Positions 1 to 64,000 of a stretch of DNA of 64,000 nucleotides are shown in pieces (the stretch's first letter is position 1; each line of letters begins with the position of its first letter). The notes under the pieces are model-generated. The model did not search any database. It worked only from the letters and a program-made list of their open reading frames with translations, and was not told the DNA's origin. Both the position numbers and the translations under genes were made by a program. The DNA lies in assembly GCA_022827725.1 (NCBI GenBank), contig JAJEIJ010000029.1:6215-70214 (forward strand). The letters run 5' to 3'. The stretch is from Acidimicrobiia bacterium (GTDB lineage Bacteria > Actinomycetota > Acidimicrobiia > Acidimicrobiales > Bin134).

Positions 1-1041
1 AAGACCGCGGTTCTGATTGAAGCGCTGATGGCAGGCGGTGCCCGTGTCATTGCGATGGGCAACGAGGGCACCACGCAGTTCGGGACCGTCGAAGTGCTGA
101 GCGACATCGGTTGCGAGGTTCTTGATCGGCCGGGTCAGGGGCCAGAGGCAACCGCAGCCAACCTCGCCCAGATCGCATCGGCGGAGCCGCAGTTGATTTT
201 GGACAACGGAGCGGAACTCATCGTGGCCTGTCTTCGCAACTCGCGCGTGCCACTGGGGGCTACCGAGGAGACCACCTCGGGGGCGTTCCGATTGAGGGAG
301 GAGCACGCTGGCGAGGTCGGTTTTCCCGTCATCGTGATCAACGACAGTCCCCTAAAGGCGATCGTGGAGAACAAGCACGGCGTTGGTGAGTCTGTCGTCG
401 ACACGATTGGGCGCGTGACCAACATGTCGTTCCACAAAAAACGGGTCGCGGTGTACGGATATGGCTGGTGCGGTCGCGGCATCGCCCTTTATGCCGAACA
501 CCGGGGCGCCGACGTCACCGTGCTCGAACTCGATCCAACCAAGGCGCTTGAGGCCGCGATGGATGGGTTCGATGTCGCCGATGCGTCACACGTGCCGGTC
601 GATGCCAACGTGGTCATCACTGCAACGGGCCGGGCTGGTGTGGTTGACTTCGCCTCAATCCAGCAGCTGCGCGACGGCGTGCTGTTGGCGAACGCCGGTC
701 ATATCGACACCGAGATAGACGTTGAGGCCCTGGAGCAGAGTGCGTCCGGAGTCGAATTGACCCCATCGCTGACTCGTCACGAGCTCCCAAACGGCAAGAC
801 GGTGTTTTGCATCGCTGATGGCAAGATCGTCAACCTTGCCGCCTATGGAGGAATCGGCAACCCAATCGAGGCCATGGATCTGGGTCTGACCCTCCAAGCT
901 CGATCGCTCGCCGCACTCGTCGCACCGGACTGCGGACTAGAAGCTGGTCCCCAACCTGTTCCCGCGACGGTCAACGATCAGGTTGCAACTGCGATGTTGC
1001 GGAGCATGGGTCAATCGTTTCGACCCGTCGACGCCGACTGA
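1..1041 (+). CDS. S-adenosyl-L-homocysteine hydrolase-like NAD-binding protein (5' end outside window)
   Basis: Frame is open from nt 1 (KTAVLIEALMAGGARV). AHCY-type motif order: ILDNGAEL, TEETTSGAFRL, INDSPLKAIVENKHGVGES, Rossmann VAVYGYGWCGRGIA. C-terminus diverges from canonical AhcY. Confidence 0.6.
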   Translation, partial: KTAVLIEALMAGGARVIAMGNEGTTQFGTVEVLSDIGCEVLDRPGQGPEATAANLAQIASAEPQLILDNGAELIVACLRNSRVPLGATEETTSGAFRLREEHAGEVGFPVIVINDSPLKAIVENKHGVGESVVDTIGRVTNMSFHKKRVAVYGYGWCGRGIALYAEHRGADVTVLELDPTKALEAAMDGFDVADASHVPVDANVVITATGRAGVVDFASIQQLRDGVLLANAGHIDTEIDVEALEQSASGVELTPSLTRHELPNGKTVFCIADGKIVNLAAYGGIGNPIEAMDLGLTLQARSLAALVAPDCGLEAGPQPVPATVNDQVATAMLRSMGQSFRPVDAD

Positions 1042-1176
1042 AACACCGAGCATTCCACGGTCTCGCCGACCCCCCAGTCGAATGCCCTGGATCAATGGGG
1101 GGCGCGTCCCAATGCCACACGAGGCATCCCCGGGCACCCACGCTGGAACACTTATGTGCGCTGGATCAGAGGAGGG

Positions 1177-1497
1177 TCATAGGGGAGGGGGCGGGGAGAG
1201 GTGGGCGGGGATATCTCGTCGGGCGTGCAGGATGCGCCAGATGTCGATGTGGTTTTCGGTGGCCATATAGAAAATGAGGTAGGGGAATTTCTGGAGAGGC
1301 CAGTTCCGAAGCTCTGGGATCTCCAGTTCAAATGCGAATCGGAGCGACCCGGTGAATGGATGCTGCTGAAGGTGGTTTATCGCGGCTTCTAGCGCGTCTA
1401 CGAAACTGAGTGCGGTATCAGGACCGGCTTCTTCGCGGTAGTAGGCCACCGCGGCCTCGACATCGTTGGCCGCGCGGGCGCGGAGGTGGACTTGCAC
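1177..1497 (-). CDS. parE: ParE/RelE-family type II toxin
   Basis: 106 aa, GTG start. C-terminal FPYLIFYMATENHIDIWRILHARRDIP is typical ParE. Lies 3 nt downstream of an RHH antitoxin gene. Confidence 0.85.
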   Translation of the reverse strand: MQVHLRARAANDVEAAVAYYREEAGPDTALSFVDALEAAINHLQQHPFTGSLRFAFELEIPELRNWPLQKFPYLIFYMATENHIDIWRILHARRDIPAHLSPPPPL

Positions 1498-1500
1498 GGG

Positions 1501-1734
1501 CTAGGTGTTGGCCTGGGCTTGGTTTCGGAGTGATTCGAAGTATGCAGTGTCGGCTTCGGTGGAGAGGGGGGATCGGGCGCCCTCGAGGAGCGCATTTCGA
1601 AGTTGGCCGCGGTCGTAGTCGTGGCGGATCAGATCCCGTATGTATTCGCTGGTCGATCCATAGTTGCCGTGGCTGACCTGAGAATCGACAAAGCTCTTGA
1701 GATCGTCGGGAAGCGACACATTCATCGTGGCCAT
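1501..1734 (-). CDS. parD: ParD-type ribbon-helix-helix antitoxin
   Basis: MATMNVSLPDDLKSFVDSQVSHGNYGSTSEYIRDLIRHD is the ParD/CopG RHH signature. The ORF track extends to 1785, but that extension encodes the promoter/operator palindrome, so ATG 1734 (or 1725) is preferred. Confidence 0.8.
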   Translation of the reverse strand: MATMNVSLPDDLKSFVDSQVSHGNYGSTSEYIRDLIRHDYDRGQLRNALLEGARSPLSTEADTAYFESLRNQAQANT

Positions 1735-1742
1735 TTCCCAAG

Positions 1743-1770
1743 AGTCTAGCATTTTGGCAATCTTTGCCAA
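1743..1770 (-). promoter_or_regulatory. Candidate parDE promoter with overlapping palindromic operator
   Basis: Minus strand reads TTGGCA, 16 nt, TAGACT, 8 nt, then ATG(1734). The perfect palindrome TTGGCAAtctTTGCCAA (1754-1770) overlaps the -35 element and spacer. Confidence 0.5.
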
Positions 1771-1804
1771 AGCATGCGTGTTCATATGAGGGGTGGCTGC
1801 TACA

Positions 1805-1817
1805 GGAAGCGGCTTCC
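1805..1817. promoter_or_regulatory. 13-bp palindrome GGAAGCgGCTTCC in the parD / RHH-mazF divergent spacer
   Basis: Perfect 6-bp arms read directly from the sequence. Position fits an antitoxin operator. Confidence 0.3.
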
Positions 1818-1821
1818 GCGG

Positions 1822-1849
1822 TTGGTTATGTATTCAAAGCTGCTAACAT
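1822..1849 (+). promoter_or_regulatory. Candidate promoter of the RHH-MazF module (leaderless transcript predicted)
   Basis: TTGGTT (1822-1827), 16-nt spacer, TAACAT (1844-1849). ATG 1856 lies 6 nt after the -10 element. Confidence 0.35.
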
Positions 1850-1855
1850 TTCTGC

Positions 1856-2050
1856 ATGCAAAGCACTAGCGTGCGGATCGACATCGCTACGCACCGAGAG
1901 TTGAAGGAACTGGCCGCTTCCCTGGGCACCACGGTGGGCGACACAGTTGCCATCGCGGTGCGGCGGTTGCGCCAAGACAAGATCGGAGCTGAGTTGCACG
2001 GTGAACTCACTATTGAAGAGGTCAGTTGGCTCGATGCTGACCTCGGGTGA
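1856..2050 (+). CDS. Ribbon-helix-helix antitoxin (MazE/PemI position)
   Basis: 64 aa; N-terminal SVRIDIATHRELKELAASLG is an RHH-type beta-strand/helix. Overlaps the downstream MazF-like gene by 17 nt. Confidence 0.7.
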   Translation: MQSTSVRIDIATHRELKELAASLGTTVGDTVAIAVRRLRQDKIGAELHGELTIEEVSWLDADLG

Positions 2051-2378
2051 TGTCGTTGACTTAGATCTGGGGGCACCTGAGGGACGAGAAGCTGGGTTTC
2101 GGCATCCCGCAGTTGTGGTGACCGCCCAGCGAGTGCTTGATGCTGGGCCGAGTATTGTCCATGTGGTTCCGCTTACGACGGTCCTTCGAAAGTTTGCATC
2201 AGAGGTGGAGTTTGAAGCCGATTTCGAGAATGGGCTGGACCATGCGTCAGCTGCCCAGTGTCAGCACATCCGCGCCGTTGCTGCTAGCCGCATCGAAAAC
2301 ACTAGGGGCAATGTCGGCGGTACAGTGCTCAACCAGGTCCGGGAAGTGCTCGGCATCATCCTAGATCTGCCCGGGTAG
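2034..2378 (+). CDS. mazF: MazF/PemK-family endoribonuclease toxin
   Basis: SGDVVDLDLGAPEGREAGFRHPAVVVT...VHVVPLTT matches the PemK/MazF core. ATG 2034 lies inside the longer 1947 ORF of the track. Confidence 0.8.
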   Translation: MLTSGDVVDLDLGAPEGREAGFRHPAVVVTAQRVLDAGPSIVHVVPLTTVLRKFASEVEFEADFENGLDHASAAQCQHIRAVAASRIENTRGNVGGTVLNQVREVLGIILDLPG

Positions 2379-2443
2379 ACCTCGAGCTCCACGGATTTGG
2401 AATCAGAGGAGCCTCGCCTGACGCCTGGTGGCGTTGGTCGCGG

Positions 2444-3952
2444 TCACTCGGTGATTGGCTGCGATGTGGGGGTTCCGCTTACTCGGTGGTCGGCCACCGT
2501 TTGGTCCAAGGCCTTCGACATTTGTGTCACGAGATGGCGTTCGGTGCCATAGCGGTTGTCGCGCTCGGGGAGGTCGTGCACGAGGTTGAACATCTCCCCG
2601 GGATGATTGTGGGCCACGTAGCCGCGCTCGGAGCGGTACCAGTCGGGTTCTTCCCTCTCGCTCCCGCTCGGCGCGTCCACAAATAGCCACGGTCCTTGGC
2701 GCAGGGCGAACCGGCCATCGCCGCCGTGAAGCACCAGAGAGGTGCGCCCTCCTTCTTGGCCGCGCAGTACCGGAAGCATTGATTCGCTGTCGAGCTCGCC
2801 GAAGTCTTCCAGGGACGAGTTGAGAACATCGGCGCAGGTGGCGAGCAAGTCTGAAAGCGACACCAGGGCGTCCGAAGTCGAGCCTTCGGGAATGACCCCG
2901 GGCCAAGAAGCGAGAAAAGGCACCCGGTGTCCGCCCTCCCACACGTCGCGTTTGACTCCCCGCAAGGGTCCCATGCTGTAGTGCTGCGTTCGGCGAGCGC
3001 GAGCGAAGGCGCCTTCATCGTCGGCGACTTCGAGCTCGGGTCCGTTGTCGCTCGTGAATACCACCAGGGTGTTCTCAGTGCAGCCCGCGTGGTCGAGCGC
3101 AGCCGTAATCTCGCCTACTACCCAATCGACTTCGCAAACGAAGTCTCCATAGGCCCCAATCCCGCTGCGTCCCTCGAACTGCTCATTCGGGACAACCGGT
3201 GAGTGGGGGCTGGTCAGCGGGAAGTAAAGGAAGAAGGGCTGTCTGCTCGTAGCGGCCTCGGAGATGAAAGCGACCGCACGCTTGGTGCATTCAGGGACGA
3301 TGCTGCGAGGTTCCCAACTGGCCACCGCCCGGCCATCATGACCGTAGACGTGGGCCGGCTTTGGTTCGGTCGGCGCTTCGACGACCCGGTCGTCCTCAAA
3401 CCAGGTATAGGGGGCGAAGTTGGGCACGTCCACACCGAAATAGGAGTCAAACCCGTGGTCGGTGGGCCCGCCGCCGATGGGGCGGGTGTAGTCGATGTTG
3501 TCTTCGTAGACGGCGCGCTTTGGGTCGCAGTAGGCACCGTAGGGGAGTGTGTCGTTGGGCCGGGTTCCGTCCTTGGTCGGCCAGTCCCACCCAAGGTGCC
3601 ATTTCCCAATGCAGGCTGTCCGGTAGCCGTGCTCTTGGAGCAGCGTTGCCACGGTCTGTTGCCCGGGTTCGATGAGCGGCGCATCCCAGTGCCAGACGAT
3701 GCCTCTCTTCAGCCGTGTCCTCCAGGCATAGCGACCGGTGAGGATGCTGTATCGGCTGGGACTGCACACCGCCGAAGTGGCGTGGGCATCGCGAAATCTC
3801 TTGCCCCGCTGGGCGAGGGCATCGATATTTGGGGTCGGGATTCTGCCTCCGGTCTCGTTGCAGCCCACGTCTCCATAGCCGAGGTCGTCGGCGAGGATGT
3901 AGACGATGTTCGGGCGCTTCACCTGGCCTAGCAACCTACTTTGATTTCCCAA
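2444..3952 (-). CDS. Cys-type (formylglycine) sulfatase
   Basis: NIVYILADDLGYGDVG and the CxPxR motif SAVCSPSRYSILTGR. TTG start at 3952, alternative GTG at 3922. No signal peptide seen. Confidence 0.9.
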   Translation of the reverse strand: MGNQSRLLGQVKRPNIVYILADDLGYGDVGCNETGGRIPTPNIDALAQRGKRFRDAHATSAVCSPSRYSILTGRYAWRTRLKRGIVWHWDAPLIEPGQQTVATLLQEHGYRTACIGKWHLGWDWPTKDGTRPNDTLPYGAYCDPKRAVYEDNIDYTRPIGGGPTDHGFDSYFGVDVPNFAPYTWFEDDRVVEAPTEPKPAHVYGHDGRAVASWEPRSIVPECTKRAVAFISEAATSRQPFFLYFPLTSPHSPVVPNEQFEGRSGIGAYGDFVCEVDWVVGEITAALDHAGCTENTLVVFTSDNGPELEVADDEGAFARARRTQHYSMGPLRGVKRDVWEGGHRVPFLASWPGVIPEGSTSDALVSLSDLLATCADVLNSSLEDFGELDSESMLPVLRGQEGGRTSLVLHGGDGRFALRQGPWLFVDAPSGSEREEPDWYRSERGYVAHNHPGEMFNLVHDLPERDNRYGTERHLVTQMSKALDQTVADHRVSGTPTSQPITE

Positions 3953-4016
3953 CGAACGAACGGCGGGTCATCGACGGGGCGTTAAGCAGGCCTTCGGTGC
4001 TCTGCTACTGGCTTGT

Positions 4017-5723
4017 TCAAAATGCGTTGGTGGGGAGGGGGTCGATGGCCAGCTCAATGACTGCGGGGCGGTCTTCGGCAATCATGTCCCGGATTGCGTG
4101 ACGGAGGCCAGCTTCATCGGTTACGCGGGTGGCGGCGCAGCCGAATGATTCGGCATATTTCACCAGATCGGGATTGCGCAACTCGGTGCCGAGGAGCCTG
4201 CCGCCGTAGTTGAGCTCTTGGTCGAGGCGGGTGTTGCCGTAGCCGCTGTCGTTGATCACGATGTGGAGGGAGCCGATGTCGTATTGGACGGCGGCGGCCA
4301 GCTCGTTGCTGGCGAACAGGAAGCCTCCGTCGCCGCTGATTGACACGGCTGGGCGTTCGGGGGCGGCCAGCTTGGCGCCGAGGGACATGTTCATGGCAAA
4401 GCCAAGGGTGCCCATGTACGAGGAAGTGAGATAGGAGCGCGGGTGGGCCACTGGCAGGTACATGTGGCACATGTAGCCCACCATGGTGGCGTCAATGGCC
4501 AACACTGCGTCTTCGGGCAGGCTGTCGCTCAGGGCTTCGACGATTGCGGCTTGGGGGCCGGCGGCGCGGTGGGCGGCAACGACTTGTCGGCGAGCCTCCT
4601 GCCACTCGCCGGAGCGGTCGGGGCTCGGATCGCTGATCTGCCGCAGCGCGCCGAGCAGGTCGGTTGCCCCCGCTTCGGCGTCGCCCACCAGGGTCACCTC
4701 GGGCGGGGTGAATCGGCCGATCTCCGCGGGATCGACGTCGAGATGAATCAGTCGGCTGCTTTCGCCTAGCCCGACGCCCTGGAGACGGGTTCCCACGGCG
4801 AGCACCACATCAGCACTGGCGATGACCGGCGCGAGTCGCTCGTGGACGAACACGGTGCCGATTGCCGCGGGATTGCGGCCGTCGATCACGCCCTTGCCCT
4901 CGCGAGTGGAAATGGTCGCCGCTTGGAGGTGATGTTGCAGATAGCGCAGGACCTGTGCTGCGCCATGGGCCCCACCGCCCACCACGATCAGGGGATGGTG
5001 TGCTTCGGCCAACAGCCTGGCGGCTTGCGAGACGAGATCGGGGTCTGGCCTCAGCGGCTCGCTGGCCACCGGGTCGATCACCGGAGCAGCAGTAGGCTCC
5101 TCCATGGTTTCGGGTGGGATCTCGAGGTGGGCCGGGCGGGGACGGCCGCTGGTCATAACCGCGAAGGCCCGTCGAACAGCGGCGGGAAGTTGATCGGCGT
5201 CGGTGACTCGCTCAGCGTGCTTGGTGATCGGCCGGACTACGTCGAGCTGATCGTGTACCTCGTGGGGAAGGCTGTTACCGCGGCCGATCGCATCGCGGTT
5301 GATCTGGCCCGAAATCTGGAAGACCGGCGACGACGCGGCGTACGCCGTCGCCAGGCCGGCCCCAGCGTTATACACGCCGGGACCGGGCACAATGAGAGTT
5401 GTGCCCGGTCGCCCGCTCACTCGGGCATAGCCATCGGCCATGTAGGCGGTGGCCTGCTCATGGCGGGCGGTGATGTAGCGGATCTTGTCGGCACCGAGGT
5501 GGAACGAGTCGAGGATGGGCATGAGCTGCACTCCGGGGATGCCGAACACCACCTCGACGCCTTCGCGCGCAAGCTGCCCGACGACCGCCGATCCGCCCGA
5601 TCGTGTCGGCTGGGCCTCGATTCGCTCGGTCATAGTGGCCTTCGCCCTTACCGTTCCCGTGGCAGCGGCAACATAGCGCGTCTTTGCGACATCGCTTCCA
5701 GTTCCATCCGCTTTGCTGGACAT
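4017..5723 (-). CDS. Thiamine-diphosphate-dependent enzyme (acetolactate synthase / sulfoacetaldehyde acetyltransferase-like fold)
   Basis: 568 aa with the three-domain ThDP layout. ThDP motif ISGDGGFLFASNELAAAVQYDIGSLHIVINDSGYG. Alternative ATG at 5633 (MTERIEAQ). Substrate not assignable by eye. Confidence 0.8.
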   Translation of the reverse strand: MSSKADGTGSDVAKTRYVAAATGTVRAKATMTERIEAQPTRSGGSAVVGQLAREGVEVVFGIPGVQLMPILDSFHLGADKIRYITARHEQATAYMADGYARVSGRPGTTLIVPGPGVYNAGAGLATAYAASSPVFQISGQINRDAIGRGNSLPHEVHDQLDVVRPITKHAERVTDADQLPAAVRRAFAVMTSGRPRPAHLEIPPETMEEPTAAPVIDPVASEPLRPDPDLVSQAARLLAEAHHPLIVVGGGAHGAAQVLRYLQHHLQAATISTREGKGVIDGRNPAAIGTVFVHERLAPVIASADVVLAVGTRLQGVGLGESSRLIHLDVDPAEIGRFTPPEVTLVGDAEAGATDLLGALRQISDPSPDRSGEWQEARRQVVAAHRAAGPQAAIVEALSDSLPEDAVLAIDATMVGYMCHMYLPVAHPRSYLTSSYMGTLGFAMNMSLGAKLAAPERPAVSISGDGGFLFASNELAAAVQYDIGSLHIVINDSGYGNTRLDQELNYGGRLLGTELRNPDLVKYAESFGCAATRVTDEAGLRHAIRDMIAEDRPAVIELAIDPLPTNAF

Positions 5724-5748
5724 CTCTGGTCTCGTACCATAGGGTAGT

Positions 5749-5785
5749 TATTGCGGTATTCGCACAAATAGTGCAATAAACGCAC
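5749..5785. promoter_or_regulatory. Candidate operator/promoter element shared with 15319-15354
   Basis: TTATTGCGG(5749-5757)...GTGCAATAAACGCAC(5771-5785), 16-50 nt upstream of the SBP gene. AGTGCAATAAA (5770-5780) is identical to 15319-15329. Confidence 0.45.
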
Positions 5786-5800
5786 AGAGGGAGGATTCTT

Positions 5801-7228
5801 ATGCCAAGTAGTAACAGCGACCGTCAGCGTTCACCTGGGCGCCTTTGGCGCATTCTCGCAGCAGTCTTCGTTCTTGCCCTCGTCGCGGCCGGATGCGGCA
5901 ATGACGACGATTCGAGTGGTGTGACCGATCCAACCCCGGAGGTGGCCAGCGGCGGTGCTGACGACAGTTCGGGCGACGCCTCGCCTGAGCCAGCGGATGA
6001 TTCGGAGGAGGGGACCGCTGATGCCCCGGCACCCGCCCCGACGCCAGAGCTCTCTGGAACGATCGGCTTCATCAAGGGGCCGCATTCGGCGATGGAGGTC
6101 GAGTTCAACGAGCAGATCATTGCCGATTTCAATGCACAGGTCGCCCCCGACGTCAACGTCGAGTTCTCAACCTATGACTGGCCGGTACACGTAGCTGAGC
6201 TGACAACCCTGTTTGCCAGCGGTTCGCCGCCAGATGTCCAATATCTCGTCGATCTCATCTATCCGGCGTTCGCAGAGCAAGGTGTTTTGCACGACATGAC
6301 GGACTTGGTCAACGATCCGGAGTGGGCCGACGAGCGGGCCGACATCAGCCCCTTCGCCTGGGATCTGGCCGAGCAGCAAGGCGGCACGTGGGGTGTGCCC
6401 GTGCTCGGTGCCGTATACAACATCTTCATCAACGAAACCCTTCTGGAGGAGGCGGGCTTGCTTGACAGCTGGGATGACTCCTATGAGTCGATGCTTGCCG
6501 CGGCCGAGGAACTGACAACCGATGATGTATTCGGCTTTGCGGCGCGAACTTCGGCCGCCGACTTCGCCTGGTGGGATTGGTACCCCTACATCCACAATGC
6601 AGGCGGCGACGTGTTGTCCGACGATTGGACTGAGTGCGGGTTGGTCGGCCAGGACGTGGTCGACGCCATGCAGTTCCTGATCGACATCCACACGGCTGGT
6701 GTCACCCCAGCAATCGGTTCGCTGGACAACCAGGGCCTGTTCGACCTGTTCGCCGCGGGACGTGTGGCGATTTTGCATCATGAGACGCCGAACATCGTGT
6801 CGCTGAATGAGAACCCGCCGGGCTTCTCATGGACGGTCGCGGCTGCGCCCCCCGGGCCACAGGGCCACACGGTGATGGGGAACTTCGGAATCTTGAGCAT
6901 CGCAGAGGCCAGCAACAACAAGGACGCGGCATGGGAGTTCATCAAGCACTGGGCATCTGCTCCGCAGGTTGGAAGATTCGCGGAGCAGGTGAACCTGCAA
7001 GTTGTCCGCACCGACATCATCGGCGATCTGTTTGCCGAGAACCCGGCCATGAAGACCGTGCAATCCGAGCTTGTACCTCGTGTCCAAGGGCTTCAGCCGC
7101 ATCCCCAAATCCTCGAAGCGCTGCAAGCCGCGTGGCCAGTGGCTGAGGATGCGTTCCGCGGAAACCTGACTGGCGAAGAAGCCGTCGCTGGGATGTGTGC
7201 CGCGATCGACGGCGTCCTCGCCGGGTAG
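5801..7228 (+). CDS. ABC transporter substrate-binding lipoprotein (family 1, CUT1 sugar type)
   Basis: Signal peptide with lipobox LVAAGC, then an acidic S/P/D/E linker and an SBP_bac_1-like body. Heads a permease-permease-ATPase operon. Confidence 0.9.
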   Translation: MPSSNSDRQRSPGRLWRILAAVFVLALVAAGCGNDDDSSGVTDPTPEVASGGADDSSGDASPEPADDSEEGTADAPAPAPTPELSGTIGFIKGPHSAMEVEFNEQIIADFNAQVAPDVNVEFSTYDWPVHVAELTTLFASGSPPDVQYLVDLIYPAFAEQGVLHDMTDLVNDPEWADERADISPFAWDLAEQQGGTWGVPVLGAVYNIFINETLLEEAGLLDSWDDSYESMLAAAEELTTDDVFGFAARTSAADFAWWDWYPYIHNAGGDVLSDDWTECGLVGQDVVDAMQFLIDIHTAGVTPAIGSLDNQGLFDLFAAGRVAILHHETPNIVSLNENPPGFSWTVAAAPPGPQGHTVMGNFGILSIAEASNNKDAAWEFIKHWASAPQVGRFAEQVNLQVVRTDIIGDLFAENPAMKTVQSELVPRVQGLQPHPQILEALQAAWPVAEDAFRGNLTGEEAVAGMCAAIDGVLAG

Positions 7229-7329
7229 CGGAAGGGCAGAAACCACGTTCGCATCAGGCCGCTGCGGCCTCCAGGACTTTCCCCTCCCCTCGGAGGCCAT
7301 TGCAGCGGCCACGTGCGAGCCCTTCAGGA

Positions 7330-7380
7330 GTTCTGGCGCCCCAGGCAGGTGGGATTTGGGGCGCCAGAACCTCCCTTTTT
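7330..7380 (+). terminator. Intercistronic stem-loop / partial intrinsic terminator after the SBP gene
   Basis: Perfect 13-bp stem, gttctggcgcccc (7330-7342) with ggggcgccagaac (7358-7370). 15-nt loop, followed by ctcccTTTTT. Confidence 0.55.
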
Positions 7381-7492
7381 CGGTGTTGGCTATCTTCAGT
7401 GAGAGGCGGGGAGCGTCTAGGCAAGCACCAGAGCGGCTCGGGGCCCGTTGCTTGGCTTTGGCTAACTTCAATGCGAGGGGAGGCAGCACGCG

Positions 7493-8431
7493 ATGACTGA
7501 TGTCGACACCGGCTTGAGCAGCACGCAGCTGACCCTTTCCCCGGAGGAGCACCGCCGGCTGCGGAGACGATACCGACGGCGTACAACGCTCACCGCCTAC
7601 GCCTTTTTGGGACCGAATCTGCTGGCGTTTATCGCGTTTCTCCTCATTCCAGTTGTGTGGCTTTTCGTGTCCACGTTCAGGACTGGAGGCGTGCTTGGTC
7701 CTGCTGAGTTCGTTGGCCTCGACAACTGGCGAGACACATTCGCCGACCCGCTGGCTAGAACAAGCATCCGCAACACGGTGGTCTACAGCGCGATGGCGAT
7801 CCCGGCCGTGTTCATCATCGCCATGGTCTTGGCATTGGCATTGCGCACGATTTCCCGCGGCAGTGCTCCGATCCGCGTTGCCCTGTACTTGCCGACACTC
7901 CAACCAGCCGTAGTGGCTGCGTTCATCTTTGCGTTCGTGCTGCACCCCGACTTCGGGGTAATCAACTATGCCATTCGGGGGCTTGGCGGCGACCCGATCA
8001 ACTTCCTGGGCGACACGTCGCTCGCGCTCCCCACGATTGCCGGGATCGAGGTGTGGCGGGGGACCGGGTTCTGGACGATGATGTTCCTCGCTGGTTTGAC
8101 AGCTCTGCCCAGCGAGCTCTACCACGCCGCGGAGATCGACGGGGCCGGCGCGATACGGCGGTTCCTGCGGCTGACGCTTCCCTTGCTGCGGCCGACCTTC
8201 TACTTCGCGGTCATTTTTGCGACGATCGTCAACCTCCAGCTCTTCGACTCCGTTTTCGCGCTCACCGATGGAGGTCCGGTCAACAGCACGATCTCGGTGT
8301 CGCTCTACATCTATCGGAGCCTGTTCTTGTTTGGCGACATCGGTTTCGGAGCGACGCTGTCCTTCCTGCTGGTCATCACTGTTCTGGTCCTCACCGGGCT
8401 TCAGACGTTCCTGCTGCGAGACCGGAAGTGA
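7493..8431 (+). CDS. ABC transporter permease (MalF/UgpA type)
   Basis: Six hydrophobic segments. EAA loop YHAAEIDGAGAIRRFLRLTLPLLRP. Confidence 0.9.
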   Translation: MTDVDTGLSSTQLTLSPEEHRRLRRRYRRRTTLTAYAFLGPNLLAFIAFLLIPVVWLFVSTFRTGGVLGPAEFVGLDNWRDTFADPLARTSIRNTVVYSAMAIPAVFIIAMVLALALRTISRGSAPIRVALYLPTLQPAVVAAFIFAFVLHPDFGVINYAIRGLGGDPINFLGDTSLALPTIAGIEVWRGTGFWTMMFLAGLTALPSELYHAAEIDGAGAIRRFLRLTLPLLRPTFYFAVIFATIVNLQLFDSVFALTDGGPVNSTISVSLYIYRSLFLFGDIGFGATLSFLLVITVLVLTGLQTFLLRDRK

Positions 8432-9324
8432 CGACGCCAGGGACTTACGAGGACGAGACACGCGAGGTGGAATCTTCCGGCAGTGCGGCTCGTTCGGGGC
8501 TGCCAGCGTCGCGACCGGCGATTGCATTGTCATACGTGATTCTGCTCGTTGGGGTCGCGATCGCGCTCGTGCCGTTCCTGTATGTCGTGTCCACCTCGTT
8601 GAAGGAAACGACGTCGCTGTTCAGCTACCCGCCAGACTGGATCCCGTCGCCGATCTATTGGGGCAACTTCGAATCGCTGTTCGCAGACCACCCGTTCGTG
8701 TGGTGGACCTTCAACACGCTCTTCGTCGCGGGCGCGGTGACCGTGTTGAAGCTTTGGTTCGACACTATGGCGGGCTACGCGTTGGCGAAGATGGAGTTCA
8801 CGGGCAGGCGCGGTGTCGCCCTGCTGTTCCTGCTGTCGGTGGCGATTCCCATTTCGGCGTTGATCATCCCGCTGTTCTTCGTGGTCCGCTATCTCGGGCT
8901 CTTGAACACCTATTGGGCTCTGATTCTGCCGCCGCTGGCGAACCCCCTCGGCATCTTCATGGCTCGCAGTTTCATCGTCGGGATCCCCGACAACCTGGAG
9001 GACTCAGCTCGCCTTGACGGCGCTTCTGAGTTCACCATTTACCGCAGAATCGTCTTGCCGCTGATCCGCCCTGGACTGGTGGTATTGGGGATGTTCACGT
9101 TCATGTTGCAGTACACGTCGTTCATCTGGCCCCTCATCGCGGTGCAGGACTCCGAGCGGCAGGTGCTCGCAGTCGGCATCTCTGGCCTCCAGAGCGCGTT
9201 CTTGCAGGACTGGGGTCTGCTCTCGGCAGCCATGTTGGCGGCCGCCATCCCCATCACACTTGTGTTCCTGCTGGTTCAGAAGGCATTCGTGGTCAACGAT
9301 CTCTCCGGCGCACTCAAGGAATAG
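8428..9324 (+). CDS. ABC transporter permease (MalG/UgpE type)
   Basis: GTG 8428 overlaps the upstream stop (GTGA). EAA loop EDSARLDGASEFTIYRRIVLPLIRP. The track ORF from 8053 is an out-of-context N-terminal extension. Confidence 0.88.
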   Translation: MTTPGTYEDETREVESSGSAARSGLPASRPAIALSYVILLVGVAIALVPFLYVVSTSLKETTSLFSYPPDWIPSPIYWGNFESLFADHPFVWWTFNTLFVAGAVTVLKLWFDTMAGYALAKMEFTGRRGVALLFLLSVAIPISALIIPLFFVVRYLGLLNTYWALILPPLANPLGIFMARSFIVGIPDNLEDSARLDGASEFTIYRRIVLPLIRPGLVVLGMFTFMLQYTSFIWPLIAVQDSERQVLAVGISGLQSAFLQDWGLLSAAMLAAAIPITLVFLLVQKAFVVNDLSGALKE

Positions 9325-9330
9325 GAAGAA

Positions 9331-10455
9331 ATGCCCGCCTTGTCATCCCCGTCTGACGTCGCTGTGAGCCTCATCCAAGTCGCGAAGTCCTACGGCGCCG
9401 TCGAGGTGCTACAGCCATTCGACTTACAAGTCGCTGAAGGCGAATTCGTTGTCCTCCTGGGCCCCTCCGGGTGCGGCAAGAGCACGATCCTGAAGATGAT
9501 CGCAGGGCTTGAGGAAGCCAGCCACGGCGAGATCCACGTCGCGGGCGAACTCGTCAACTACGTCAGGCCCCGAGACCGCAACGTGGCTATGGTCTTCCAG
9601 AACTACGCGCTGTATCCCCACATGACGGTGCGAGAGAACATCGCGTTTCCACTCAAAATGAGCCGGCAGCCCCGACTGAGGCGCGCGGTCATCGAGGAGC
9701 GCACCGCCGAGGCAGCCGACATCGTTGACTTGACGCCGTACCTTGGCCGAAAACCTGCGCAGTTGAGCGGCGGGCAGCGGCAGCGGGTTGCCCTGGCTCG
9801 AGCGATCGTTCGCCAACCAGCAGTGTTTCTCATGGACGAGCAGCTCTCCAACCTCGACGCGTTGTTGCGCGCCGACATGCGGACGAGCCTCTTGGATATG
9901 CATGCCCGCATAAAGAAGGCGACGTTGTACGTCACCCACGACCAGATCGAGGCCATGACGATGGCCGACCGGGTCGTGGTCCTCAACGCGGGGCGGATCC
10001 AGCAGGTCGGACAGCCTCACGAGCTGTACACCGCTCCCGCGAACACGTTTGTGGCTCAGTTCATCGGGAGCCCGCGCATGCCACTCCACTCGCTCACGGT
10101 GAGCGACGACGGCGCTCTTCGGATTGTCGACACGACCCTCGCTCCCGACGCTGCCGTCGCCCTGGAGCCGGGGGCCGCGGTCACCGTGGGCCTGCGGCCC
10201 AGCGCGCTGCGGGCGACGGACTCGGCGTCAGCGTGCTTCTCCGGCGAGGCGAGGCGACGCGACTACCTCGGCAGCGACAGCTACCTGGAGGTCGATCTGG
10301 GAGACGGCTCATCGGCGATGGTGCGGGCCGAGGCCGATACTGATGTGCGGCCTGGCGACGTCGTTCACATAGACGCTGCTCCCGGTGCGATTCACGTCTT
10401 CGATGAGGCAGGGGTGCGGATCTGTGGTGCTTCGGTGGGCCAGCGAGAGCGATGA
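9331..10455 (+). CDS. ABC transporter ATP-binding protein (MalK/UgpC type)
   Basis: Walker A GPSGCGKST, signature LSGGQRQRVALARA, Walker B VFLMDEQ, and a C-terminal TOBE-like domain. Confidence 0.93.
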   Translation: MPALSSPSDVAVSLIQVAKSYGAVEVLQPFDLQVAEGEFVVLLGPSGCGKSTILKMIAGLEEASHGEIHVAGELVNYVRPRDRNVAMVFQNYALYPHMTVRENIAFPLKMSRQPRLRRAVIEERTAEAADIVDLTPYLGRKPAQLSGGQRQRVALARAIVRQPAVFLMDEQLSNLDALLRADMRTSLLDMHARIKKATLYVTHDQIEAMTMADRVVVLNAGRIQQVGQPHELYTAPANTFVAQFIGSPRMPLHSLTVSDDGALRIVDTTLAPDAAVALEPGAAVTVGLRPSALRATDSASACFSGEARRRDYLGSDSYLEVDLGDGSSAMVRAEADTDVRPGDVVHIDAAPGAIHVFDEAGVRICGASVGQRER

Positions 10456-10541
10456 GCAGCGCATCGATGCTCATCGCGGAAGGCGTGACTGCTCCCGAAG
10501 GGCCCACTCTCGGGCCGGGCGGCTGGATACTGAATGTTTGA
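10452..10541 (+). other. N-terminal segment of the lactonase reading frame, ended by an in-frame TGA (10539-10541)
   Basis: ATG 10452 overlaps the ATPase stop (ATGA). It encodes MSSASMLIAEGVTAPEGPTLGPGGWILNV, the usual SMP-30 N-terminus, in the same frame as 10587-11387. Confidence 0.6.
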
Positions 10542-10586
10542 AGCTTTAGCCGCGACAGCAACCCGAGGGTCTCCGGCGGTGACATT

Positions 10587-11387
10587 GTGGCGACGCACCC
10601 CGATCGCCCGGGCGACACGCGGCGACTGTTCAACACCTCCGCCGGCGACGTGGAGGGGATACCCGCGGCGCTGGCATTCGGACCCGACGGCTGCCTCTAC
10701 ATCACCGACGAGGGGCACCGGGCGATTCTGCGGGCGACCGATCAAGGAGCACTGTCGGTGTACGTGCGATCACCGAACGGGCCGAACGATCTCAGTTTCG
10801 ATCGCGAGGGCAATCTCTGGTTCACCGATCCGTGGGGTTCGGATCTCGACAACGCCATTGGCGGGGTATATGTCCTCCACGCGGGAACGGCGATTCCCGA
10901 ACAGATCGCATCTGGTTTGGCGTTTCCGAACGGGGTCGTGGCCACGTCAGAGGAGTTGGTGTATGCGGAGACTCGTACGAGCCGCTTGTGGCGCCACCGG
11001 CGATTAGTCGAAGGGCAGCTCGGCGGAGCGGAGCTCTTCGCGGAGCTGCCTCTTGAGGCTGGCGTCGAAGTGCAAGGTCCTGACGGCATGGCGCGTGATG
11101 TGCGCGGTAACCTGTATGTGGCCCACTACGGCGCTGGGTGTGTCCGCGTGTTTGCGCCTGACGGCACCCAACTCGATCCGATTGCGGTGCCGGGCCGCCA
11201 CCCAACCAACCTGTGCTTCGGAGGGCCGGACATGGGCACGCTGTTCGTGACGCTCGACGACGCCGATCAGCTCATCGCGCAGCGGGTGCCCTGCCAAGGA
11301 GCCACGATCCAGTTCTGCCCGTCGGCCAGCGAACCATCCGCATGTGAGCGCTGGCTGCGCTTGATCGAGAACAGTCCCGCGGTGTGA
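10587..11387 (+). CDS. SMP-30/gluconolactonase/LRE-family protein (possibly a pseudogene or a recoded gene; see finding)
   Basis: Beta-propeller repeats: PDGCLYITD, GNLWFTDP, NGVVAT, GNLYVAHYG, PTNLCFGG. The first start after the TGA is GTG 10587, which would delete the first blade. Confidence 0.7.
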   Translation: MATHPDRPGDTRRLFNTSAGDVEGIPAALAFGPDGCLYITDEGHRAILRATDQGALSVYVRSPNGPNDLSFDREGNLWFTDPWGSDLDNAIGGVYVLHAGTAIPEQIASGLAFPNGVVATSEELVYAETRTSRLWRHRRLVEGQLGGAELFAELPLEAGVEVQGPDGMARDVRGNLYVAHYGAGCVRVFAPDGTQLDPIAVPGRHPTNLCFGGPDMGTLFVTLDDADQLIAQRVPCQGATIQFCPSASEPSACERWLRLIENSPAV

Positions 11388-11425
11388 TCAAGGGTGGATA
11401 GAGCAAGAGGGTGCGTCGATTTGAA

Positions 11426-12193
11426 TTACACCTCGTTGCCGTTGGGGCCGTTGTCGGTCCACCCGAATTCTCGGGAGATGCCAAAGCTGGCCTTGAAGAG
11501 CTGCGGCACCATGGAAAGCAGGGTGTCGTAGTCGCAGGACAGAGTCGTGGTGGTGATCGATACCGATCCGATGACCTGACCGGATGCCTCGAATACCGGT
11601 GCGGCGACGCAGTTGACCCACGGCTCGTGCTCGAGATGGTCGATCGCGTAGCCGCGCTCAATAGTGGCCCGAAGGTCTGCGAGATACTCGCCGGTGCTCG
11701 TGATGGTGTTCTCGGTGTGGGCGACGTAGTCGATGGTCGACGCAATGCGATCTTGGTCCTCGGGTGGAAGAAACGCGACGATGGCCTTGGCGACGCCTGT
11801 GCAGTGGAGCGGTGCTGTGTTGCCGATACGGGAGTACATGCGGACGGTCTGTTTCGCTTCGCGCTTGTCGATATAGACAACGGTGTCGCCCTCGAGCATG
11901 GCGAGATGGATCGTATGCTCGACATCATGGCTGAGGTCGGTGAGAAACGGCGCAGCGACCGAGCGGAGATCGATGTTCTCCAACGCCGCATTGGCAAGGC
12001 TGATAACACGGCGACCGAGGCGGAACACGTTGTGGCTGTCTCGTACCACCATCTGCTCGGCCTCGAGCACTTGGAGTGTCCGCAAGGCAGTGCTGCGATG
12101 GGTCCCCATAAACGAAGCGATCTGTTCGATCGACGATGGCCTCTCGGCGATCTGGCCCAGTACTTGGATGGCTCGTTGCACGGTCTGGCTCAT
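11426..12193 (-). CDS. IclR-family (KdgR-like) transcriptional regulator
   Basis: N-terminal wHTH VQRAIQVLGQIAERPSSIEQIASFMGTHRSTALRTLQVLE plus a C-terminal IclR effector domain. Last gene of the kdgK-eda-deaminase string. Confidence 0.9.
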   Translation of the reverse strand: MSQTVQRAIQVLGQIAERPSSIEQIASFMGTHRSTALRTLQVLEAEQMVVRDSHNVFRLGRRVISLANAALENIDLRSVAAPFLTDLSHDVEHTIHLAMLEGDTVVYIDKREAKQTVRMYSRIGNTAPLHCTGVAKAIVAFLPPEDQDRIASTIDYVAHTENTITSTGEYLADLRATIERGYAIDHLEHEPWVNCVAAPVFEASGQVIGSVSITTTTLSCDYDTLLSMVPQLFKASFGISREFGWTDNGPNGNEV

Positions 12194-12207
12194 CGCGCCT
12201 CCGCTCG

Positions 12208-12213
12208 ATTATA
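12208..12213 (-). promoter_or_regulatory. Perfect TATAAT hexamer 14 nt upstream of the iclR ATG
   Basis: The plus strand reads attata, so the minus strand reads TATAAT. No convincing -35 element. Confidence 0.25.
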
Positions 12214-12279
12214 GGGGTTGGATGCCGGGCGAGGGGGCGGCTCGGGTTGGCCGGGGTATTGGGTGAGCAACGTTTCGGG

Positions 12280-13506
12280 TTAGAACTCGGTTGAGATCAC
12301 GGCGACGACCGTCCCATTGTCATCTACTTCGGGAATGTGCTTCCACTTGTCGAACGTTGTACACGGGTGGCTGATCCCAAGCGAGATGAAATCGCCGACG
12401 GCTAGAGCATCTGAGGCTTCGACGGTCAAATAAGCGTGTTGGTCCATGAGGTTGGAGACTCGCCAGGAGTCAGGGGCGGGGGTGCGTCGAGTCTGCTGGT
12501 ATCGCCACAGCGGCACCGGGAGTCCCTGGTCGAACGACACGTCCCTCTTCCCGAGATCAAGCAGGGCAAGTGTTGGCTCAGGGCGTGAAATGACCTGGGC
12601 GATAGCTTCGAGCGCCGGTCGGAACGGGGCCAGTTCGGCATGGTCTCGGAGCGGGGAAATCTTGTTGTAGAACCCGCTGTCGTGGGTGACGTAGCAGCCG
12701 CTGCGCAGAACGAGCTCGCCATGGTGGGCATCGGCCACCGGGCCACAGATGTCGACAACATCATCGAAACAGGCACTTCCGCCCGCTGTGAGGATCGGGG
12801 GAGTTTCCGGGTCGTAAAGTCCGAGGGCGGCTATCCTCTCGAACGAATGGGCGAGAAGCCGCAGATAGTCCTGCACATGACAGCGGTCGCCATGATCGTG
12901 GGCGGAGAGGAACACGCCCTCGTACCCGGCGACCCCGGCAAAGCGCACCGTCTTCAGAGCCCTCGCCTCTTCTGCCAGCGCAATCGCCTCGTCGATGTTG
13001 CGCACGCCGCCTCGGCCGCCGCGATCGCCGATTTCCACGAGAACTGATACGTGCCCAGCGCTGTTGCGATTGAGTCGAGAGAGGCCGGTGTGCGAGTCGA
13101 CGAAGCAATAGAGTTCGAGGCCGCGGGTTGAGGCTTCGAGTGCCCAGTCGATAGCGGGCTCGTTGACTAGTTGGTTGGCGATGAGCAGGCGTTGTAGGCC
13201 GAAGTCGAAAAGGGTCCGTGCTTGGACAGCGTTGGCGATGGTTATCCCCCATGCGCCGTGCGCGATCTGGCGGGAGATCAGGCTGGGCGCCATGGTGGTC
13301 TTGCCATGCGGCGCCAGTTCGACCCGGTTTGCGAGGCAGAATTCGCGCATCATTGCAAGGTTGTGTTCAATCGCGGTGGTACGGGCAATGATGAGAGGGG
13401 ACAAAAACGTTCCATCGAAGACGTTGCGACCGATCAAGGCATCTGTCGCTGCCCCGACTAGGTCGGTGGGGATCGCCTTGGAGCTGGGTCGAAGCTGCTC
13501 TGTCAT
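12280..13506 (-). CDS. PLP-dependent amino-acid/amino-sugar-acid deaminase (alanine-racemase-fold, D-serine-dehydratase-like)
   Basis: 408 aa with the PLP-lysine motif APHGKTT. Has an alanine-racemase N-terminal-type barrel and a C-terminal beta domain (ISLGISHPCTTFDKW). Confidence 0.75.
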   Translation of the reverse strand: MTEQLRPSSKAIPTDLVGAATDALIGRNVFDGTFLSPLIIARTTAIEHNLAMMREFCLANRVELAPHGKTTMAPSLISRQIAHGAWGITIANAVQARTLFDFGLQRLLIANQLVNEPAIDWALEASTRGLELYCFVDSHTGLSRLNRNSAGHVSVLVEIGDRGGRGGVRNIDEAIALAEEARALKTVRFAGVAGYEGVFLSAHDHGDRCHVQDYLRLLAHSFERIAALGLYDPETPPILTAGGSACFDDVVDICGPVADAHHGELVLRSGCYVTHDSGFYNKISPLRDHAELAPFRPALEAIAQVISRPEPTLALLDLGKRDVSFDQGLPVPLWRYQQTRRTPAPDSWRVSNLMDQHAYLTVEASDALAVGDFISLGISHPCTTFDKWKHIPEVDDNGTVVAVISTEF

Positions 13507-13576
13507 CGTGGGGATTCCGACTCAATGGTGGGGAACCCGATGCTGGCACTGGATCGAAGCAGCCCTTTAGTCGTCA

Positions 13577-14233
13577 TCATTGGGATTCCCGTCTGCCGGT
13601 GAGCCATCTTCTCAGCAAATCGACACCCTTGGGCCGGACAAGCTCGGTGCCGAGTCCAATCCCAAGGGCACCTGCGTCAAGGTACTGCTCGATCTCTGCG
13701 ATGGTCACGCCACCGGTAGGGACGAACGAAACATCGGGAAAGGGCCCCGACATGGCCGCGAGGAAGCGGGTTCCTCCGACCTCCCGGGCAGGAAACAGCT
13801 TCAGCTCCGAGACACCGTGGGCCTGCGCCAGCTGAATTTCGGTGGGTGTCGCCACTGCCGGCAGGTAGGGGATGCCCGACTCTTTGGCCTGGCCTACGAG
13901 TTCAATATCAAGGCCGGGAGAGATGGCAAATGCAGCACCGAGGTCGATGACTCGATGGAGGTTGGCAACTGAGGTGACGCTGCCTGCGCCCAAGGGCCGG
14001 TTGTTTTCAGCCGCGATCTCGGCGACGAACTCGAGCGTCCGGAGTCCGTCGTCATCTTGCACGGTGACCTCGATGAGGTCGATTCCGACGTCCCACAACG
14101 CTTGGGCGGTGGTCGCCGCAGCTGCGGGTGGGAGTCCTCGTAGAATCGCGATGATCGGGCAGCGGCGGAGGTGGGCCTGAAAGTACGACACCGCAGTTGT
14201 GGTGCTCTGGTGTGCTTCAGTGGCTCGCCTCAT
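13577..14233 (-). CDS. eda: 2-dehydro-3-deoxy-phosphogluconate (KDPG) / KHG aldolase
   Basis: CPIIAILRG, IDLIEVT, FAISPG, LKLFPA, PTGGV are the Eda motif series. ATGA overlap with kdgK. Confidence 0.88.
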   Translation of the reverse strand: MRRATEAHQSTTTAVSYFQAHLRRCPIIAILRGLPPAAAATTAQALWDVGIDLIEVTVQDDDGLRTLEFVAEIAAENNRPLGAGSVTSVANLHRVIDLGAAFAISPGLDIELVGQAKESGIPYLPAVATPTEIQLAQAHGVSELKLFPAREVGGTRFLAAMSGPFPDVSFVPTGGVTIAEIEQYLDAGALGIGLGTELVRPKGVDLLRRWLTGRRESQ

Positions 14234-15267
14234 GTGGGTGCGCTCGGGGGCAGTCCCGGCGTCCGCTGGGTGTTGCCGCTGATGTCGGTTAGGACCAGGT
14301 TTGCTGAGAGCCAGTCCTCGGGTGATAAGTCGAGCAGGCGTTCTATCGTGGCGTCATCGGCAATGGGGCCCACGTCGCTGTGCTGGGAAAGTGCGCTCAT
14401 GGCTGTGATGTGCCCGAGCCGCAGGGCGGCTTCGATGTTGTCGTCGTATCGGAGCACCCCGACGATGAATCCGGCTGCAAACGCATCCCCGGCGCCGATC
14501 GGCTCGACGACGGTGCCGTTGAGCGCGGGAACGAAGTGTGTTCGGCCGCGTCGGTCGGCATAAGCGCCGTTGTCGGCGTCCTTGATGACAACTGTCTTGG
14601 GTCGGGGAAGCAGGGTGCGGACATCGGCGGCTGTGGTGGCACCCCAGAGGTCATCGGCTTCATCAAGTCCAACGAAGACGATGTCGCATCGGTTTGCGGC
14701 CTCCCGCAGTGCTTTCGGGGGATCTCCTCGCTCCCAGATTGAAGGGCGCCAGTTGATGTCGAAGGACACGAGCGCCGACCGGGATGGATCTCCGATCAGG
14801 GATCGGACAAGTTTGTTGCAGGAGTTGGACAAACCCAGAGTGATCCCAGTCAGGTGGAGGACTCTCGGCCCCTGACTGAGCTCGGGCCCGGTCGGCGGCC
14901 CCATTGCTGCTGCTGCGGAGCCGGCCCGGTAGTAGCGGACTCGCCGCTCATCTTCGGTGACCTCCTTGAGCATGAGCCCGGTCTGGCGATCGGAAAGCCG
15001 GCGCACCCCGCTTACGTCGACGCCTGCGCTCTCGATGGTCGAGAGCACGAGGTCCCCAGCCAGGTCAGTGCCGAGCTGGCTGACCCACGCGGCTTGCATA
15101 CCGAGAGCTGCGCAGTAGCGCGCAACGTTGGACTCCGCGCCGCTTACTTCCCATTCGAAGGCCGCTCGGTTCGGGTGGGGCCGTATGGTCAGCATTGACT
15201 CCCCCAAGGCAACAATGTCTGGGAAGGGTCTGCGGTCGCTCGGCTCGTCGGCCGAGTGGTTCATCAT
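14230..15267 (-). CDS. kdgK: PfkB-family sugar kinase, 2-dehydro-3-deoxygluconokinase-like
   Basis: VALGESML start and C-terminal GAGDAFAAGFIVG nucleotide motif. Translationally coupled to eda. Confidence 0.8.
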   Translation of the reverse strand: MMNHSADEPSDRRPFPDIVALGESMLTIRPHPNRAAFEWEVSGAESNVARYCAALGMQAAWVSQLGTDLAGDLVLSTIESAGVDVSGVRRLSDRQTGLMLKEVTEDERRVRYYRAGSAAAAMGPPTGPELSQGPRVLHLTGITLGLSNSCNKLVRSLIGDPSRSALVSFDINWRPSIWERGDPPKALREAANRCDIVFVGLDEADDLWGATTAADVRTLLPRPKTVVIKDADNGAYADRRGRTHFVPALNGTVVEPIGAGDAFAAGFIVGVLRYDDNIEAALRLGHITAMSALSQHSDVGPIADDATIERLLDLSPEDWLSANLVLTDISGNTQRTPGLPPSAPT

Positions 15268-15318
15268 GCGCTCCTCGGGGTAGCGGTACTCGTGTGGACT
15301 CTCATGATGCTAGCTTGA

Positions 15319-15354
15319 AGTGCAATAAATACATAAAGAGTGCGGATATTGCAC
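15319..15354. promoter_or_regulatory. Candidate operator in the kdgK / D-aminoacylase divergent spacer
   Basis: Inverted repeat GTGCAATA (15320-15327) ... TATTGCAC (15347-15354). The reverse complement of 15340-15354 (GTGCAATATCCGCAC) matches 5771-5785 at 13/15 positions. Confidence 0.45.
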
Positions 15355-15447
15355 ATATTGAAAGGGGAGGGGCTATTCGAGTGGGGGTCTACAGGTCAGC
15401 CAGCCGGAGGAATTCGATCCAAAAACCGCCATCACGGGGGTGGTGAC

Positions 15448-16902
15448 GTGTACGACCTCGCCATTCGAGGAGTACTCATTGAGGACGGCTCCGGAGGGCA
15501 ATCGTTTGAGGGAGACATCGCCGTCGATGGCGGTCACATCGCTGCGGTGGGATCAGTGGGTGCGTCGCGGGCCGAGGTCGATGCCGAGGGGCTGGTCGCC
15601 GCCCCCGGCTTCGTTGACGCGCACACCCACGACGACATGGAACTCCATTGCAACCCCGACAACGGATCGAAGATCAAGCAGGGTGTAACGACGGTCATCT
15701 GCGGCAGCTGCGGATTCAGTGCGTTCCCTCATGCGCCTGGGCGGCCTTCGCCAGACTTCTTGTCGGTCGATGGCTGGTGGCGGACATACCAGGAGTACCA
15801 GGAAGTGCTGACCGATCATGGCATCGGCACAAACTCAGCTTCCTTCGTCGGCCACAACACCGTTCAGCGGCTTCTCCTGGGGACCGATAGCGCCGAACCT
15901 AGTGCTCGGGCACTCGCGGCCGTGTGCGACGACATCCGGAGGGCGATGGACCACGGAGCGTTGGGCGTGTCCACGGGCCTCATCTACCGTCCTGGTCGGC
16001 ACACGTCAACGGCAGCGCTGACACGAATCGTTGCGACCGTGTCCGACTACGGCGGCATACACAGCACACACCTGCGCGACGAATCAGACGGCCTTCTCAA
16101 TGCCATTGCCGAAGTCGCCTCCGTGTCTCGAGAAACCGGCGCATCGCTCCAGATCTCTCATCTCAAGGTCATCGGGGAGCACAATTGGGGCAGCCTCAGC
16201 GCCGCACTCGACCAGATTGACAGGATCCGAGCCGACGGGATCGACATCGCCTTCGATGTGTACCCCTACACCGCAGGGTCAGGGCCATTGGCGACCTATT
16301 TCCCTCCCGACGACATCGACGTGACCAGGGCTCGATTGGTCCAGATCATTCGATGTCCCGACTACCCCCACTTTGAAGGGTGGCGGCTCGCCGACATCGC
16401 GCGCGAGGAGGGCCTCTCACTGCGCGGTGTCACCCACCGTCTCGTCACAGCCCCGAATGCCGACAAGACACTGTGTGTCATCTTCGAGATTCACGAAGAC
16501 GACATGCTGGAGGCGCTGTCGCATCCAGCGGCGATGGTCGGAAGCGACGGGATACCCCAGCAGACAGGAGTGCCTCATCCGCGTTTGCAAGGCACGTTCC
16601 CCCGGGTTCTCGGCCACTTCAGCAGAGACAAGGGGGTGTTGTCGCAAAGCGCGGCGATCCAGAAGATGACGTCCATACCGGCGACTCGGTACGGCCTACT
16701 GGGCCGCGGCCTGCTGGAACCCGGCTATGCGGCCGACATTGTCGTATTCGACCCGACCACGATTGCGGACTGCGGAACTTACTCCTCACGTGCCGATCCA
16801 GTGGGCGTTCGCCACGTTTTCGTCAACGGGAAACAAGCGCTGTCAGACGCTGCCCTCACCGGTGTTCGAGCAGGCCGGGTTCTGACACGCGAGGAACGCT
16901 GA
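15448..16902 (+). CDS. N-acyl-D-amino-acid deacylase (D-aminoacylase) family amidohydrolase
   Basis: DLAIRGVLIEDGSG...APGFVDAHTHDD metal-binding start and D-aminoacylase length. GTG 15448 preceded by GGGGGTGG; the track ORF begins at 15340. Confidence 0.85.
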   Translation: MYDLAIRGVLIEDGSGGQSFEGDIAVDGGHIAAVGSVGASRAEVDAEGLVAAPGFVDAHTHDDMELHCNPDNGSKIKQGVTTVICGSCGFSAFPHAPGRPSPDFLSVDGWWRTYQEYQEVLTDHGIGTNSASFVGHNTVQRLLLGTDSAEPSARALAAVCDDIRRAMDHGALGVSTGLIYRPGRHTSTAALTRIVATVSDYGGIHSTHLRDESDGLLNAIAEVASVSRETGASLQISHLKVIGEHNWGSLSAALDQIDRIRADGIDIAFDVYPYTAGSGPLATYFPPDDIDVTRARLVQIIRCPDYPHFEGWRLADIAREEGLSLRGVTHRLVTAPNADKTLCVIFEIHEDDMLEALSHPAAMVGSDGIPQQTGVPHPRLQGTFPRVLGHFSRDKGVLSQSAAIQKMTSIPATRYGLLGRGLLEPGYAADIVVFDPTTIADCGTYSSRADPVGVRHVFVNGKQALSDAALTGVRAGRVLTREER

Positions 16903-16973
16903 GTCCACGGGCTCCATATGAGGTTGAGACCCAGAGGTCTGCCAGGTCTGGCTCGCCATAGAAAGGATTGACA

Positions 16974-17366
16974 ATGACTAGTCGACACGCCGTAGCCAGC
17001 AGCGAAGTGCCGGAGGCCTCAGGCCCCTACTCAGCAGCAATCGTCTCGCGGGGGTTCGCATTCTTGTCGGGTCAGGGGCCATACGACGCTGAGGGCACCC
17101 TTGCGGGTGAAGACATCGCAAGCCAGACACGACAAACACTCCAAAACTTGGAAGCCGTCGCACAAGCCAGCGGCGCGACGCTCAGAGAGGCCGTGCGGGT
17201 GTGTGTCTACCTGACTGACATGGCGAACTTCACGGCCATGAACGCTGTCTTCGCAGAGTTCTTCGAGCAGCCGTACCCAGCTCGAACGACGGTTCAAACT
17301 GGGCTTCCAAAGCCTGAGATGCTGGTTGAGATCGACGCGATCGTCGCACGGCCTGAACCGGCCTGA
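16974..17366 (+). CDS. ridA: RidA-family reactive enamine/imine deaminase
   Basis: GPYSAAIVSRGFAFLSGQ...ARTTVQTGLP...VEIDAIV is the YjgF/RidA signature. ATG 16974 lies 7 nt after GAAAGGA (track TTG 16968). Confidence 0.9.
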   Translation: MTSRHAVASSEVPEASGPYSAAIVSRGFAFLSGQGPYDAEGTLAGEDIASQTRQTLQNLEAVAQASGATLREAVRVCVYLTDMANFTAMNAVFAEFFEQPYPARTTVQTGLPKPEMLVEIDAIVARPEPA

Positions 17367-17414
17367 AATCTGCGGACGCGATCAATCGTCGATTCAGCAC
17401 TATACCGACCCATT

Positions 17415-17434
17415 AGTGATGCTATGATATCACT
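17415..17434. promoter_or_regulatory. Inverted repeat AGTGAT-N8-ATCACT overlapping a TATGAT -10 element, directly upstream of vapB
   Basis: AGTGATgcTATGATatATCACT; ATG 17437 lies 8 nt after TATGAT. Candidate autoregulatory operator on a leaderless transcript. Confidence 0.4.
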
Positions 17435-17436
17435 CA

Positions 17437-17685
17437 ATGAGAACGGTCATTACCATCCCAGACCAGATTCATGCTAAGGCCAAACAGCGCGCTGCGGAAT
17501 TGGGGATCAGTTTTGCGGAGTTTGCCCGCCGCTTGCTCGAGAAGGAACTAGAGACCCCCACTCCCCAAGGAGATATCGAAGCCATTTGCGGCATGGTCAG
17601 CGGCTCGCCATTTGATATGGCCCGAGATGGAAATGAGATCGCTGCGGAGGCAGCCCACTGGCTGAGTTCCGAAGAGTCCGGCTAG
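17437..17685 (+). CDS. vapB: RHH/CopG-type antitoxin (VapB position)
   Basis: MRTVITIPDQIHAKAKQRAAELGISFAEFARRLLEKEL. Lies 3 nt upstream of a PIN gene. Confidence 0.8.
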   Translation: MRTVITIPDQIHAKAKQRAAELGISFAEFARRLLEKELETPTPQGDIEAICGMVSGSPFDMARDGNEIAAEAAHWLSSEESG

Positions 17686-17688
17686 AGG

Positions 17689-18108
17689 ATGGAGTCCTCC
17701 TATGTGGACACCTCGGCATGGGTGGCGATGGCTGATGGTGCCGAGGTATCTCACAAAGCTGTAGCCGAGGCACTCCGCATCCGGCAGGGGTGCTTGGTCA
17801 CCAGTGATCATGTACTTCACGAAACTTGGGCGGTAATGCGCTACCGGCACAACTTCTATACAGCCGAAAAGCTCGTCAACACCATCCGAAACGGCATCGC
17901 CAGGATTGAAGTATCGGGTTTGGCCGACCTCGAAGCAGCCGCCGCTATTGGGGTTGCATTTGCCGACCAGGACTTTTCGCTTTCGGATCGCACAAGCTGG
18001 GCGATCATGGAACGACTTGGGATCCACTATGCGATCTCGCTCGATAATGATTTCCGCGTCTACCGATTCGGCCCCGGACGCCGCCAAGCCTTCTCTGTCG
18101 CTCCGTGA
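17689..18108 (+). CDS. vapC: PIN-domain ribonuclease toxin
   Basis: Acidic PIN quartet in context: YVDTSAW, LHETW, SLSDRTSW, SLDNDF. 139 aa. Confidence 0.85.
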   Translation: MESSYVDTSAWVAMADGAEVSHKAVAEALRIRQGCLVTSDHVLHETWAVMRYRHNFYTAEKLVNTIRNGIARIEVSGLADLEAAAAIGVAFADQDFSLSDRTSWAIMERLGIHYAISLDNDFRVYRFGPGRRQAFSVAP

Positions 18109-18202
18109 GAACTGCCGATTCGCGGCATGCTCCGCTTCTTGGGGTGTCGCCCCCGGGGGGCCGGCATTAGTTTGAGCGCATCTAGCTGCAAAGGAGTCCA
18201 TT

Positions 18203-19096
18203 GTGGAGTTGCGGAACAAGACCATTGTGGTGACGGGGCCGACGGGGATGGTGGGGCCGCCGCTGTGCAAGACCCTGGCCGCCGACAATCGTGTGATCGC
18301 GCTGGCCCGGTTCTCAGACCCCAGTGCGCGAGAAGATCTTGAGGCCGGGGGAGTGGAGTGCATCGCGGTTGACTTCGTGAACGCCGACTTCTCGGCAGTT
18401 CCCCGCGATGTTGATGCCGTGGTGAACCTGGCGGTGATCAAGACCGGCGACTGGAAGACCGACTTGGCGGTGTGCTCGGAGGCCACCGGCCACCTGATGA
18501 GCCACTTCCGCGACGCGGGGGCATTCCTGCACTGCTCTTCGGGGGCGGTCTATCAGCCCAGCGGCGGCGAGCCGTTCACCGAGGACAGCCCCCATGGCAA
18601 CCATCACGCCCACATGATGCCGACGTATTCGATCTCCAAGATCGCGTCGGAGTCGGTGGCCCGGTTCGCGGCCCGGGAGTTCAACCTCCCCACGGTGATC
18701 GCCCGGTTGAACGTGCCCTACGGCGACACCAACGGGTGGCCGTTTTTCCACTTGCTGATGATGCGGGCGGGCATGGCCATCGAAGTCCACCCCGACGGCG
18801 CCCGCTACAACCTCAACCACGACGAGGACATCGCCGCCGACATCCCCGTGCTGCTCGACCAGGCCTCGATACCGGCCACCACGCTCAACTGGGCCAGCCC
18901 CGGACTGGTGTCGGTGGCCGAATGGTGCGAGTTCATGGCCGAGATAGACGGCTGCGGCCCGCCCCAGATCGTCGAGTCTGAGAATGCCATCCCCAGCACC
19001 GTCATGGACACCAGCCGCATCGAGGCCCTGCGCCCCGACCGCCTGGTGAGTTGGCAAGACGGCATCCGCCGCCTGGTTCTGAACAACCCCGCCTGA
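18203..19096 (+). CDS. NAD-dependent epimerase/dehydratase family protein
   Basis: IVVTGPTGMVGPPL Rossmann motif and YSISK catalytic YxxxK. GTG start after AAAGGAG. Confidence 0.85.
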   Translation: MELRNKTIVVTGPTGMVGPPLCKTLAADNRVIALARFSDPSAREDLEAGGVECIAVDFVNADFSAVPRDVDAVVNLAVIKTGDWKTDLAVCSEATGHLMSHFRDAGAFLHCSSGAVYQPSGGEPFTEDSPHGNHHAHMMPTYSISKIASESVARFAAREFNLPTVIARLNVPYGDTNGWPFFHLLMMRAGMAIEVHPDGARYNLNHDEDIAADIPVLLDQASIPATTLNWASPGLVSVAEWCEFMAEIDGCGPPQIVESENAIPSTVMDTSRIEALRPDRLVSWQDGIRRLVLNNPA

Positions 19097-19198
19097 CCTG
19101 GGACCTGCGGAGCCGGATTCCGGGGCTGATTGTGGGCACCGGTTGCTGGAACTACCCTGCGGGAGCGCCCAATTGAGCGCAATGTCAAAGGGGGAATT

Positions 19199-20410
19199 GT
19201 GGCTGCTATCGAACCCGACATCTTGTCGCCGACGTTTCTTGAGGACCCGAATGCCGTGCTGGAGGTCATGCGGGAGGAATACCCGGTGGTGTACCACGAG
19301 GCGACTGAGGCCTGGCTGATCTCGCGCTATGACGACGTCGAACGGGCCTTCAAGGACAAGGCGTTCACCTCCAAAAACTATGAGTGGCAACTGGAGCCCG
19401 TTCACGGCCGGACAATCCTCCAGATGGAGGGCCGCGATCACTCGGCGCACCGGAATCTGATCGCGCCCGCGTTCCGGGGCAGCGAGTTGACGGCCAAGTT
19501 TGTCCCGGTCATCGAGGCCAACGCCCGCGAACTCATCGACGGATTCCGCCACGATGGCAAGGTCGACCTCGTCGACCAGTTCTCCATCCGCTTCCCGATC
19601 AACGTGATCGTCGACATGCTTGGCCTCGACAAGTCGGATCACGAGCGCTTCCAGAAGTGGTACCACTCGATCATGATGTTCCTCAGCAACCTCACCGGGG
19701 ACGAAGAGGTCATGGCCCAGGGGCTCCAGACCAAAGACGAGCTCGAGGCCTACATGATGCCGATCATCGCCGAGCGTCGGGCCAACCCCGGCGACGACCT
19801 GCTCAGCACCCTGTGTACCGCCATCATCGACGGCGAGCAGATGACCGACCTGGAGATCAAGGCGTTCGTGTCGCTGCTGTTGGTGGCCGGGGGAGAGACC
19901 ACCGACAAGGCCATGGCCAACATGATGATGAACCTGATCGCCAACCCCGACCAGCTTCAGGCCGTTCGTGAAGATCGCAGCCTCATCGACAACGCCTTCG
20001 CCGAGACGCTGCGGCACTCGCCGCCGGTGCAGATGATCATGCGCCAGCCCGAGGTAGACGTGGAGATGCACGGGGTGACCATCCCGGCCGGCTCCACGGT
20101 GACCTGCCTCATCGCCGGCGCCAACCGGGATCCCCGCCACTACGCCGATCCCGACGCCTTCGACATCTTCCGAGACGACTTGGACGTGTCCAAAGCGTTC
20201 TCCGGGGCGGCCAATCACACCGGATTCTGCTTGGGCCGGCACTTCTGCATAGGAGCGATGCTGGCCAAGACCGAGGTGGACATCGCCACCAATCAACTGC
20301 TTGATGCCATGGACGACGTTGCATTCGACGGCATGCCGCCCACGCCCCAAGGCGTGTTCACCCGGGCACCCAAGACCATGCCGCTTACCTTCACCCCGAC
20401 TGGTCGCTAG
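19199..20410 (+). CDS. Cytochrome P450
   Basis: ExxR (AETLRH) and heme loop FCLGRHFCIGAMLA. GTG 19199 after AAGGGGGA; the track ORF starts at 19130. Confidence 0.9.
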   Translation: MAAIEPDILSPTFLEDPNAVLEVMREEYPVVYHEATEAWLISRYDDVERAFKDKAFTSKNYEWQLEPVHGRTILQMEGRDHSAHRNLIAPAFRGSELTAKFVPVIEANARELIDGFRHDGKVDLVDQFSIRFPINVIVDMLGLDKSDHERFQKWYHSIMMFLSNLTGDEEVMAQGLQTKDELEAYMMPIIAERRANPGDDLLSTLCTAIIDGEQMTDLEIKAFVSLLLVAGGETTDKAMANMMMNLIANPDQLQAVREDRSLIDNAFAETLRHSPPVQMIMRQPEVDVEMHGVTIPAGSTVTCLIAGANRDPRHYADPDAFDIFRDDLDVSKAFSGAANHTGFCLGRHFCIGAMLAKTEVDIATNQLLDAMDDVAFDGMPPTPQGVFTRAPKTMPLTFTPTGR

Positions 20411-20452
20411 AGAGCTACACCGGCGACGGCTTCAGAAGGTTCAATCAGCCCT

Positions 20453-21970
20453 TCAGCCGCTGTTGTCGGCGATGGGCTCAAGCTCGAACAGGCGTAACTC
20501 GCGTTCGGTCACGGCGTCGTATTCAGTCCAAAGCGGATACCAGGCCACCGCGGTTTCCCACCTCGAGTCACGCTCGGTGCCGGTGAGGAGCCGAGCCCTT
20601 ACGGGTATCCGCTGGCCGCGGAACAGGATCTCGGCATCGGGATTGGCCAACAAGTTTGCCGTCCACGCGGGATGATCTCCGCGGGCGAAGTTGCTGCCTA
20701 CCACCAAGAAGCGACCTTCCTCTAGGGGAACCGCGCCGAGCGGCGTCTCCCTGGTCAGGCCAGATTTGGCGCCAGTTGAGAAGAGCATGAGCATCGGCTG
20801 AGCGGCGGAATCGAGCAGCGTTCGCCCCCGGGTGAGCCGGTTGATCGCTCGGTGGACCCGGGGGACAACGAGGGGGCCGAGGGTCCTGAAGGGCCGCGAC
20901 AGCACCACGCGGGGCGGCATCCGGAAACCCTTGGGCGGTGTCGGCGCTTCGCTGGGGTCAGGGGAGGGGAGTGCTTTGCCGATCTGGCGGTTGGAGAGGA
21001 GGCCGGCTTCGTGCCAAGCAGCCAGGCTGTCGGCGAACGTCTCTTCAATATCGCGGAACTCAACCCCGTACACGGAGAGATCGCTGTCCTCTGACCCTTC
21101 CCATTGGGTGAGCACGCTCATGCTGAATCGGTTCATTGCCGCATTGATCGGCACGACACGCCGGATCGAATCAGCCACTCGGCCAATCCCTCGGAGCGCC
21201 GAAGGAGGAAGCGGCATCATGGGGAATCTTCGACCCGTGATGTCGCGGTGGATGCGGGCAAAGTCGTTCATGTCAACCAAATGACCGCCGCACATGATTC
21301 GGCGGGGCCCATGGCCCGGTTCGAGCAGCGCCACGAGGAGCGAGGCCATGTCTCGGACATCGGAGATCGCCACCGCGGCCCTTCGGGTGGGAATGATGCC
21401 GGTTGCCGTGAATCGGGCCATGTCCTCGCTGGCCTCGCCGAAGGCCGAGCCCGCAGGCGGACCGATCACTGCGCTCGGATACACAATCGCCAACGGAGCG
21501 CCATCGGCCTGGAGCTTCCGGGCCACCATCTCCGCGTCGGCTTTGGCTTGGCCGTACGTGTATCCGGCTGAAGAAGGCGGGTGGTCAACCGTGAGGGAGC
21601 CAGCACCGGGGTCGAACAAAGCGGCCACGCTGGAGAGATGGATGATCGGGTCGAGCTCCATTTCGTGAGCCTTGTGGAGCACAAGCCGGGCTCCGGCGAT
21701 GCTGTTCTCGATCCCCTGGGCGTTGCCGCGAGCGTCCAGCGATACGACGGCGGCACAGTGGATCGCCGCGTCAGCGCCGTCGAGGGCTGCGGCGACGGCC
21801 TCAGGATCGGTCATGTCTCCTACGACGTAGTCGATGGCGGGCAAGTCAAAGGCGTCGCGGAGACCTTCAAGCTTCTGGGGCGACCTGACCAGGGCGCAAA
21901 CCTCATGGCCCGCGTCGATGGCGCGTGCCGCGGTGTGTCCGCCGATAAACCCTGTTGCCCCCGTCATCAT
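20453..21970 (-). CDS. Fusion protein: extended-SDR (NAD epimerase/reductase-like) N-domain plus deazaflavin(F420)-dependent nitroreductase-family (DDN-like) C-domain
   Basis: MMTGATGFIGG Rossmann motif and YTYGQAK (YxxxK), then a PSPDPSEAPTPP linker. This is followed by LFSTGAKSGLTRETPL...VVGSNFARGDHPAWTANLLANPD (DDN family). The track ORF to 22474 is an antisense-derived extension. Confidence 0.75.
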   Translation of the reverse strand: MMTGATGFIGGHTAARAIDAGHEVCALVRSPQKLEGLRDAFDLPAIDYVVGDMTDPEAVAAALDGADAAIHCAAVVSLDARGNAQGIENSIAGARLVLHKAHEMELDPIIHLSSVAALFDPGAGSLTVDHPPSSAGYTYGQAKADAEMVARKLQADGAPLAIVYPSAVIGPPAGSAFGEASEDMARFTATGIIPTRRAAVAISDVRDMASLLVALLEPGHGPRRIMCGGHLVDMNDFARIHRDITGRRFPMMPLPPSALRGIGRVADSIRRVVPINAAMNRFSMSVLTQWEGSEDSDLSVYGVEFRDIEETFADSLAAWHEAGLLSNRQIGKALPSPDPSEAPTPPKGFRMPPRVVLSRPFRTLGPLVVPRVHRAINRLTRGRTLLDSAAQPMLMLFSTGAKSGLTRETPLGAVPLEEGRFLVVGSNFARGDHPAWTANLLANPDAEILFRGQRIPVRARLLTGTERDSRWETAVAWYPLWTEYDAVTERELRLFELEPIADNSG

Positions 21971-22018
21971 CACGCGCACAGAAATCCACCCTAGTAGCCA
22001 GTGGGTTAGATTCCGCTG

Positions 22019-22450
22019 GTGGACCAAGACACGCGGCGAGCGGCCAATCTCAATCGGATTAGGGCGTATTTCGAGCTGATAGCCGCAGGCGATGTGGATG
22101 CGCTGGCGCAGTACTGGCACGACGAGATTGTCTTCGAGGCGCCCTTCTCGTTCACCGGCAAGCCGTCGCGCACCGCTGGCAAGCAGGAGCTGTTCGAGCG
22201 GCTGTCCACCTCCTACGGCCTGGTGAGCATGGCCTTCCACATCACAGAGATCTACGAGCTCATCAATCCCGATCGCTTCCTGGTTGAGTACGAGAGCGAT
22301 GGCCACATGCTCGGCTCGGGGGAGCGGTATCAGAACAGCTACATCACGCTGGTGGAGATGCGGGACGGCCTCATCAGCCGCTTCCGCGAGTTCTACGACT
22401 CCCAAAGGTGTGCCATCGCCTTCGGCCCGCTGCTGGACCCCGACCATTGA
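22019..22450 (+). CDS. NTF2/SnoaL-like fold protein
   Basis: 143 aa. NLNRIRAYFELIAAGDVDALAQYWHDEIVFEAP is a typical SnoaL_2/ketosteroid-isomerase-like opening. Confidence 0.7.
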   Translation: MDQDTRRAANLNRIRAYFELIAAGDVDALAQYWHDEIVFEAPFSFTGKPSRTAGKQELFERLSTSYGLVSMAFHITEIYELINPDRFLVEYESDGHMLGSGERYQNSYITLVEMRDGLISRFREFYDSQRCAIAFGPLLDPDH

Positions 22451-22496
22451 TCGATTATGAATAGCTGGAGTCATTCGCCAGCAGGAGGAGATTCAG

Positions 22497-23606
22497 GTGA
22501 CTGACCAATCAGGACAGGTCTGGGACGAACTCGTCGAATTGATGGCAGAGATCGAAAAAGACTGGTGGCGCGAGGACAGAATGATGCCCGGTCCGGACGA
22601 CCGGGCCGAAGCGCGGATGTTCGCGCTCAACTCCTTGCAGCACGCCCTGGAGTTCTGGTCGCAGGCCGACCCGGCCCGGCCGTGGTTCTACCGGTGGTTC
22701 TCGCCCACCAAGAAGCTCTTGGGCGACAATCCAGATGCCATCTACTACGGCTCGGTGATCGATCCCGATCGCGATTATGTGATCCGCGGCAATTTGGCGG
22801 GGGCGGTGTATACGTCGTTCACCGTGGAGGCCGGGACGGCTGGTGGAAATATGTCGGCCAAGCTGGGCGCCACGCTGAATGACGACGAGATTGAAGTACG
22901 GCCCGACGGGAGCTATGAGCTGCATCTCAGCCAGCGTCCCCAGCCGAAAAATTGGTTGGCGCTCTCACCGGAATCGGGCAGTGTCACCACCCGGCACTAT
23001 TTCGAATGGAACCGCCCGGCAGCTACCGACCCGACAAAGCACGTTCCTCTGGTGATCGATCCGACGGAGGATCCCGGCCCGCCGGCTATTCCCACCGACG
23101 AGTCTTGCGCCCAAGGACTCCGGCAGGTGATCACCTTTCTGCGGAGCGTCACGGTGGACTGGCCAACCGGCCCGCGGCAGCCTCTGGCCTGGAGCTCTAC
23201 CGTGCCCAACCAGTTCACCAACCCGCCGCTTGACGAGGGGAATCGTGAAATTGGCTACGCCGCGGCCGACAATGCCTATCGATCGGCCCGCTATCAGCTC
23301 GGCCCTGACGAGGCGTTGGAAATCCGAGGCCGCTTCCCTGTCTGTCGGTTCGCCAACGTGGTGCTCAACAACCGCTTCATCCAGACCCCGCCCTATCGGG
23401 AGCGGCGGGTGTCGCTCAATCGACGCCAGACGGTGCTGGAACCAGACGGGTCGTTCCGGATGATCCTGGCCCATCGCGACCCGGGCGTCCCCAACTGGCT
23501 GGACACCGCCGGCGCACCCACCGGCACCCTGTTCTGGCGTTACTTGCTGGCTGAAGAGCAACCCAGCCAGCTTGAGACGAGGGTGCTGTCGATCGACGAC
23601 GTTTAG
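22497..23606 (+). CDS. Conserved hypothetical protein, DUF1214-like
   Basis: 369 aa; GTG after AGGAGGAG. Paralogous to 25357-26436 (shared GDNPDAIYY/GGPNADQV, RHYFEW/RDYYFDW, NWLDT motifs). The family assignment is from memory only. Confidence 0.45.
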   Translation: MTDQSGQVWDELVELMAEIEKDWWREDRMMPGPDDRAEARMFALNSLQHALEFWSQADPARPWFYRWFSPTKKLLGDNPDAIYYGSVIDPDRDYVIRGNLAGAVYTSFTVEAGTAGGNMSAKLGATLNDDEIEVRPDGSYELHLSQRPQPKNWLALSPESGSVTTRHYFEWNRPAATDPTKHVPLVIDPTEDPGPPAIPTDESCAQGLRQVITFLRSVTVDWPTGPRQPLAWSSTVPNQFTNPPLDEGNREIGYAAADNAYRSARYQLGPDEALEIRGRFPVCRFANVVLNNRFIQTPPYRERRVSLNRRQTVLEPDGSFRMILAHRDPGVPNWLDTAGAPTGTLFWRYLLAEEQPSQLETRVLSIDDV

Positions 23607-23675
23607 GAGGAGGCGGGCATCGCCGGCCATTCCTCATCGCCACCAGGCCGCATTTGGTGTCGCCGGCGAGTTGTC

Positions 23676-24215
23676 CTATTTCCGGGTAGCGAGGGCCCGA
23701 AGGCGGGCAACCCGCTGGTCCTCGCCGCCTAGGTAGCGAACGAGCACGCCCAGTACCGCTTCGTGGTCGAGGGTGCCAGCTGCGTTCATTTCTTCGAGAT
23801 CGGCCCAGTCTCGAGTGCGGTTGAAGAATGCCTTGAACACGGCCAGGTCTCGACAGGCGAGAAAGGGAATCTCGGCATCGGCGAACGATTCGATCCGAGC
23901 CCGGGTGGCGGCGGCTTCGTGGAATGGGGTGGTGTTGAGGAACACGTCGACTGGGGTTGTGTCCCACCAGAGGCGACTCTGCCCGTCGGTCTCCAACTGG
24001 TTCCGATTGTCGGCGGTCACCTCAATTTCCGCGGGCAGTGCGGCCATTACCTGTTCGATGCAGTCGAGGCCTACAAAGAGGTTGACGTCGATGTCGATGG
24101 TGGCCCGCGCCTGCTGGGTGCACCATGCCAGGGCCAGCGCTCCTCCGAAGGCATGGGGGATAGCAGCGTCGTCCAGAGCGTGATGGAGGGCAACAATGCG
24201 CTCGGCCAGGTTCAT
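23676..24215 (-). CDS. Minimal nucleotidyltransferase-fold protein (putative toxin or effector of an HTH-NTase pair)
   Basis: Pol-beta NTase motif HAFGGALALAWCTQQARATIDIDV (GG...DxD). 179 aa; 4-nt overlap with the upstream HTH gene. Confidence 0.6.
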   Translation of the reverse strand: MNLAERIVALHHALDDAAIPHAFGGALALAWCTQQARATIDIDVNLFVGLDCIEQVMAALPAEIEVTADNRNQLETDGQSRLWWDTTPVDVFLNTTPFHEAAATRARIESFADAEIPFLACRDLAVFKAFFNRTRDWADLEEMNAAGTLDHEAVLGVLVRYLGGEDQRVARLRALATRK

Positions 24216-24523
24216 TTTCCGAACACGGGAAATTCGAGGGTTGGGGAGTGGCTGGCGGGAAACACGGCAGCCAACTCGAGCACAGCAGCCAATTCGACCC
24301 CCCGGTCGAGACGGCCGTCTCCTCGCACCCGGGGGCTGATCTCCCGGTCAAGGGCGAAGCCGGCGGCACGAACGATGCGGTCGACGGTAGCGGCCGAAGG
24401 CACTTTGGCTCCCGCCTCGTAGGCGGCAATCGCCGAGTGGGAGGTGCCGGCTGCCGCAGCAAGGCCCCGCAGTGTGAGGCCAGCCCGACGCCGGACAGTG
24501 CGGATCACCTCAGCAGCGTCCAT
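24212..24523 (-). CDS. XRE-family helix-turn-helix protein (putative antitoxin/regulator)
   Basis: IRTVRRRAGLTLRGLAAAAGTSHSAIAAYEAGAKVPS is an XRE HTH. ATG 24523 is preferred over the track TTG 24529. Confidence 0.75.
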   Translation of the reverse strand: MDAAEVIRTVRRRAGLTLRGLAAAAGTSHSAIAAYEAGAKVPSAATVDRIVRAAGFALDREISPRVRGDGRLDRGVELAAVLELAAVFPASHSPTLEFPVFGK

Positions 24524-24525
24524 CC

Positions 24526-24555
24526 CCAAATGGTATCCGATCAGATACCATTTGG
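24526..24555. promoter_or_regulatory. 30-bp near-perfect palindrome abutting the HTH gene start
   Basis: ccaaatggtatc (24526-24537), cgatca spacer, gataccatttgg (24544-24555). Perfect 12-bp arms, starting 3 nt upstream of ATG 24523. Confidence 0.6.
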
Positions 24556-24569
24556 CTATAGCAGCCGGT

Positions 24570-25331
24570 CTAGAGGTCGCGTCCTAGGAGGCTGAAGCAC
24601 TGGCCGGTCGGGCCATCTTGTGGTGAACGGGTAGCGAGAAATGCCACGTACTCCGCAACTTCGCTGGGCTCTTTGACCCGATCCCCGCCGAGCGCCGGCT
24701 CAACTTCCGTGAGACGGTCCATCGGCAGCCCGACAGTCCAGCTCAAGAGCTCGGTGGCAACCGCGCCGGGCACAATCTCGTTGACTGTGATTCCTCGGGG
24801 CCGGAGTTCTCCTGCTAGCACGCGGACGTACATCGAAACAGCGGCTTTCGCCGAGCAATAGGCGGCGACCCCTGGTGAGGGCGAATGACCCTGTCCGGAG
24901 CCGATCACGATGATGTGGCCGCCTTCGCCAGCAGCCATTAGCACGAGTGCGGTGTCGCAGCAGAAGTGCACCCCATGCACATTGACGTCGAAGCAGCGGT
25001 CCCAGTCTTCGTCAGCGAGTTCCCCGACCGGGGTGAGAGGCTGCATCGCGCCGGCATTGTTCACCAGAATGTCGAGGCGGCCAAAGACCTCTTCGGTTCG
25101 GTCAAAAAGGTGGCGGACCTCGGAGCGCGAGGTCACATCCGTCGCAATCACCTCGGCCCGCCCGCCAGCGTCGGCAATTCCGGTCGCGGCCTCGTCAAGT
25201 TCATGCGCAGAACGAGCGGCAAGCACGACCGAGGCGCCCTCTTTGGCTAAACGCTCAGCGCATGCCCGTCCAATACCCCGTCCCGCGCCGGTTACGACTG
25301 CGACTCTTCCTGTGAGCGGTTTTGTCGACAC
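24570..25331 (-). CDS. Short-chain dehydrogenase/reductase (classical SDR)
   Basis: VAVVTGAGRGIG, NNAG, YCSAKAA. GTG 25331 lies 4 nt after AGGAGG; the track ORF to 25595 overlaps the upstream gene and is rejected. Confidence 0.9.
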   Translation of the reverse strand: MSTKPLTGRVAVVTGAGRGIGRACAERLAKEGASVVLAARSAHELDEAATGIADAGGRAEVIATDVTSRSEVRHLFDRTEEVFGRLDILVNNAGAMQPLTPVGELADEDWDRCFDVNVHGVHFCCDTALVLMAAGEGGHIIVIGSGQGHSPSPGVAAYCSAKAAVSMYVRVLAGELRPRGITVNEIVPGAVATELLSWTVGLPMDRLTEVEPALGGDRVKEPSEVAEYVAFLATRSPQDGPTGQCFSLLGRDL

Positions 25332-25356
25332 TAGACCTCCTGTACGGCCCACCCAA

Positions 25357-26436
25357 TCATGTCCGGTATCGCCAGGCGATGTGGGAGGAGCGGCGGGCGA
25401 TCTGGGGTTGGCGATCCACCGGGGGCAAGCTGAGTTCGCTGAGGGGGATGACCTGGGCGTCGACAATGGGGGTGTCAGGCGGGTTCCACCATCGAAAAGT
25501 GCAAAGCACTGAATCCCGTCCTTCGGTGTCGAGCCAGTTGGCACCGCCAGGGTCGGTTCCGGCGATAACGATGGGCCCGGGTTCGATGAGGGCATGGTTG
25601 AGGCAGGTCAACCGGTTGGTGAAATCCAGGGCCTCGTACCACGGCCGGTTGTAGAGCTGGACGTCCCACACTGTGGTGCCCCCGTGGTCGACCTTCACCA
25701 CTAGTGCTTCCTCGGGATCAAGGGTCACGCCAGCGTGGCTGTAGATCAAGGTCTTCACACCGCGGCCCATGCCAGCGGGGGGCAGGAACGAGTTGGGAGG
25801 CTGACCGCCGAGCATGCGCTCCTGGTAGCCGTTCCAGAACTCGAAGGAGTGCTCGATCTCGCCGAGGGCGGTGCCGAGGATGGCGGCGGCATCGATGTCC
25901 GGCTTGGGCTCGCCCACGGTGTCGAGGCGCTCGATGACGAACGTGGCGGGTTCAGCGGGCTGCCAGTCGAAGTAGTAATCGCGAATATGCACAAACGACC
26001 CCTCGGGGTCAAGCGGCAGCCAGCTTTGGGTCTCGTCGTCGGGGTCCTCGCCTCCAAGGAGGATGTCGATCTCGTCGCCCGGCCCTAGCCCGAGGCTGGA
26101 ACCGGTTACCTGGAGACCCACTCCAGCGCCGCCGCTTTGGGTGGCGCCGAGCTTGATCTGGAGCACGAACTCTTCACAGGCCCCCATGTGGCCTGAAATC
26201 CGGTACACGCCATCCCCGTCGATCGCGGTCCGGCGGGCCACCTGATCGGCATTGGGCCCACCCCACTGGTACACGGGATCACTGCTCCGGAAAAAGGCAG
26301 GGTGACGGGGATCGTTGTGGCCGATGGCGTAGGTCAACCAACAGGCCACTTGGTTGGCCAGATGCCGCTGTCCCTCATCATCCAGCCCTTCGCCAAGGAC
26401 CTCTATCCGTTCGCAGAATTCGCTCCAGGTAGTCAT
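25357..26436 (-). CDS. Conserved hypothetical protein, DUF1214-like (paralogue of 22497-23606)
   Basis: 359 aa, with the same motif order as 22497-23606. Confidence 0.45.
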   Translation of the reverse strand: MTTWSEFCERIEVLGEGLDDEGQRHLANQVACWLTYAIGHNDPRHPAFFRSSDPVYQWGGPNADQVARRTAIDGDGVYRISGHMGACEEFVLQIKLGATQSGGAGVGLQVTGSSLGLGPGDEIDILLGGEDPDDETQSWLPLDPEGSFVHIRDYYFDWQPAEPATFVIERLDTVGEPKPDIDAAAILGTALGEIEHSFEFWNGYQERMLGGQPPNSFLPPAGMGRGVKTLIYSHAGVTLDPEEALVVKVDHGGTTVWDVQLYNRPWYEALDFTNRLTCLNHALIEPGPIVIAGTDPGGANWLDTEGRDSVLCTFRWWNPPDTPIVDAQVIPLSELSLPPVDRQPQIARRSSHIAWRYRT

Positions 26437-26597
26437 AGACGTATTGAAAAATAGACCACTCTCCGCCAGCCAGCGACCTTCAGAGCCGCAATGGCGACTA
26501 CCACCAGCTGGTAGAGATGGATTTCAGCAAAGTCCGTCGAGCTCCCTAGCTGGTAAGCCTTATGGCGGTAGCTGCCAATGGACGGGAGGCCATCGGG

Positions 26598-27422
26598 ATG
26601 CGAATTGAACCGCTTACGGCGGCGCTTGGGGCTGAATTGTCTGATGTCGACCTCGCAGAGCTCGATGCCGAGACGGCCTCGGAGTTGCGGAGAGCGCTCT
26701 TGGACTACAAGGTGGTAGGTGTCCGCGACCAGTTCCTGGATGATGCTGATCACGTACGGCTGGCTGAGTCACTGGGTGAGCCGTGGATTCATCCGATGGA
26801 TCGTCTCGCCGGGGTCGACAAGGCCGAGCCGTCGGAGTTGCGGGTCAAGAGCGACCACCAGATGTTGACCGACCGGTGGCATCTGGATGTGCTCTATGCG
26901 CCCAACCCGCCTGCCTTCGGCATCTTGCGGGCAATCGATGTTCCGCCGGTGGGGGGCGACACCATGTGGGCCAACTTGGTGCTGGCGGCCTCGTGGCTGC
27001 CCGACGAACTGCGGGAGGAGATGCGGAAGTGCTCTACGGTCCACAGCGTGCCCGACACGCTCATTGGACTGAAGCAGCAGTTGTTCCCGGATTTCGATCC
27101 GCAGATCTGGCGGGACAATCTCCAAGGGGTGCGCCAGCCGCTGCTGCGACGGCATCCCGAAACGGGGGAAGAGACCATATTCTGCGTTGGGGACGCAACC
27201 GTCGACGGTCTTGACGATGATGCCGGCCATGACCTCATGGCTGCGGTCACCGAATACGCCACCAATCCCAGCGTGACCTGCCGCTGGCGCTGGCGCAACG
27301 GAGACGTGGTGATCTGGGACGAGCGGTGCACCGCTCACTTCGCCGTGCGCGACCCCTGGAAAGGAGAGCGAGTGCTGCGGCGGCTGCTCGTGGAGGGCGA
27401 TTGCCCAGTGGCGACCGAATAG
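26598..27422 (+). CDS. TauD/TfdA-family Fe(II)/2-oxoglutarate dioxygenase
   Basis: MRIEPLTAALGAELSDVDL start, HxD in DRWHLDVLY, then PPVGGDTMWAN and RCTAHFAVRD. Confidence 0.88.
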   Translation: MRIEPLTAALGAELSDVDLAELDAETASELRRALLDYKVVGVRDQFLDDADHVRLAESLGEPWIHPMDRLAGVDKAEPSELRVKSDHQMLTDRWHLDVLYAPNPPAFGILRAIDVPPVGGDTMWANLVLAASWLPDELREEMRKCSTVHSVPDTLIGLKQQLFPDFDPQIWRDNLQGVRQPLLRRHPETGEETIFCVGDATVDGLDDDAGHDLMAAVTEYATNPSVTCRWRWRNGDVVIWDERCTAHFAVRDPWKGERVLRRLLVEGDCPVATE

Positions 27423-27431
27423 CTATCCGGG

Positions 27432-28736
27432 GTGGCGATGACAGATTCACTGGATGACAGGATTCAGCGGCTGCTAGATCGCGACGAAGACCTGCTGGCT
27501 TCGCCGTGGCAGCTCTTCGACGACGTGCGGGAGGCGTCGGAGCCGGCCTTCTACAGCGAGGCAATGGGAGCCTGGGTCATAACCAGCTACCAGCTGCTGC
27601 ACGACATCGTTGTCGACCCGGAAACGTGGTCGAACCGGTCACCAACCGCGACCTATGACTTCCGGAATCCGGTGGCAGATCACACCGCCGCTATTGCTGG
27701 GGAGCCCGACATGGCTGAGGCGGTCAGCCGTTTCCGAAGCCGCAATCGGGGGCGGGTGTTAAACACCGCCGATCCGCCCGAGCATGTTCGACAGCGCCGG
27801 GCGCTGAATAGGGCGTTCCGTCCTGCCCGCCTCCGGGCACTGGAGCCCGAGGTCATATCGGTATCTGAACAGCTGGTTGCTGAGTTCGCCCATCGGGGCC
27901 GGGCTGACCTGTTTCGTGAGTACGCCGTCTTGTTGCCCATGGTGATGATCTCCCGAATGCTCGGCGTCCCCGAGGAAGAGCTCGGGAAGTTCAAGGGATG
28001 GTCGGACGACTTCGCCATTCCCATCGGGCGGGCCAACCCAAGCCGGGACGAAGTACGCAGCTACATCAGATCGGAGTCTGAGTTCGAGGACTATTTCTCG
28101 GCCATGATCGAACAACGCCAGGCCGAGCCGCGAAGCGATCTGATCTCGGATGTGGCTAACGCCGAGGTCGACGGCGAGCCCTTGACCCACGAAGAGCGGA
28201 TAACCGCGTTGAGACAGTTTCTGCTGGCAGGCAACGAGACGACTACCACGCTATTGGCCAACATCGGCCATCGACTGGCCACCGATCACGAGTTGCGCGA
28301 CCGGCTGGCAGAGGATCGGGATCTGGTGCCCGCCTTCGTGGAAGAGGCCCTCCGCCACGAAGCACCGGTGACCGGGTTGTTTCGAGTTGCCACCCGAGAC
28401 ACCCAATTGGGCGATAAGCCAGTGGCCAAGGGCGAGTTCGCATGGGTGGCGTTCGCGGCGGCCAATCGAGACCCCGAATTGTGCCCGATGCCCGATAGGT
28501 TCGACATCGACCGAGACCCCAACGAGCACGTGGCGTTTGGATACGGCGAGCACTACTGCATCGGCCAGGGCCTGGCCCGTCTCGAAGGCAAAGTGGGCAC
28601 CAATGCCATGTTGGATCTGCCCAACCTGACCCTCGCCGACGACCACACCTACAACTACATGGACAGCTACATACTCCGGGGACTTACCCAGTTGCTGGTT
28701 ACCTTCGACCCGTTTGGCGGCACCCCCGGCAATTGA
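27432..28736 (+). CDS. Cytochrome P450
   Basis: AGNETTT I-helix, EEALRHE (ExxR), heme loop FGYGEHYCIGQGLA. GTG 27432 or ATG 27438. Confidence 0.92.
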   Translation: MAMTDSLDDRIQRLLDRDEDLLASPWQLFDDVREASEPAFYSEAMGAWVITSYQLLHDIVVDPETWSNRSPTATYDFRNPVADHTAAIAGEPDMAEAVSRFRSRNRGRVLNTADPPEHVRQRRALNRAFRPARLRALEPEVISVSEQLVAEFAHRGRADLFREYAVLLPMVMISRMLGVPEEELGKFKGWSDDFAIPIGRANPSRDEVRSYIRSESEFEDYFSAMIEQRQAEPRSDLISDVANAEVDGEPLTHEERITALRQFLLAGNETTTTLLANIGHRLATDHELRDRLAEDRDLVPAFVEEALRHEAPVTGLFRVATRDTQLGDKPVAKGEFAWVAFAAANRDPELCPMPDRFDIDRDPNEHVAFGYGEHYCIGQGLARLEGKVGTNAMLDLPNLTLADDHTYNYMDSYILRGLTQLLVTFDPFGGTPGN

Positions 28737-28765
28737 GGGGAAACCAGTTCGAGTTGGCCTGCGGG

Positions 28766-31150
28766 TCAGGTCGCGCCGTAGGCCACCAGAACGACTTGGT
28801 CGCTGGCCAATGCTTCGATCTGTTCAGCGGTGTAGCTGAGCTCAGCCAGGATCTCAGCGGTGTGCTCGCCGCACTCGCAGGGGCCTCGCTGAACCGACTC
28901 TTTGGTGTCGCTGAAGTTCACCAACTGCCCGACGTCCTCGAACAAGCCGACAGATGCCGAATTCGTCTGGGCCCGCAGCCCGAGAGCGAGAGCCTCGGGG
29001 TCGTCGAAGAAGTCGCGGCAGAACTCCTCGTTCACCACCTCAACCGGCACGCGGTTGGAATCAAGCAGCTTGAACGCTTCATCAGCAGAGCGCTCCCGGC
29101 ACCACGAGGAAATCTCTTCGCTCAGCGCCTGGTCGTGCTCAGCCCGGGCCGTCGGATGGGAAAACCTGATGTCTGCGGCCAATCGCTCAAAGCCCGGGAC
29201 CGTACACAGAGCCGCCCAGGCCGGCTCATCGATCACCGCGATGGCGATGTATCCGTCGCTGGTCTCGTACATGCGATAGAGGGCGCTGAGGCCCCACTGG
29301 TCGGCATCGACCTGATCCCAGGTAACTTCCGGGTCTTCGGGGTTGATCCAGGCATAAGACGTGGCCAGAAGGGTGGCGTTGACGATAGATGTGCTTACCG
29401 AGCGGCCTATCCCGGTGCGCTCCCGGTCGAACAGCGCCAACGCGATAGCGGTCGCACTGAGCATCGCGTTCCCCGTGTCTCCCATTCCCGAGCGCGACCA
29501 CATCGGAGGATTGCCGCTTGAGCAGGCACCGTCTTCCCACTCTGTGCCGCACAGCGCGGCGGCGGTCTGGTCGGTGCCAGGCAGATCGGAGCGCGGCCCC
29601 TTCTCGTAGCCGCGGGAGTTGCAGATCACCAGGTCGGGACGGCGTTCCCGCAGCGAAGCTTCGTCGATCCCCAGGCGGGCCATCGCACCAGGCCGCCAGT
29701 TGGTGGCGATGACATCGGCCTGGTCGATGAGTTGGTGCAAGATCTCCAGTCCGCGGGGATCCTTGAGGTTGACTGAGATGCTTCGCTTGCCCCGGTTGGT
29801 GCCGAGCCCCATGTGCGTGCCCGCCCAGAAGGTGTCGTGCAGCGCATGGATCTTGATGACGTCAGCGCCGAGGTCGGCGAGCATCCTCGGTCCGAAGGGT
29901 CCGGCCACCCCGAGACCGAGGTCGAGCACCTTGATCCCGGCCAGCGGACCTCCGGCGAGCTCGGTGGCGCCATTGGACCGGGCCTGCGTTTGTGTCCCGT
30001 AGGGCTCGCCAAACTCCAGAGGGTTGCCGATGTGGCGGATCCGACCGTGTTGGGGATGGTCAGCCTCGGCCACGCATCCATCCGCCAGAAACGACTCGTC
30101 GAGCAAGGCCTCAAGCGGGGAGCGCACCAATGCGACACCCATTTCGTTCGCCTCTGCCTCGGCCACCCAGTCGCGGGCCGGGAGTCGCTTGAAGGCTTCG
30201 GCCAGCTCGGGGTAGAGGAAGTGGGTGACGAGCAAGTCCTCAGCAGTCATGCCGATGCGATCAGAACCCCGGCGATAGTCGGTGTTGGGGCCAGTGGCGG
30301 TGGCTGAGGAAGCCGAACCGGTTTCGCGGACCCAAGCCGGCCAAATTGACCAGTGGTGGACCCATCGTCCGTCGGCGCACTCGAATAGGCCTTCGATCGA
30401 TCGGCTGTCGGTGGGCCACATCCAATACAGGGGGCTGTCTTCATGACGCTCGACCCGTTGCCAGACGAGGGACGCGGCGAACAATGCGCCCTGGAACAGC
30501 GATGTCTCCACCGCCTGGCCCCTGCCGATGACCTCGCGGGCCCGCAGGGCGGCCGCGATCCCGAAGATGGCCAGGTGAGCTGCGCCCAGGCTGGGCCAGT
30601 TCGTCCGGGGGAATATGGGTCCAGGTCGATCGACACCTCGGACCATCCCATCAGGAGGGCCGAACTCGGGGGACGGGGGCTCGCGCCGGCCGATGTAGTT
30701 CATGGCCGTCCCCACCCGGCCCCGCTGGTCGAAGTACAGGCCGGTCCGAGCGGCGACCAGGGCATCGATTCCGGGCCGGTCTCGGTGGTCGGAGTGATGC
30801 CCGTAGCCGGTGATGGAACAGGAGATGACCTGGGGGTTGATCTCCGCCAGTGCGGCGTGGCTGAGGCCCAAGCGGTGGGTGGTGTCGCTGGAGAACGCGC
30901 TGACAACGATGTCTGAGTTCTCCACCAGCTCCCGGAACGAAGCAGCATCGGCTTCGCTGTGGAGGTCGAGCGGGATGCGCTCTGCGCCCCGCTGCCACAC
31001 CACATAGCCCGACTGATTTGCGAATGGATCGCCTTGCGGAGGCTGGATGCGGACGACTTCGGCGCCGTTGTCCTCCAGGATCATCGTGGCCATGGGACCT
31101 GCGATGCCCCATGACAGGTCGAGCACTCGCACCCCGCTCAGGATCCCCAT
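28766..31150 (-). CDS. Tandem-domain family III (CaiB/BaiF) CoA-transferase
   Basis: Two complete modules: GVRVLDLSWGIAGPMATMILEDNGAEVVRIQPP and GIKVLDLGLGVAGPFGPRMLADLGADVIKIHAL. ATG 31150 follows GGAGGGAGAAG. Confidence 0.85.
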   Translation of the reverse strand: MGILSGVRVLDLSWGIAGPMATMILEDNGAEVVRIQPPQGDPFANQSGYVVWQRGAERIPLDLHSEADAASFRELVENSDIVVSAFSSDTTHRLGLSHAALAEINPQVISCSITGYGHHSDHRDRPGIDALVAARTGLYFDQRGRVGTAMNYIGRREPPSPEFGPPDGMVRGVDRPGPIFPRTNWPSLGAAHLAIFGIAAALRAREVIGRGQAVETSLFQGALFAASLVWQRVERHEDSPLYWMWPTDSRSIEGLFECADGRWVHHWSIWPAWVRETGSASSATATGPNTDYRRGSDRIGMTAEDLLVTHFLYPELAEAFKRLPARDWVAEAEANEMGVALVRSPLEALLDESFLADGCVAEADHPQHGRIRHIGNPLEFGEPYGTQTQARSNGATELAGGPLAGIKVLDLGLGVAGPFGPRMLADLGADVIKIHALHDTFWAGTHMGLGTNRGKRSISVNLKDPRGLEILHQLIDQADVIATNWRPGAMARLGIDEASLRERRPDLVICNSRGYEKGPRSDLPGTDQTAAALCGTEWEDGACSSGNPPMWSRSGMGDTGNAMLSATAIALALFDRERTGIGRSVSTSIVNATLLATSYAWINPEDPEVTWDQVDADQWGLSALYRMYETSDGYIAIAVIDEPAWAALCTVPGFERLAADIRFSHPTARAEHDQALSEEISSWCRERSADEAFKLLDSNRVPVEVVNEEFCRDFFDDPEALALGLRAQTNSASVGLFEDVGQLVNFSDTKESVQRGPCECGEHTAEILAELSYTAEQIEALASDQVVLVAYGAT

Positions 31151-31236
31151 TGCTTCTCCCTCCGCCACCAGTCCAAGTCAAGTGGTGATTTCTCCCAGGG
31201 TTAGGATAAGTCCCGATTCTCAACCAAGGGAGATTC

Positions 31237-32346
31237 ATGACTGCGACTGCACCACTGGAGTCAACCGCTGACCTCGAAGCGCGGGAGTTGCTTGTGTCTT
31301 CGGACTCGCACGTTCGGTTGACTCATGAAGGAGTGAAGGACCGGCTGGCGACGAAATTCCACAGTGACTACGACCAAGCCGTCGCCCAGGTCGGGGGTGG
31401 GGTGGCCACTCGCGCCGGCCAGAACACGATGCCCCCGGGATTTGAGGGGGTGCGACATGCCATAGGCCGGCCAGGAAATCTCGACGGTCATGAACGCTTG
31501 AAGGACATGGACCAAGACGGCGTCGACGTGGAGGTGTGCTACTGCGAGTTCAGCGCATTCCGCTACTTGTATCTCATGAAGGACGGGTGGCGGGAGGCCA
31601 CCCGGGCGTTCAATGACTCGCTGATCGCATTCGGGGAAGCCGATCCCACCCGCCTGGTGGTGTCGTACCAGATCCCGATTCACGACATCGACGTCGCCGT
31701 CGAGGAAGTCCACCGAGTTGCCTCCCTGGGTGGCAAGTCGCTGCAACTGCCCGTGTACCCCGTCGAACTGGGCGCCCCCGACTACTACGACCGGGTCTAC
31801 GACCCCCTGTGGGCGGCCATCCAGGAGACCGGGCTCCCGGCCTGCTTCCACATCGGGCTCGCACCGATCGACTATTTCCAAGATGAGATGCCCCAATTCG
31901 GGCAGGGTTGCATCCAGCCGATGTCAGCGATGTTCACCTCGGTGCAGTACGCCAACTTCATACTGAGCGGGATCTTCGTTCGGTTCCCCGAGCTGAAGAC
32001 GGTGTGGGTGGAGCCCGGAGTGGGCTGGATCCCATGGTGGCTGTTCATCATCGACCAGATGAAGACGGTGACGAACTACCCCTTCAACGAGATCGATGAG
32101 CGCCCCAGTTTCTACTTCAACCGCAACATGTCCGTAACGTTCATCCACGAGCCGTTTGCGGTCCACAAGCTCCGCTACGACATCGGCGTCGAGAACATGA
32201 TGTGGTCCACCGATTACCCCCATCCTGCCTGCACCTGGCCGGACTCCCGAGAACTGGTCAACCAGGACTTCGAAGGCATCCCTGCTGATGAGCGCGAGCT
32301 GATTTTGAGCGGCAATGCCATTCGGGTCTGGAATCTCGACCTCTGA
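31237..32346 (+). CDS. Amidohydrolase_2 (ACMSD/LigW-like metal-dependent hydrolase/decarboxylase) family protein
   Basis: VSSDSHV metal motif and MWSTDYPHP C-terminal motif. Paralogue of 34086 and 41195. Confidence 0.8.
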   Translation: MTATAPLESTADLEARELLVSSDSHVRLTHEGVKDRLATKFHSDYDQAVAQVGGGVATRAGQNTMPPGFEGVRHAIGRPGNLDGHERLKDMDQDGVDVEVCYCEFSAFRYLYLMKDGWREATRAFNDSLIAFGEADPTRLVVSYQIPIHDIDVAVEEVHRVASLGGKSLQLPVYPVELGAPDYYDRVYDPLWAAIQETGLPACFHIGLAPIDYFQDEMPQFGQGCIQPMSAMFTSVQYANFILSGIFVRFPELKTVWVEPGVGWIPWWLFIIDQMKTVTNYPFNEIDERPSFYFNRNMSVTFIHEPFAVHKLRYDIGVENMMWSTDYPHPACTWPDSRELVNQDFEGIPADERELILSGNAIRVWNLDL

Positions 32347-32368
32347 GAATTCTCAGCGCTCTCCCCGC

Positions 32369-33550
32369 TCAGTCGAGCGTCAGGATCGCCCCGGTTCGGC
32401 TGGCGGAGATAACCGCGGTTCGGGCATCGGCCACCTGATTGACAGCGGTGCCTCGTAGCTGACGCACCGCCTCCAGCACGAGATTGAGCCCGTGGATGTA
32501 GCCCTCGCCGATCAACCCGCCGTTGGTGTTGGTGGGCAGCGAGCCGTCGAGGGCCAGGCTGCCGTCGGCGATGAAGTCCTTCGCCTCGCCGAACCCGCAG
32601 AACCCCAGTCCTTCGAGTTGCATAAGCAAAATGGGGGAGAAGGCGTCGTAGATCAGAGCGACGTCAATGTCGTCTCGAGAGAACCCCGCATCTTCGAAAA
32701 GACGGCGGCCCAGCGCCACTGTGCCGTCCATGACGGACAGGTCGGGCCGGTAGTGGTCGCTGGCGATCTCCTGCTCGAAGAGGCCGGCCGTCGATGCGGT
32801 TCCGATGCGAACAGGGGTGTGCGGCAGGTCGGCGGCTCGCTGTGACCCGGTGATCACCAAAGCAACTGAGCCGTCGGTCTCCTGGCAGCAGTCCAGCAAG
32901 TGGATGCAAGGCTCGACGATCCACCGTGACTCCTGGTGCTCATCCAGGGTGATCGGATTCTGGTACCCCCAAGCCGCGGGGTTGGTGGCGGCATACTCGC
33001 GCAGCTGGACCACCGCACGCCCGAAGTCGGCGCTCTCCACCCCGAATTCGTGCATATAGCGCACTGAGTTGAGTGCCATCCAAGATGCCGGAGTCAACAC
33101 CCCAAAGGGCATGCACCACTGCATGGCCGTGGTTCCCGAATGACCCGAAGTGGGAGAGGGTGCTGTTTTGGCCGATCCAAAACGAGAGGCTCCAGATCGG
33201 GCTCGTATCGCCCGGTAGGCCACGACCACTTCCGCGGCGCCGCTGGCCACCGCAGCCGCTGCGTGCTGCAAGACGCCCACCGATCCGCCGCCCCCGTAAG
33301 GGATTCTGGCCGAGAAATTGACCTCCTCGAACCCCACCGAGCGGACAAGCTCGGTTTCTTCCACGGGGTCAACGGTGTAGCTGACGATCCCGTCGACATC
33401 GGCCGCGGCAAGGCCGGCATCGTCAAGGGCGGCGGTAATCGATTCGCAGGCCAGTTGGAGCTCAGTGCGGCCGGCCCGGCGGGAGAACTCCGTGCAGCCG
33501 GCCCCGACGATAGAAGCCGCCCCGCGGGCCAGAGTGCGGCGGCCCGTCAC
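32369..33550 (-). CDS. Thiolase-like / SCP-x-type lipid-transfer protein
   Basis: 393 aa with a thiolase fold (IVGAGCTEFSR...NTNGGLIGEGYIHG). 4-nt overlap with the upstream DUF35 gene. Confidence 0.8.
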   Translation of the reverse strand: MTGRRTLARGAASIVGAGCTEFSRRAGRTELQLACESITAALDDAGLAAADVDGIVSYTVDPVEETELVRSVGFEEVNFSARIPYGGGGSVGVLQHAAAAVASGAAEVVVAYRAIRARSGASRFGSAKTAPSPTSGHSGTTAMQWCMPFGVLTPASWMALNSVRYMHEFGVESADFGRAVVQLREYAATNPAAWGYQNPITLDEHQESRWIVEPCIHLLDCCQETDGSVALVITGSQRAADLPHTPVRIGTASTAGLFEQEIASDHYRPDLSVMDGTVALGRRLFEDAGFSRDDIDVALIYDAFSPILLMQLEGLGFCGFGEAKDFIADGSLALDGSLPTNTNGGLIGEGYIHGLNLVLEAVRQLRGTAVNQVADARTAVISASRTGAILTLD

Positions 33551-33963
33551 AAGTCCTCGCTAGGACGGAATACGGGGATCAGGGGACCGTCGGCGGTGGG
33601 GACGAAGTGCGCGTGGACCGGCATGCCGATGCGCACGTCATCCTTCGAGACATCGGTGAGGCACGACAGCAAACGAACTCCCTCTTCGAGATCCACCAGG
33701 GCCGCGATAACCGGGTACTCGAATGCCGGATGCTGGGGGTGGTGGAGTATGGCATAGCTGTACAGGGTTCCCTGCCCGCTGAGCTCGGCTATTTCCACCT
33801 CCAATGATGAACAGGCCGGGCACATGGGACGCGGCGGGTGACGCAGTCTGCCGCAACCCGCACAACGCTGGGCCACGAGGCGGCCTTCGGCAGCCGCGTC
33901 CCAGAACACGGCGCTGTCATCGGTGACCGTGGGCGACGGCCGGGTTGGGGCATCGGCGGCCAT
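33547..33963 (-). CDS. DUF35 OB-fold / rubredoxin-like Zn-ribbon protein
   Basis: Zn-ribbon CAGCGRLRHPPRPMCPACSS followed by an OB-fold. ATG 33963 follows GGAGGGAGAG. Confidence 0.8.
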   Translation of the reverse strand: MAADAPTRPSPTVTDDSAVFWDAAAEGRLVAQRCAGCGRLRHPPRPMCPACSSLEVEIAELSGQGTLYSYAILHHPQHPAFEYPVIAALVDLEEGVRLLSCLTDVSKDDVRIGMPVHAHFVPTADGPLIPVFRPSEDL

Positions 33964-34085
33964 TTGCTCTCCCTCCTGGAGGCGGCTTGTGCATGGTAGG
34001 TCGCCGTCAGCAGCCAAGGGCGGTTGTCGAAGCTAACCTGCGGATTGATGACACTCCGCCACGGTCGCGAGGCTTGGGGCCGGTG

Positions 34086-35339
34086 ATGACGGCCAACGAG
34101 AACGAGCGGGTGTTGTTGGTGTCCGGCGATTCCCATGCCGGGCCGAGCCTGGAAGCGCTGCGGACATATTGTCCGTCGGCCTACTTGGCGGCCTTCGATG
34201 AGTTCACAGCGAGCACCGAGGTCGAGGAGATGCGCGCCGTGGTGCGGGAGAGCGGGTCGTTGTACATGAACACCTCGGGACACAATGACCCGGAGGCCCG
34301 CCTGGCCGACATGGACCGCGACGGCATTGCCGCCGAGGTGATCTTCCACAACAGCTTCAACGGCGAGCCGATTCCCTTCGTCGACGAGGGCTGGCCCGAA
34401 CTCGACAATCCCGAGCTGGCCGGGGTGGGATTTCAGATCTACAACCGCTGGCTCGCCGATTTCTGCTCGGCGGCACCCGACCGGCTGATCGGGTTGGCCC
34501 ATATCCCGATGTGGGACATTGACGCCGCCATTCGAGAGGTTGGGTGGGCGGCCGACCACGGATTGCGGGCGGTCAACTTTCCCAGCGCCCGACCGCAATG
34601 GATCCAGTACAACGAGTCGGACTGGGATCCGTTCTGGGCCGTGGTGCAAGAAGCCGGGGTGGTGCTGGGGACCCATGCCGGGGCGGCCACCGATCCTGCT
34701 GTTCGGGATGTAGGTGGCACGCCGCTGCTCTTGATAGAGGCCGGTGGGGCGTACAACCGCCGGGCAGTGGCCCGCATGATCCTGGGGGGAGTGTTCGAGC
34801 GGTTCCCCGGCCTCAAGCTGGCCATGACCGAACAGCCCGGGGTGTGGATCCCCGCTGCCCTAGTCGAGCTCGATTCGGCGGCCCTGGCGCCGCTGCCGTT
34901 GTCCAACGCAGAGCTGTCCAGACCTCCCAGCGAATACTTCAAGCAAAACGTGTTTGTCGGGGCCAGCTTCATCGCCCCGTTCGAGGTAGAGGCCGCAGTA
35001 GAGGACTGGTGGTGGACGAATATCTTCTGGGGCCGCGACTACCCACACCCCGAGGGCACCTGGCGCTATTCCGATGATCCAGAAGAGACCCCCATGACCC
35101 ACCTATCGCTGCGCCACGCCATGGCCGGCGCCCCCCACGACAAGGTTCGGGCCATCGTCGGGGAAAACGCGGCCCGGGTCTATGGGCTCGACATGGCCGC
35201 ACTGCGGTCGATCGCCGGTGAGATCGGTCCGAGCATCGAGGAAATCACCACTCCGCTGAAGGCAATTCCGGCCTTGGAGGGGCCTGAGCGCAAGGGCTAT
35301 GGCTACTTCGCATTTCGAACTGTCGGCCCTTATGCGTGA
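34086..35339 (+). CDS. Amidohydrolase_2 family protein
   Basis: VSGDSHAG and FWGRDYPHPEG motifs. ATG 34086 lies inside the track ORF 33945. Confidence 0.8.
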   Translation: MTANENERVLLVSGDSHAGPSLEALRTYCPSAYLAAFDEFTASTEVEEMRAVVRESGSLYMNTSGHNDPEARLADMDRDGIAAEVIFHNSFNGEPIPFVDEGWPELDNPELAGVGFQIYNRWLADFCSAAPDRLIGLAHIPMWDIDAAIREVGWAADHGLRAVNFPSARPQWIQYNESDWDPFWAVVQEAGVVLGTHAGAATDPAVRDVGGTPLLLIEAGGAYNRRAVARMILGGVFERFPGLKLAMTEQPGVWIPAALVELDSAALAPLPLSNAELSRPPSEYFKQNVFVGASFIAPFEVEAAVEDWWWTNIFWGRDYPHPEGTWRYSDDPEETPMTHLSLRHAMAGAPHDKVRAIVGENAARVYGLDMAALRSIAGEIGPSIEEITTPLKAIPALEGPERKGYGYFAFRTVGPYA

Positions 35340-35388
35340 GTCTCGGCTCAAGGATTAGATTGCAAGCCCTCCCGAAGGAGTACAAGAG

Positions 35389-36183
35389 ATGACTGCTCGC
35401 AGCGACAACAGGGTTGCCATTGTTACTGGGGCACGGCCTTGGGGAGTTGGGGGATCGACGGCTCGGGCCCTCGCCCAACGGGGCTATGACATCGCGTTGG
35501 TTGACGTCCGCCAGGACTGGGGGGAGCAGAGCGCTGAGGCCATCATGGGAGAGACCGGCCAGCGGGCGATTTGGGTGCGGACCGACGTGTCGAATCGCGA
35601 TGATGTCGTGGCCATGGCTGATGCCGTGCTGGGGGAGTTCGGTCGCATTGATGCGCTGGTCAACAACGCGGCGATCGGTGGGGCCAGCAGCACCGAGGGA
35701 TTTGAGGTGGAGGAATTCAACCGGGTGATCGGCGTCAACTTGCTCGGTCCGATGCTGTGTACCCAGGCAGTAATTCCGGCGATGAAGGAGGCCAACTATG
35801 GCCGGGTGGTCAGCGTGGCCTCGACGGCACCCTTCAACCCGCCTCCAGCAGATATGAGCCCCGTGTCTCTGTACAACGCCGCCAAGGGAGGTTTGATTGC
35901 CTGGACCAAGTCAGCCGCCGCGGAATTGGCCCCCTACGGCATCGTGGTGAACGTTGTCGCTCTCGGCGGCATCTCGACTGGCGGCATGGGCAGCGAGAAT
36001 CCTCCGACTCCTGAACAGGACGAGCATATGTTGAATGTCGTGCACCGCGGCTTGCTGCCATGGGGCCGGGTCCTGCGAGTCGATGAAGCAGCTGATGTGA
36101 TCGCCTATGCGGCCTCCGCACCGAGCCACGCCATGCTCGGGGCCACCATCCACGCCAGCGGCGGACGGGTCATGCCGCTCTGA
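35389..36183 (+). CDS. Short-chain dehydrogenase/reductase
   Basis: VAIVTGA, NNAA, YNAAKGG. ATG follows GAAGGAG. Confidence 0.88.
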   Translation: MTARSDNRVAIVTGARPWGVGGSTARALAQRGYDIALVDVRQDWGEQSAEAIMGETGQRAIWVRTDVSNRDDVVAMADAVLGEFGRIDALVNNAAIGGASSTEGFEVEEFNRVIGVNLLGPMLCTQAVIPAMKEANYGRVVSVASTAPFNPPPADMSPVSLYNAAKGGLIAWTKSAAAELAPYGIVVNVVALGGISTGGMGSENPPTPEQDEHMLNVVHRGLLPWGRVLRVDEAADVIAYAASAPSHAMLGATIHASGGRVMPL

Positions 36184-36229
36184 GTTCGGTTGAAGAAGAG
36201 TCTCGCAGAACCTGAGAAAGAGGAATGCA

Positions 36230-36742
36230 ATGGAAGACGGAGAGCAGGTCCGCCGGGTGGTTACAGGGCACGATGGGGATGGCCGATCGGTGGTCGTCTT
36301 CAACGACGTTCACGACTACAAACGGCGGATTCAGATTTGGACCACAGAGGGTTCCCCGGCGGACAACTCTGGCACGGTCACCGATACTGCCCAGCGCGAG
36401 ACTCGCCTGGAAGCCCCTCCGCAGGGATCGATGTTCTGGCTGGTTGAACTCCCTCCGAGCCTGGAGGTCGACCCTGAAGCAGCAGCTGCCACGGCTGAGA
36501 GGCTCGCCGCAGAGGGCGCGGTCACCCATAGCGATAGCCGACCCGGGATGCACACCACTAGAACGATCGACTACATGGTGGTTCTCGACGGTGAAGTCAC
36601 CCTGCTGTTGGACGAGGGCGAGGTGACCCTGCACAAGTACGACACGGTGGTCCAGCGCGGGACGGCTCACCATTGGGAGAACCGAGGCACTGAGCCGGCC
36701 CGCTTGGCCTTCGTTCTGCTCGATGCCCAGCCGCTCCCGTGA
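36230..36742 (+). CDS. Cupin-domain protein
   Basis: 170 aa with a C-terminal cupin core MHTTRTIDYMVVLDGEVTLLLDEGEVTLHKYDTVVQRGTAHHWEN. Confidence 0.7.
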   Translation: MEDGEQVRRVVTGHDGDGRSVVVFNDVHDYKRRIQIWTTEGSPADNSGTVTDTAQRETRLEAPPQGSMFWLVELPPSLEVDPEAAAATAERLAAEGAVTHSDSRPGMHTTRTIDYMVVLDGEVTLLLDEGEVTLHKYDTVVQRGTAHHWENRGTEPARLAFVLLDAQPLP

Positions 36743-36753
36743 GCGCCTTCGCC

Positions 36754-37434
36754 TCAGCGGGTGGTGGTGACGGACACCAGGCTGCGATGGGGGAAGGCCC
36801 AACCGTTGGGGCGGCGTTCCCCGAGGCTATGGAATCGCTGGTTGAGGTCTTCTTTGTGGCGCTCTAGGGCGGTGGCTCTGTCGGGGTCGATGCCCACCAC
36901 CCGATCGCACCACTGATCGAAGCTCTGGTACACGGCCTCCGAGGTGTAGGTGAACCGGCGCAGCGAGTCGAACTGGTTTCGGTCGAGTTCGTCCAGGCGT
37001 TGCTGGGCCGCGGTGCGAACGGCGGTCTCGTCGATGACCGGGTAGCCCATCGAGTCTTCGGGTCCTTCAACTTCTGGCTCCGCTACATAAAGCGTCCCTC
37101 CGGGCCGGAGCACCCGGCCAGCCTCTTCGAGAGCCTGGGCCATGTCATCGGTTGGGATGTGGTGCAGGGAGTTAGAGAAGACAACGACATCGAAGGAGTT
37201 GTCGTCGAACGGGAGGGCCTGGCCCGGCGCGTCGACATACCTGTCGGGATGCTCGGGATCGGCCTCCAGAGCTTGTCGGAGCATCTCGGCACCGCAATCG
37301 GCTCCGATGGCGCGTGCCCCCTGGCTGTGCAGCCACCGCACCAGTGCGCCGTCACCACAGCCCACATCCAGCACATCCCGTCCGGCCACATCGACGGTTT
37401 CAGCAAGGACGTCGGTGCCACGGCGAAGGGTCAT
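36754..37434 (-). CDS. Class I SAM-dependent methyltransferase
   Basis: Motif I VLDVGCGDGAL, post-I GADCG, motif II FDVVVFSNSLHH. Confidence 0.88.
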   Translation of the reverse strand: MTLRRGTDVLAETVDVAGRDVLDVGCGDGALVRWLHSQGARAIGADCGAEMLRQALEADPEHPDRYVDAPGQALPFDDNSFDVVVFSNSLHHIPTDDMAQALEEAGRVLRPGGTLYVAEPEVEGPEDSMGYPVIDETAVRTAAQQRLDELDRNQFDSLRRFTYTSEAVYQSFDQWCDRVVGIDPDRATALERHKEDLNQRFHSLGERRPNGWAFPHRSLVSVTTTR

Positions 37435-37460
37435 GCCACCAGGCTAGGGCACACCTTCCC

Positions 37461-39839
37461 TCAGTCGACCTTAACCGTGGTGGCGATGATGGATCGCCGG
37501 TCGTAGGGGGCGGTTTCGCCGGCGAGGTCGACCGGGATCACGCGCATGGCAGAGTCGTATGGTGAGCCCCCAACTCGGAAGGTGAACGTTCCGGGCTCGG
37601 TAACGAGAGCAATGTCGAGGCCGTGGAAGGCCAGTCGGCTGGGGTGGATGGTGAAGGTGACGGTGCGGGACTCTCCGGCGGGGATGGAGATCCGGGTGAA
37701 TCCGATCAGCTCGCGGATCGGCCGAGCTACCGATGCAACCTCGTCGGTGGCATAGAGCTGCACGACCTCATCACCGTCGCTTGATCCGGTGTTGGAAATG
37801 GGCACTGCAATCGTGGTGGCTTCAGTTGTCGACCCGGGTGTCACTGAGGGCTCGCCATATTCAAACGTGGTGTACGACAGGCCGTGCCCGAACCAATAGA
37901 ACGCGTCGGATTCACAATCGACATAGCTGCCGTAGAACTCCGACCGGTCGCCCCGTCGCCGCATGTCATAGTGCAGCGGAACCTGACCGACGTGTTTGGG
38001 CAGAGAGACCGGGAGACGTCCCGCAGGGTTGACGGCACCAACCAGCACATCGGCAATGGCCGCGCCACCTTCCTCGCCAGGAAGGATCGACCAGAGCAGG
38101 GCATTGGCGGCCGCAGCCTCATCGGCGAGGGTATGGACCCGTCCACTGATCACGACGACGACGGTTGGGGTGCCGGTGGCCGCGACCTCGGCTACGAGTT
38201 GCGACTGCACTCCGGGAAGGCCCAGGTGGGTGGCGTCGCGGGCCTCACCGACGGTGGCGTCGGCAACCAGCCCCGAGCGGGCGCCAACGCACACAATGGC
38301 GACGTCGGCTGAGGCCGCGGCGGCAACGGCATCCCCGATTCCCGATACGTCGTCGCCGGTATCAGCACACCCTGCTACGTAAACGACCTCGGTGCCGGAT
38401 AGAGCGGCCCGCAAGCCTTGGAGCGGCGTCACATGGGGGGTGAAGTGCGGTCCCGGGGAGAACGTGCCACCGGCCTCGGGCAGCTGGTCGAGCCCTTGCT
38501 CCATGCCGAGAGCCTCCATGGCCTCCAGCATTTCTGCACTGCGGTTCTGGTAGATGATCTCCAGATGGGCGGGATAGTGGTAGTCGCCCTGGAGAAGCCG
38601 AGGATCGTCGGCGTGGGGGCCGATGACCGCCACTTGTGAGATCGAGGGGTCGAGAGGCAGCACTCCATCGTTTTCCACCAGGATCACCCCTTCAGCGGCA
38701 GCCCGCCGGGCCAACGCCCTCTGGTCGGGGGTGTCGAAGACGTTGGGTGCAGATTCGGCGTCCACATAGGGGTTCTCAAACAGCCCGAGCCGAAACTTTT
38801 GGGCCAGCACCCGTGCACACGACTCGTCGATGATTGACTCGTCGATTCGGCCTTCTTGGACTGCGGTTGGAAGGTGCTTGTAGCAGTCGAGGGCGGGGAG
38901 CTCGATATCGAGGCCCGCGCTGAGAGCTTGGATGGCCGACTCAGTGGGATCTGCCGCGGTCATGTGGTTGAAGTGCAGTTGCATGACCGCGAAGTAGTCG
39001 GCCACCACCGTGCCGTCGAAGCCCAGTTCGCCGCGCAATAGGTCAGTGAGCAGCGCCCGGCTGGCCGCTACTGGCACGCCATCGATCGAGGAGTAGCTGT
39101 TCATTATCGATGCCAGGCCAGCCTCGCGGATGGCGGCCGCGAACGGCTCGGCGTACACCTCGCGTAGCTCTCGATCGCCGAGGTGGACAGGCGCTTGATT
39201 CCGACCCCCGAGGGAGTATCCGTAGCCGAGGAAGTGCTTGCCGGTACACACAACGCCGTTGGCCAAATTGTCGGTCTGGAGCCCTCGCACATAGGCCACT
39301 CCCATTCGCGCGCACAGCTCGGGAGATTCTCCGTAGGTCTCCTCCACTCGGCCCCATCGGGGATCCCGGGCCACGTCCAGTACGGGGGAGAGGTTGTGGC
39401 GGGCGCCAACGGCGGTCATCTGGATGCGGATCACCTCGGCCACCTCGGCCATGAGATTGACATTCCAGGTGGCGGCTAGGCCCAGCCCTTGGGGGAACGT
39501 GGTGGCGCCGCGGTGGAGGAAGCCGCCGACGCCCTCCTCGTGGATCACCGTGGGGATCCCCAGTCGGGTGCGTTCCACCAGCACTCTCTGGATGTCGTTG
39601 CCGAGCTGGGCCGATTCGTTGGCCAAAAGGCCGGTGCTTGCGCCGATACGGGTGACTTGGCCGATGCCGTCGGCCAGCATCTCGGCTGCATGGTCGGCGT
39701 CGAAGGTCTCGTTTTGAACCAGCGCAGTGAGCCAAATCGCTCCGAGCTGGGCCATCTTCTCCTCCAGTGTCATGCGCCCAAGGAGGTCGGCTACTCGCTC
39801 GTCGATGGCTGCGCTCGGATCGCGGTACGTCTCAGTCAT
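37461..39839 (-). CDS. Glycoside hydrolase family 3 (beta-glucosidase-like)
   Basis: RVADLLGRMTLEEKMAQL, NLSPVLDVARDPRWGR, VVADY, plus a C-terminal FnIII-like domain. ATG 39839 follows AAGGAGAG; the track ORF starts at 39926. Confidence 0.92.
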   Translation of the reverse strand: MTETYRDPSAAIDERVADLLGRMTLEEKMAQLGAIWLTALVQNETFDADHAAEMLADGIGQVTRIGASTGLLANESAQLGNDIQRVLVERTRLGIPTVIHEEGVGGFLHRGATTFPQGLGLAATWNVNLMAEVAEVIRIQMTAVGARHNLSPVLDVARDPRWGRVEETYGESPELCARMGVAYVRGLQTDNLANGVVCTGKHFLGYGYSLGGRNQAPVHLGDRELREVYAEPFAAAIREAGLASIMNSYSSIDGVPVAASRALLTDLLRGELGFDGTVVADYFAVMQLHFNHMTAADPTESAIQALSAGLDIELPALDCYKHLPTAVQEGRIDESIIDESCARVLAQKFRLGLFENPYVDAESAPNVFDTPDQRALARRAAAEGVILVENDGVLPLDPSISQVAVIGPHADDPRLLQGDYHYPAHLEIIYQNRSAEMLEAMEALGMEQGLDQLPEAGGTFSPGPHFTPHVTPLQGLRAALSGTEVVYVAGCADTGDDVSGIGDAVAAAASADVAIVCVGARSGLVADATVGEARDATHLGLPGVQSQLVAEVAATGTPTVVVVISGRVHTLADEAAAANALLWSILPGEEGGAAIADVLVGAVNPAGRLPVSLPKHVGQVPLHYDMRRRGDRSEFYGSYVDCESDAFYWFGHGLSYTTFEYGEPSVTPGSTTEATTIAVPISNTGSSDGDEVVQLYATDEVASVARPIRELIGFTRISIPAGESRTVTFTIHPSRLAFHGLDIALVTEPGTFTFRVGGSPYDSAMRVIPVDLAGETAPYDRRSIIATTVKVD

Positions 39840-39877
39840 GGAGTCTCTCCTTGGTGGCTGTCTCTGCTTATCACTCC

Positions 39878-39910
39878 TGCAAGCGGGGCATGATGCCCTG
39901 GTGCAAGCGG
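39878..39910. promoter_or_regulatory. Direct 9-mer repeat flanking a palindrome upstream of the GH3 gene
   Basis: TGCAAGCGG at 39878-39886 and 39902-39910 (24-nt period), bracketing GGGCATgATGCCC (39886-39898). Confidence 0.3.
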
Positions 39911-39922
39911 TGAAGGCCGTAC

Positions 39923-40561
39923 TCACACCATCTGGCGGAGGATGAGGGCGATGCCGCCCGCGAGGGCGACGAGGAGCACAGCGGGGCGGAACCAGGCTCG
40001 ATCGAGCAATGGACGTACAAAGCGGGCCAAGAACAGCCCCAGAATGATGCCGGGGATGAGCCAGCCGATGAGTTCGATCTCGTACAGGCCGAACTCGCCG
40101 GTGGCGAGGAGCCCGATCAAGGCGGCAACCGCCACCATCAGGAATACGGTGCCAACTGTGCCTCGCAGTGTCGCCGGCTTCATGTCGCTGAAGGTGAGCA
40201 CGAATGCGGGGCCCGGCAAGGCCGCGGTCATGCTTGAGAATCCAACTCCCATTCCGGTGGCAACCTCCACCCTTGGCGTCCGGGCAATCCGAAATCCGCA
40301 GAGAAGAGATAGGGCGCCGGCGGCGGCAAGGCTTCCGACCAGGAGCGCGATGACCTCGTCACTAACCATGGAGAGCACTACCAACCCAGCAGCCAAGCCG
40401 AATGGCAGTCCGTATGCACATCGTCGGACGGCCCTGCGGTCGGTGTGGCTGCGTTCGACAATGACATTGCGAATGCCGACAATTTGGCCGACGACGATAA
40501 GCGGCCCAGGGGCAAAGCTCGGGTCGATGGCCACCAGAGCTGGCCCAGCCACGAGGGCCAA
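39923..40561 (-). CDS. TSUP (TauE/SafE) family membrane transporter, start uncertain
   Basis: Polytopic G/A/L-rich membrane protein. The frame stays open upstream to 40654 and encodes the expected TM1 (LDIFIIICFSAAGAISQGCLGIG), with no ATG/GTG/TTG in that stretch. Confidence 0.7.
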   Translation of the reverse strand: MALVAGPALVAIDPSFAPGPLIVVGQIVGIRNVIVERSHTDRRAVRRCAYGLPFGLAAGLVVLSMVSDEVIALLVGSLAAAGALSLLCGFRIARTPRVEVATGMGVGFSSMTAALPGPAFVLTFSDMKPATLRGTVGTVFLMVAVAALIGLLATGEFGLYEIELIGWLIPGIILGLFLARFVRPLLDRAWFRPAVLLVALAGGIALILRQMV

Positions 40562-40667
40562 CCCTATGCCCAGACAGCCCTGGGAAATGGCCCCCGCGGC
40601 CGAGAAGCAGATGATTATGAATATATCGAGCGGGGTCAGGGCAGCATTCCCGAACTAGTGGAGTTGC

Positions 40668-41087
40668 TCATACCTTCTTGGGGTCGGGGATGCCGGGGCG
40701 GGTGCCTTCTTTGTGCTCGACGAACTCGATGAGATAGCCGTCGAAGTCCTTCACGTAGGCCATGATCACCGGCCATCGATCGAGATGGGTGGGCTCCATT
40801 ACCGACTCACAGCCGGCGTCCATGGCCCGCTGGTAAAGCCGATGGCAGTCCGACGTGTTGATGTAGATCTTCCACATGGCGGTGCCCATATCGATAGGGC
40901 CCTCATTGTCGAGGTGCTGCGCCAGCTGGAGGCGTGATCCGCCGTGGGGCGACTGGATCACTGCCTCCAGCGCACCGGGAATCTCGAGGCGGTGCTGGAG
41001 TTCGAGCTCGCACACATCCACCCAAAACTCCAGAGCCCGGTCCATGTCTTCCACGTTGATGCAGTACTGGGCAAGGATCTGAGTCAT
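40668..41087 (-). CDS. VOC (glyoxalase/bleomycin-resistance/dioxygenase) family protein
   Basis: 139 aa. YCINVEDMDRALEFWVDVCELEL and DGYLIEFVEH are typical VOC beta-alpha-beta-beta-beta modules. Confidence 0.8.
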   Translation of the reverse strand: MTQILAQYCINVEDMDRALEFWVDVCELELQHRLEIPGALEAVIQSPHGGSRLQLAQHLDNEGPIDMGTAMWKIYINTSDCHRLYQRAMDAGCESVMEPTHLDRWPVIMAYVKDFDGYLIEFVEHKEGTRPGIPDPKKV

Positions 41088-41194
41088 ACGTCCTCCTTGA
41101 GAGCGCCATTGGCGATCTGTTGCCGGTGTGACAGTACAGTGTGATCAGCGATCTAGCTGTTGTACTCGCCCAATATTCGAGAGGGAGCTGACCA

Positions 41195-42484
41195 ATGCCC
41201 AGCCCTGTCGCCGGTGTTGACCAAAGCAACGCCCCATACATAATCGTCTCGTCCGATACTCACGCCGGGTTGTTCGTCGAGGACTACCGCGAGTATTTGG
41301 AGTCATCGCTGCATCCTGAGTTCGACGAATGGTTGGTCACCCGCCACCAGCATCGGGCCATGGTCGAAGAGATCAACGGCGAATACGTCGAACAGTGGGA
41401 GAGCGAGAACGAGATCGGGTTGAAGGGGGCCTACGACCCGGAAATCCGCGACAAGACTCTCGATGCCGATGGCGTGGCCGGCGAGATCATCTTCGCCGAC
41501 GGCGACGCCGTCACCGGAATGGAGGCTCCGCCGTTCGGGGCTGGTCTGTCAGCTGGGCAGATCACCGACTCCCGCCAGGCCTGGGCCGGTGCCCGGGCCC
41601 ACAACCGCTGGCTCGAGGAGTTCTGCGCCACCAACCCGCCTCGCCGCGGCGGGGTGGCTTTGGTGCCGATCACTCACGGTGTCGAAGAGTCGGTGAAGGA
41701 GATTGAGGCGCTGGCCGGCAAGCCCGGCGTGAAGGGCATCATGATCCCGACCATGTGGCATGAGCATCCGTCATACGGCCACGAGAGCTACGACCCGATA
41801 TGGGCGGCCTGTGCCGAGGCTGGACTGGTTGTACACACTCACTCGGGCGAGGCCGATAGGCCGTCGTACAACGAGAACATGGCCCAGTACATGCTCGAGG
41901 TGGCGTTCTGGACCCATCGGCCCCTGTGGCAGCTCCTCTTCTCCGGGGCCTTTGATCGCCATCCAGGCCTTCGCTATGTGCCGGTGGAGTGCGGTTCATG
42001 GTGGCTGGGCGACCTGCTGTTCAAGGCCGACGCCATGTTCGGCGGGCGCAATTGGAAGGTGAAGAAGATGAGCTCGCAGACGAAGGGCCTCATTCAGCGT
42101 CTGCCGTCGGAGTACATCGGCACCAACGTGTTCATCGGCGCCTCCACCATGAGCAAAGTCGAGTTGCGGCGTCGCTACATGAATGGTGTCGACGCTCTGA
42201 TGTGGGGCACCGACTACCCCCACCCCGAGGGAAGCTGGCCCAACACAGTCGAGCGCCTAGAGACCGACTTCCAGCAGATTCCCGTGGAGGAAACCCGCCT
42301 TCTGCTCGGGCTCAACGCCGTGCGGTGCTACGACCTCGACATCGACGGGCTGTCAAACATCGCCAGCCAGATCGGGCCGACCCCCGAGCAGCTCAACCAG
42401 GACCTCGACTTGCGGACCGAGCCGAACGCCATTCGCGAGGCCCGGTTCTGGTTCGACGACTACAACATCGAGTGGCCTGAGTAA
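41195..42484 (+). CDS. Amidohydrolase_2 family protein
   Basis: VSSDTHAG and MWGTDYPHPEGSWP motifs. Third paralogue. Confidence 0.8.
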   Translation: MPSPVAGVDQSNAPYIIVSSDTHAGLFVEDYREYLESSLHPEFDEWLVTRHQHRAMVEEINGEYVEQWESENEIGLKGAYDPEIRDKTLDADGVAGEIIFADGDAVTGMEAPPFGAGLSAGQITDSRQAWAGARAHNRWLEEFCATNPPRRGGVALVPITHGVEESVKEIEALAGKPGVKGIMIPTMWHEHPSYGHESYDPIWAACAEAGLVVHTHSGEADRPSYNENMAQYMLEVAFWTHRPLWQLLFSGAFDRHPGLRYVPVECGSWWLGDLLFKADAMFGGRNWKVKKMSSQTKGLIQRLPSEYIGTNVFIGASTMSKVELRRRYMNGVDALMWGTDYPHPEGSWPNTVERLETDFQQIPVEETRLLLGLNAVRCYDLDIDGLSNIASQIGPTPEQLNQDLDLRTEPNAIREARFWFDDYNIEWPE

Positions 42485-42495
42485 CCGGACGGCGT

Positions 42496-43269
42496 ATGGC
42501 CGCTGAGCTTCATGGGACGCCGTCGGATCAGCTACCCGGTGTTCTGGCCATGGGGGACGGCGATGCGACTGCGATGTTCGTGTCGCTGTCGGCCCGCCAT
42601 CCCGATGGCCGCGATGCGGAGTACTTGGAGTGGCACACTCTCGATCATCGGCCCGAGCAGCATCGGTTGCATGGTCTCCGCGGATCGATGCGGTTCGTGT
42701 CCACACCGGAGTGCCGATCGGCCCGAGCCGCGGCTGACTCCCGATACGAGGTCACCGATCACGCCATGGTGTACCTGTTTGCCGACCAAGGCCCTATGGA
42801 CGCGTTCTATGAGCTGGGAGAGGAGTTGTTCAAGGCCGAGCGGATGCAGCACCGACTACCTGCGGTGGAAGGGGACCTCTATCAGTTGCGGGGCAAGACG
42901 GCAGCACCGAGGGCGGTAGCTGGTGCCGATGTCCTTCCTTGGCGTCCAGCACGCGGGCTGTATCTGCTTATCGAGCTTGGAGCCGCCGCGCCGGACCATC
43001 TGGTCGAGATTGACGGAATCGCCGGCGTGTGGTGGGCAGCAGCGGATACAAACGAGATCGAGAGCCGGACCTGGTTCGGATCCCTCACCTCGAGCGACGA
43101 GGGTGTGAAACAAGTCAGCCTTTGCTTTATCGACGGTGATCCAATCGATGTCGCCCACCGGATCCAGCCAGCTTTGGAGGATCGATGGGCAGATGGCTCG
43201 GTGAAACCCCTGTTGGCCGCGCCGTTTCACACAGTCGTCCCCTTCGAATGGGACCGCCACCTGCCCTGA
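42496..43269 (+). CDS. Hypothetical protein
   Basis: 257-aa ORF with coding-like composition, 11 nt after the amidohydrolase gene. I recognise no family. Confidence 0.5.
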   Translation: MAAELHGTPSDQLPGVLAMGDGDATAMFVSLSARHPDGRDAEYLEWHTLDHRPEQHRLHGLRGSMRFVSTPECRSARAAADSRYEVTDHAMVYLFADQGPMDAFYELGEELFKAERMQHRLPAVEGDLYQLRGKTAAPRAVAGADVLPWRPARGLYLLIELGAAAPDHLVEIDGIAGVWWAAADTNEIESRTWFGSLTSSDEGVKQVSLCFIDGDPIDVAHRIQPALEDRWADGSVKPLLAAPFHTVVPFEWDRHLP

Positions 43270-43383
43270 GCTCACAAAGCCGCGATACGGAACCCCGTTG
43301 ACTGGGAGCTGGCGTGTGAGCATTCCGGCCAGAGCTCTTGCGTCTGATTTGCCCGCCTATCGGCACCGTTAGATTGGTGGCCC

Positions 43384-44238
43384 ATGAGCGACAACTACAT
43401 CTTGTACGGCACGTCTGGGTCTATTGCGACGATCACCTTGAATCGGCCTGACTATCTCAATGCCATCGTCAGGCCAATGTGGACGCAACTCGACCATTAC
43501 GTCGCCGAGGCCAACCGCGATCCGGAGGTGAAGGTGATTGTGCTGCGTGGGGCTGGGCGGGCATTTTGTGCCGGGTTCGATTTCGGCGCCGACGGCGACC
43601 TTGCCGCAGTGCGAGGCGAGGGCCGGACCTGGGATCCAGGGCGAGATGCCATCGGGGTCACCAATCGATGGGATGCACCCGTTCCCAATTTCATGGGCCT
43701 CTGGTCGAGTCCGAAACCGACCATTGCCCAAGTGCACGGGTGGTGTGTGGGCGGCGGTTCCGACATGGCCCTCTCGGCTGACCTGGTTATCGCGGCTGAA
43801 GATGCGCAGATCGGAACGCCGTATTCCCGCATGTGGGGCTGCTACCTGACCGCAATGTGGGTGTACCGGCTGGGGCTGGCCAAGGCGAAGGAGTACGCAC
43901 TGACCGGTAAGCCGCTCTCTGGAGCCGAAGCAGCTCGGGTGGAACTCATCAATCAGGCAGTTCCGGCTGATCAACTCGATGAGGCAGTGGAGGAGTTGGC
44001 CGAACAGCTATCGAGCATCCCGTCGTCGCAGCTGGCCGCCATGAAGTTGGTCGTCAATCAGGCCTACGAGGGAATGGGGCTGCGCAATTCCCAGGTGCTC
44101 GGATCGATCCTCGACGGGGCGATGCGCAATACCCCCGAAGCCCTGGCATTCATCGACACGGCCATGACCGAGGGCGTCCCAGCAGCAGTCGCCCAACGCG
44201 ACGGGCCCTTTAGCGACTACAGCCAACGCAAAGCTTGA
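43384..44238 (+). CDS. Enoyl-CoA hydratase/isomerase (crotonase) family protein
   Basis: ITLNRPDYLNA, VIVLRGAGRAFCAGFDF oxyanion-hole motif, VHGWCVGGG. Confidence 0.9.
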   Translation: MSDNYILYGTSGSIATITLNRPDYLNAIVRPMWTQLDHYVAEANRDPEVKVIVLRGAGRAFCAGFDFGADGDLAAVRGEGRTWDPGRDAIGVTNRWDAPVPNFMGLWSSPKPTIAQVHGWCVGGGSDMALSADLVIAAEDAQIGTPYSRMWGCYLTAMWVYRLGLAKAKEYALTGKPLSGAEAARVELINQAVPADQLDEAVEELAEQLSSIPSSQLAAMKLVVNQAYEGMGLRNSQVLGSILDGAMRNTPEALAFIDTAMTEGVPAAVAQRDGPFSDYSQRKA

Positions 44239-44251
44239 CTGAGGGCGGGTC

Positions 44252-44770
44252 TTAGGGATCAGCGCCGGTGCTGAAATCGAGAACGCTTCGGTAGGCGTCC
44301 ACGGTCTCCTGGTTGAAGGCGACGAGCCGAACCTCGTTTACCTGGGTAGGAGTGGTGCGGAGAGTCTCCACCGCGATGGCGGCCGCCGCGTCAATCGGAT
44401 ACCCGAATACGCCAGTAGATATGGCTGGAAAGGCAACCGTCTCCGCCCCAACCTCGTCAGCCCGGGCCAGCGATTCCCGATAGCAGGAGGCGAGCAGTTC
44501 CGGTTCACCGTGCTCGCCGCCGTGCCACACCGGCCCCACCGTGTGTATGACCCAACGGGCTGCAAGGTTGAACCCCGGTGTGATCTTTGCCTGCCCCGTC
44601 TCGCACCCGCCCAAAGTCCGGCAATATTCAACCAACTCCGGCCCTGCCGCCCGATGAATCGCCCCATCCACCCCGCCGCCTCCCAATAGCGTGTGGTTGG
44701 CCGCATTCACGATGGCATCGACATTCTCGGCTGTGATGTCCCCAAGAACCAGCTCCAGGCGGGAAGTCAC
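44252..44770 (-). CDS. Macro-domain protein (O-acetyl-ADP-ribose deacetylase, YmdB-like)
   Basis: [37 protein letters not shown] and [12 protein letters not shown]. Confidence 0.9.
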
Positions 44771-44837
44771 ACGCTGTTTCCAGGGTCGCTCTGGACGTTC
44801 ACTTGACGGATGGTAATGGCTGTAGGTTGAGGCTCCT

Positions 44838-46022
44838 ATGGCGGGGGAGAAGCACTACTACATCGAGGCGTTTGACACTGTCGAGTTCAGTTCTTTTCGG
44901 CAGCATCAGTCGCCGTTTGCTGATCGGTATGCCACGGAGTCAACGATCTTCGGCTTGTACTGCGGTCGCCTTTATCCGCTGAAGGCGTCCCACGACGAGG
45001 ATCCGATTCCCAACTATTGGAAGTTGCGCAATGGCGTCCTGCTGTACGACGTTCCCGAGCAGCCCATTGAGATCGTCGGCCCTGATGCCGTTCAGGTGCT
45101 GGAACAGGTGCTCGTGTGCCGAGCGGAGACGCTTGGAGTGGGACGGTGTCGGTACGCCCTCGCCTGCTATGAGGACGGCAGAATTGTGATGGACGGCGTG
45201 GTCATGAAGCTGGAGGCGGATCGCTACTGGTATGTCAAGGCCAATGGCGAGTTCATCAGCTGGCTCAAGGCCGCCGCCATCGGGCTTGATGCCGAGGTGT
45301 CCGATCCCGACTCACGGGTGCTGCAAATCCAGGGGCCGAAGTCGCTCGATGTGCTGAATGCTGCGATCGGCGGCGGGCTGCCGGCCGACTTCAAGTATTT
45401 CCGGGCCGGGTTCTTCGTCATCGGCGGCCAGACACTGTGGGTGTCTCGAACCGGTTGGACCGGAGAAGTGGGGATTGAGGTCTACTGCAACAGCGGCCCA
45501 GAACCCACCGACCACGATGCTCTGTGGGACCACTTATTCACTAGCGGTGAGCAGTTCGGCATGGAGTTCAGCACGTCGTCTTCGATGGGGATTCGCCGTA
45601 TCGAGGCTGGCATCTTGGACAACGGCAGTGACATTGAGCCGGATCTGACTCCGTTCAGCGCCGGCCTCGGGCACTTTGTGAACTTCGACAAGGAAGATTT
45701 CATCGGCCGAACCGCGTTGGAGACCGCCGACCGCAGCCAGCTATTGCTTGGGCTGGTTTGCCCCACTGCCACGCCAGAGACCTATATGACCGTGTACTAC
45801 GAGAACGCTCCGGCAGGGCACATAACCATCGGCACGTGGTCGCCCACGCGGGACGAGGGAGTCGGCTACGTGCGTTTCGACCGGCCACTGCCCGGGGACG
45901 AGTGGACGGGCAAAGGGGTTCAGTTGCAGGACCATGACGGCGAGTTGCATGAGGCGACCGTGGAGTTGCTGCCCTTCATCGACAAAGAGAAGCAACTGCC
46001 ACGAGTCCAGTGGAACCAGTGA
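44838..46022 (+). CDS. GcvT/aminomethyltransferase-family (folate-binding) protein
   Basis: 394 aa with GcvT-like order: [38 protein letters not shown]. Substrate not assignable. Confidence 0.7.
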
Positions 46023-46047
46023 CCGCCGGAACGAGAGAGGAACTCCT

Positions 46048-46896
46048 TTGCGACTAGGAATCCACCTGCCTCAGTACGGTCGGGCGGCGTCACCGGAAGC
46101 AATCGCCCAGATCGCCATGCGGGCCGAAGAGATCGGCCTTGCCGATGTGTGGGTGAGCGACCACCTCGTCTATCCGGCCGACCAGGGATATCCGGCTTCG
46201 TACTTGTTCGATCCCTTGCTCACCTTGGGATGGGCCGCGGCGGCTACAGAGCGAATCGGACTGGGCACCAGCGTGATGGTGGTTCCCCAATACCATCCGC
46301 TGCACTTGGCCAACAGCCTGGCCAGCCTCGACCAGCTGAGCGGCGGCCGCCTGACCGTTGGTGCCGGGGTGGGATGGTCGGAGGCTGAGTTCTCGGCCCT
46401 CGGGCAGGACTTCCATACCCGAGGGGAGCGCATGGACGAGGCGTTGGAGATCATGCGCTTGGTGTGGGCGGAGTCCCCCGCCTCCTACCAGGGGAATCAC
46501 TACCAGTTTGACGACATCAAGGTGCTGCCCCAACCGGCCCACCCGATCCCCATCTGGGTCGGCGGCAGCAGCCAGCCGGGGTATGACCGGGCTGCCGCGG
46601 TGGGGGATGGTTTCCAGGGATTGAGCAAACCTCCCGAAGAAATGGAGAGGATCGTGTCCGACATCCAGGCCCAGCTAGCCGATAGCCGCCCCGACGCCGT
46701 TTTCACATTCTCCTACCGCACTGGCTGGGATCCCCAGGGAATGGATCCCGCCCAGATTCGTGAAGAGCGAGATCGGTACGTCGAGGCCGGTGTGGAGCAT
46801 GTGGTGTCTGCACCGTGGAGAACCGATGCCGATGCATGGGTCCGGTCGATGGAGATGCTGGTCGACATCGTCGAGCCAGATCTCGTCACCCAGTAG
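46048..46896 (+). CDS. LLM-class (luciferase-like) F420-dependent oxidoreductase
   Basis: LRLGIHLPQYG...VWVSDHL...GRLTVGAGVGW. TTG 46048 follows GAGAGAGGA; the track ORF from 45934 overlaps the upstream gene. Confidence 0.8.
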   Translation: MRLGIHLPQYGRAASPEAIAQIAMRAEEIGLADVWVSDHLVYPADQGYPASYLFDPLLTLGWAAAATERIGLGTSVMVVPQYHPLHLANSLASLDQLSGGRLTVGAGVGWSEAEFSALGQDFHTRGERMDEALEIMRLVWAESPASYQGNHYQFDDIKVLPQPAHPIPIWVGGSSQPGYDRAAAVGDGFQGLSKPPEEMERIVSDIQAQLADSRPDAVFTFSYRTGWDPQGMDPAQIREERDRYVEAGVEHVVSAPWRTDADAWVRSMEMLVDIVEPDLVTQ

Positions 46897-46914
46897 CTTT
46901 CACTTGGATACCGC

Positions 46915-47823
46915 TCACTTCGAATTCGCATTGGCAGCAAGATCAAAGACCGGTTCGGGCAGGCCCTGCACTCCTACGTCCAAGGCCAGCAGCTCCCCGG
47001 GCTCGAACCCTTCGCGACCGGGCTCAGAAGGCGTTGTGCCCCCCATTCCGATAGTGGTGACGAACAGCGTTGAGAGGTCGGAGCCTCCAAAGGCGGGCAT
47101 CGACGGCTTCTGCACCGGGAGCTCGATTCGGCGATCAACGGCCCCTTCAGGGGTGATCCGGATGACAGCCCACCCGTAGACGGAGGCGGACCAATAGCAG
47201 CCGTCGGCATCGACGCACCCGCCATCGGGCTTGCCGGGCAAGTCCGTATAGTCCAGAAAGACCCGCTCATTGGAAATGTGGCCAGTGTCTAGGTCGTACT
47301 CGAACACTAGGACGCAATCCGTAGGAGTATCGGCAAAGTACATGCGCCGGCGGTCGGTATCGAAGGCCAATCCGTTGGTGACCCCGATGCCCGTACGGAG
47401 ACAGACCAACTCTCTGCCGCTTTCAATCCGATAGAGGGAGCCAGTGGATCTCCCGGCGTTCGTGTCGGCGTACATCGAGCCCACTACGTATCGGCCCATG
47501 GGATCGCAACGGCCATCGTTAAGTCGATTGCCGGTTCCCTCCTCCTTGATCTGGAGCCAACTTGCCACTGCGCCCGTGTCCCAATCGAGGACCACCAACT
47601 CGTGCTCGCAGGCCACGAGCAGCCGGTTGGGGTCGTTGGTAAGCACGAATGACCCGGGTCGGCCTGCGATCGGTCTTGACTCGGTCGCCTCGGTGGATGG
47701 GTCCAGGCGATGGATGGCCCGACCGTCGATATCGGCCCAATAAAGCACCTGTTGGCGGACACTCCACACCGGGCACTCTCCCAAAGTCGCGGGTGCATGG
47801 CTTACCGCCTCAATGGTTGTCAT
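46915..47823 (-). CDS. SMP-30/gluconolactonase/LRE-family protein
   Basis: LGECPVWSVRQQVLYWADI, NRLNDGRCDPMGR, TNGLAFD, DGGCVDADGCYW. ATG 47823 follows GGAGAA; the longer track ORF would cover the promoter element. Confidence 0.88.
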   Translation of the reverse strand: MTTIEAVSHAPATLGECPVWSVRQQVLYWADIDGRAIHRLDPSTEATESRPIAGRPGSFVLTNDPNRLLVACEHELVVLDWDTGAVASWLQIKEEGTGNRLNDGRCDPMGRYVVGSMYADTNAGRSTGSLYRIESGRELVCLRTGIGVTNGLAFDTDRRRMYFADTPTDCVLVFEYDLDTGHISNERVFLDYTDLPGKPDGGCVDADGCYWSASVYGWAVIRITPEGAVDRRIELPVQKPSMPAFGGSDLSTLFVTTIGMGGTTPSEPGREGFEPGELLALDVGVQGLPEPVFDLAANANSK

Positions 47824-47837
47824 AGCGTTCTCCGACG

Positions 47838-47866
47838 TTGACAAATTGACCACGTATTCATAACCT
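47838..47866 (+). promoter_or_regulatory. Promoter with embedded LacI-type operator (twin of 48903-48931)
   Basis: TTGACA, 17 nt, TAACCT. The spacer carries TGACCACGTATTCA (47847-47860), an imperfect palindrome with a central CG. Confidence 0.6.
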
Positions 47867-47900
47867 CCGGTCCGACCTGCCAGCAAGCGCCGGAGCACGT

Positions 47901-48869
47901 GTGAAGGGATTTGATCCGAAGTTCAGCGACCTGCCCGATTACATCCTCGGGATCACCAAGGAAATCTGGGAAGAGCGCGGCGTCGACTCGCTGTATCGCT
48001 ACTACGCACCGAAGATCGCGGTGCGATCACCCGACGGAGTAGTCGTCGGCAACGAGGGGGTAGTCAAGGCCACCATTGCCACGCTGGCTGAGTTTCCGGA
48101 TCGCCAGCTCCTCGGGGAGGACGTGATCTGGAGCGGAGACGAGGAAAGCGGTTTCTTGTCGTCACATCGCATCTTGTCTACTGCGACCCATCTAGGCGAT
48201 GGCGTGTATGGAAAGGCGAGCGGAATCAGCTTGAGATACCGAATAATCGCCGACTGCGCTTGTCGGGAAAATCAGGTCTACGACGAGTGGCTCATAAGAG
48301 ATCAGGGGGCGGTAGTCCGCCAGCTCGGGATGGACCCCAAGCGCTATGCGTCAGACCGGATCATCGAAGAAGGCGGTTTTGGAAAAGCCAATAAGCCGTT
48401 CAATCCGGCGGTTGACGTCGATGCCATCTACCAGGGGACTGGGAATGATCACGAGGTAGGCATCCAGTATTCCGAGGCCATAAGTCAAGTGATCGACGGC
48501 AATCTGGCGGTGATACCAAAGGTGTATGACCGGGCCGCGCACCTGGAATTGCCCGGCGGCCAGACTGGGCACGGCTGGAGCGATGCCGACGCTTTCTGGC
48601 TCGCTCTGCGGAGCGCATTCCCCGATGCGGAATTCCGCATCCACCACGTCATCGGGCGCAGCGATTCCGGTATGTCGCCGCGGGCCGCATTGCGCTGGTC
48701 GCTCGACGGCAGGCACGCTGGGTGGGGGATGTTCGGAAGGCCGACAGGAGCGCCTGTTCACGTCATGGGATTGAGCCATGCCGAATTCGGTCCGTGGGGA
48801 CTGCGGCGCGAGTACGTGCTGTTCGACGAGACCTCCATCTGGAAGCAGATCCTGTTGCACTCTGGCTGA
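47901..48869 (+). CDS. Tandem SnoaL-like (predicted ester cyclase / NTF2-fold) protein, paralogue 1
   Basis: 322 aa with two SnoaL-type halves. Each ends in a ...EW...D...QLG-like motif (VYDEWLIRDQGAVVRQLG; REYVLFDETSIWKQIL). Confidence 0.65.
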   Translation: MKGFDPKFSDLPDYILGITKEIWEERGVDSLYRYYAPKIAVRSPDGVVVGNEGVVKATIATLAEFPDRQLLGEDVIWSGDEESGFLSSHRILSTATHLGDGVYGKASGISLRYRIIADCACRENQVYDEWLIRDQGAVVRQLGMDPKRYASDRIIEEGGFGKANKPFNPAVDVDAIYQGTGNDHEVGIQYSEAISQVIDGNLAVIPKVYDRAAHLELPGGQTGHGWSDADAFWLALRSAFPDAEFRIHHVIGRSDSGMSPRAALRWSLDGRHAGWGMFGRPTGAPVHVMGLSHAEFGPWGLRREYVLFDETSIWKQILLHSG

Positions 48870-48902
48870 GCGGAGGCAGATGAAGCTGGTGGCGTGCGCG
48901 GT

Positions 48903-48931
48903 TTGACAGAATGACTACGTATTCATAGTGT
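48903..48931 (+). promoter_or_regulatory. Promoter with embedded LacI-type operator; predicts a leaderless lacI-family mRNA
   Basis: TTGACA, 17 nt, TAGTGT. The spacer carries TGACTACGTATTCA (48912-48925; 6 of 7 palindromic pairs). GTG 48939 lies 7 nt after the -10 element. Confidence 0.6.
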
Positions 48932-48938
48932 CGCATCC

Positions 48939-49994
48939 GTGGGGGGCAAAGCCGGGGCGGCATCCTCTTCTCTAACGCGGACCCAATCGCAGGCCAACCA
49001 TCGGGTTACCTCGGTTGATGTGGCGGCCGAAAGCGGTGTTTCGCAGACAACGGTCGCCCGGGTGTTCTCATCGCCTGACAAGGTTTCACCGGCCACACGA
49101 GAGAGAGTTCGGGCAGCCGCAGAACGGCTGGGCTACGTGCCCAACGCCATTGCCAGGAGCCTCAAGTCGCAAAGGACCAACATCGTGGGTGCTGTGGTGC
49201 CTGCCTACGGTGAGTATTGGCAGAGCGTTCTGGCCGAGTTCTCCCGCCAGTTGGCCGAACGCTCATACCAATTGCTGGTGTTCAGCTTCGGAACACCGAG
49301 AGATGTCGATGGGGCGTTGGCCTCAGTTGCGCAGTACCGCCTTGACGGTGTCGTACTGGCATCAGCCACTATTGGCCAGGCCCAAATGGTGGGGATGCGC
49401 TCCTCGGAACGGCCTTCGGTTGCTTTCAACCAGCCGGCCGCAGAAGGCGTGGTGCCCTCAGTGTCGGTTGACAACGAGGCGGGGATGTCAGAGCTGGCCG
49501 AGCATCTTGTCAAGCTGGGAATAGATACTGCGGCGTACATCGGTGGCGTGTCATCGGCTTCGACCGACCAGGTGCGGTACCGAGGAGCTGTGCAGACCCT
49601 GGCTGAGCATGGGGTTGCTTGTCCCTATATCGAAGCAGGTGCCTATACCTACGATGCCGGATACAAGGCCGCCGCCCAGTTGGCGCTGAGAGACCGATTG
49701 CCCGATGCAGTGATGGTGGGCAGCGATGAAGTGGCCTTTGGCGTTCTTGACGGGCTGGCCAATGCGGGCATCTCTGTACCCGGTGACCTGTTGCTCACCG
49801 GGTTCGACGGGCTCCCTCAAGCAAGTTGGGCCGGATACGACCTGACCACGCTGGTGCAGACCACCGACGTACTCGTGGCTCGGGCCATTGATGTGTTGAT
49901 GGCCCCTGGTGCCGGCCCGCAGGAAAAGCCGGCTTCAATCGTCGTTCCCGGATCTATCCGTGTTGGCAAGACAACGAGGAAGTCCAGTGTCTGA
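48939..49994 (+). CDS. LacI-family transcriptional regulator
   Basis: [25 protein letters not shown]...[23 protein letters not shown] plus a periplasmic-binding-fold effector domain. Confidence 0.92.
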
Positions 49995-51270
49995 GATCCT
50001 CAAAGCCGCGGCGGCCAAAACCTCTCACGGCTCCGACCCAGAGCTTTCTGAGCGGGTCCGTTCCTTGATCGCTGAGATTGAGGCCCGGGGCGAAGCCGCG
50101 GTACGGGAGATGTCGAGCCAATTCGACGATTGGACCCCAGAGCAGTTCCGACTGAGCCCAGGGGAAATCGACAGGATCGTCTCCGGAGTCGATGACAGCA
50201 CGGCAGAAGACATCAAATTCGCCCAGTCCCAGATTCGGAACTTCGCCCAAGCCCAGCTTGAATCCATCAGCGACACCGAGGTTGAGACCATGCCCGGGGT
50301 TGTCCTGGGGCACAAGAACATCCCAGTCGAGTCTGTGGGGGCATACGTCCCGGGCGGACGCTACCCAATGGTGGCCTCGGCCCACATGAGCGTGCTCACT
50401 GCCAAGGTGGCCGGCGTGTCGCGTGTGGCGGCCTGTACTCCTCCAATCGGGGGGACGGTGCCCGCTGAGACGGTGGCGGCCATGCATTTTGCCGGAGCAG
50501 ATGAGATATATCTGCTGGGCGGGGTTCAAGCAGTGGCCTCACTGGCACTGGGAACCGAGTTCGTCGATCCCGTCGACGTGCTGGTCGGACCAGGGAATGC
50601 CTACGTGGCCGAAGCCAAGCGCCAACTCTACGGACGAGTCGGCATCGACCTTCCGGCCGGACCCACCGAGACTCTCTTGCTGGCCGACGACACGGTGGAC
50701 GGAGAGATCTGCGCCACCGACCTGCTTGGGCAAGCCGAACACGGTCCAACCTCGCCCGCGGTGTTGCTCACCACATCCCGCCAACTCGGTTTGGACACCA
50801 TTGAAGAGGTCGAGCGCCAGCTGAAGACCCTTCCCACCGCGGATGTTGCTTCGACGGCTTGGGCTGACTACGGCCGAGTGGTGGTCTGTAAAGACAAGGA
50901 AGAGATGCTGGAGATGGCCAATGAGCTGGCCTTCGAGCATGTCCAGGTCATGACCTCGGATGACGACTACTTCTTGGAGCGTTTGACCAACTACGGCGCC
51001 CTGTTCCTGGGCCCGATGACGAACGTGTCCTACGGCGACAAGGTGATCGGGACGAACCACACCCTTCCCACCCAGGGCGCAGCCCGCTACACCGGTGGCC
51101 TCTGGGTGGGGAAGTTCATCAAGACAGTGACCTACCAGCGAGTCACTGAGCCGAGTTCCAGCGCTCTGATTGGGGAATACTGTAGCCGGCTGTGCGCCAT
51201 TGAGAATTTCGCCGGACACCAGGCTCAAGCCGATATCCGCGTCAAGCGGTACGGGGGAGTCCGAGCATGA
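49987..51270 (+). CDS. Histidinol-dehydrogenase-family (HisD-like) NAD-dependent 4-electron dehydrogenase
   Basis: [43 protein letters not shown] 49987 overlaps the lacI stop by 8 nt. The context is not histidine biosynthesis. Confidence 0.8.
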
Positions 51271-52004
51271 AGACGGCGGTCGTCACCGGGGCAAGCGGCG
51301 GAATCGGATCAGCCATTGCTCATCGCCTGGCCGCCGACGGCTTCTCCGTGGTGGCTGGATACCACCGCTCTGCCGAGCGGGCTGAATCTCTGGTGGCCCA
51401 ACTACCCGGCCACGGCCATCAAGCAAAGAGGATCGCGGTGCTCGAACCGGAGTCGCTCGTCAGTCTTGCCCACACGCTGGCGGAATCGCCGGGCTCGCTG
51501 GACGTGCTCGTCAACTGCGCCGGCGTGACTCGACCAGTGCCCCACGACGACCTCGACGCGCTGGACGACTCGACAATCGACGAGATCTTCGCGACCAACT
51601 GGCGCGGTTCATTCGCCGCCATCCGGGCCCTGCGTCCTCTGCTGGACAAGGCCGACGGAGCGGTCGTGGTCAACATCTCATCGGTGGCCGCCGTCACCGG
51701 TCAGGGGTCAAACGTCGCCTACTGCGCATCCAAAGCGGCGCTCGACAGCATGACCCGATCGCTGGCGCGGGCATTGGCCCCTTCGGTGCGCGTGGTGTCG
51801 GTGTCCCCCGGGTGGGTTCTGGGGGAGTACGCCGACAAGATGCCCCCAGAATTCATTGATGCCCAGCGTGTGGCCACACCCCTGGATCGCCTGGCCACTG
51901 TCGAAGATGTGGCTCGTGCGGTGAGCGCGGTGGTCAGCGATCTGCCATTTACTACCGGCGCGATCATCAGCGTCGACGGTGGTCGGCCCCTGGGGGTGGC
52001 ATGA
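51267..52004 (+). CDS. Short-chain dehydrogenase/reductase
   Basis: [26 protein letters not shown] overlaps at both ends. Confidence 0.9.
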
Positions 52005-53140
52005 GCGACCATCGCACCTCCGAGGCGGTGATCGAGCCGCAAGACTTCGCCCGTCGGGTGATCCAACCGGCTGATTTCATGGCCGACACCGAGGCATTCG
52101 TGGATGTGCGGCTTCCCCGATCAGCGGGTAAAGCCAGCTACTCGTTCATCGGGCCGGGGGTTTCGCAAAACACCGACCAGACGGTCAATCTCACTGAGCC
52201 ACACGGCTTCCAAATCGGCGCGGCCAGCATGGGCCACGGGGTGGTCAACAACCAGCACCTGCATTTCACCGCTGAGGTCCTGATCTGCACTAGAGGCCAA
52301 TGGCGGGTGAACATCGGCGAACACGCTGAGCAGCAATTGGAGATCTCACCCGGCACCGTGTTCTCCGCTCCGAATTGGGTATTCCGAGGATTTGAGAACA
52401 TCGGCCCCGACGACGGCTGGCTCTTCACCGTGCTAGGCGGTGACGACACGGGCGGCATCATTTGGGCACCCGACGTGCTTCGCGATGCGGCTCAGACCGG
52501 CCTGTATTTGAAGGCCGACTACTCGCTGCTCGATGCCAGCAACGGGGAGCCTCCAGAGGACGTCATACTCCCTCTGGATCCCGAACTGCTCAGCGGTGTG
52601 GATGACTACTCCGATGACGAGCTCGCGGCCCGAACTGTGGCGAAGGAAGACCTCCAATGGTCAGCTAGCGCGTTGTTGTCAAGCGTGCTGTCGGGTCACG
52701 ACACTGCTCTGGCGCCGGTAATCGGCTACGGCTTGACCGAGGATCGGCACCATAGGGCACCCATCGCCACCCCCCATGGCTTCTCCGTGGAGTGGCTCCG
52801 CATCGCGCCCGGCGCCTCCACCGGAATCCATCGCCATGGGCACAGCCAGGTAGTGCTGATCGACGAGGGCCATTGGGAGATTGCTGTTAATCGCGGCGAT
52901 GACGCCATTAGCGCCTCACCGGCAGAGGGTTCGGTGGTTTCCATTCCCCCCGGTGTGTGGCGAAATCTGAAGAACTGCGGAACCTCCCAAGCTCTCGCCC
53001 TTGTGGTCTGTGCCACCGACCAGAGGGCTGGCATCGAATGGGATCCAGACATTGTGACCGCGGCCGAACTCTGCGGCTGGAGTCACGACGCCGCGGGCTA
53101 TTTGGCGCCAACAGCGCTGCTTGGAAGGCCGCCGAAGTGA
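52001..53140 (+). CDS. Bicupin protein
   Basis: 379 aa with two cupin cores: NNQHLHFTAEVLICTRGQWRVNIG and GIHRHGHSQVVLIDEGHWEIAVN. Confidence 0.65.
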   Translation: MSDHRTSEAVIEPQDFARRVIQPADFMADTEAFVDVRLPRSAGKASYSFIGPGVSQNTDQTVNLTEPHGFQIGAASMGHGVVNNQHLHFTAEVLICTRGQWRVNIGEHAEQQLEISPGTVFSAPNWVFRGFENIGPDDGWLFTVLGGDDTGGIIWAPDVLRDAAQTGLYLKADYSLLDASNGEPPEDVILPLDPELLSGVDDYSDDELAARTVAKEDLQWSASALLSSVLSGHDTALAPVIGYGLTEDRHHRAPIATPHGFSVEWLRIAPGASTGIHRHGHSQVVLIDEGHWEIAVNRGDDAISASPAEGSVVSIPPGVWRNLKNCGTSQALALVVCATDQRAGIEWDPDIVTAAELCGWSHDAAGYLAPTALLGRPPK

Positions 53141-53157
53141 CCACGTCAAAGATCTAC

Positions 53158-53165
53158 CTACGTAG
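53158..53165. promoter_or_regulatory. CTACGTAG palindrome upstream of the second SBP gene (possible weak third LacI site)
   Basis: Shares the inner CTACGTA core of the 48912-48925 operator; the outer arms are not conserved. Confidence 0.2.
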
Positions 53166-53195
53166 AAAAACAACAACCAAGGAGGGGTTACACCC

Positions 53196-54665
53196 ATGAG
53201 TACACAACATCGCAGGTGGTGGCGGATCTTCGCCATCTTCCTTGCCTTCACCCTCGTTGTCGCGGCCTGCGGCAACGACGACGATGATGATACGGGCACG
53301 GCATCTGGTGATACCGGCACTGAGGAGCAGGCACCTGCCCCGGAACCAGAGCCGGAGCAGGAAGAGGCGCCCGAGCAAGAAGAAGCACCGGCCCCTGAAC
53401 CCGAGGATGAGCCCGAGCCTGAAGAGCAGGCCCCGGAGCCGGAGATGATGATCATCTCCGACGAATGCGCCATTCCGGACCCGAGTGATTCCATCGAAAT
53501 CGACGTCATGGGCTGGGAGTTCCCAATCATCACCCAGTATGCCGACGAGCTCGACGACTGTGAAGAGGGCAACTATTCCTTCAACTATCAGTTCCTCGAC
53601 TCGGTTGAGGCCCGCAACGCCATGACTCAGGATGCGGCATCGGGCTCGCCGAGCTTCGAGCTCTACCAGGGTTCGAACGCATTCATCAGCGAACTGGCTA
53701 ACCAGGGATTCGTCCGGCCGCTGAACGACCTGGTGGACAAGTACCGGGACGAGTACAACCTCGACCAGATCGATGAGGCCTTCTGGAATATGGCGTCGCT
53801 CGACGGCAACATCTACGCCATTCCCATGGTGTCCAACACCATGCACGTGTTCTACAACGAGCCGGCTCTCTCCGAGCTGGGCCTCGATGTGCCGACCACA
53901 TTCGACGAGGCGTTCCAGACCTGCGCAGCCATCCAAGACGCCGGATACGACATCGGCTTCTTGTACATGCTGTCTGCGGGCTGGGCCTGGCAGATCGAGT
54001 TCGACAGCGTTCTCGGATCACTGGGCCAGACCTCAATCGATCCCGTGACCGGCCAGCCGAACTTCAACAGCCCCGAGGGCATCGAGGCGGCAACCCTCTT
54101 GCAGCGCATGTGGCAAGAGTGCGCGCCAGATGCAGCCGGCTCCTACAGCACCGATGACGTACAGGCTGCGTTCCAGACTGGCGAGGCCATCCTGGGCCAT
54201 ACCTGGGCTTCCCGAGCTGGTGCCATGGACGATCCCGAGGCCTCAACAGTGGTCGGCGAGATCCAGTTCGCCCCCGCTCTCGGCACCGGCGGCAGCACTC
54301 TGGCCGCTCCGGCCTACATCGACGGTTGGATGATCCCCGCCAATACTCCTGAGGACAGGGTCGAGGCGATTTTCCTGGCCATGCTGGCCGCCACCGACCT
54401 GGAGAGCCAGGAAGCTGCTGCTCAGTTCGGACTGGTTACCCGCACAGGTGTGAGCCACCCCGAAGGCCCGCGCGACGCGGCCGCCGCCGAGGCCAGCCTT
54501 GTGAATGGCCGAGGTGCCGATCTCACCCACCCGGCTGCGGGCATCGCCCGAGCCAAGCTGGGTGAGGCTCTGGTCACCATCCTCGACGGCGCTTCTGTCG
54601 AAGAGGCATTGGCGGCTGCTGAGGAGGCTTACCTCGCCGAAGCCGCAGAGCAGGGTCTGCTCTAG
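53196..54665 (+). CDS. ABC transporter substrate-binding lipoprotein (family 1, CUT1 type)
   Basis: Signal peptide with lipobox VVAACG, a 57-aa acidic E/P/A/Q linker, then an SBP_bac_1-like body. ATG follows AAGGAGGGG. Confidence 0.9.
   Translation: MSTQHRRWWRIFAIFLAFTLVVAACGNDDDDDTGTASGDTGTEEQAPAPEPEPEQEEAPEQEEAPAPEPEDEPEPEEQAPEPEMMIISDECAIPDPSDSIEIDVMGWEFPIITQYADELDDCEEGNYSFNYQFLDSVEARNAMTQDAASGSPSFELYQGSNAFISELANQGFVRPLNDLVDKYRDEYNLDQIDEAFWNMASLDGNIYAIPMVSNTMHVFYNEPALSELGLDVPTTFDEAFQTCAAIQDAGYDIGFLYMLSAGWAWQIEFDSVLGSLGQTSIDPVTGQPNFNSPEGIEAATLLQRMWQECAPDAAGSYSTDDVQAAFQTGEAILGHTWASRAGAMDDPEASTVVGEIQFAPALGTGGSTLAAPAYIDGWMIPANTPEDRVEAIFLAMLAATDLESQEAAAQFGLVTRTGVSHPEGPRDAAAAEASLVNGRGADLTHPAAGIARAKLGEALVTILDGASVEEALAAAEEAYLAEAAEQGLL
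53274..53444 (+). repeat. Low-complexity acidic Pro/Glu/Ala-rich linker coding region
   Basis: Encodes NDDDDDTGTASGDTGTEEQAPAPEPEPEQEEAPEQEEAPAPEPEDEPEPEEQAPEPE, with degenerate EEAP/EPEP repeats. The SBP at 5900-6049 has an analogous linker. Confidence 0.7.
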
Positions 54666-54710
54666 GCCTGACAGTTTTGCTCTAACGGGCAACATCAATT
54701 CCCCCTCCTG

Positions 54711-54739
54711 CGGGGCGGCGTCCATGAGGCGCCGCCCCG
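54711..54739 (+). other. GC-rich stem-loop between the SBP and permease genes
   Basis: cggggcggcg (54711-54720) pairs with cgccgccccg (54730-54739). 9-nt loop and no T-tract. Confidence 0.45.
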
Positions 54740-54790
54740 TACGGGGATGGGGGATAATTCGCCGTACCAACGGCAGAAAACAGGGGGAAA

Positions 54791-55657
54791 ATGAATAGAC
54801 GCACCTTCTGGGGATTCACGGTACCCAGCGTGATCGTGATGCTGGCCCTGATGGTCTTTCCGCTCATCACGACAGTGTGGCTGGGCTTCCAGAAGCTGCT
54901 CTTACGCGACCTGAACAACCCCCAGTGGATCGGATTCGACAACTACACGGATGTGTTGACCGATCCGGAGTTCTGGGCCGCCTTCCGGTTCACGATGGTG
55001 TTTGTGGCCATCGTGGTGCCGGTCACAATGGTGATGGGCTTGGGCGTCGCTTTGCTTCTCGACCGGGTCGGCCGGGGCCGCAGCTTGTATATGGCGGCCC
55101 TTCTCCTCCCGTTCATCGTTACCCCTGTGGTGGGATCGCTCGTCTACAAGGATTTGTTCGAACGAGGCGGTTTGATTGCCTGGCTTTGGGAGGTGATCAC
55201 CGACGATCCCTTCGCGGTTGACGCCAGCAATGTGAAGTGGCTGATCATCATCCAGTCGATCTGGTACGTCATGCCGTTCGCCATGATCACCTTCTTTGCC
55301 GGGCTCCAGACGCTCCCCGAGGAGCGGGTGGAAGCCGCTGCCATTGATGGGGCCAACTTTCTGCGGAATTTGTGGCATGTGATCTTGCCCCACTTGAGAG
55401 TGCTTATCTTGTTCGTGGGGCTGATCACCATCATGGACGCCTACCGGGTGTACGACCAGGTGTTTGTCTGGACCGGGAACCGCTTTACCGATGCCCACAC
55501 CCTGTCGGTCTACAACGTGCGCGTGGCTACGGCCTACGACATCGGGAGGCTGGGGAAAGGCAATGCCATCGCGGTGTTGAATGTGATCGGCATCTTCGTG
55601 GTTCTCATCCCGTTCTTGTGGCGCAGCTATAAGGACCAGATTGAGGAGAGGACCTGA
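54791..55657 (+). CDS. ABC transporter permease (MalF/UgpA type)
   Basis: EAA loop EERVEAAAIDGANFLRNLWHVILPHLR and six hydrophobic segments. Confidence 0.9.
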   Translation: MNRRTFWGFTVPSVIVMLALMVFPLITTVWLGFQKLLLRDLNNPQWIGFDNYTDVLTDPEFWAAFRFTMVFVAIVVPVTMVMGLGVALLLDRVGRGRSLYMAALLLPFIVTPVVGSLVYKDLFERGGLIAWLWEVITDDPFAVDASNVKWLIIIQSIWYVMPFAMITFFAGLQTLPEERVEAAAIDGANFLRNLWHVILPHLRVLILFVGLITIMDAYRVYDQVFVWTGNRFTDAHTLSVYNVRVATAYDIGRLGKGNAIAVLNVIGIFVVLIPFLWRSYKDQIEERT

Positions 55658-55662
55658 TCGGT

Positions 55663-56739
55663 ATGCGCCGGTCAACGCGCCTCTCCCGAGTCGGCCTCCA
55701 CGCCACGATGTTGGTGCTGGTGGCGTGGAGCGTCCTCCCGTTCTTGTGGACCTTCCAGACCTCCATCAAGTTCACCCGCGACGTAGCCGCCAAAAAGCCC
55801 GTGCTTTGGGGCTACGAAACCACCGCCAACGCCTACCGGGCATTTTGGCTGGACGAAGACGACATCAACATGTGGAGCGTCTTGGTCTACATATTGGCGG
55901 TTGCAGTGATCTGCCTCATCCTCGGCCAAATCGGCAAACGCGTCCGGCACAGTTGGCCCTGGTTCACCGCGGCGGTGGGCGTGATTTTTGTCGCCCTCTG
56001 GCGATTTCCGAGGATCTGGGAAGTTAACGACGAATACGACTTCTTGATCAACAGCATCGTGGTCACCGTGCTCACCATGCTCATCTCCCTGTCTATCGGG
56101 CTACTGGCCGGCTATGGGTTGGCTCGGTACACCGGTATCTCGGGAGCAGTGATTCTGATCGTGGCCCTAGGATTTCGCGCCCTGCCTCGCACTGCGTTCG
56201 TCCTTCCGTACTTCTTCGGCGCCAAAGAGATCGACGACTGGCTGGCCAGCAGCGGCGTCGGTTCATGGGACTTTCCCTTCATTGACTTCCCCGGGATCGA
56301 CACCCTCCAGATACTCGATACTCGCCTCGCCATCGTGTTAGCCCTGGTTGCGGTCAACCAGCCGTTCACCATTTGGATGTTCCGCAGCTTTTTCATGGAG
56401 GTACCGAAGGAGATCGGGGAAGCGGCGATGATGGACGGGGCCACCCGGCTCCAGGCGTTTCGCAGAGTGATCATCCCGATGATGTGGCCGGCGATCATCG
56501 CCACTGGCCTGTTCACCATGCTCTTGGCCTACAACGAATACTTGTTTGTACGGGTGCTGGCCCCAACAGAATGGACTTTGCCCGTGGCGATCGTGTCGCT
56601 CACCGGGGGCGAGAGCTCTCGCACTATCACCGAGGCCGCGGCGGCCTCGGTGTCGATCACGCTGCCCATCGTGGTGGTCATCATCTTGTTCCAGAAACAT
56701 CTCGTGAAAGGGCTCGGCGCGGGCGCCGTGAAAGGCTGA
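55663..56739 (+). CDS. ABC transporter permease (MalG/UgpE type, with extra loop insertions)
   Basis: EAA loop GEAAMMDGATRLQAFRRVIIPMMWP. 358 aa versus 298 aa for the first-operon homologue. Confidence 0.88.
   Translation: MRRSTRLSRVGLHATMLVLVAWSVLPFLWTFQTSIKFTRDVAAKKPVLWGYETTANAYRAFWLDEDDINMWSVLVYILAVAVICLILGQIGKRVRHSWPWFTAAVGVIFVALWRFPRIWEVNDEYDFLINSIVVTVLTMLISLSIGLLAGYGLARYTGISGAVILIVALGFRALPRTAFVLPYFFGAKEIDDWLASSGVGSWDFPFIDFPGIDTLQILDTRLAIVLALVAVNQPFTIWMFRSFFMEVPKEIGEAAMMDGATRLQAFRRVIIPMMWPAIIATGLFTMLLAYNEYLFVRVLAPTEWTLPVAIVSLTGGESSRTITEAAAASVSITLPIVVVIILFQKHLVKGLGAGAVKG

Positions 56740-64000: not shown

Follow-up and report, generated by a model that had tools for sequence, protein, structure and literature searches.

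A predicted IclR-controlled gene set for catabolism of N-acyl-2-amino-2-deoxy-hexonates in a sponge-associated member of the Acidimicrobiia

The window, as we call the whole 64-kb stretch of DNA analysed here, comes from an Acidimicrobiia sponge symbiont, i.e. a sponge-associated actinobacterium. Its sequence is contained in sponge metagenomes, and the PLP enzyme encoded in it is 96% identical to that of an Acidimicrobiia MAG, which bears out the 'Gram-positive-type context' proposed in an earlier note. Pfam and NCBIfam searches have recovered the genes named in that note at the positions given for them. The core of the locus has the layout kdgK-eda-(fold-type III PLP dehydratase)-iclR, divergent from (D-aminoacylase-family amidohydrolase)-ridA. 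The lack of LPMO, chitinase and GH20 genes remarked on earlier has held as well: tblastn found no homologues of GH20, GntP or the PF10282 lactonase in the whole 64 kb, and the ORFs scanned with Pfam in the 64 kb contain no LPMO or GH18 domain. A TPP enzyme gene (4017-5723, minus strand), on which the earlier note was silent, lies within the span that it described; it was rejected as a conserved member of the set, as the sister genome L003 has cobalamin genes there instead.

The right-hand unit begins with a metallo-amidohydrolase of the D-aminoacylase family (15448..16902, plus strand; Amidohydro_3 domain), whose GTG start at 15448 is backed by the alignment with L002 and L003 and by a 484-aa gene call on L001. 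Its matches in the PDB include 1m7j (2.6e-91), 3gip (3.8e-83) and 9kb1 (3.3e-79), the last being PpOngB, a product of the ong cluster of Pseudoalteromonas prydzensis ACAM 620, which comprises OngA (GH20), OngB, OngC, OngD, KdgK, OngR and OngIT (PMC9537276, PMC12017989). Sequence identity is 34% with PpOngB and 38% with the D-aminoacylase of Alcaligenes, so that the protein is about equally distant from OngB and from the classical D-aminoacylases, and slightly nearer the Alcaligenes enzyme, whose substrates are hydrophobic. The Cys/His/His metal site and the catalytic Asp are intact, as are Tyr194, Lys254, Tyr285, Ser291 and Arg379 (PpOngB numbering), which bind the carboxylate and acetamido groups; in these respects the protein looks functional for a substrate of the N-acyl-amino-aldonate type. 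The specificity of OngB for N-acetyl-D-glucosaminate (GlcNAc1A) is conferred by Ala193, Ala256, Ser290, Ser292, Gln298 and Gly348; at these positions the window protein has Ile, Ile, Gly, Gly and Glu for Ala193, Ala256, Ser290, Ser292 and Gly348, respectively, while the remodelling of loop 2 leaves no residue assignable to Gln298. Orthology with OngB, raised by the earlier comparison, was thus rejected on the low identity and the loss of all specificity residues, and we propose the protein as a candidate N-acyl-2-amino-2-deoxy-aldonate deacylase of a distinct clade. The second gene of the unit (16968..17366, plus strand) encodes an OngD-like RidA enamine/imine deaminase (PF01042; TIGR00004, 111.3 bits versus a cutoff of 106.25), with a probable start at ATG 16974 and a 130-aa gene call on L001.

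On the minus strand, the opposite unit opens with a PfkB-domain 2-keto-3-deoxygluconate kinase, KdgK (14230..15267), whose best match in the PDB is the Thermus KDG kinase 1v19 (6e-34) and whose best NCBIfam matches, under the cutoff, are KDG/KDGal kinases. It overlaps by 4 bp with the gene of the KDPG/KHG aldolase Eda (13577..14233, minus strand; PF01081; TIGR01182, 161.8 bits versus a cutoff of 156.05). The gene of a fold-type III PLP enzyme of the D-serine-dehydratase-like family (12280..13506, minus strand; PF01168 Ala_racemase_N and PF14031 D-ser_dehydrat) lies within this operon, separated from its neighbours by 70 and 86 bp. Its best PDB match is 3gwq (6e-70), the PLP lysine has been located in the motif APHGKTT, and an H-P-C motif aligns with the H-x-D of D-threonine aldolase 4v15; by its lysine and the H-P-C motif it looks like a dehydratase. 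The kinship with ong-type deaminases suggested earlier stands at the family level, with 41% identity to the deaminase of an ong-type cluster of Ralstonia, whose deacylase carries the full OngB signature and matches KleDacyl (1e-200) and PpOngB (1e-163); OngC-type enzymes are broad, however, and deaminate D-Ser and D-Thr too. We propose the enzyme as a putative OngC-like 2-amino-2-deoxy-aldonate ammonia-lyase. No residue was found that separates kdgK-linked from unlinked PLP homologues. The last gene of the operon (11426..12193, minus strand; IclR_C and HTH_IclR domains) encodes an IclR/KdgR-type transcriptional regulator with KdgR as its best NCBIfam match (4.4e-43, under the cutoff). A single sponge metatranscriptome gives only thin coverage, confined to iclR and part of the PLP gene.

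Next to these units lies an operon for a CUT1-family ABC importer, all on the plus strand. It encodes a solute-binding lipoprotein, SBP (5801..7228; SBP_bac_1 and SBP_bac_8 domains, N-terminal lipobox LVAAGC), a UgpA/MalF-like permease (7493..8431; BPD_transp_1 domain, UgpA-like NCBIfam match), a UgpE/MalG-like permease assigned by domain and NCBIfam searches (8428..9324), whose GTG start overlaps the preceding stop codon (GTGA), and a MalK/UgpC-type ATPase (9331..10455; ABC_tran and TOBE_2; NF008653, 417 bits). In the PDB the SBP has only weak relatives, among sugar SBPs; it is 22% identical to the SBP of the Rhodococcus cluster described below, and no similarity to the SBP of L088 is detectable. 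The operon continues with an SMP-30/gluconolactonase-family gene (10452..11387; SGL domain, 5.7e-36, from profile position 43; PDB lactonases 7ris and 8djf match at 5e-26), whose true start, ATG 10452, overlaps the ATPase stop codon (ATGA). The importer and the lactonase gene noticed earlier are thus both present, but the latter is not intact: its frame is broken by an in-frame TGA at 10539-10541, leaving 10587-11387 as the longest uninterrupted ORF. L002 and L003 have a Cys codon at this position, and base 10541 is C in three other sponge runs, whereas run X1 matches the window exactly. The gene is a pseudogene in the window strain, with a strain-specific premature TGA.

Both promoter spacers contain tandem GTGC-N7-GCAC boxes, an observation beyond what the earlier note could see. 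Upstream of the SBP gene, in a 77-bp spacer (5751..5785), they are TTGCGGTATTCGCAC (5751-5765) and GTGCAATAAACGCAC (5771-5785); in the divergent kdgK/deacylase spacer (15320..15354) they are GTGCAATAAATACAT (15320-15334) and GTGCGGATATTGCAC (15340-15354). The exact 10-mer GTGCAATAAA occurs in the 64 kb only in the SBP-upstream spacer and at 15320, as against 0.03 occurrences expected, and none of 100 shuffles yielded it at least twice. The boxes are kept in the corresponding spacers of L002 and L003; a GTGCAATAACTGCAC box is present in the homologous promoter of L088, where we count the operator as conserved too, and L004, L089 and L090 have related tandem TGC-N7-GCA boxes in their equivalent spacers. 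Since the two promoters share this operator, the ABC operon and the catabolic genes would constitute one regulon, and the boxes upstream of the SBP gene are proposed as candidate IclR binding sites.

The gene set is conserved far beyond the window. In a sample of 80 genomes retrieved via the PLP protein, 38 have both a deacylase homologue and kdgK within 10 kb, a co-occurrence from which we conclude that the arrangement is not due to chance; iclR and ridA are additionally present in 37 of these 38, and iclR is kept in the cluster in 45 of the 80. The clade of the window deacylase, defined by at least 50% identity and an IFEI motif, is accompanied by kdgK in each of the eight further related contexts sampled (L002-L005, L084, L088, L089 and L090) and by eda in seven; eda was not seen in L090, where the locus stops at the PLP gene. 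An ABC importer of the CUT1 or Opp type always adjoins this clade in the sampled contexts, and in L088 the ATPase gene overlaps the deacylase gene within a single operon. For the next deacylase clade (43-45% identity), neither of the two sampled contexts shows linkage to kdgK. Across phyla, the grouping of deacylase, PLP enzyme and kdgK is seen with three different deacylase clades (the 38 genomes, Ralstonia and Tsukamurella). One of these clades belongs to a parallel actinomycete cluster with the order RidA-IclR-KdgK // PLP-deacylase-(Eda)-GntP-lactonase-SBP-permease-permease-GH20, which is common in Pseudonocardiales and found in Rhodococcus rhodnii, with a short form without GH20 in Tsukamurella; no publication on it was found in the literature searched. 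Because these clusters carry them, a lactonase, an ABC importer and the OngA family (GH20, here a hexosaminidase) can be said to accompany the core in Gram-positives, and the occurrence of an ong-like route in a Gram-positive is far from special to the window. Comparative genomics supports a route from amino-aldonate to KDG.

On balance, we favour reading the region 5751-17366 as one IclR-controlled regulon for an imported N-acyl-2-amino-2-deoxy-hexonate, most likely GlcNAc1A, its lactone or a close analogue; such a compound could stem from oxidised chitin. The substrate would be taken up by the lipoprotein SBP and the CUT1 transporter, and any 1,5-lactone form would be opened by the SMP-30 lactonase, whose gene is inactivated in the window strain; the step is dispensable, because lactone opening proceeds spontaneously at alkaline pH (PMC12017989). 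Presumably in this order, the mononuclear metallo-amidohydrolase would then strip the N-acyl group from a substrate recognised by its D-configured C2 and free alpha-carboxylate, the fold-type III PLP enzyme, assisted by a metal, would eliminate the 3-OH and the amino group, RidA would accelerate enamine/imine hydrolysis to 2-keto-3-deoxygluconate and ammonia, KdgK would phosphorylate this to KDPG, and Eda would cleave the latter to pyruvate and glyceraldehyde-3-phosphate. IclR may act on the tandem boxes at both divergent promoters, presumably being released by a pathway intermediate. All five catabolic families are those of the biochemically proven ong route (OngB, OngC, OngD (RidA), KdgK and KdgA). 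This logic of D-alpha-carbon N-deacylation, PLP-dependent elimination with RidA, KdgK and Eda agrees with the earlier note, and the predicted pathway draws good support from the family assignments, the structure of the operons and comparative genomics. Against our reading stand the missing OngB specificity residues, which justify the caution voiced earlier that the substrate need not be GlcNAc1A, and an SBP that has no informative relative. The lack of GH20, GntP and PF10282 lactonase homologues in the 64 kb and of GH18 and LPMO domains in the scanned ORFs, the breadth of OngC-type enzymes, the pseudogene state of the lactonase and the thin metatranscriptome coverage count against it too.

We regard it as rather unlikely that the route leads from amino-aldonate to a keto-deoxy-acid with another substrate, for which the deacylase clade would represent a new specificity, e.g. 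GalNAc-onate yielding KDGal, an N-acyl-aminogluconate with another acyl chain, or an oxidised amino sugar derived from a host or sponge. The replaced specificity residues and remodelled loop 2 are in line with this, as are the Glu conserved clade-wide at the Gly348 position in the IFEI motif, the invariable import by ABC systems, never by the GntP or SSS carriers of the other two clades, the absence of GH20 alongside the window clade, and the bifunctional nature of the kinases matched best in NCBIfam. However, Eda passes the KDPG/KHG aldolase model, its score for KDPGal aldolase being lower, the acyl pocket (Phe/Leu116, Ile370) is small and hydrophobic, as in acetyl-specific enzymes, and the sequence carries no positive sign of an alternative substrate.

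The two divergent units might also be separate, with the D-aminoacylase, RidA and the PLP dehydratase salvaging N-acyl-D-amino acids (N-acetyl-D-Ser or N-acetyl-D-Thr to pyruvate or 2-oxobutyrate), and kdgK and eda serving KDG of another origin, e.g. from uronates or alginate. The embedding of the PLP gene in the kdgK-eda operon, the linkage that recurs with three deacylase clades while the adjacent clade is unlinked, and the co-operonic GntP, lactonase and GH20 genes of the actinomycete core make this improbable, in spite of the Alcaligenes D-aminoacylase being the best PDB match, of two hydrophobic Ile residues in the pocket, as in AfDam, of the D-Ser and D-Thr activity of OngC-type enzymes, and of the labels 'D-aminoacylase' or 'amino acid deaminase' that such proteins bear in public databases. 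Very doubtful, in our view, is an internal oxidative, non-phosphorylative GlcNAc/GlcN route, analogous to the semi-phosphorylative Entner-Doudoroff pathway, in which a CUT1-imported neutral sugar would be oxidised at C1 by a dehydrogenase encoded elsewhere, its lactone opened by the SMP-30 protein, and the product passed to the deacylase, the PLP enzyme, KdgK and Eda. Neutral sugars are the usual CUT1 cargo, the sole NCBIfam match of the SBP is NgcE, a GlcNAc/chitobiose SBP (marginal, 2.4e-4), and the lactonase, of cytoplasmic style, shares an operon with the importer, but the conserved unit contains no sugar dehydrogenase and the lactonase is dispensable in the window strain. One homologous deacylase is called as fused to, or adjoins, a GMC oxidoreductase, but the long-read contig that carries the fusion has only 1.2x coverage and contains split genes, which makes an artefact probable.

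Among known enzymes, the family of D-serine dehydratase, D-threo-3-hydroxyaspartate dehydratase and D-threonine aldolase shares the domain pair and the PLP lysine with the window enzyme, which carries the H-x-C motif of the dehydratase branch. In solved dehydratases this motif binds metal. The identity to characterised members is only distant, and the nearest structure, 3gwq, is an uncharacterised structural-genomics 'D-serine deaminase'. The DgaE route likewise ends in KDPG via PLP-dependent elimination from an amino-aldonate, but begins with PTS phosphorylation and has no deacylase, RidA or KdgK; DgaE itself is a PLP enzyme unrelated to that of the window. The classical D-aminoacylases, the best matches of the deacylase (38% and 37% identity), share with it the fold, metal site, catalytic Asp and carboxylate clamp, but in the window protein Thr290 is replaced by Gly and Met346 by Glu, loop 2 is longer, and the kdgK/eda context is not one of D-amino-acid salvage. 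The actinomycete cluster (R. rhodnii L027, Amycolatopsis L012, Tsukamurella L083) shares the IclR/RidA/KdgK/PLP/Eda core at 36-46% identity (Eda 31-36%), the divergence of the kdgK and deacylase units and, in its long form, a lactonase and a CUT1 importer; its deacylase, however, represents a third clade (32-34% identity) in which Lys254 is replaced by Thr and Glu226 by Tyr, its lactonase is of the non-homologous 7-bladed PF10282 type, and it includes the GntP and GH20 genes that the window lacks.

The closest parallel in chemistry is the ong route of P. prydzensis, which the earlier note had described correctly (PMC9537276), except that RidA is not an addition to it, OngD being already an essential RidA protein. 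The four cytoplasmic steps employ the same families, i.e. a deacetylase of the D-aminoacylase fold, a fold-type III PLP deaminase, RidA and a PfkB KDG kinase, and in both systems divergent operons are placed under a local repressor-type regulator. The window has a KDPG aldolase besides, as do the ong versions of Vibrio and Klebsiella (kdgA is also present in that of Serratia). On the other hand, regulation falls to IclR instead of RpiR, import relies on a lipoprotein SBP and a CUT1 ABC system where the ong cluster has an SSS symporter with TonB receptors, the deacylase is of another clade, an SMP-30 lactonase gene is present, and the GH20 enzyme OngA has no counterpart, nor do the scanned ORFs contain an LPMO domain. 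Finally, the hosts are a sponge symbiont of the Acidimicrobiia and a gammaproteobacterium, respectively, and by our reading a pathway known from marine Gammaproteobacteria would extend to Gram-positive lineages.

Pfam and NCBIfam scans found every gene that the earlier note had named at its place in the window, whose G+C content is ~62%. On the forward strand, a gene for a CUT1 solute-binding protein (SBP) with the lipobox LVAAGC (5801-7228) is followed by two ABC permease genes (7493-8431 and 8428-9324, with a GTGA overlap), a MalK-type ATPase gene (9331-10455) and an SMP-30/SGL lactonase gene (10452-11387). The reverse strand carries iclR (11426-12193), the gene of a fold-type III PLP enzyme with PF01168 and PF14031 domains (12280-13506), eda (13577-14233) and the PfkB kinase gene kdgK (14230-15267), beyond which a D-aminoacylase-family amidohydrolase (15448-16902) and RidA (16968-17366, above its NCBIfam cutoff) are encoded on the forward strand. 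kdgK and eda, translationally coupled through an overlap of 4 bp, make up a module for 2-keto-3-deoxygluconate (KDG): the best solved relative of the kinase is the Thermus KDG kinase 1v19 (6e-34), and Eda, which scores above the TIGR01182 cutoff, is a class I KDPG aldolase.

The Gram-positive-type context assumed at the outset is correct, because the closest relatives of the PLP protein come from Acidimicrobiia MAGs (96% identity to 'Acidimicrobiia bacterium p16x57bins.12', 76% to a second one) and the window DNA was detected almost exclusively in sponge metagenomes. Its source is an uncultured sponge-associated member of Actinomycetota, with 'Candidatus Poriferisocius' as the nearest named relative. 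The span originally proposed began too early, at 4017, and took in a TPP enzyme gene (4017-5723, reverse strand) that is not part of the conserved unit. This gene and the neighbouring sulfatase gene (2444-3952, reverse strand), just outside that span, were rejected as cluster members, as they occur beside the cluster only in the window and in L002, one of its two closest sister loci; in the other, L003, the position is occupied by cobalamin (cob) genes, and all further relatives lack the pair as well. The TPP enzyme is acetolactate-synthase-like (nearest NCBIfam model PRK08266, below cutoff), and the two genes diverge from the SBP gene, with which they share an operator-bearing spacer in the window and L002 only. 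One sponge metatranscriptome gave thin cover, in small contigs only, on the TPP gene, iclR, a piece of the PLP gene and the PIN region downstream of ridA. Contig depth was ~4x higher across the ABC ATPase gene (9251-10304) in all runs, with many short 'joints', which is most simply explained by reads from conserved ATPase genes of other community members mapping here, not by a feature of the locus itself.

Annotation of the rest of the window in Pfam batches revealed a RHH (FitA-like)/PIN toxin-antitoxin pair directly after ridA (17437-18108), a MazF/PemK toxin gene near the window start (1947-2378), a GH3 glycosidase with a Fn3-like domain (37461-39926) and a second CUT1 ABC importer (53196-59017). 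Two unusual fusions were also encountered: a 673-aa protein joining an NAD-dependent epimerase/SDR domain to an F420H2-dependent quinone reductase domain (20453-22474), and an 800-aa protein matching CoA-transferase family III twice (28766-31168). Genes for two P450s, a TauD dioxygenase and several Amidohydro_2 proteins lie in the vicinity.

The lactonase reading frame starts with an ATG at 10452 that overlaps the stop codon of the ATPase gene (ATGA), and encodes an N-terminal EGP motif upstream of a premature stop, as codon 30 is an in-frame TGA (10539-10541). The corresponding residue is Cys in L002 and L003, and three other sponge runs with related strains have C at 10541 (TGC), whereas X1, the run identical to the window, has TGA. 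A selenocysteine codon was considered and rejected, since the L002 lactonase (90% identical) has TGC there; a point nonsense mutation is the simplest explanation, and the comparison of strains suggests that the gene is probably a strain-specific pseudogene. The strain may tolerate this loss, since aldonolactones open by themselves at alkaline pH (PMC12017989). Another SMP-30 gene, at 46915-47898, is intact.

The linkage of the catabolic genes is conserved well beyond the window. When the PLP protein was used to fetch 80 genomes, a D-aminoacylase homologue turned up within 10 kb in 56 of them, together with kdgK in 38; 37 of these 38 also contain iclR and ridA. The clade of window-type deacylases reaches down to ~50% identity, and every other sampled context of this clade contains kdgK and an ABC importer, and also eda, except for L090, where the locus ends at the PLP gene. 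L002 and L003 are laid out like the window. The importer is of the Opp type (SBP_bac_5) in L004, L005, L089 and L090 and a CUT1 system in L088, where the genes of its ATPase and the deacylase overlap, and L084 combines an Opp system with kdgK and eda but lacks the PLP gene. On the Ilumatobacter-like contigs L084-L086 (2303-13755), a window-type deacylase (52% identity) with Opp ABC, kdgK and eda adjoins an SDR and an MlrC-like peptidase, and no PLP deaminase, RidA or IclR was found within the 20 kb; this arrangement may be a variant route. In the next clade (43-45% identity), the kdgK/ABC linkage is missing in both members sampled. On contig L087 (3855-6362), an 835-aa gene call, P0214, joins GMC-oxidoreductase domains to a D-aminoacylase homologue; a real fusion of this kind would link oxidation of the sugar C1 to deacylation, but the contig is a 1.2x long-read assembly with split genes, and we rejected this possible artefact as an unreliable clue.

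The genes of the cluster are also connected by a palindromic operator common to the promoters of all transcription units, as in a local regulon. Two 15-bp boxes, (G/T)TGC-N7-(G/A)CA(C/T), lie in front of the SBP gene and two more between kdgK and the deacylase gene; those at 5771-5785 and 15340-15354 are perfect GTGC-N7-GCAC. The exact 10-mer GTGCAATAAA occurs in the window only at 5771 and 15320 (0.03 expected; two hits in none of 100 shuffles). L002 and L003 keep the boxes although the rest of these spacers has diverged; GTGCAATAACTGCAC is found in L088, in the promoter between kdgK and the SBP-to-deacylase unit, and L004, L089 and L090 have tandem TGC-N7-GCA boxes in the corresponding spacers. 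Through these predicted sites, the cluster-encoded IclR would control the catabolic operons as well as the ABC/lactonase operon. Compared with L002 and L003, the kdgK/deacylase spacer of the window has a ~74-bp insertion between the boxes and the deacylase start (about 15360-15435).

The PLP enzyme is a putative deaminase of fold type III and of the OngC type, encoded next to the deacylase unit, with the PLP lysine within the APHGKTT motif. Its ISHPC segment aligns to SHVD of the D-threonine aldolase 4v15, so that it has H-x-C in place of the H-x-D of the aldolases, and neither H380 nor C382 varies among 21 homologues. H-x-C is a dehydratase-type motif, which binds metal in the solved D-serine and D-threo-3-hydroxyaspartate dehydratases. 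However, no alignment column was found to separate kdgK-linked from unlinked PLP homologues, and for this reason the PLP sequence is silent on the substrate.

For the deacylase, the point of comparison is OngB, the deacetylase of Pseudoalteromonas prydzensis, in which the structural basis of GlcNAc1A (N-acetyl-D-glucosaminate) recognition has been described. OngB has in common with D-aminoacylases the metal ligands, Asp368, Tyr194, Lys254, Tyr285, Ser291, Arg379, Leu116 and Leu370, owes its specificity for GlcNAc1A to Ala193, Ala256, Ser290, Ser292, Gln298 and Gly348, and touches the C4 hydroxyl with Glu226 (PMC12017989). We rebuilt PDB sequences from HMMER alignments and aligned them with 59 cluster-linked homologues. 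In this alignment, the window deacylase keeps the Cys/His/His site, the catalytic Asp and the residues that bind the alpha-carboxylate and acetamido groups, Tyr194, Lys254, Tyr285, Ser291 and Arg379, and has Phe and Ile at positions 116 and 370. The residues specific for the sugar tail are not retained: Ala193 and Ala256 are both replaced by Ile, Ser290 and Ser292 both by Gly, and Gly348 by Glu, while a counterpart of Gln298 cannot be assigned because loop 2 is longer and remodelled (YPYTAGSGPLATYFPPDD). The Ralstonia and Klebsiella homologues, in contrast, retain the OngB signature, save for Asn at the Gly348 position. Comparison with the hydrophobic side-chain pocket of the Alcaligenes D-aminoacylase AfDam (Phe191/Met254/Leu298/Met346 and Thr290) gave a mixed picture: Ile replaces Phe191 and Met254 in the window enzyme, but Thr290 is replaced by Gly and Met346 by Glu, and loop 2 is expanded. 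Since it is 34% identical to OngB, 38% to AfDam and 37% to BbDam, compared with 46% between OngB and AfDam, the window deacylase is, by sequence, a deeper branch of the D-aminoacylase family and not an OngB orthologue. To stand in for OngC of P. prydzensis in the comparison proposed by the earlier note, we took the deaminase of a Ralstonia cluster of ong type, to which the PLP enzyme is 41% identical.

Three deacylase clades occur beside the PLP gene and kdgK: an OngB-type clade (AY/HKA/SSSTLD..Q/YH(G/N)) in Gammaproteobacteria and Ralstonia, the window-type clade (IY/HKI/AGSGP/IFEI) in Acidimicrobiia, and an actinomycete-type clade (TY/HTN/PGATYLSALLP/MHVG) in Pseudonocardiales, Rhodococcus rhodnii, Tsukamurella and others. 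A neighbor-joining tree of the PLP proteins, calculated without support values, likewise placed the window-type and actinomycete-type clusters in separate clades that track those of the deacylases. In Rhodococcus rhodnii (L027, 7628-20759), RidA-IclR-KdgK diverge from PLP-deacylase-Eda-GntP-lactonase (PF10282)-CUT1 SBP-permease-permease-GH20. This long form with GH20 was found in 14 loci, including cultivable soil actinomycetes such as Amycolatopsis and R. rhodnii (L027, L010, L012, L014, L017-L019, L040, L046, L055, L058, L059, L069, L075), not all of which have Eda. A short form, PLP-deacylase-GntP, occurs without GH20 in ~20 further loci and Tsukamurella, among them Lentzea and Saccharothrix. 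The GntP carrier implies an aldonate substrate. As the long-form clusters carry both a lactonase and an ABC importer with the core genes, this association is a recurrent Gram-positive theme, which supports their having been counted in with the route from the start.

Taken together, we infer that the window cluster turns an imported N-acyl-2-amino-2-deoxy-hexonate into KDPG, and by analogy with the ong route GlcNAc1A is the leading candidate for this substrate. There is nevertheless real room for another one, because the OngB determinants are missing, import is by ABC systems only and there is no GH20. tblastn detected no homologues of GH20, GntP or PF10282 lactonases in the 64 kb, and no LPMO or GH18 domains were found by Pfam among the ORFs scanned, in keeping with the earlier remark that the window lacks LPMO, chitinase and GH20; in the contexts sampled, GH20 and GntP are never found beside the window-type deacylase clade. 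The similarity of the SBP to solved SBPs and to those of related clusters is only generic for CUT1 (22% to the Rhodococcus SBP, nothing to that of L088), so that no ligand can be inferred. We regard it as rather unlikely, though worth considering, that the window-type clade defines a route for an N-acyl amino-aldonate other than chitin-derived GlcNAc1A, such as an aminogluconate that comes from a host or sponge or carries a different acyl group. If true, this clade would be a third, independently recruited carbohydrate de-N-acylase family in the D-aminoacylase fold.

The yardstick for all these clusters is the ong cluster of P. prydzensis, which encodes OngA (GH20), OngB with its D-aminoacylase fold, KdgK, the fold-type III PLP deaminase OngC that yields KDG, the essential RidA protein OngD, the RpiR-family regulator OngR and the SSS-family transporter OngIT (PMC9537276, PMC12017989). 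The ong clusters of Vibrio, Klebsiella and Serratia have kdgA in addition, and this sole described route for the acid end-product of LPMO-oxidised chitin has been reported as essentially gammaproteobacterial. An ong-type cluster is also found on a Ralstonia megaplasmid, with aldolase, DsdX/GntP permease, D-aminoacylase and RpiR on one side and deaminase and KDG kinase on the other; its deacylase matches the Klebsiella homologue KleDacyl (9g5m) at 2.7e-200 and OngB at 4.4e-163. No paper on the actinomycete cluster and none on GlcNAc1A in Actinomycetota was found in the literature searched, and within this incomplete coverage the Gram-positive versions appear to be undescribed.

All five cytoplasmic enzyme families are common to the window and ong clusters, including RidA, KDG kinase and, in some ong versions, KDPG aldolase. 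RidA, taken at first for an addition to the route, is no novelty of the window, and neither is the aldolase, because OngD is a RidA protein and kdgA is already present in the three genera mentioned. The differences lie in a CUT1 ABC importer instead of OngIT, an IclR regulator instead of OngR, and the lack of a counterpart of the hexosaminidase OngA. The GH20 of the actinomycete long form, on the other hand, belongs to the same family as OngA, and with its third deacylase clade this form seems to be a complete Gram-positive equivalent of the ong cluster. These comparisons indicate that Actinomycetota encode this core chemistry in at least two additional forms, one found in marine and sponge-associated Acidimicrobiia and the other in soil actinomycetes with GH20, lactonase and ABC/GntP transport. 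In each form the deacylase, of D-aminoacylase fold, belongs to a different clade. If confirmed, these results would extend the range of taxa known to recycle oxidised amino sugars, provide testable enzymes for a proposed new carbohydrate-esterase family, and show how D-aminoacylase-fold enzymes were recruited to sugar-acid substrates more than once.
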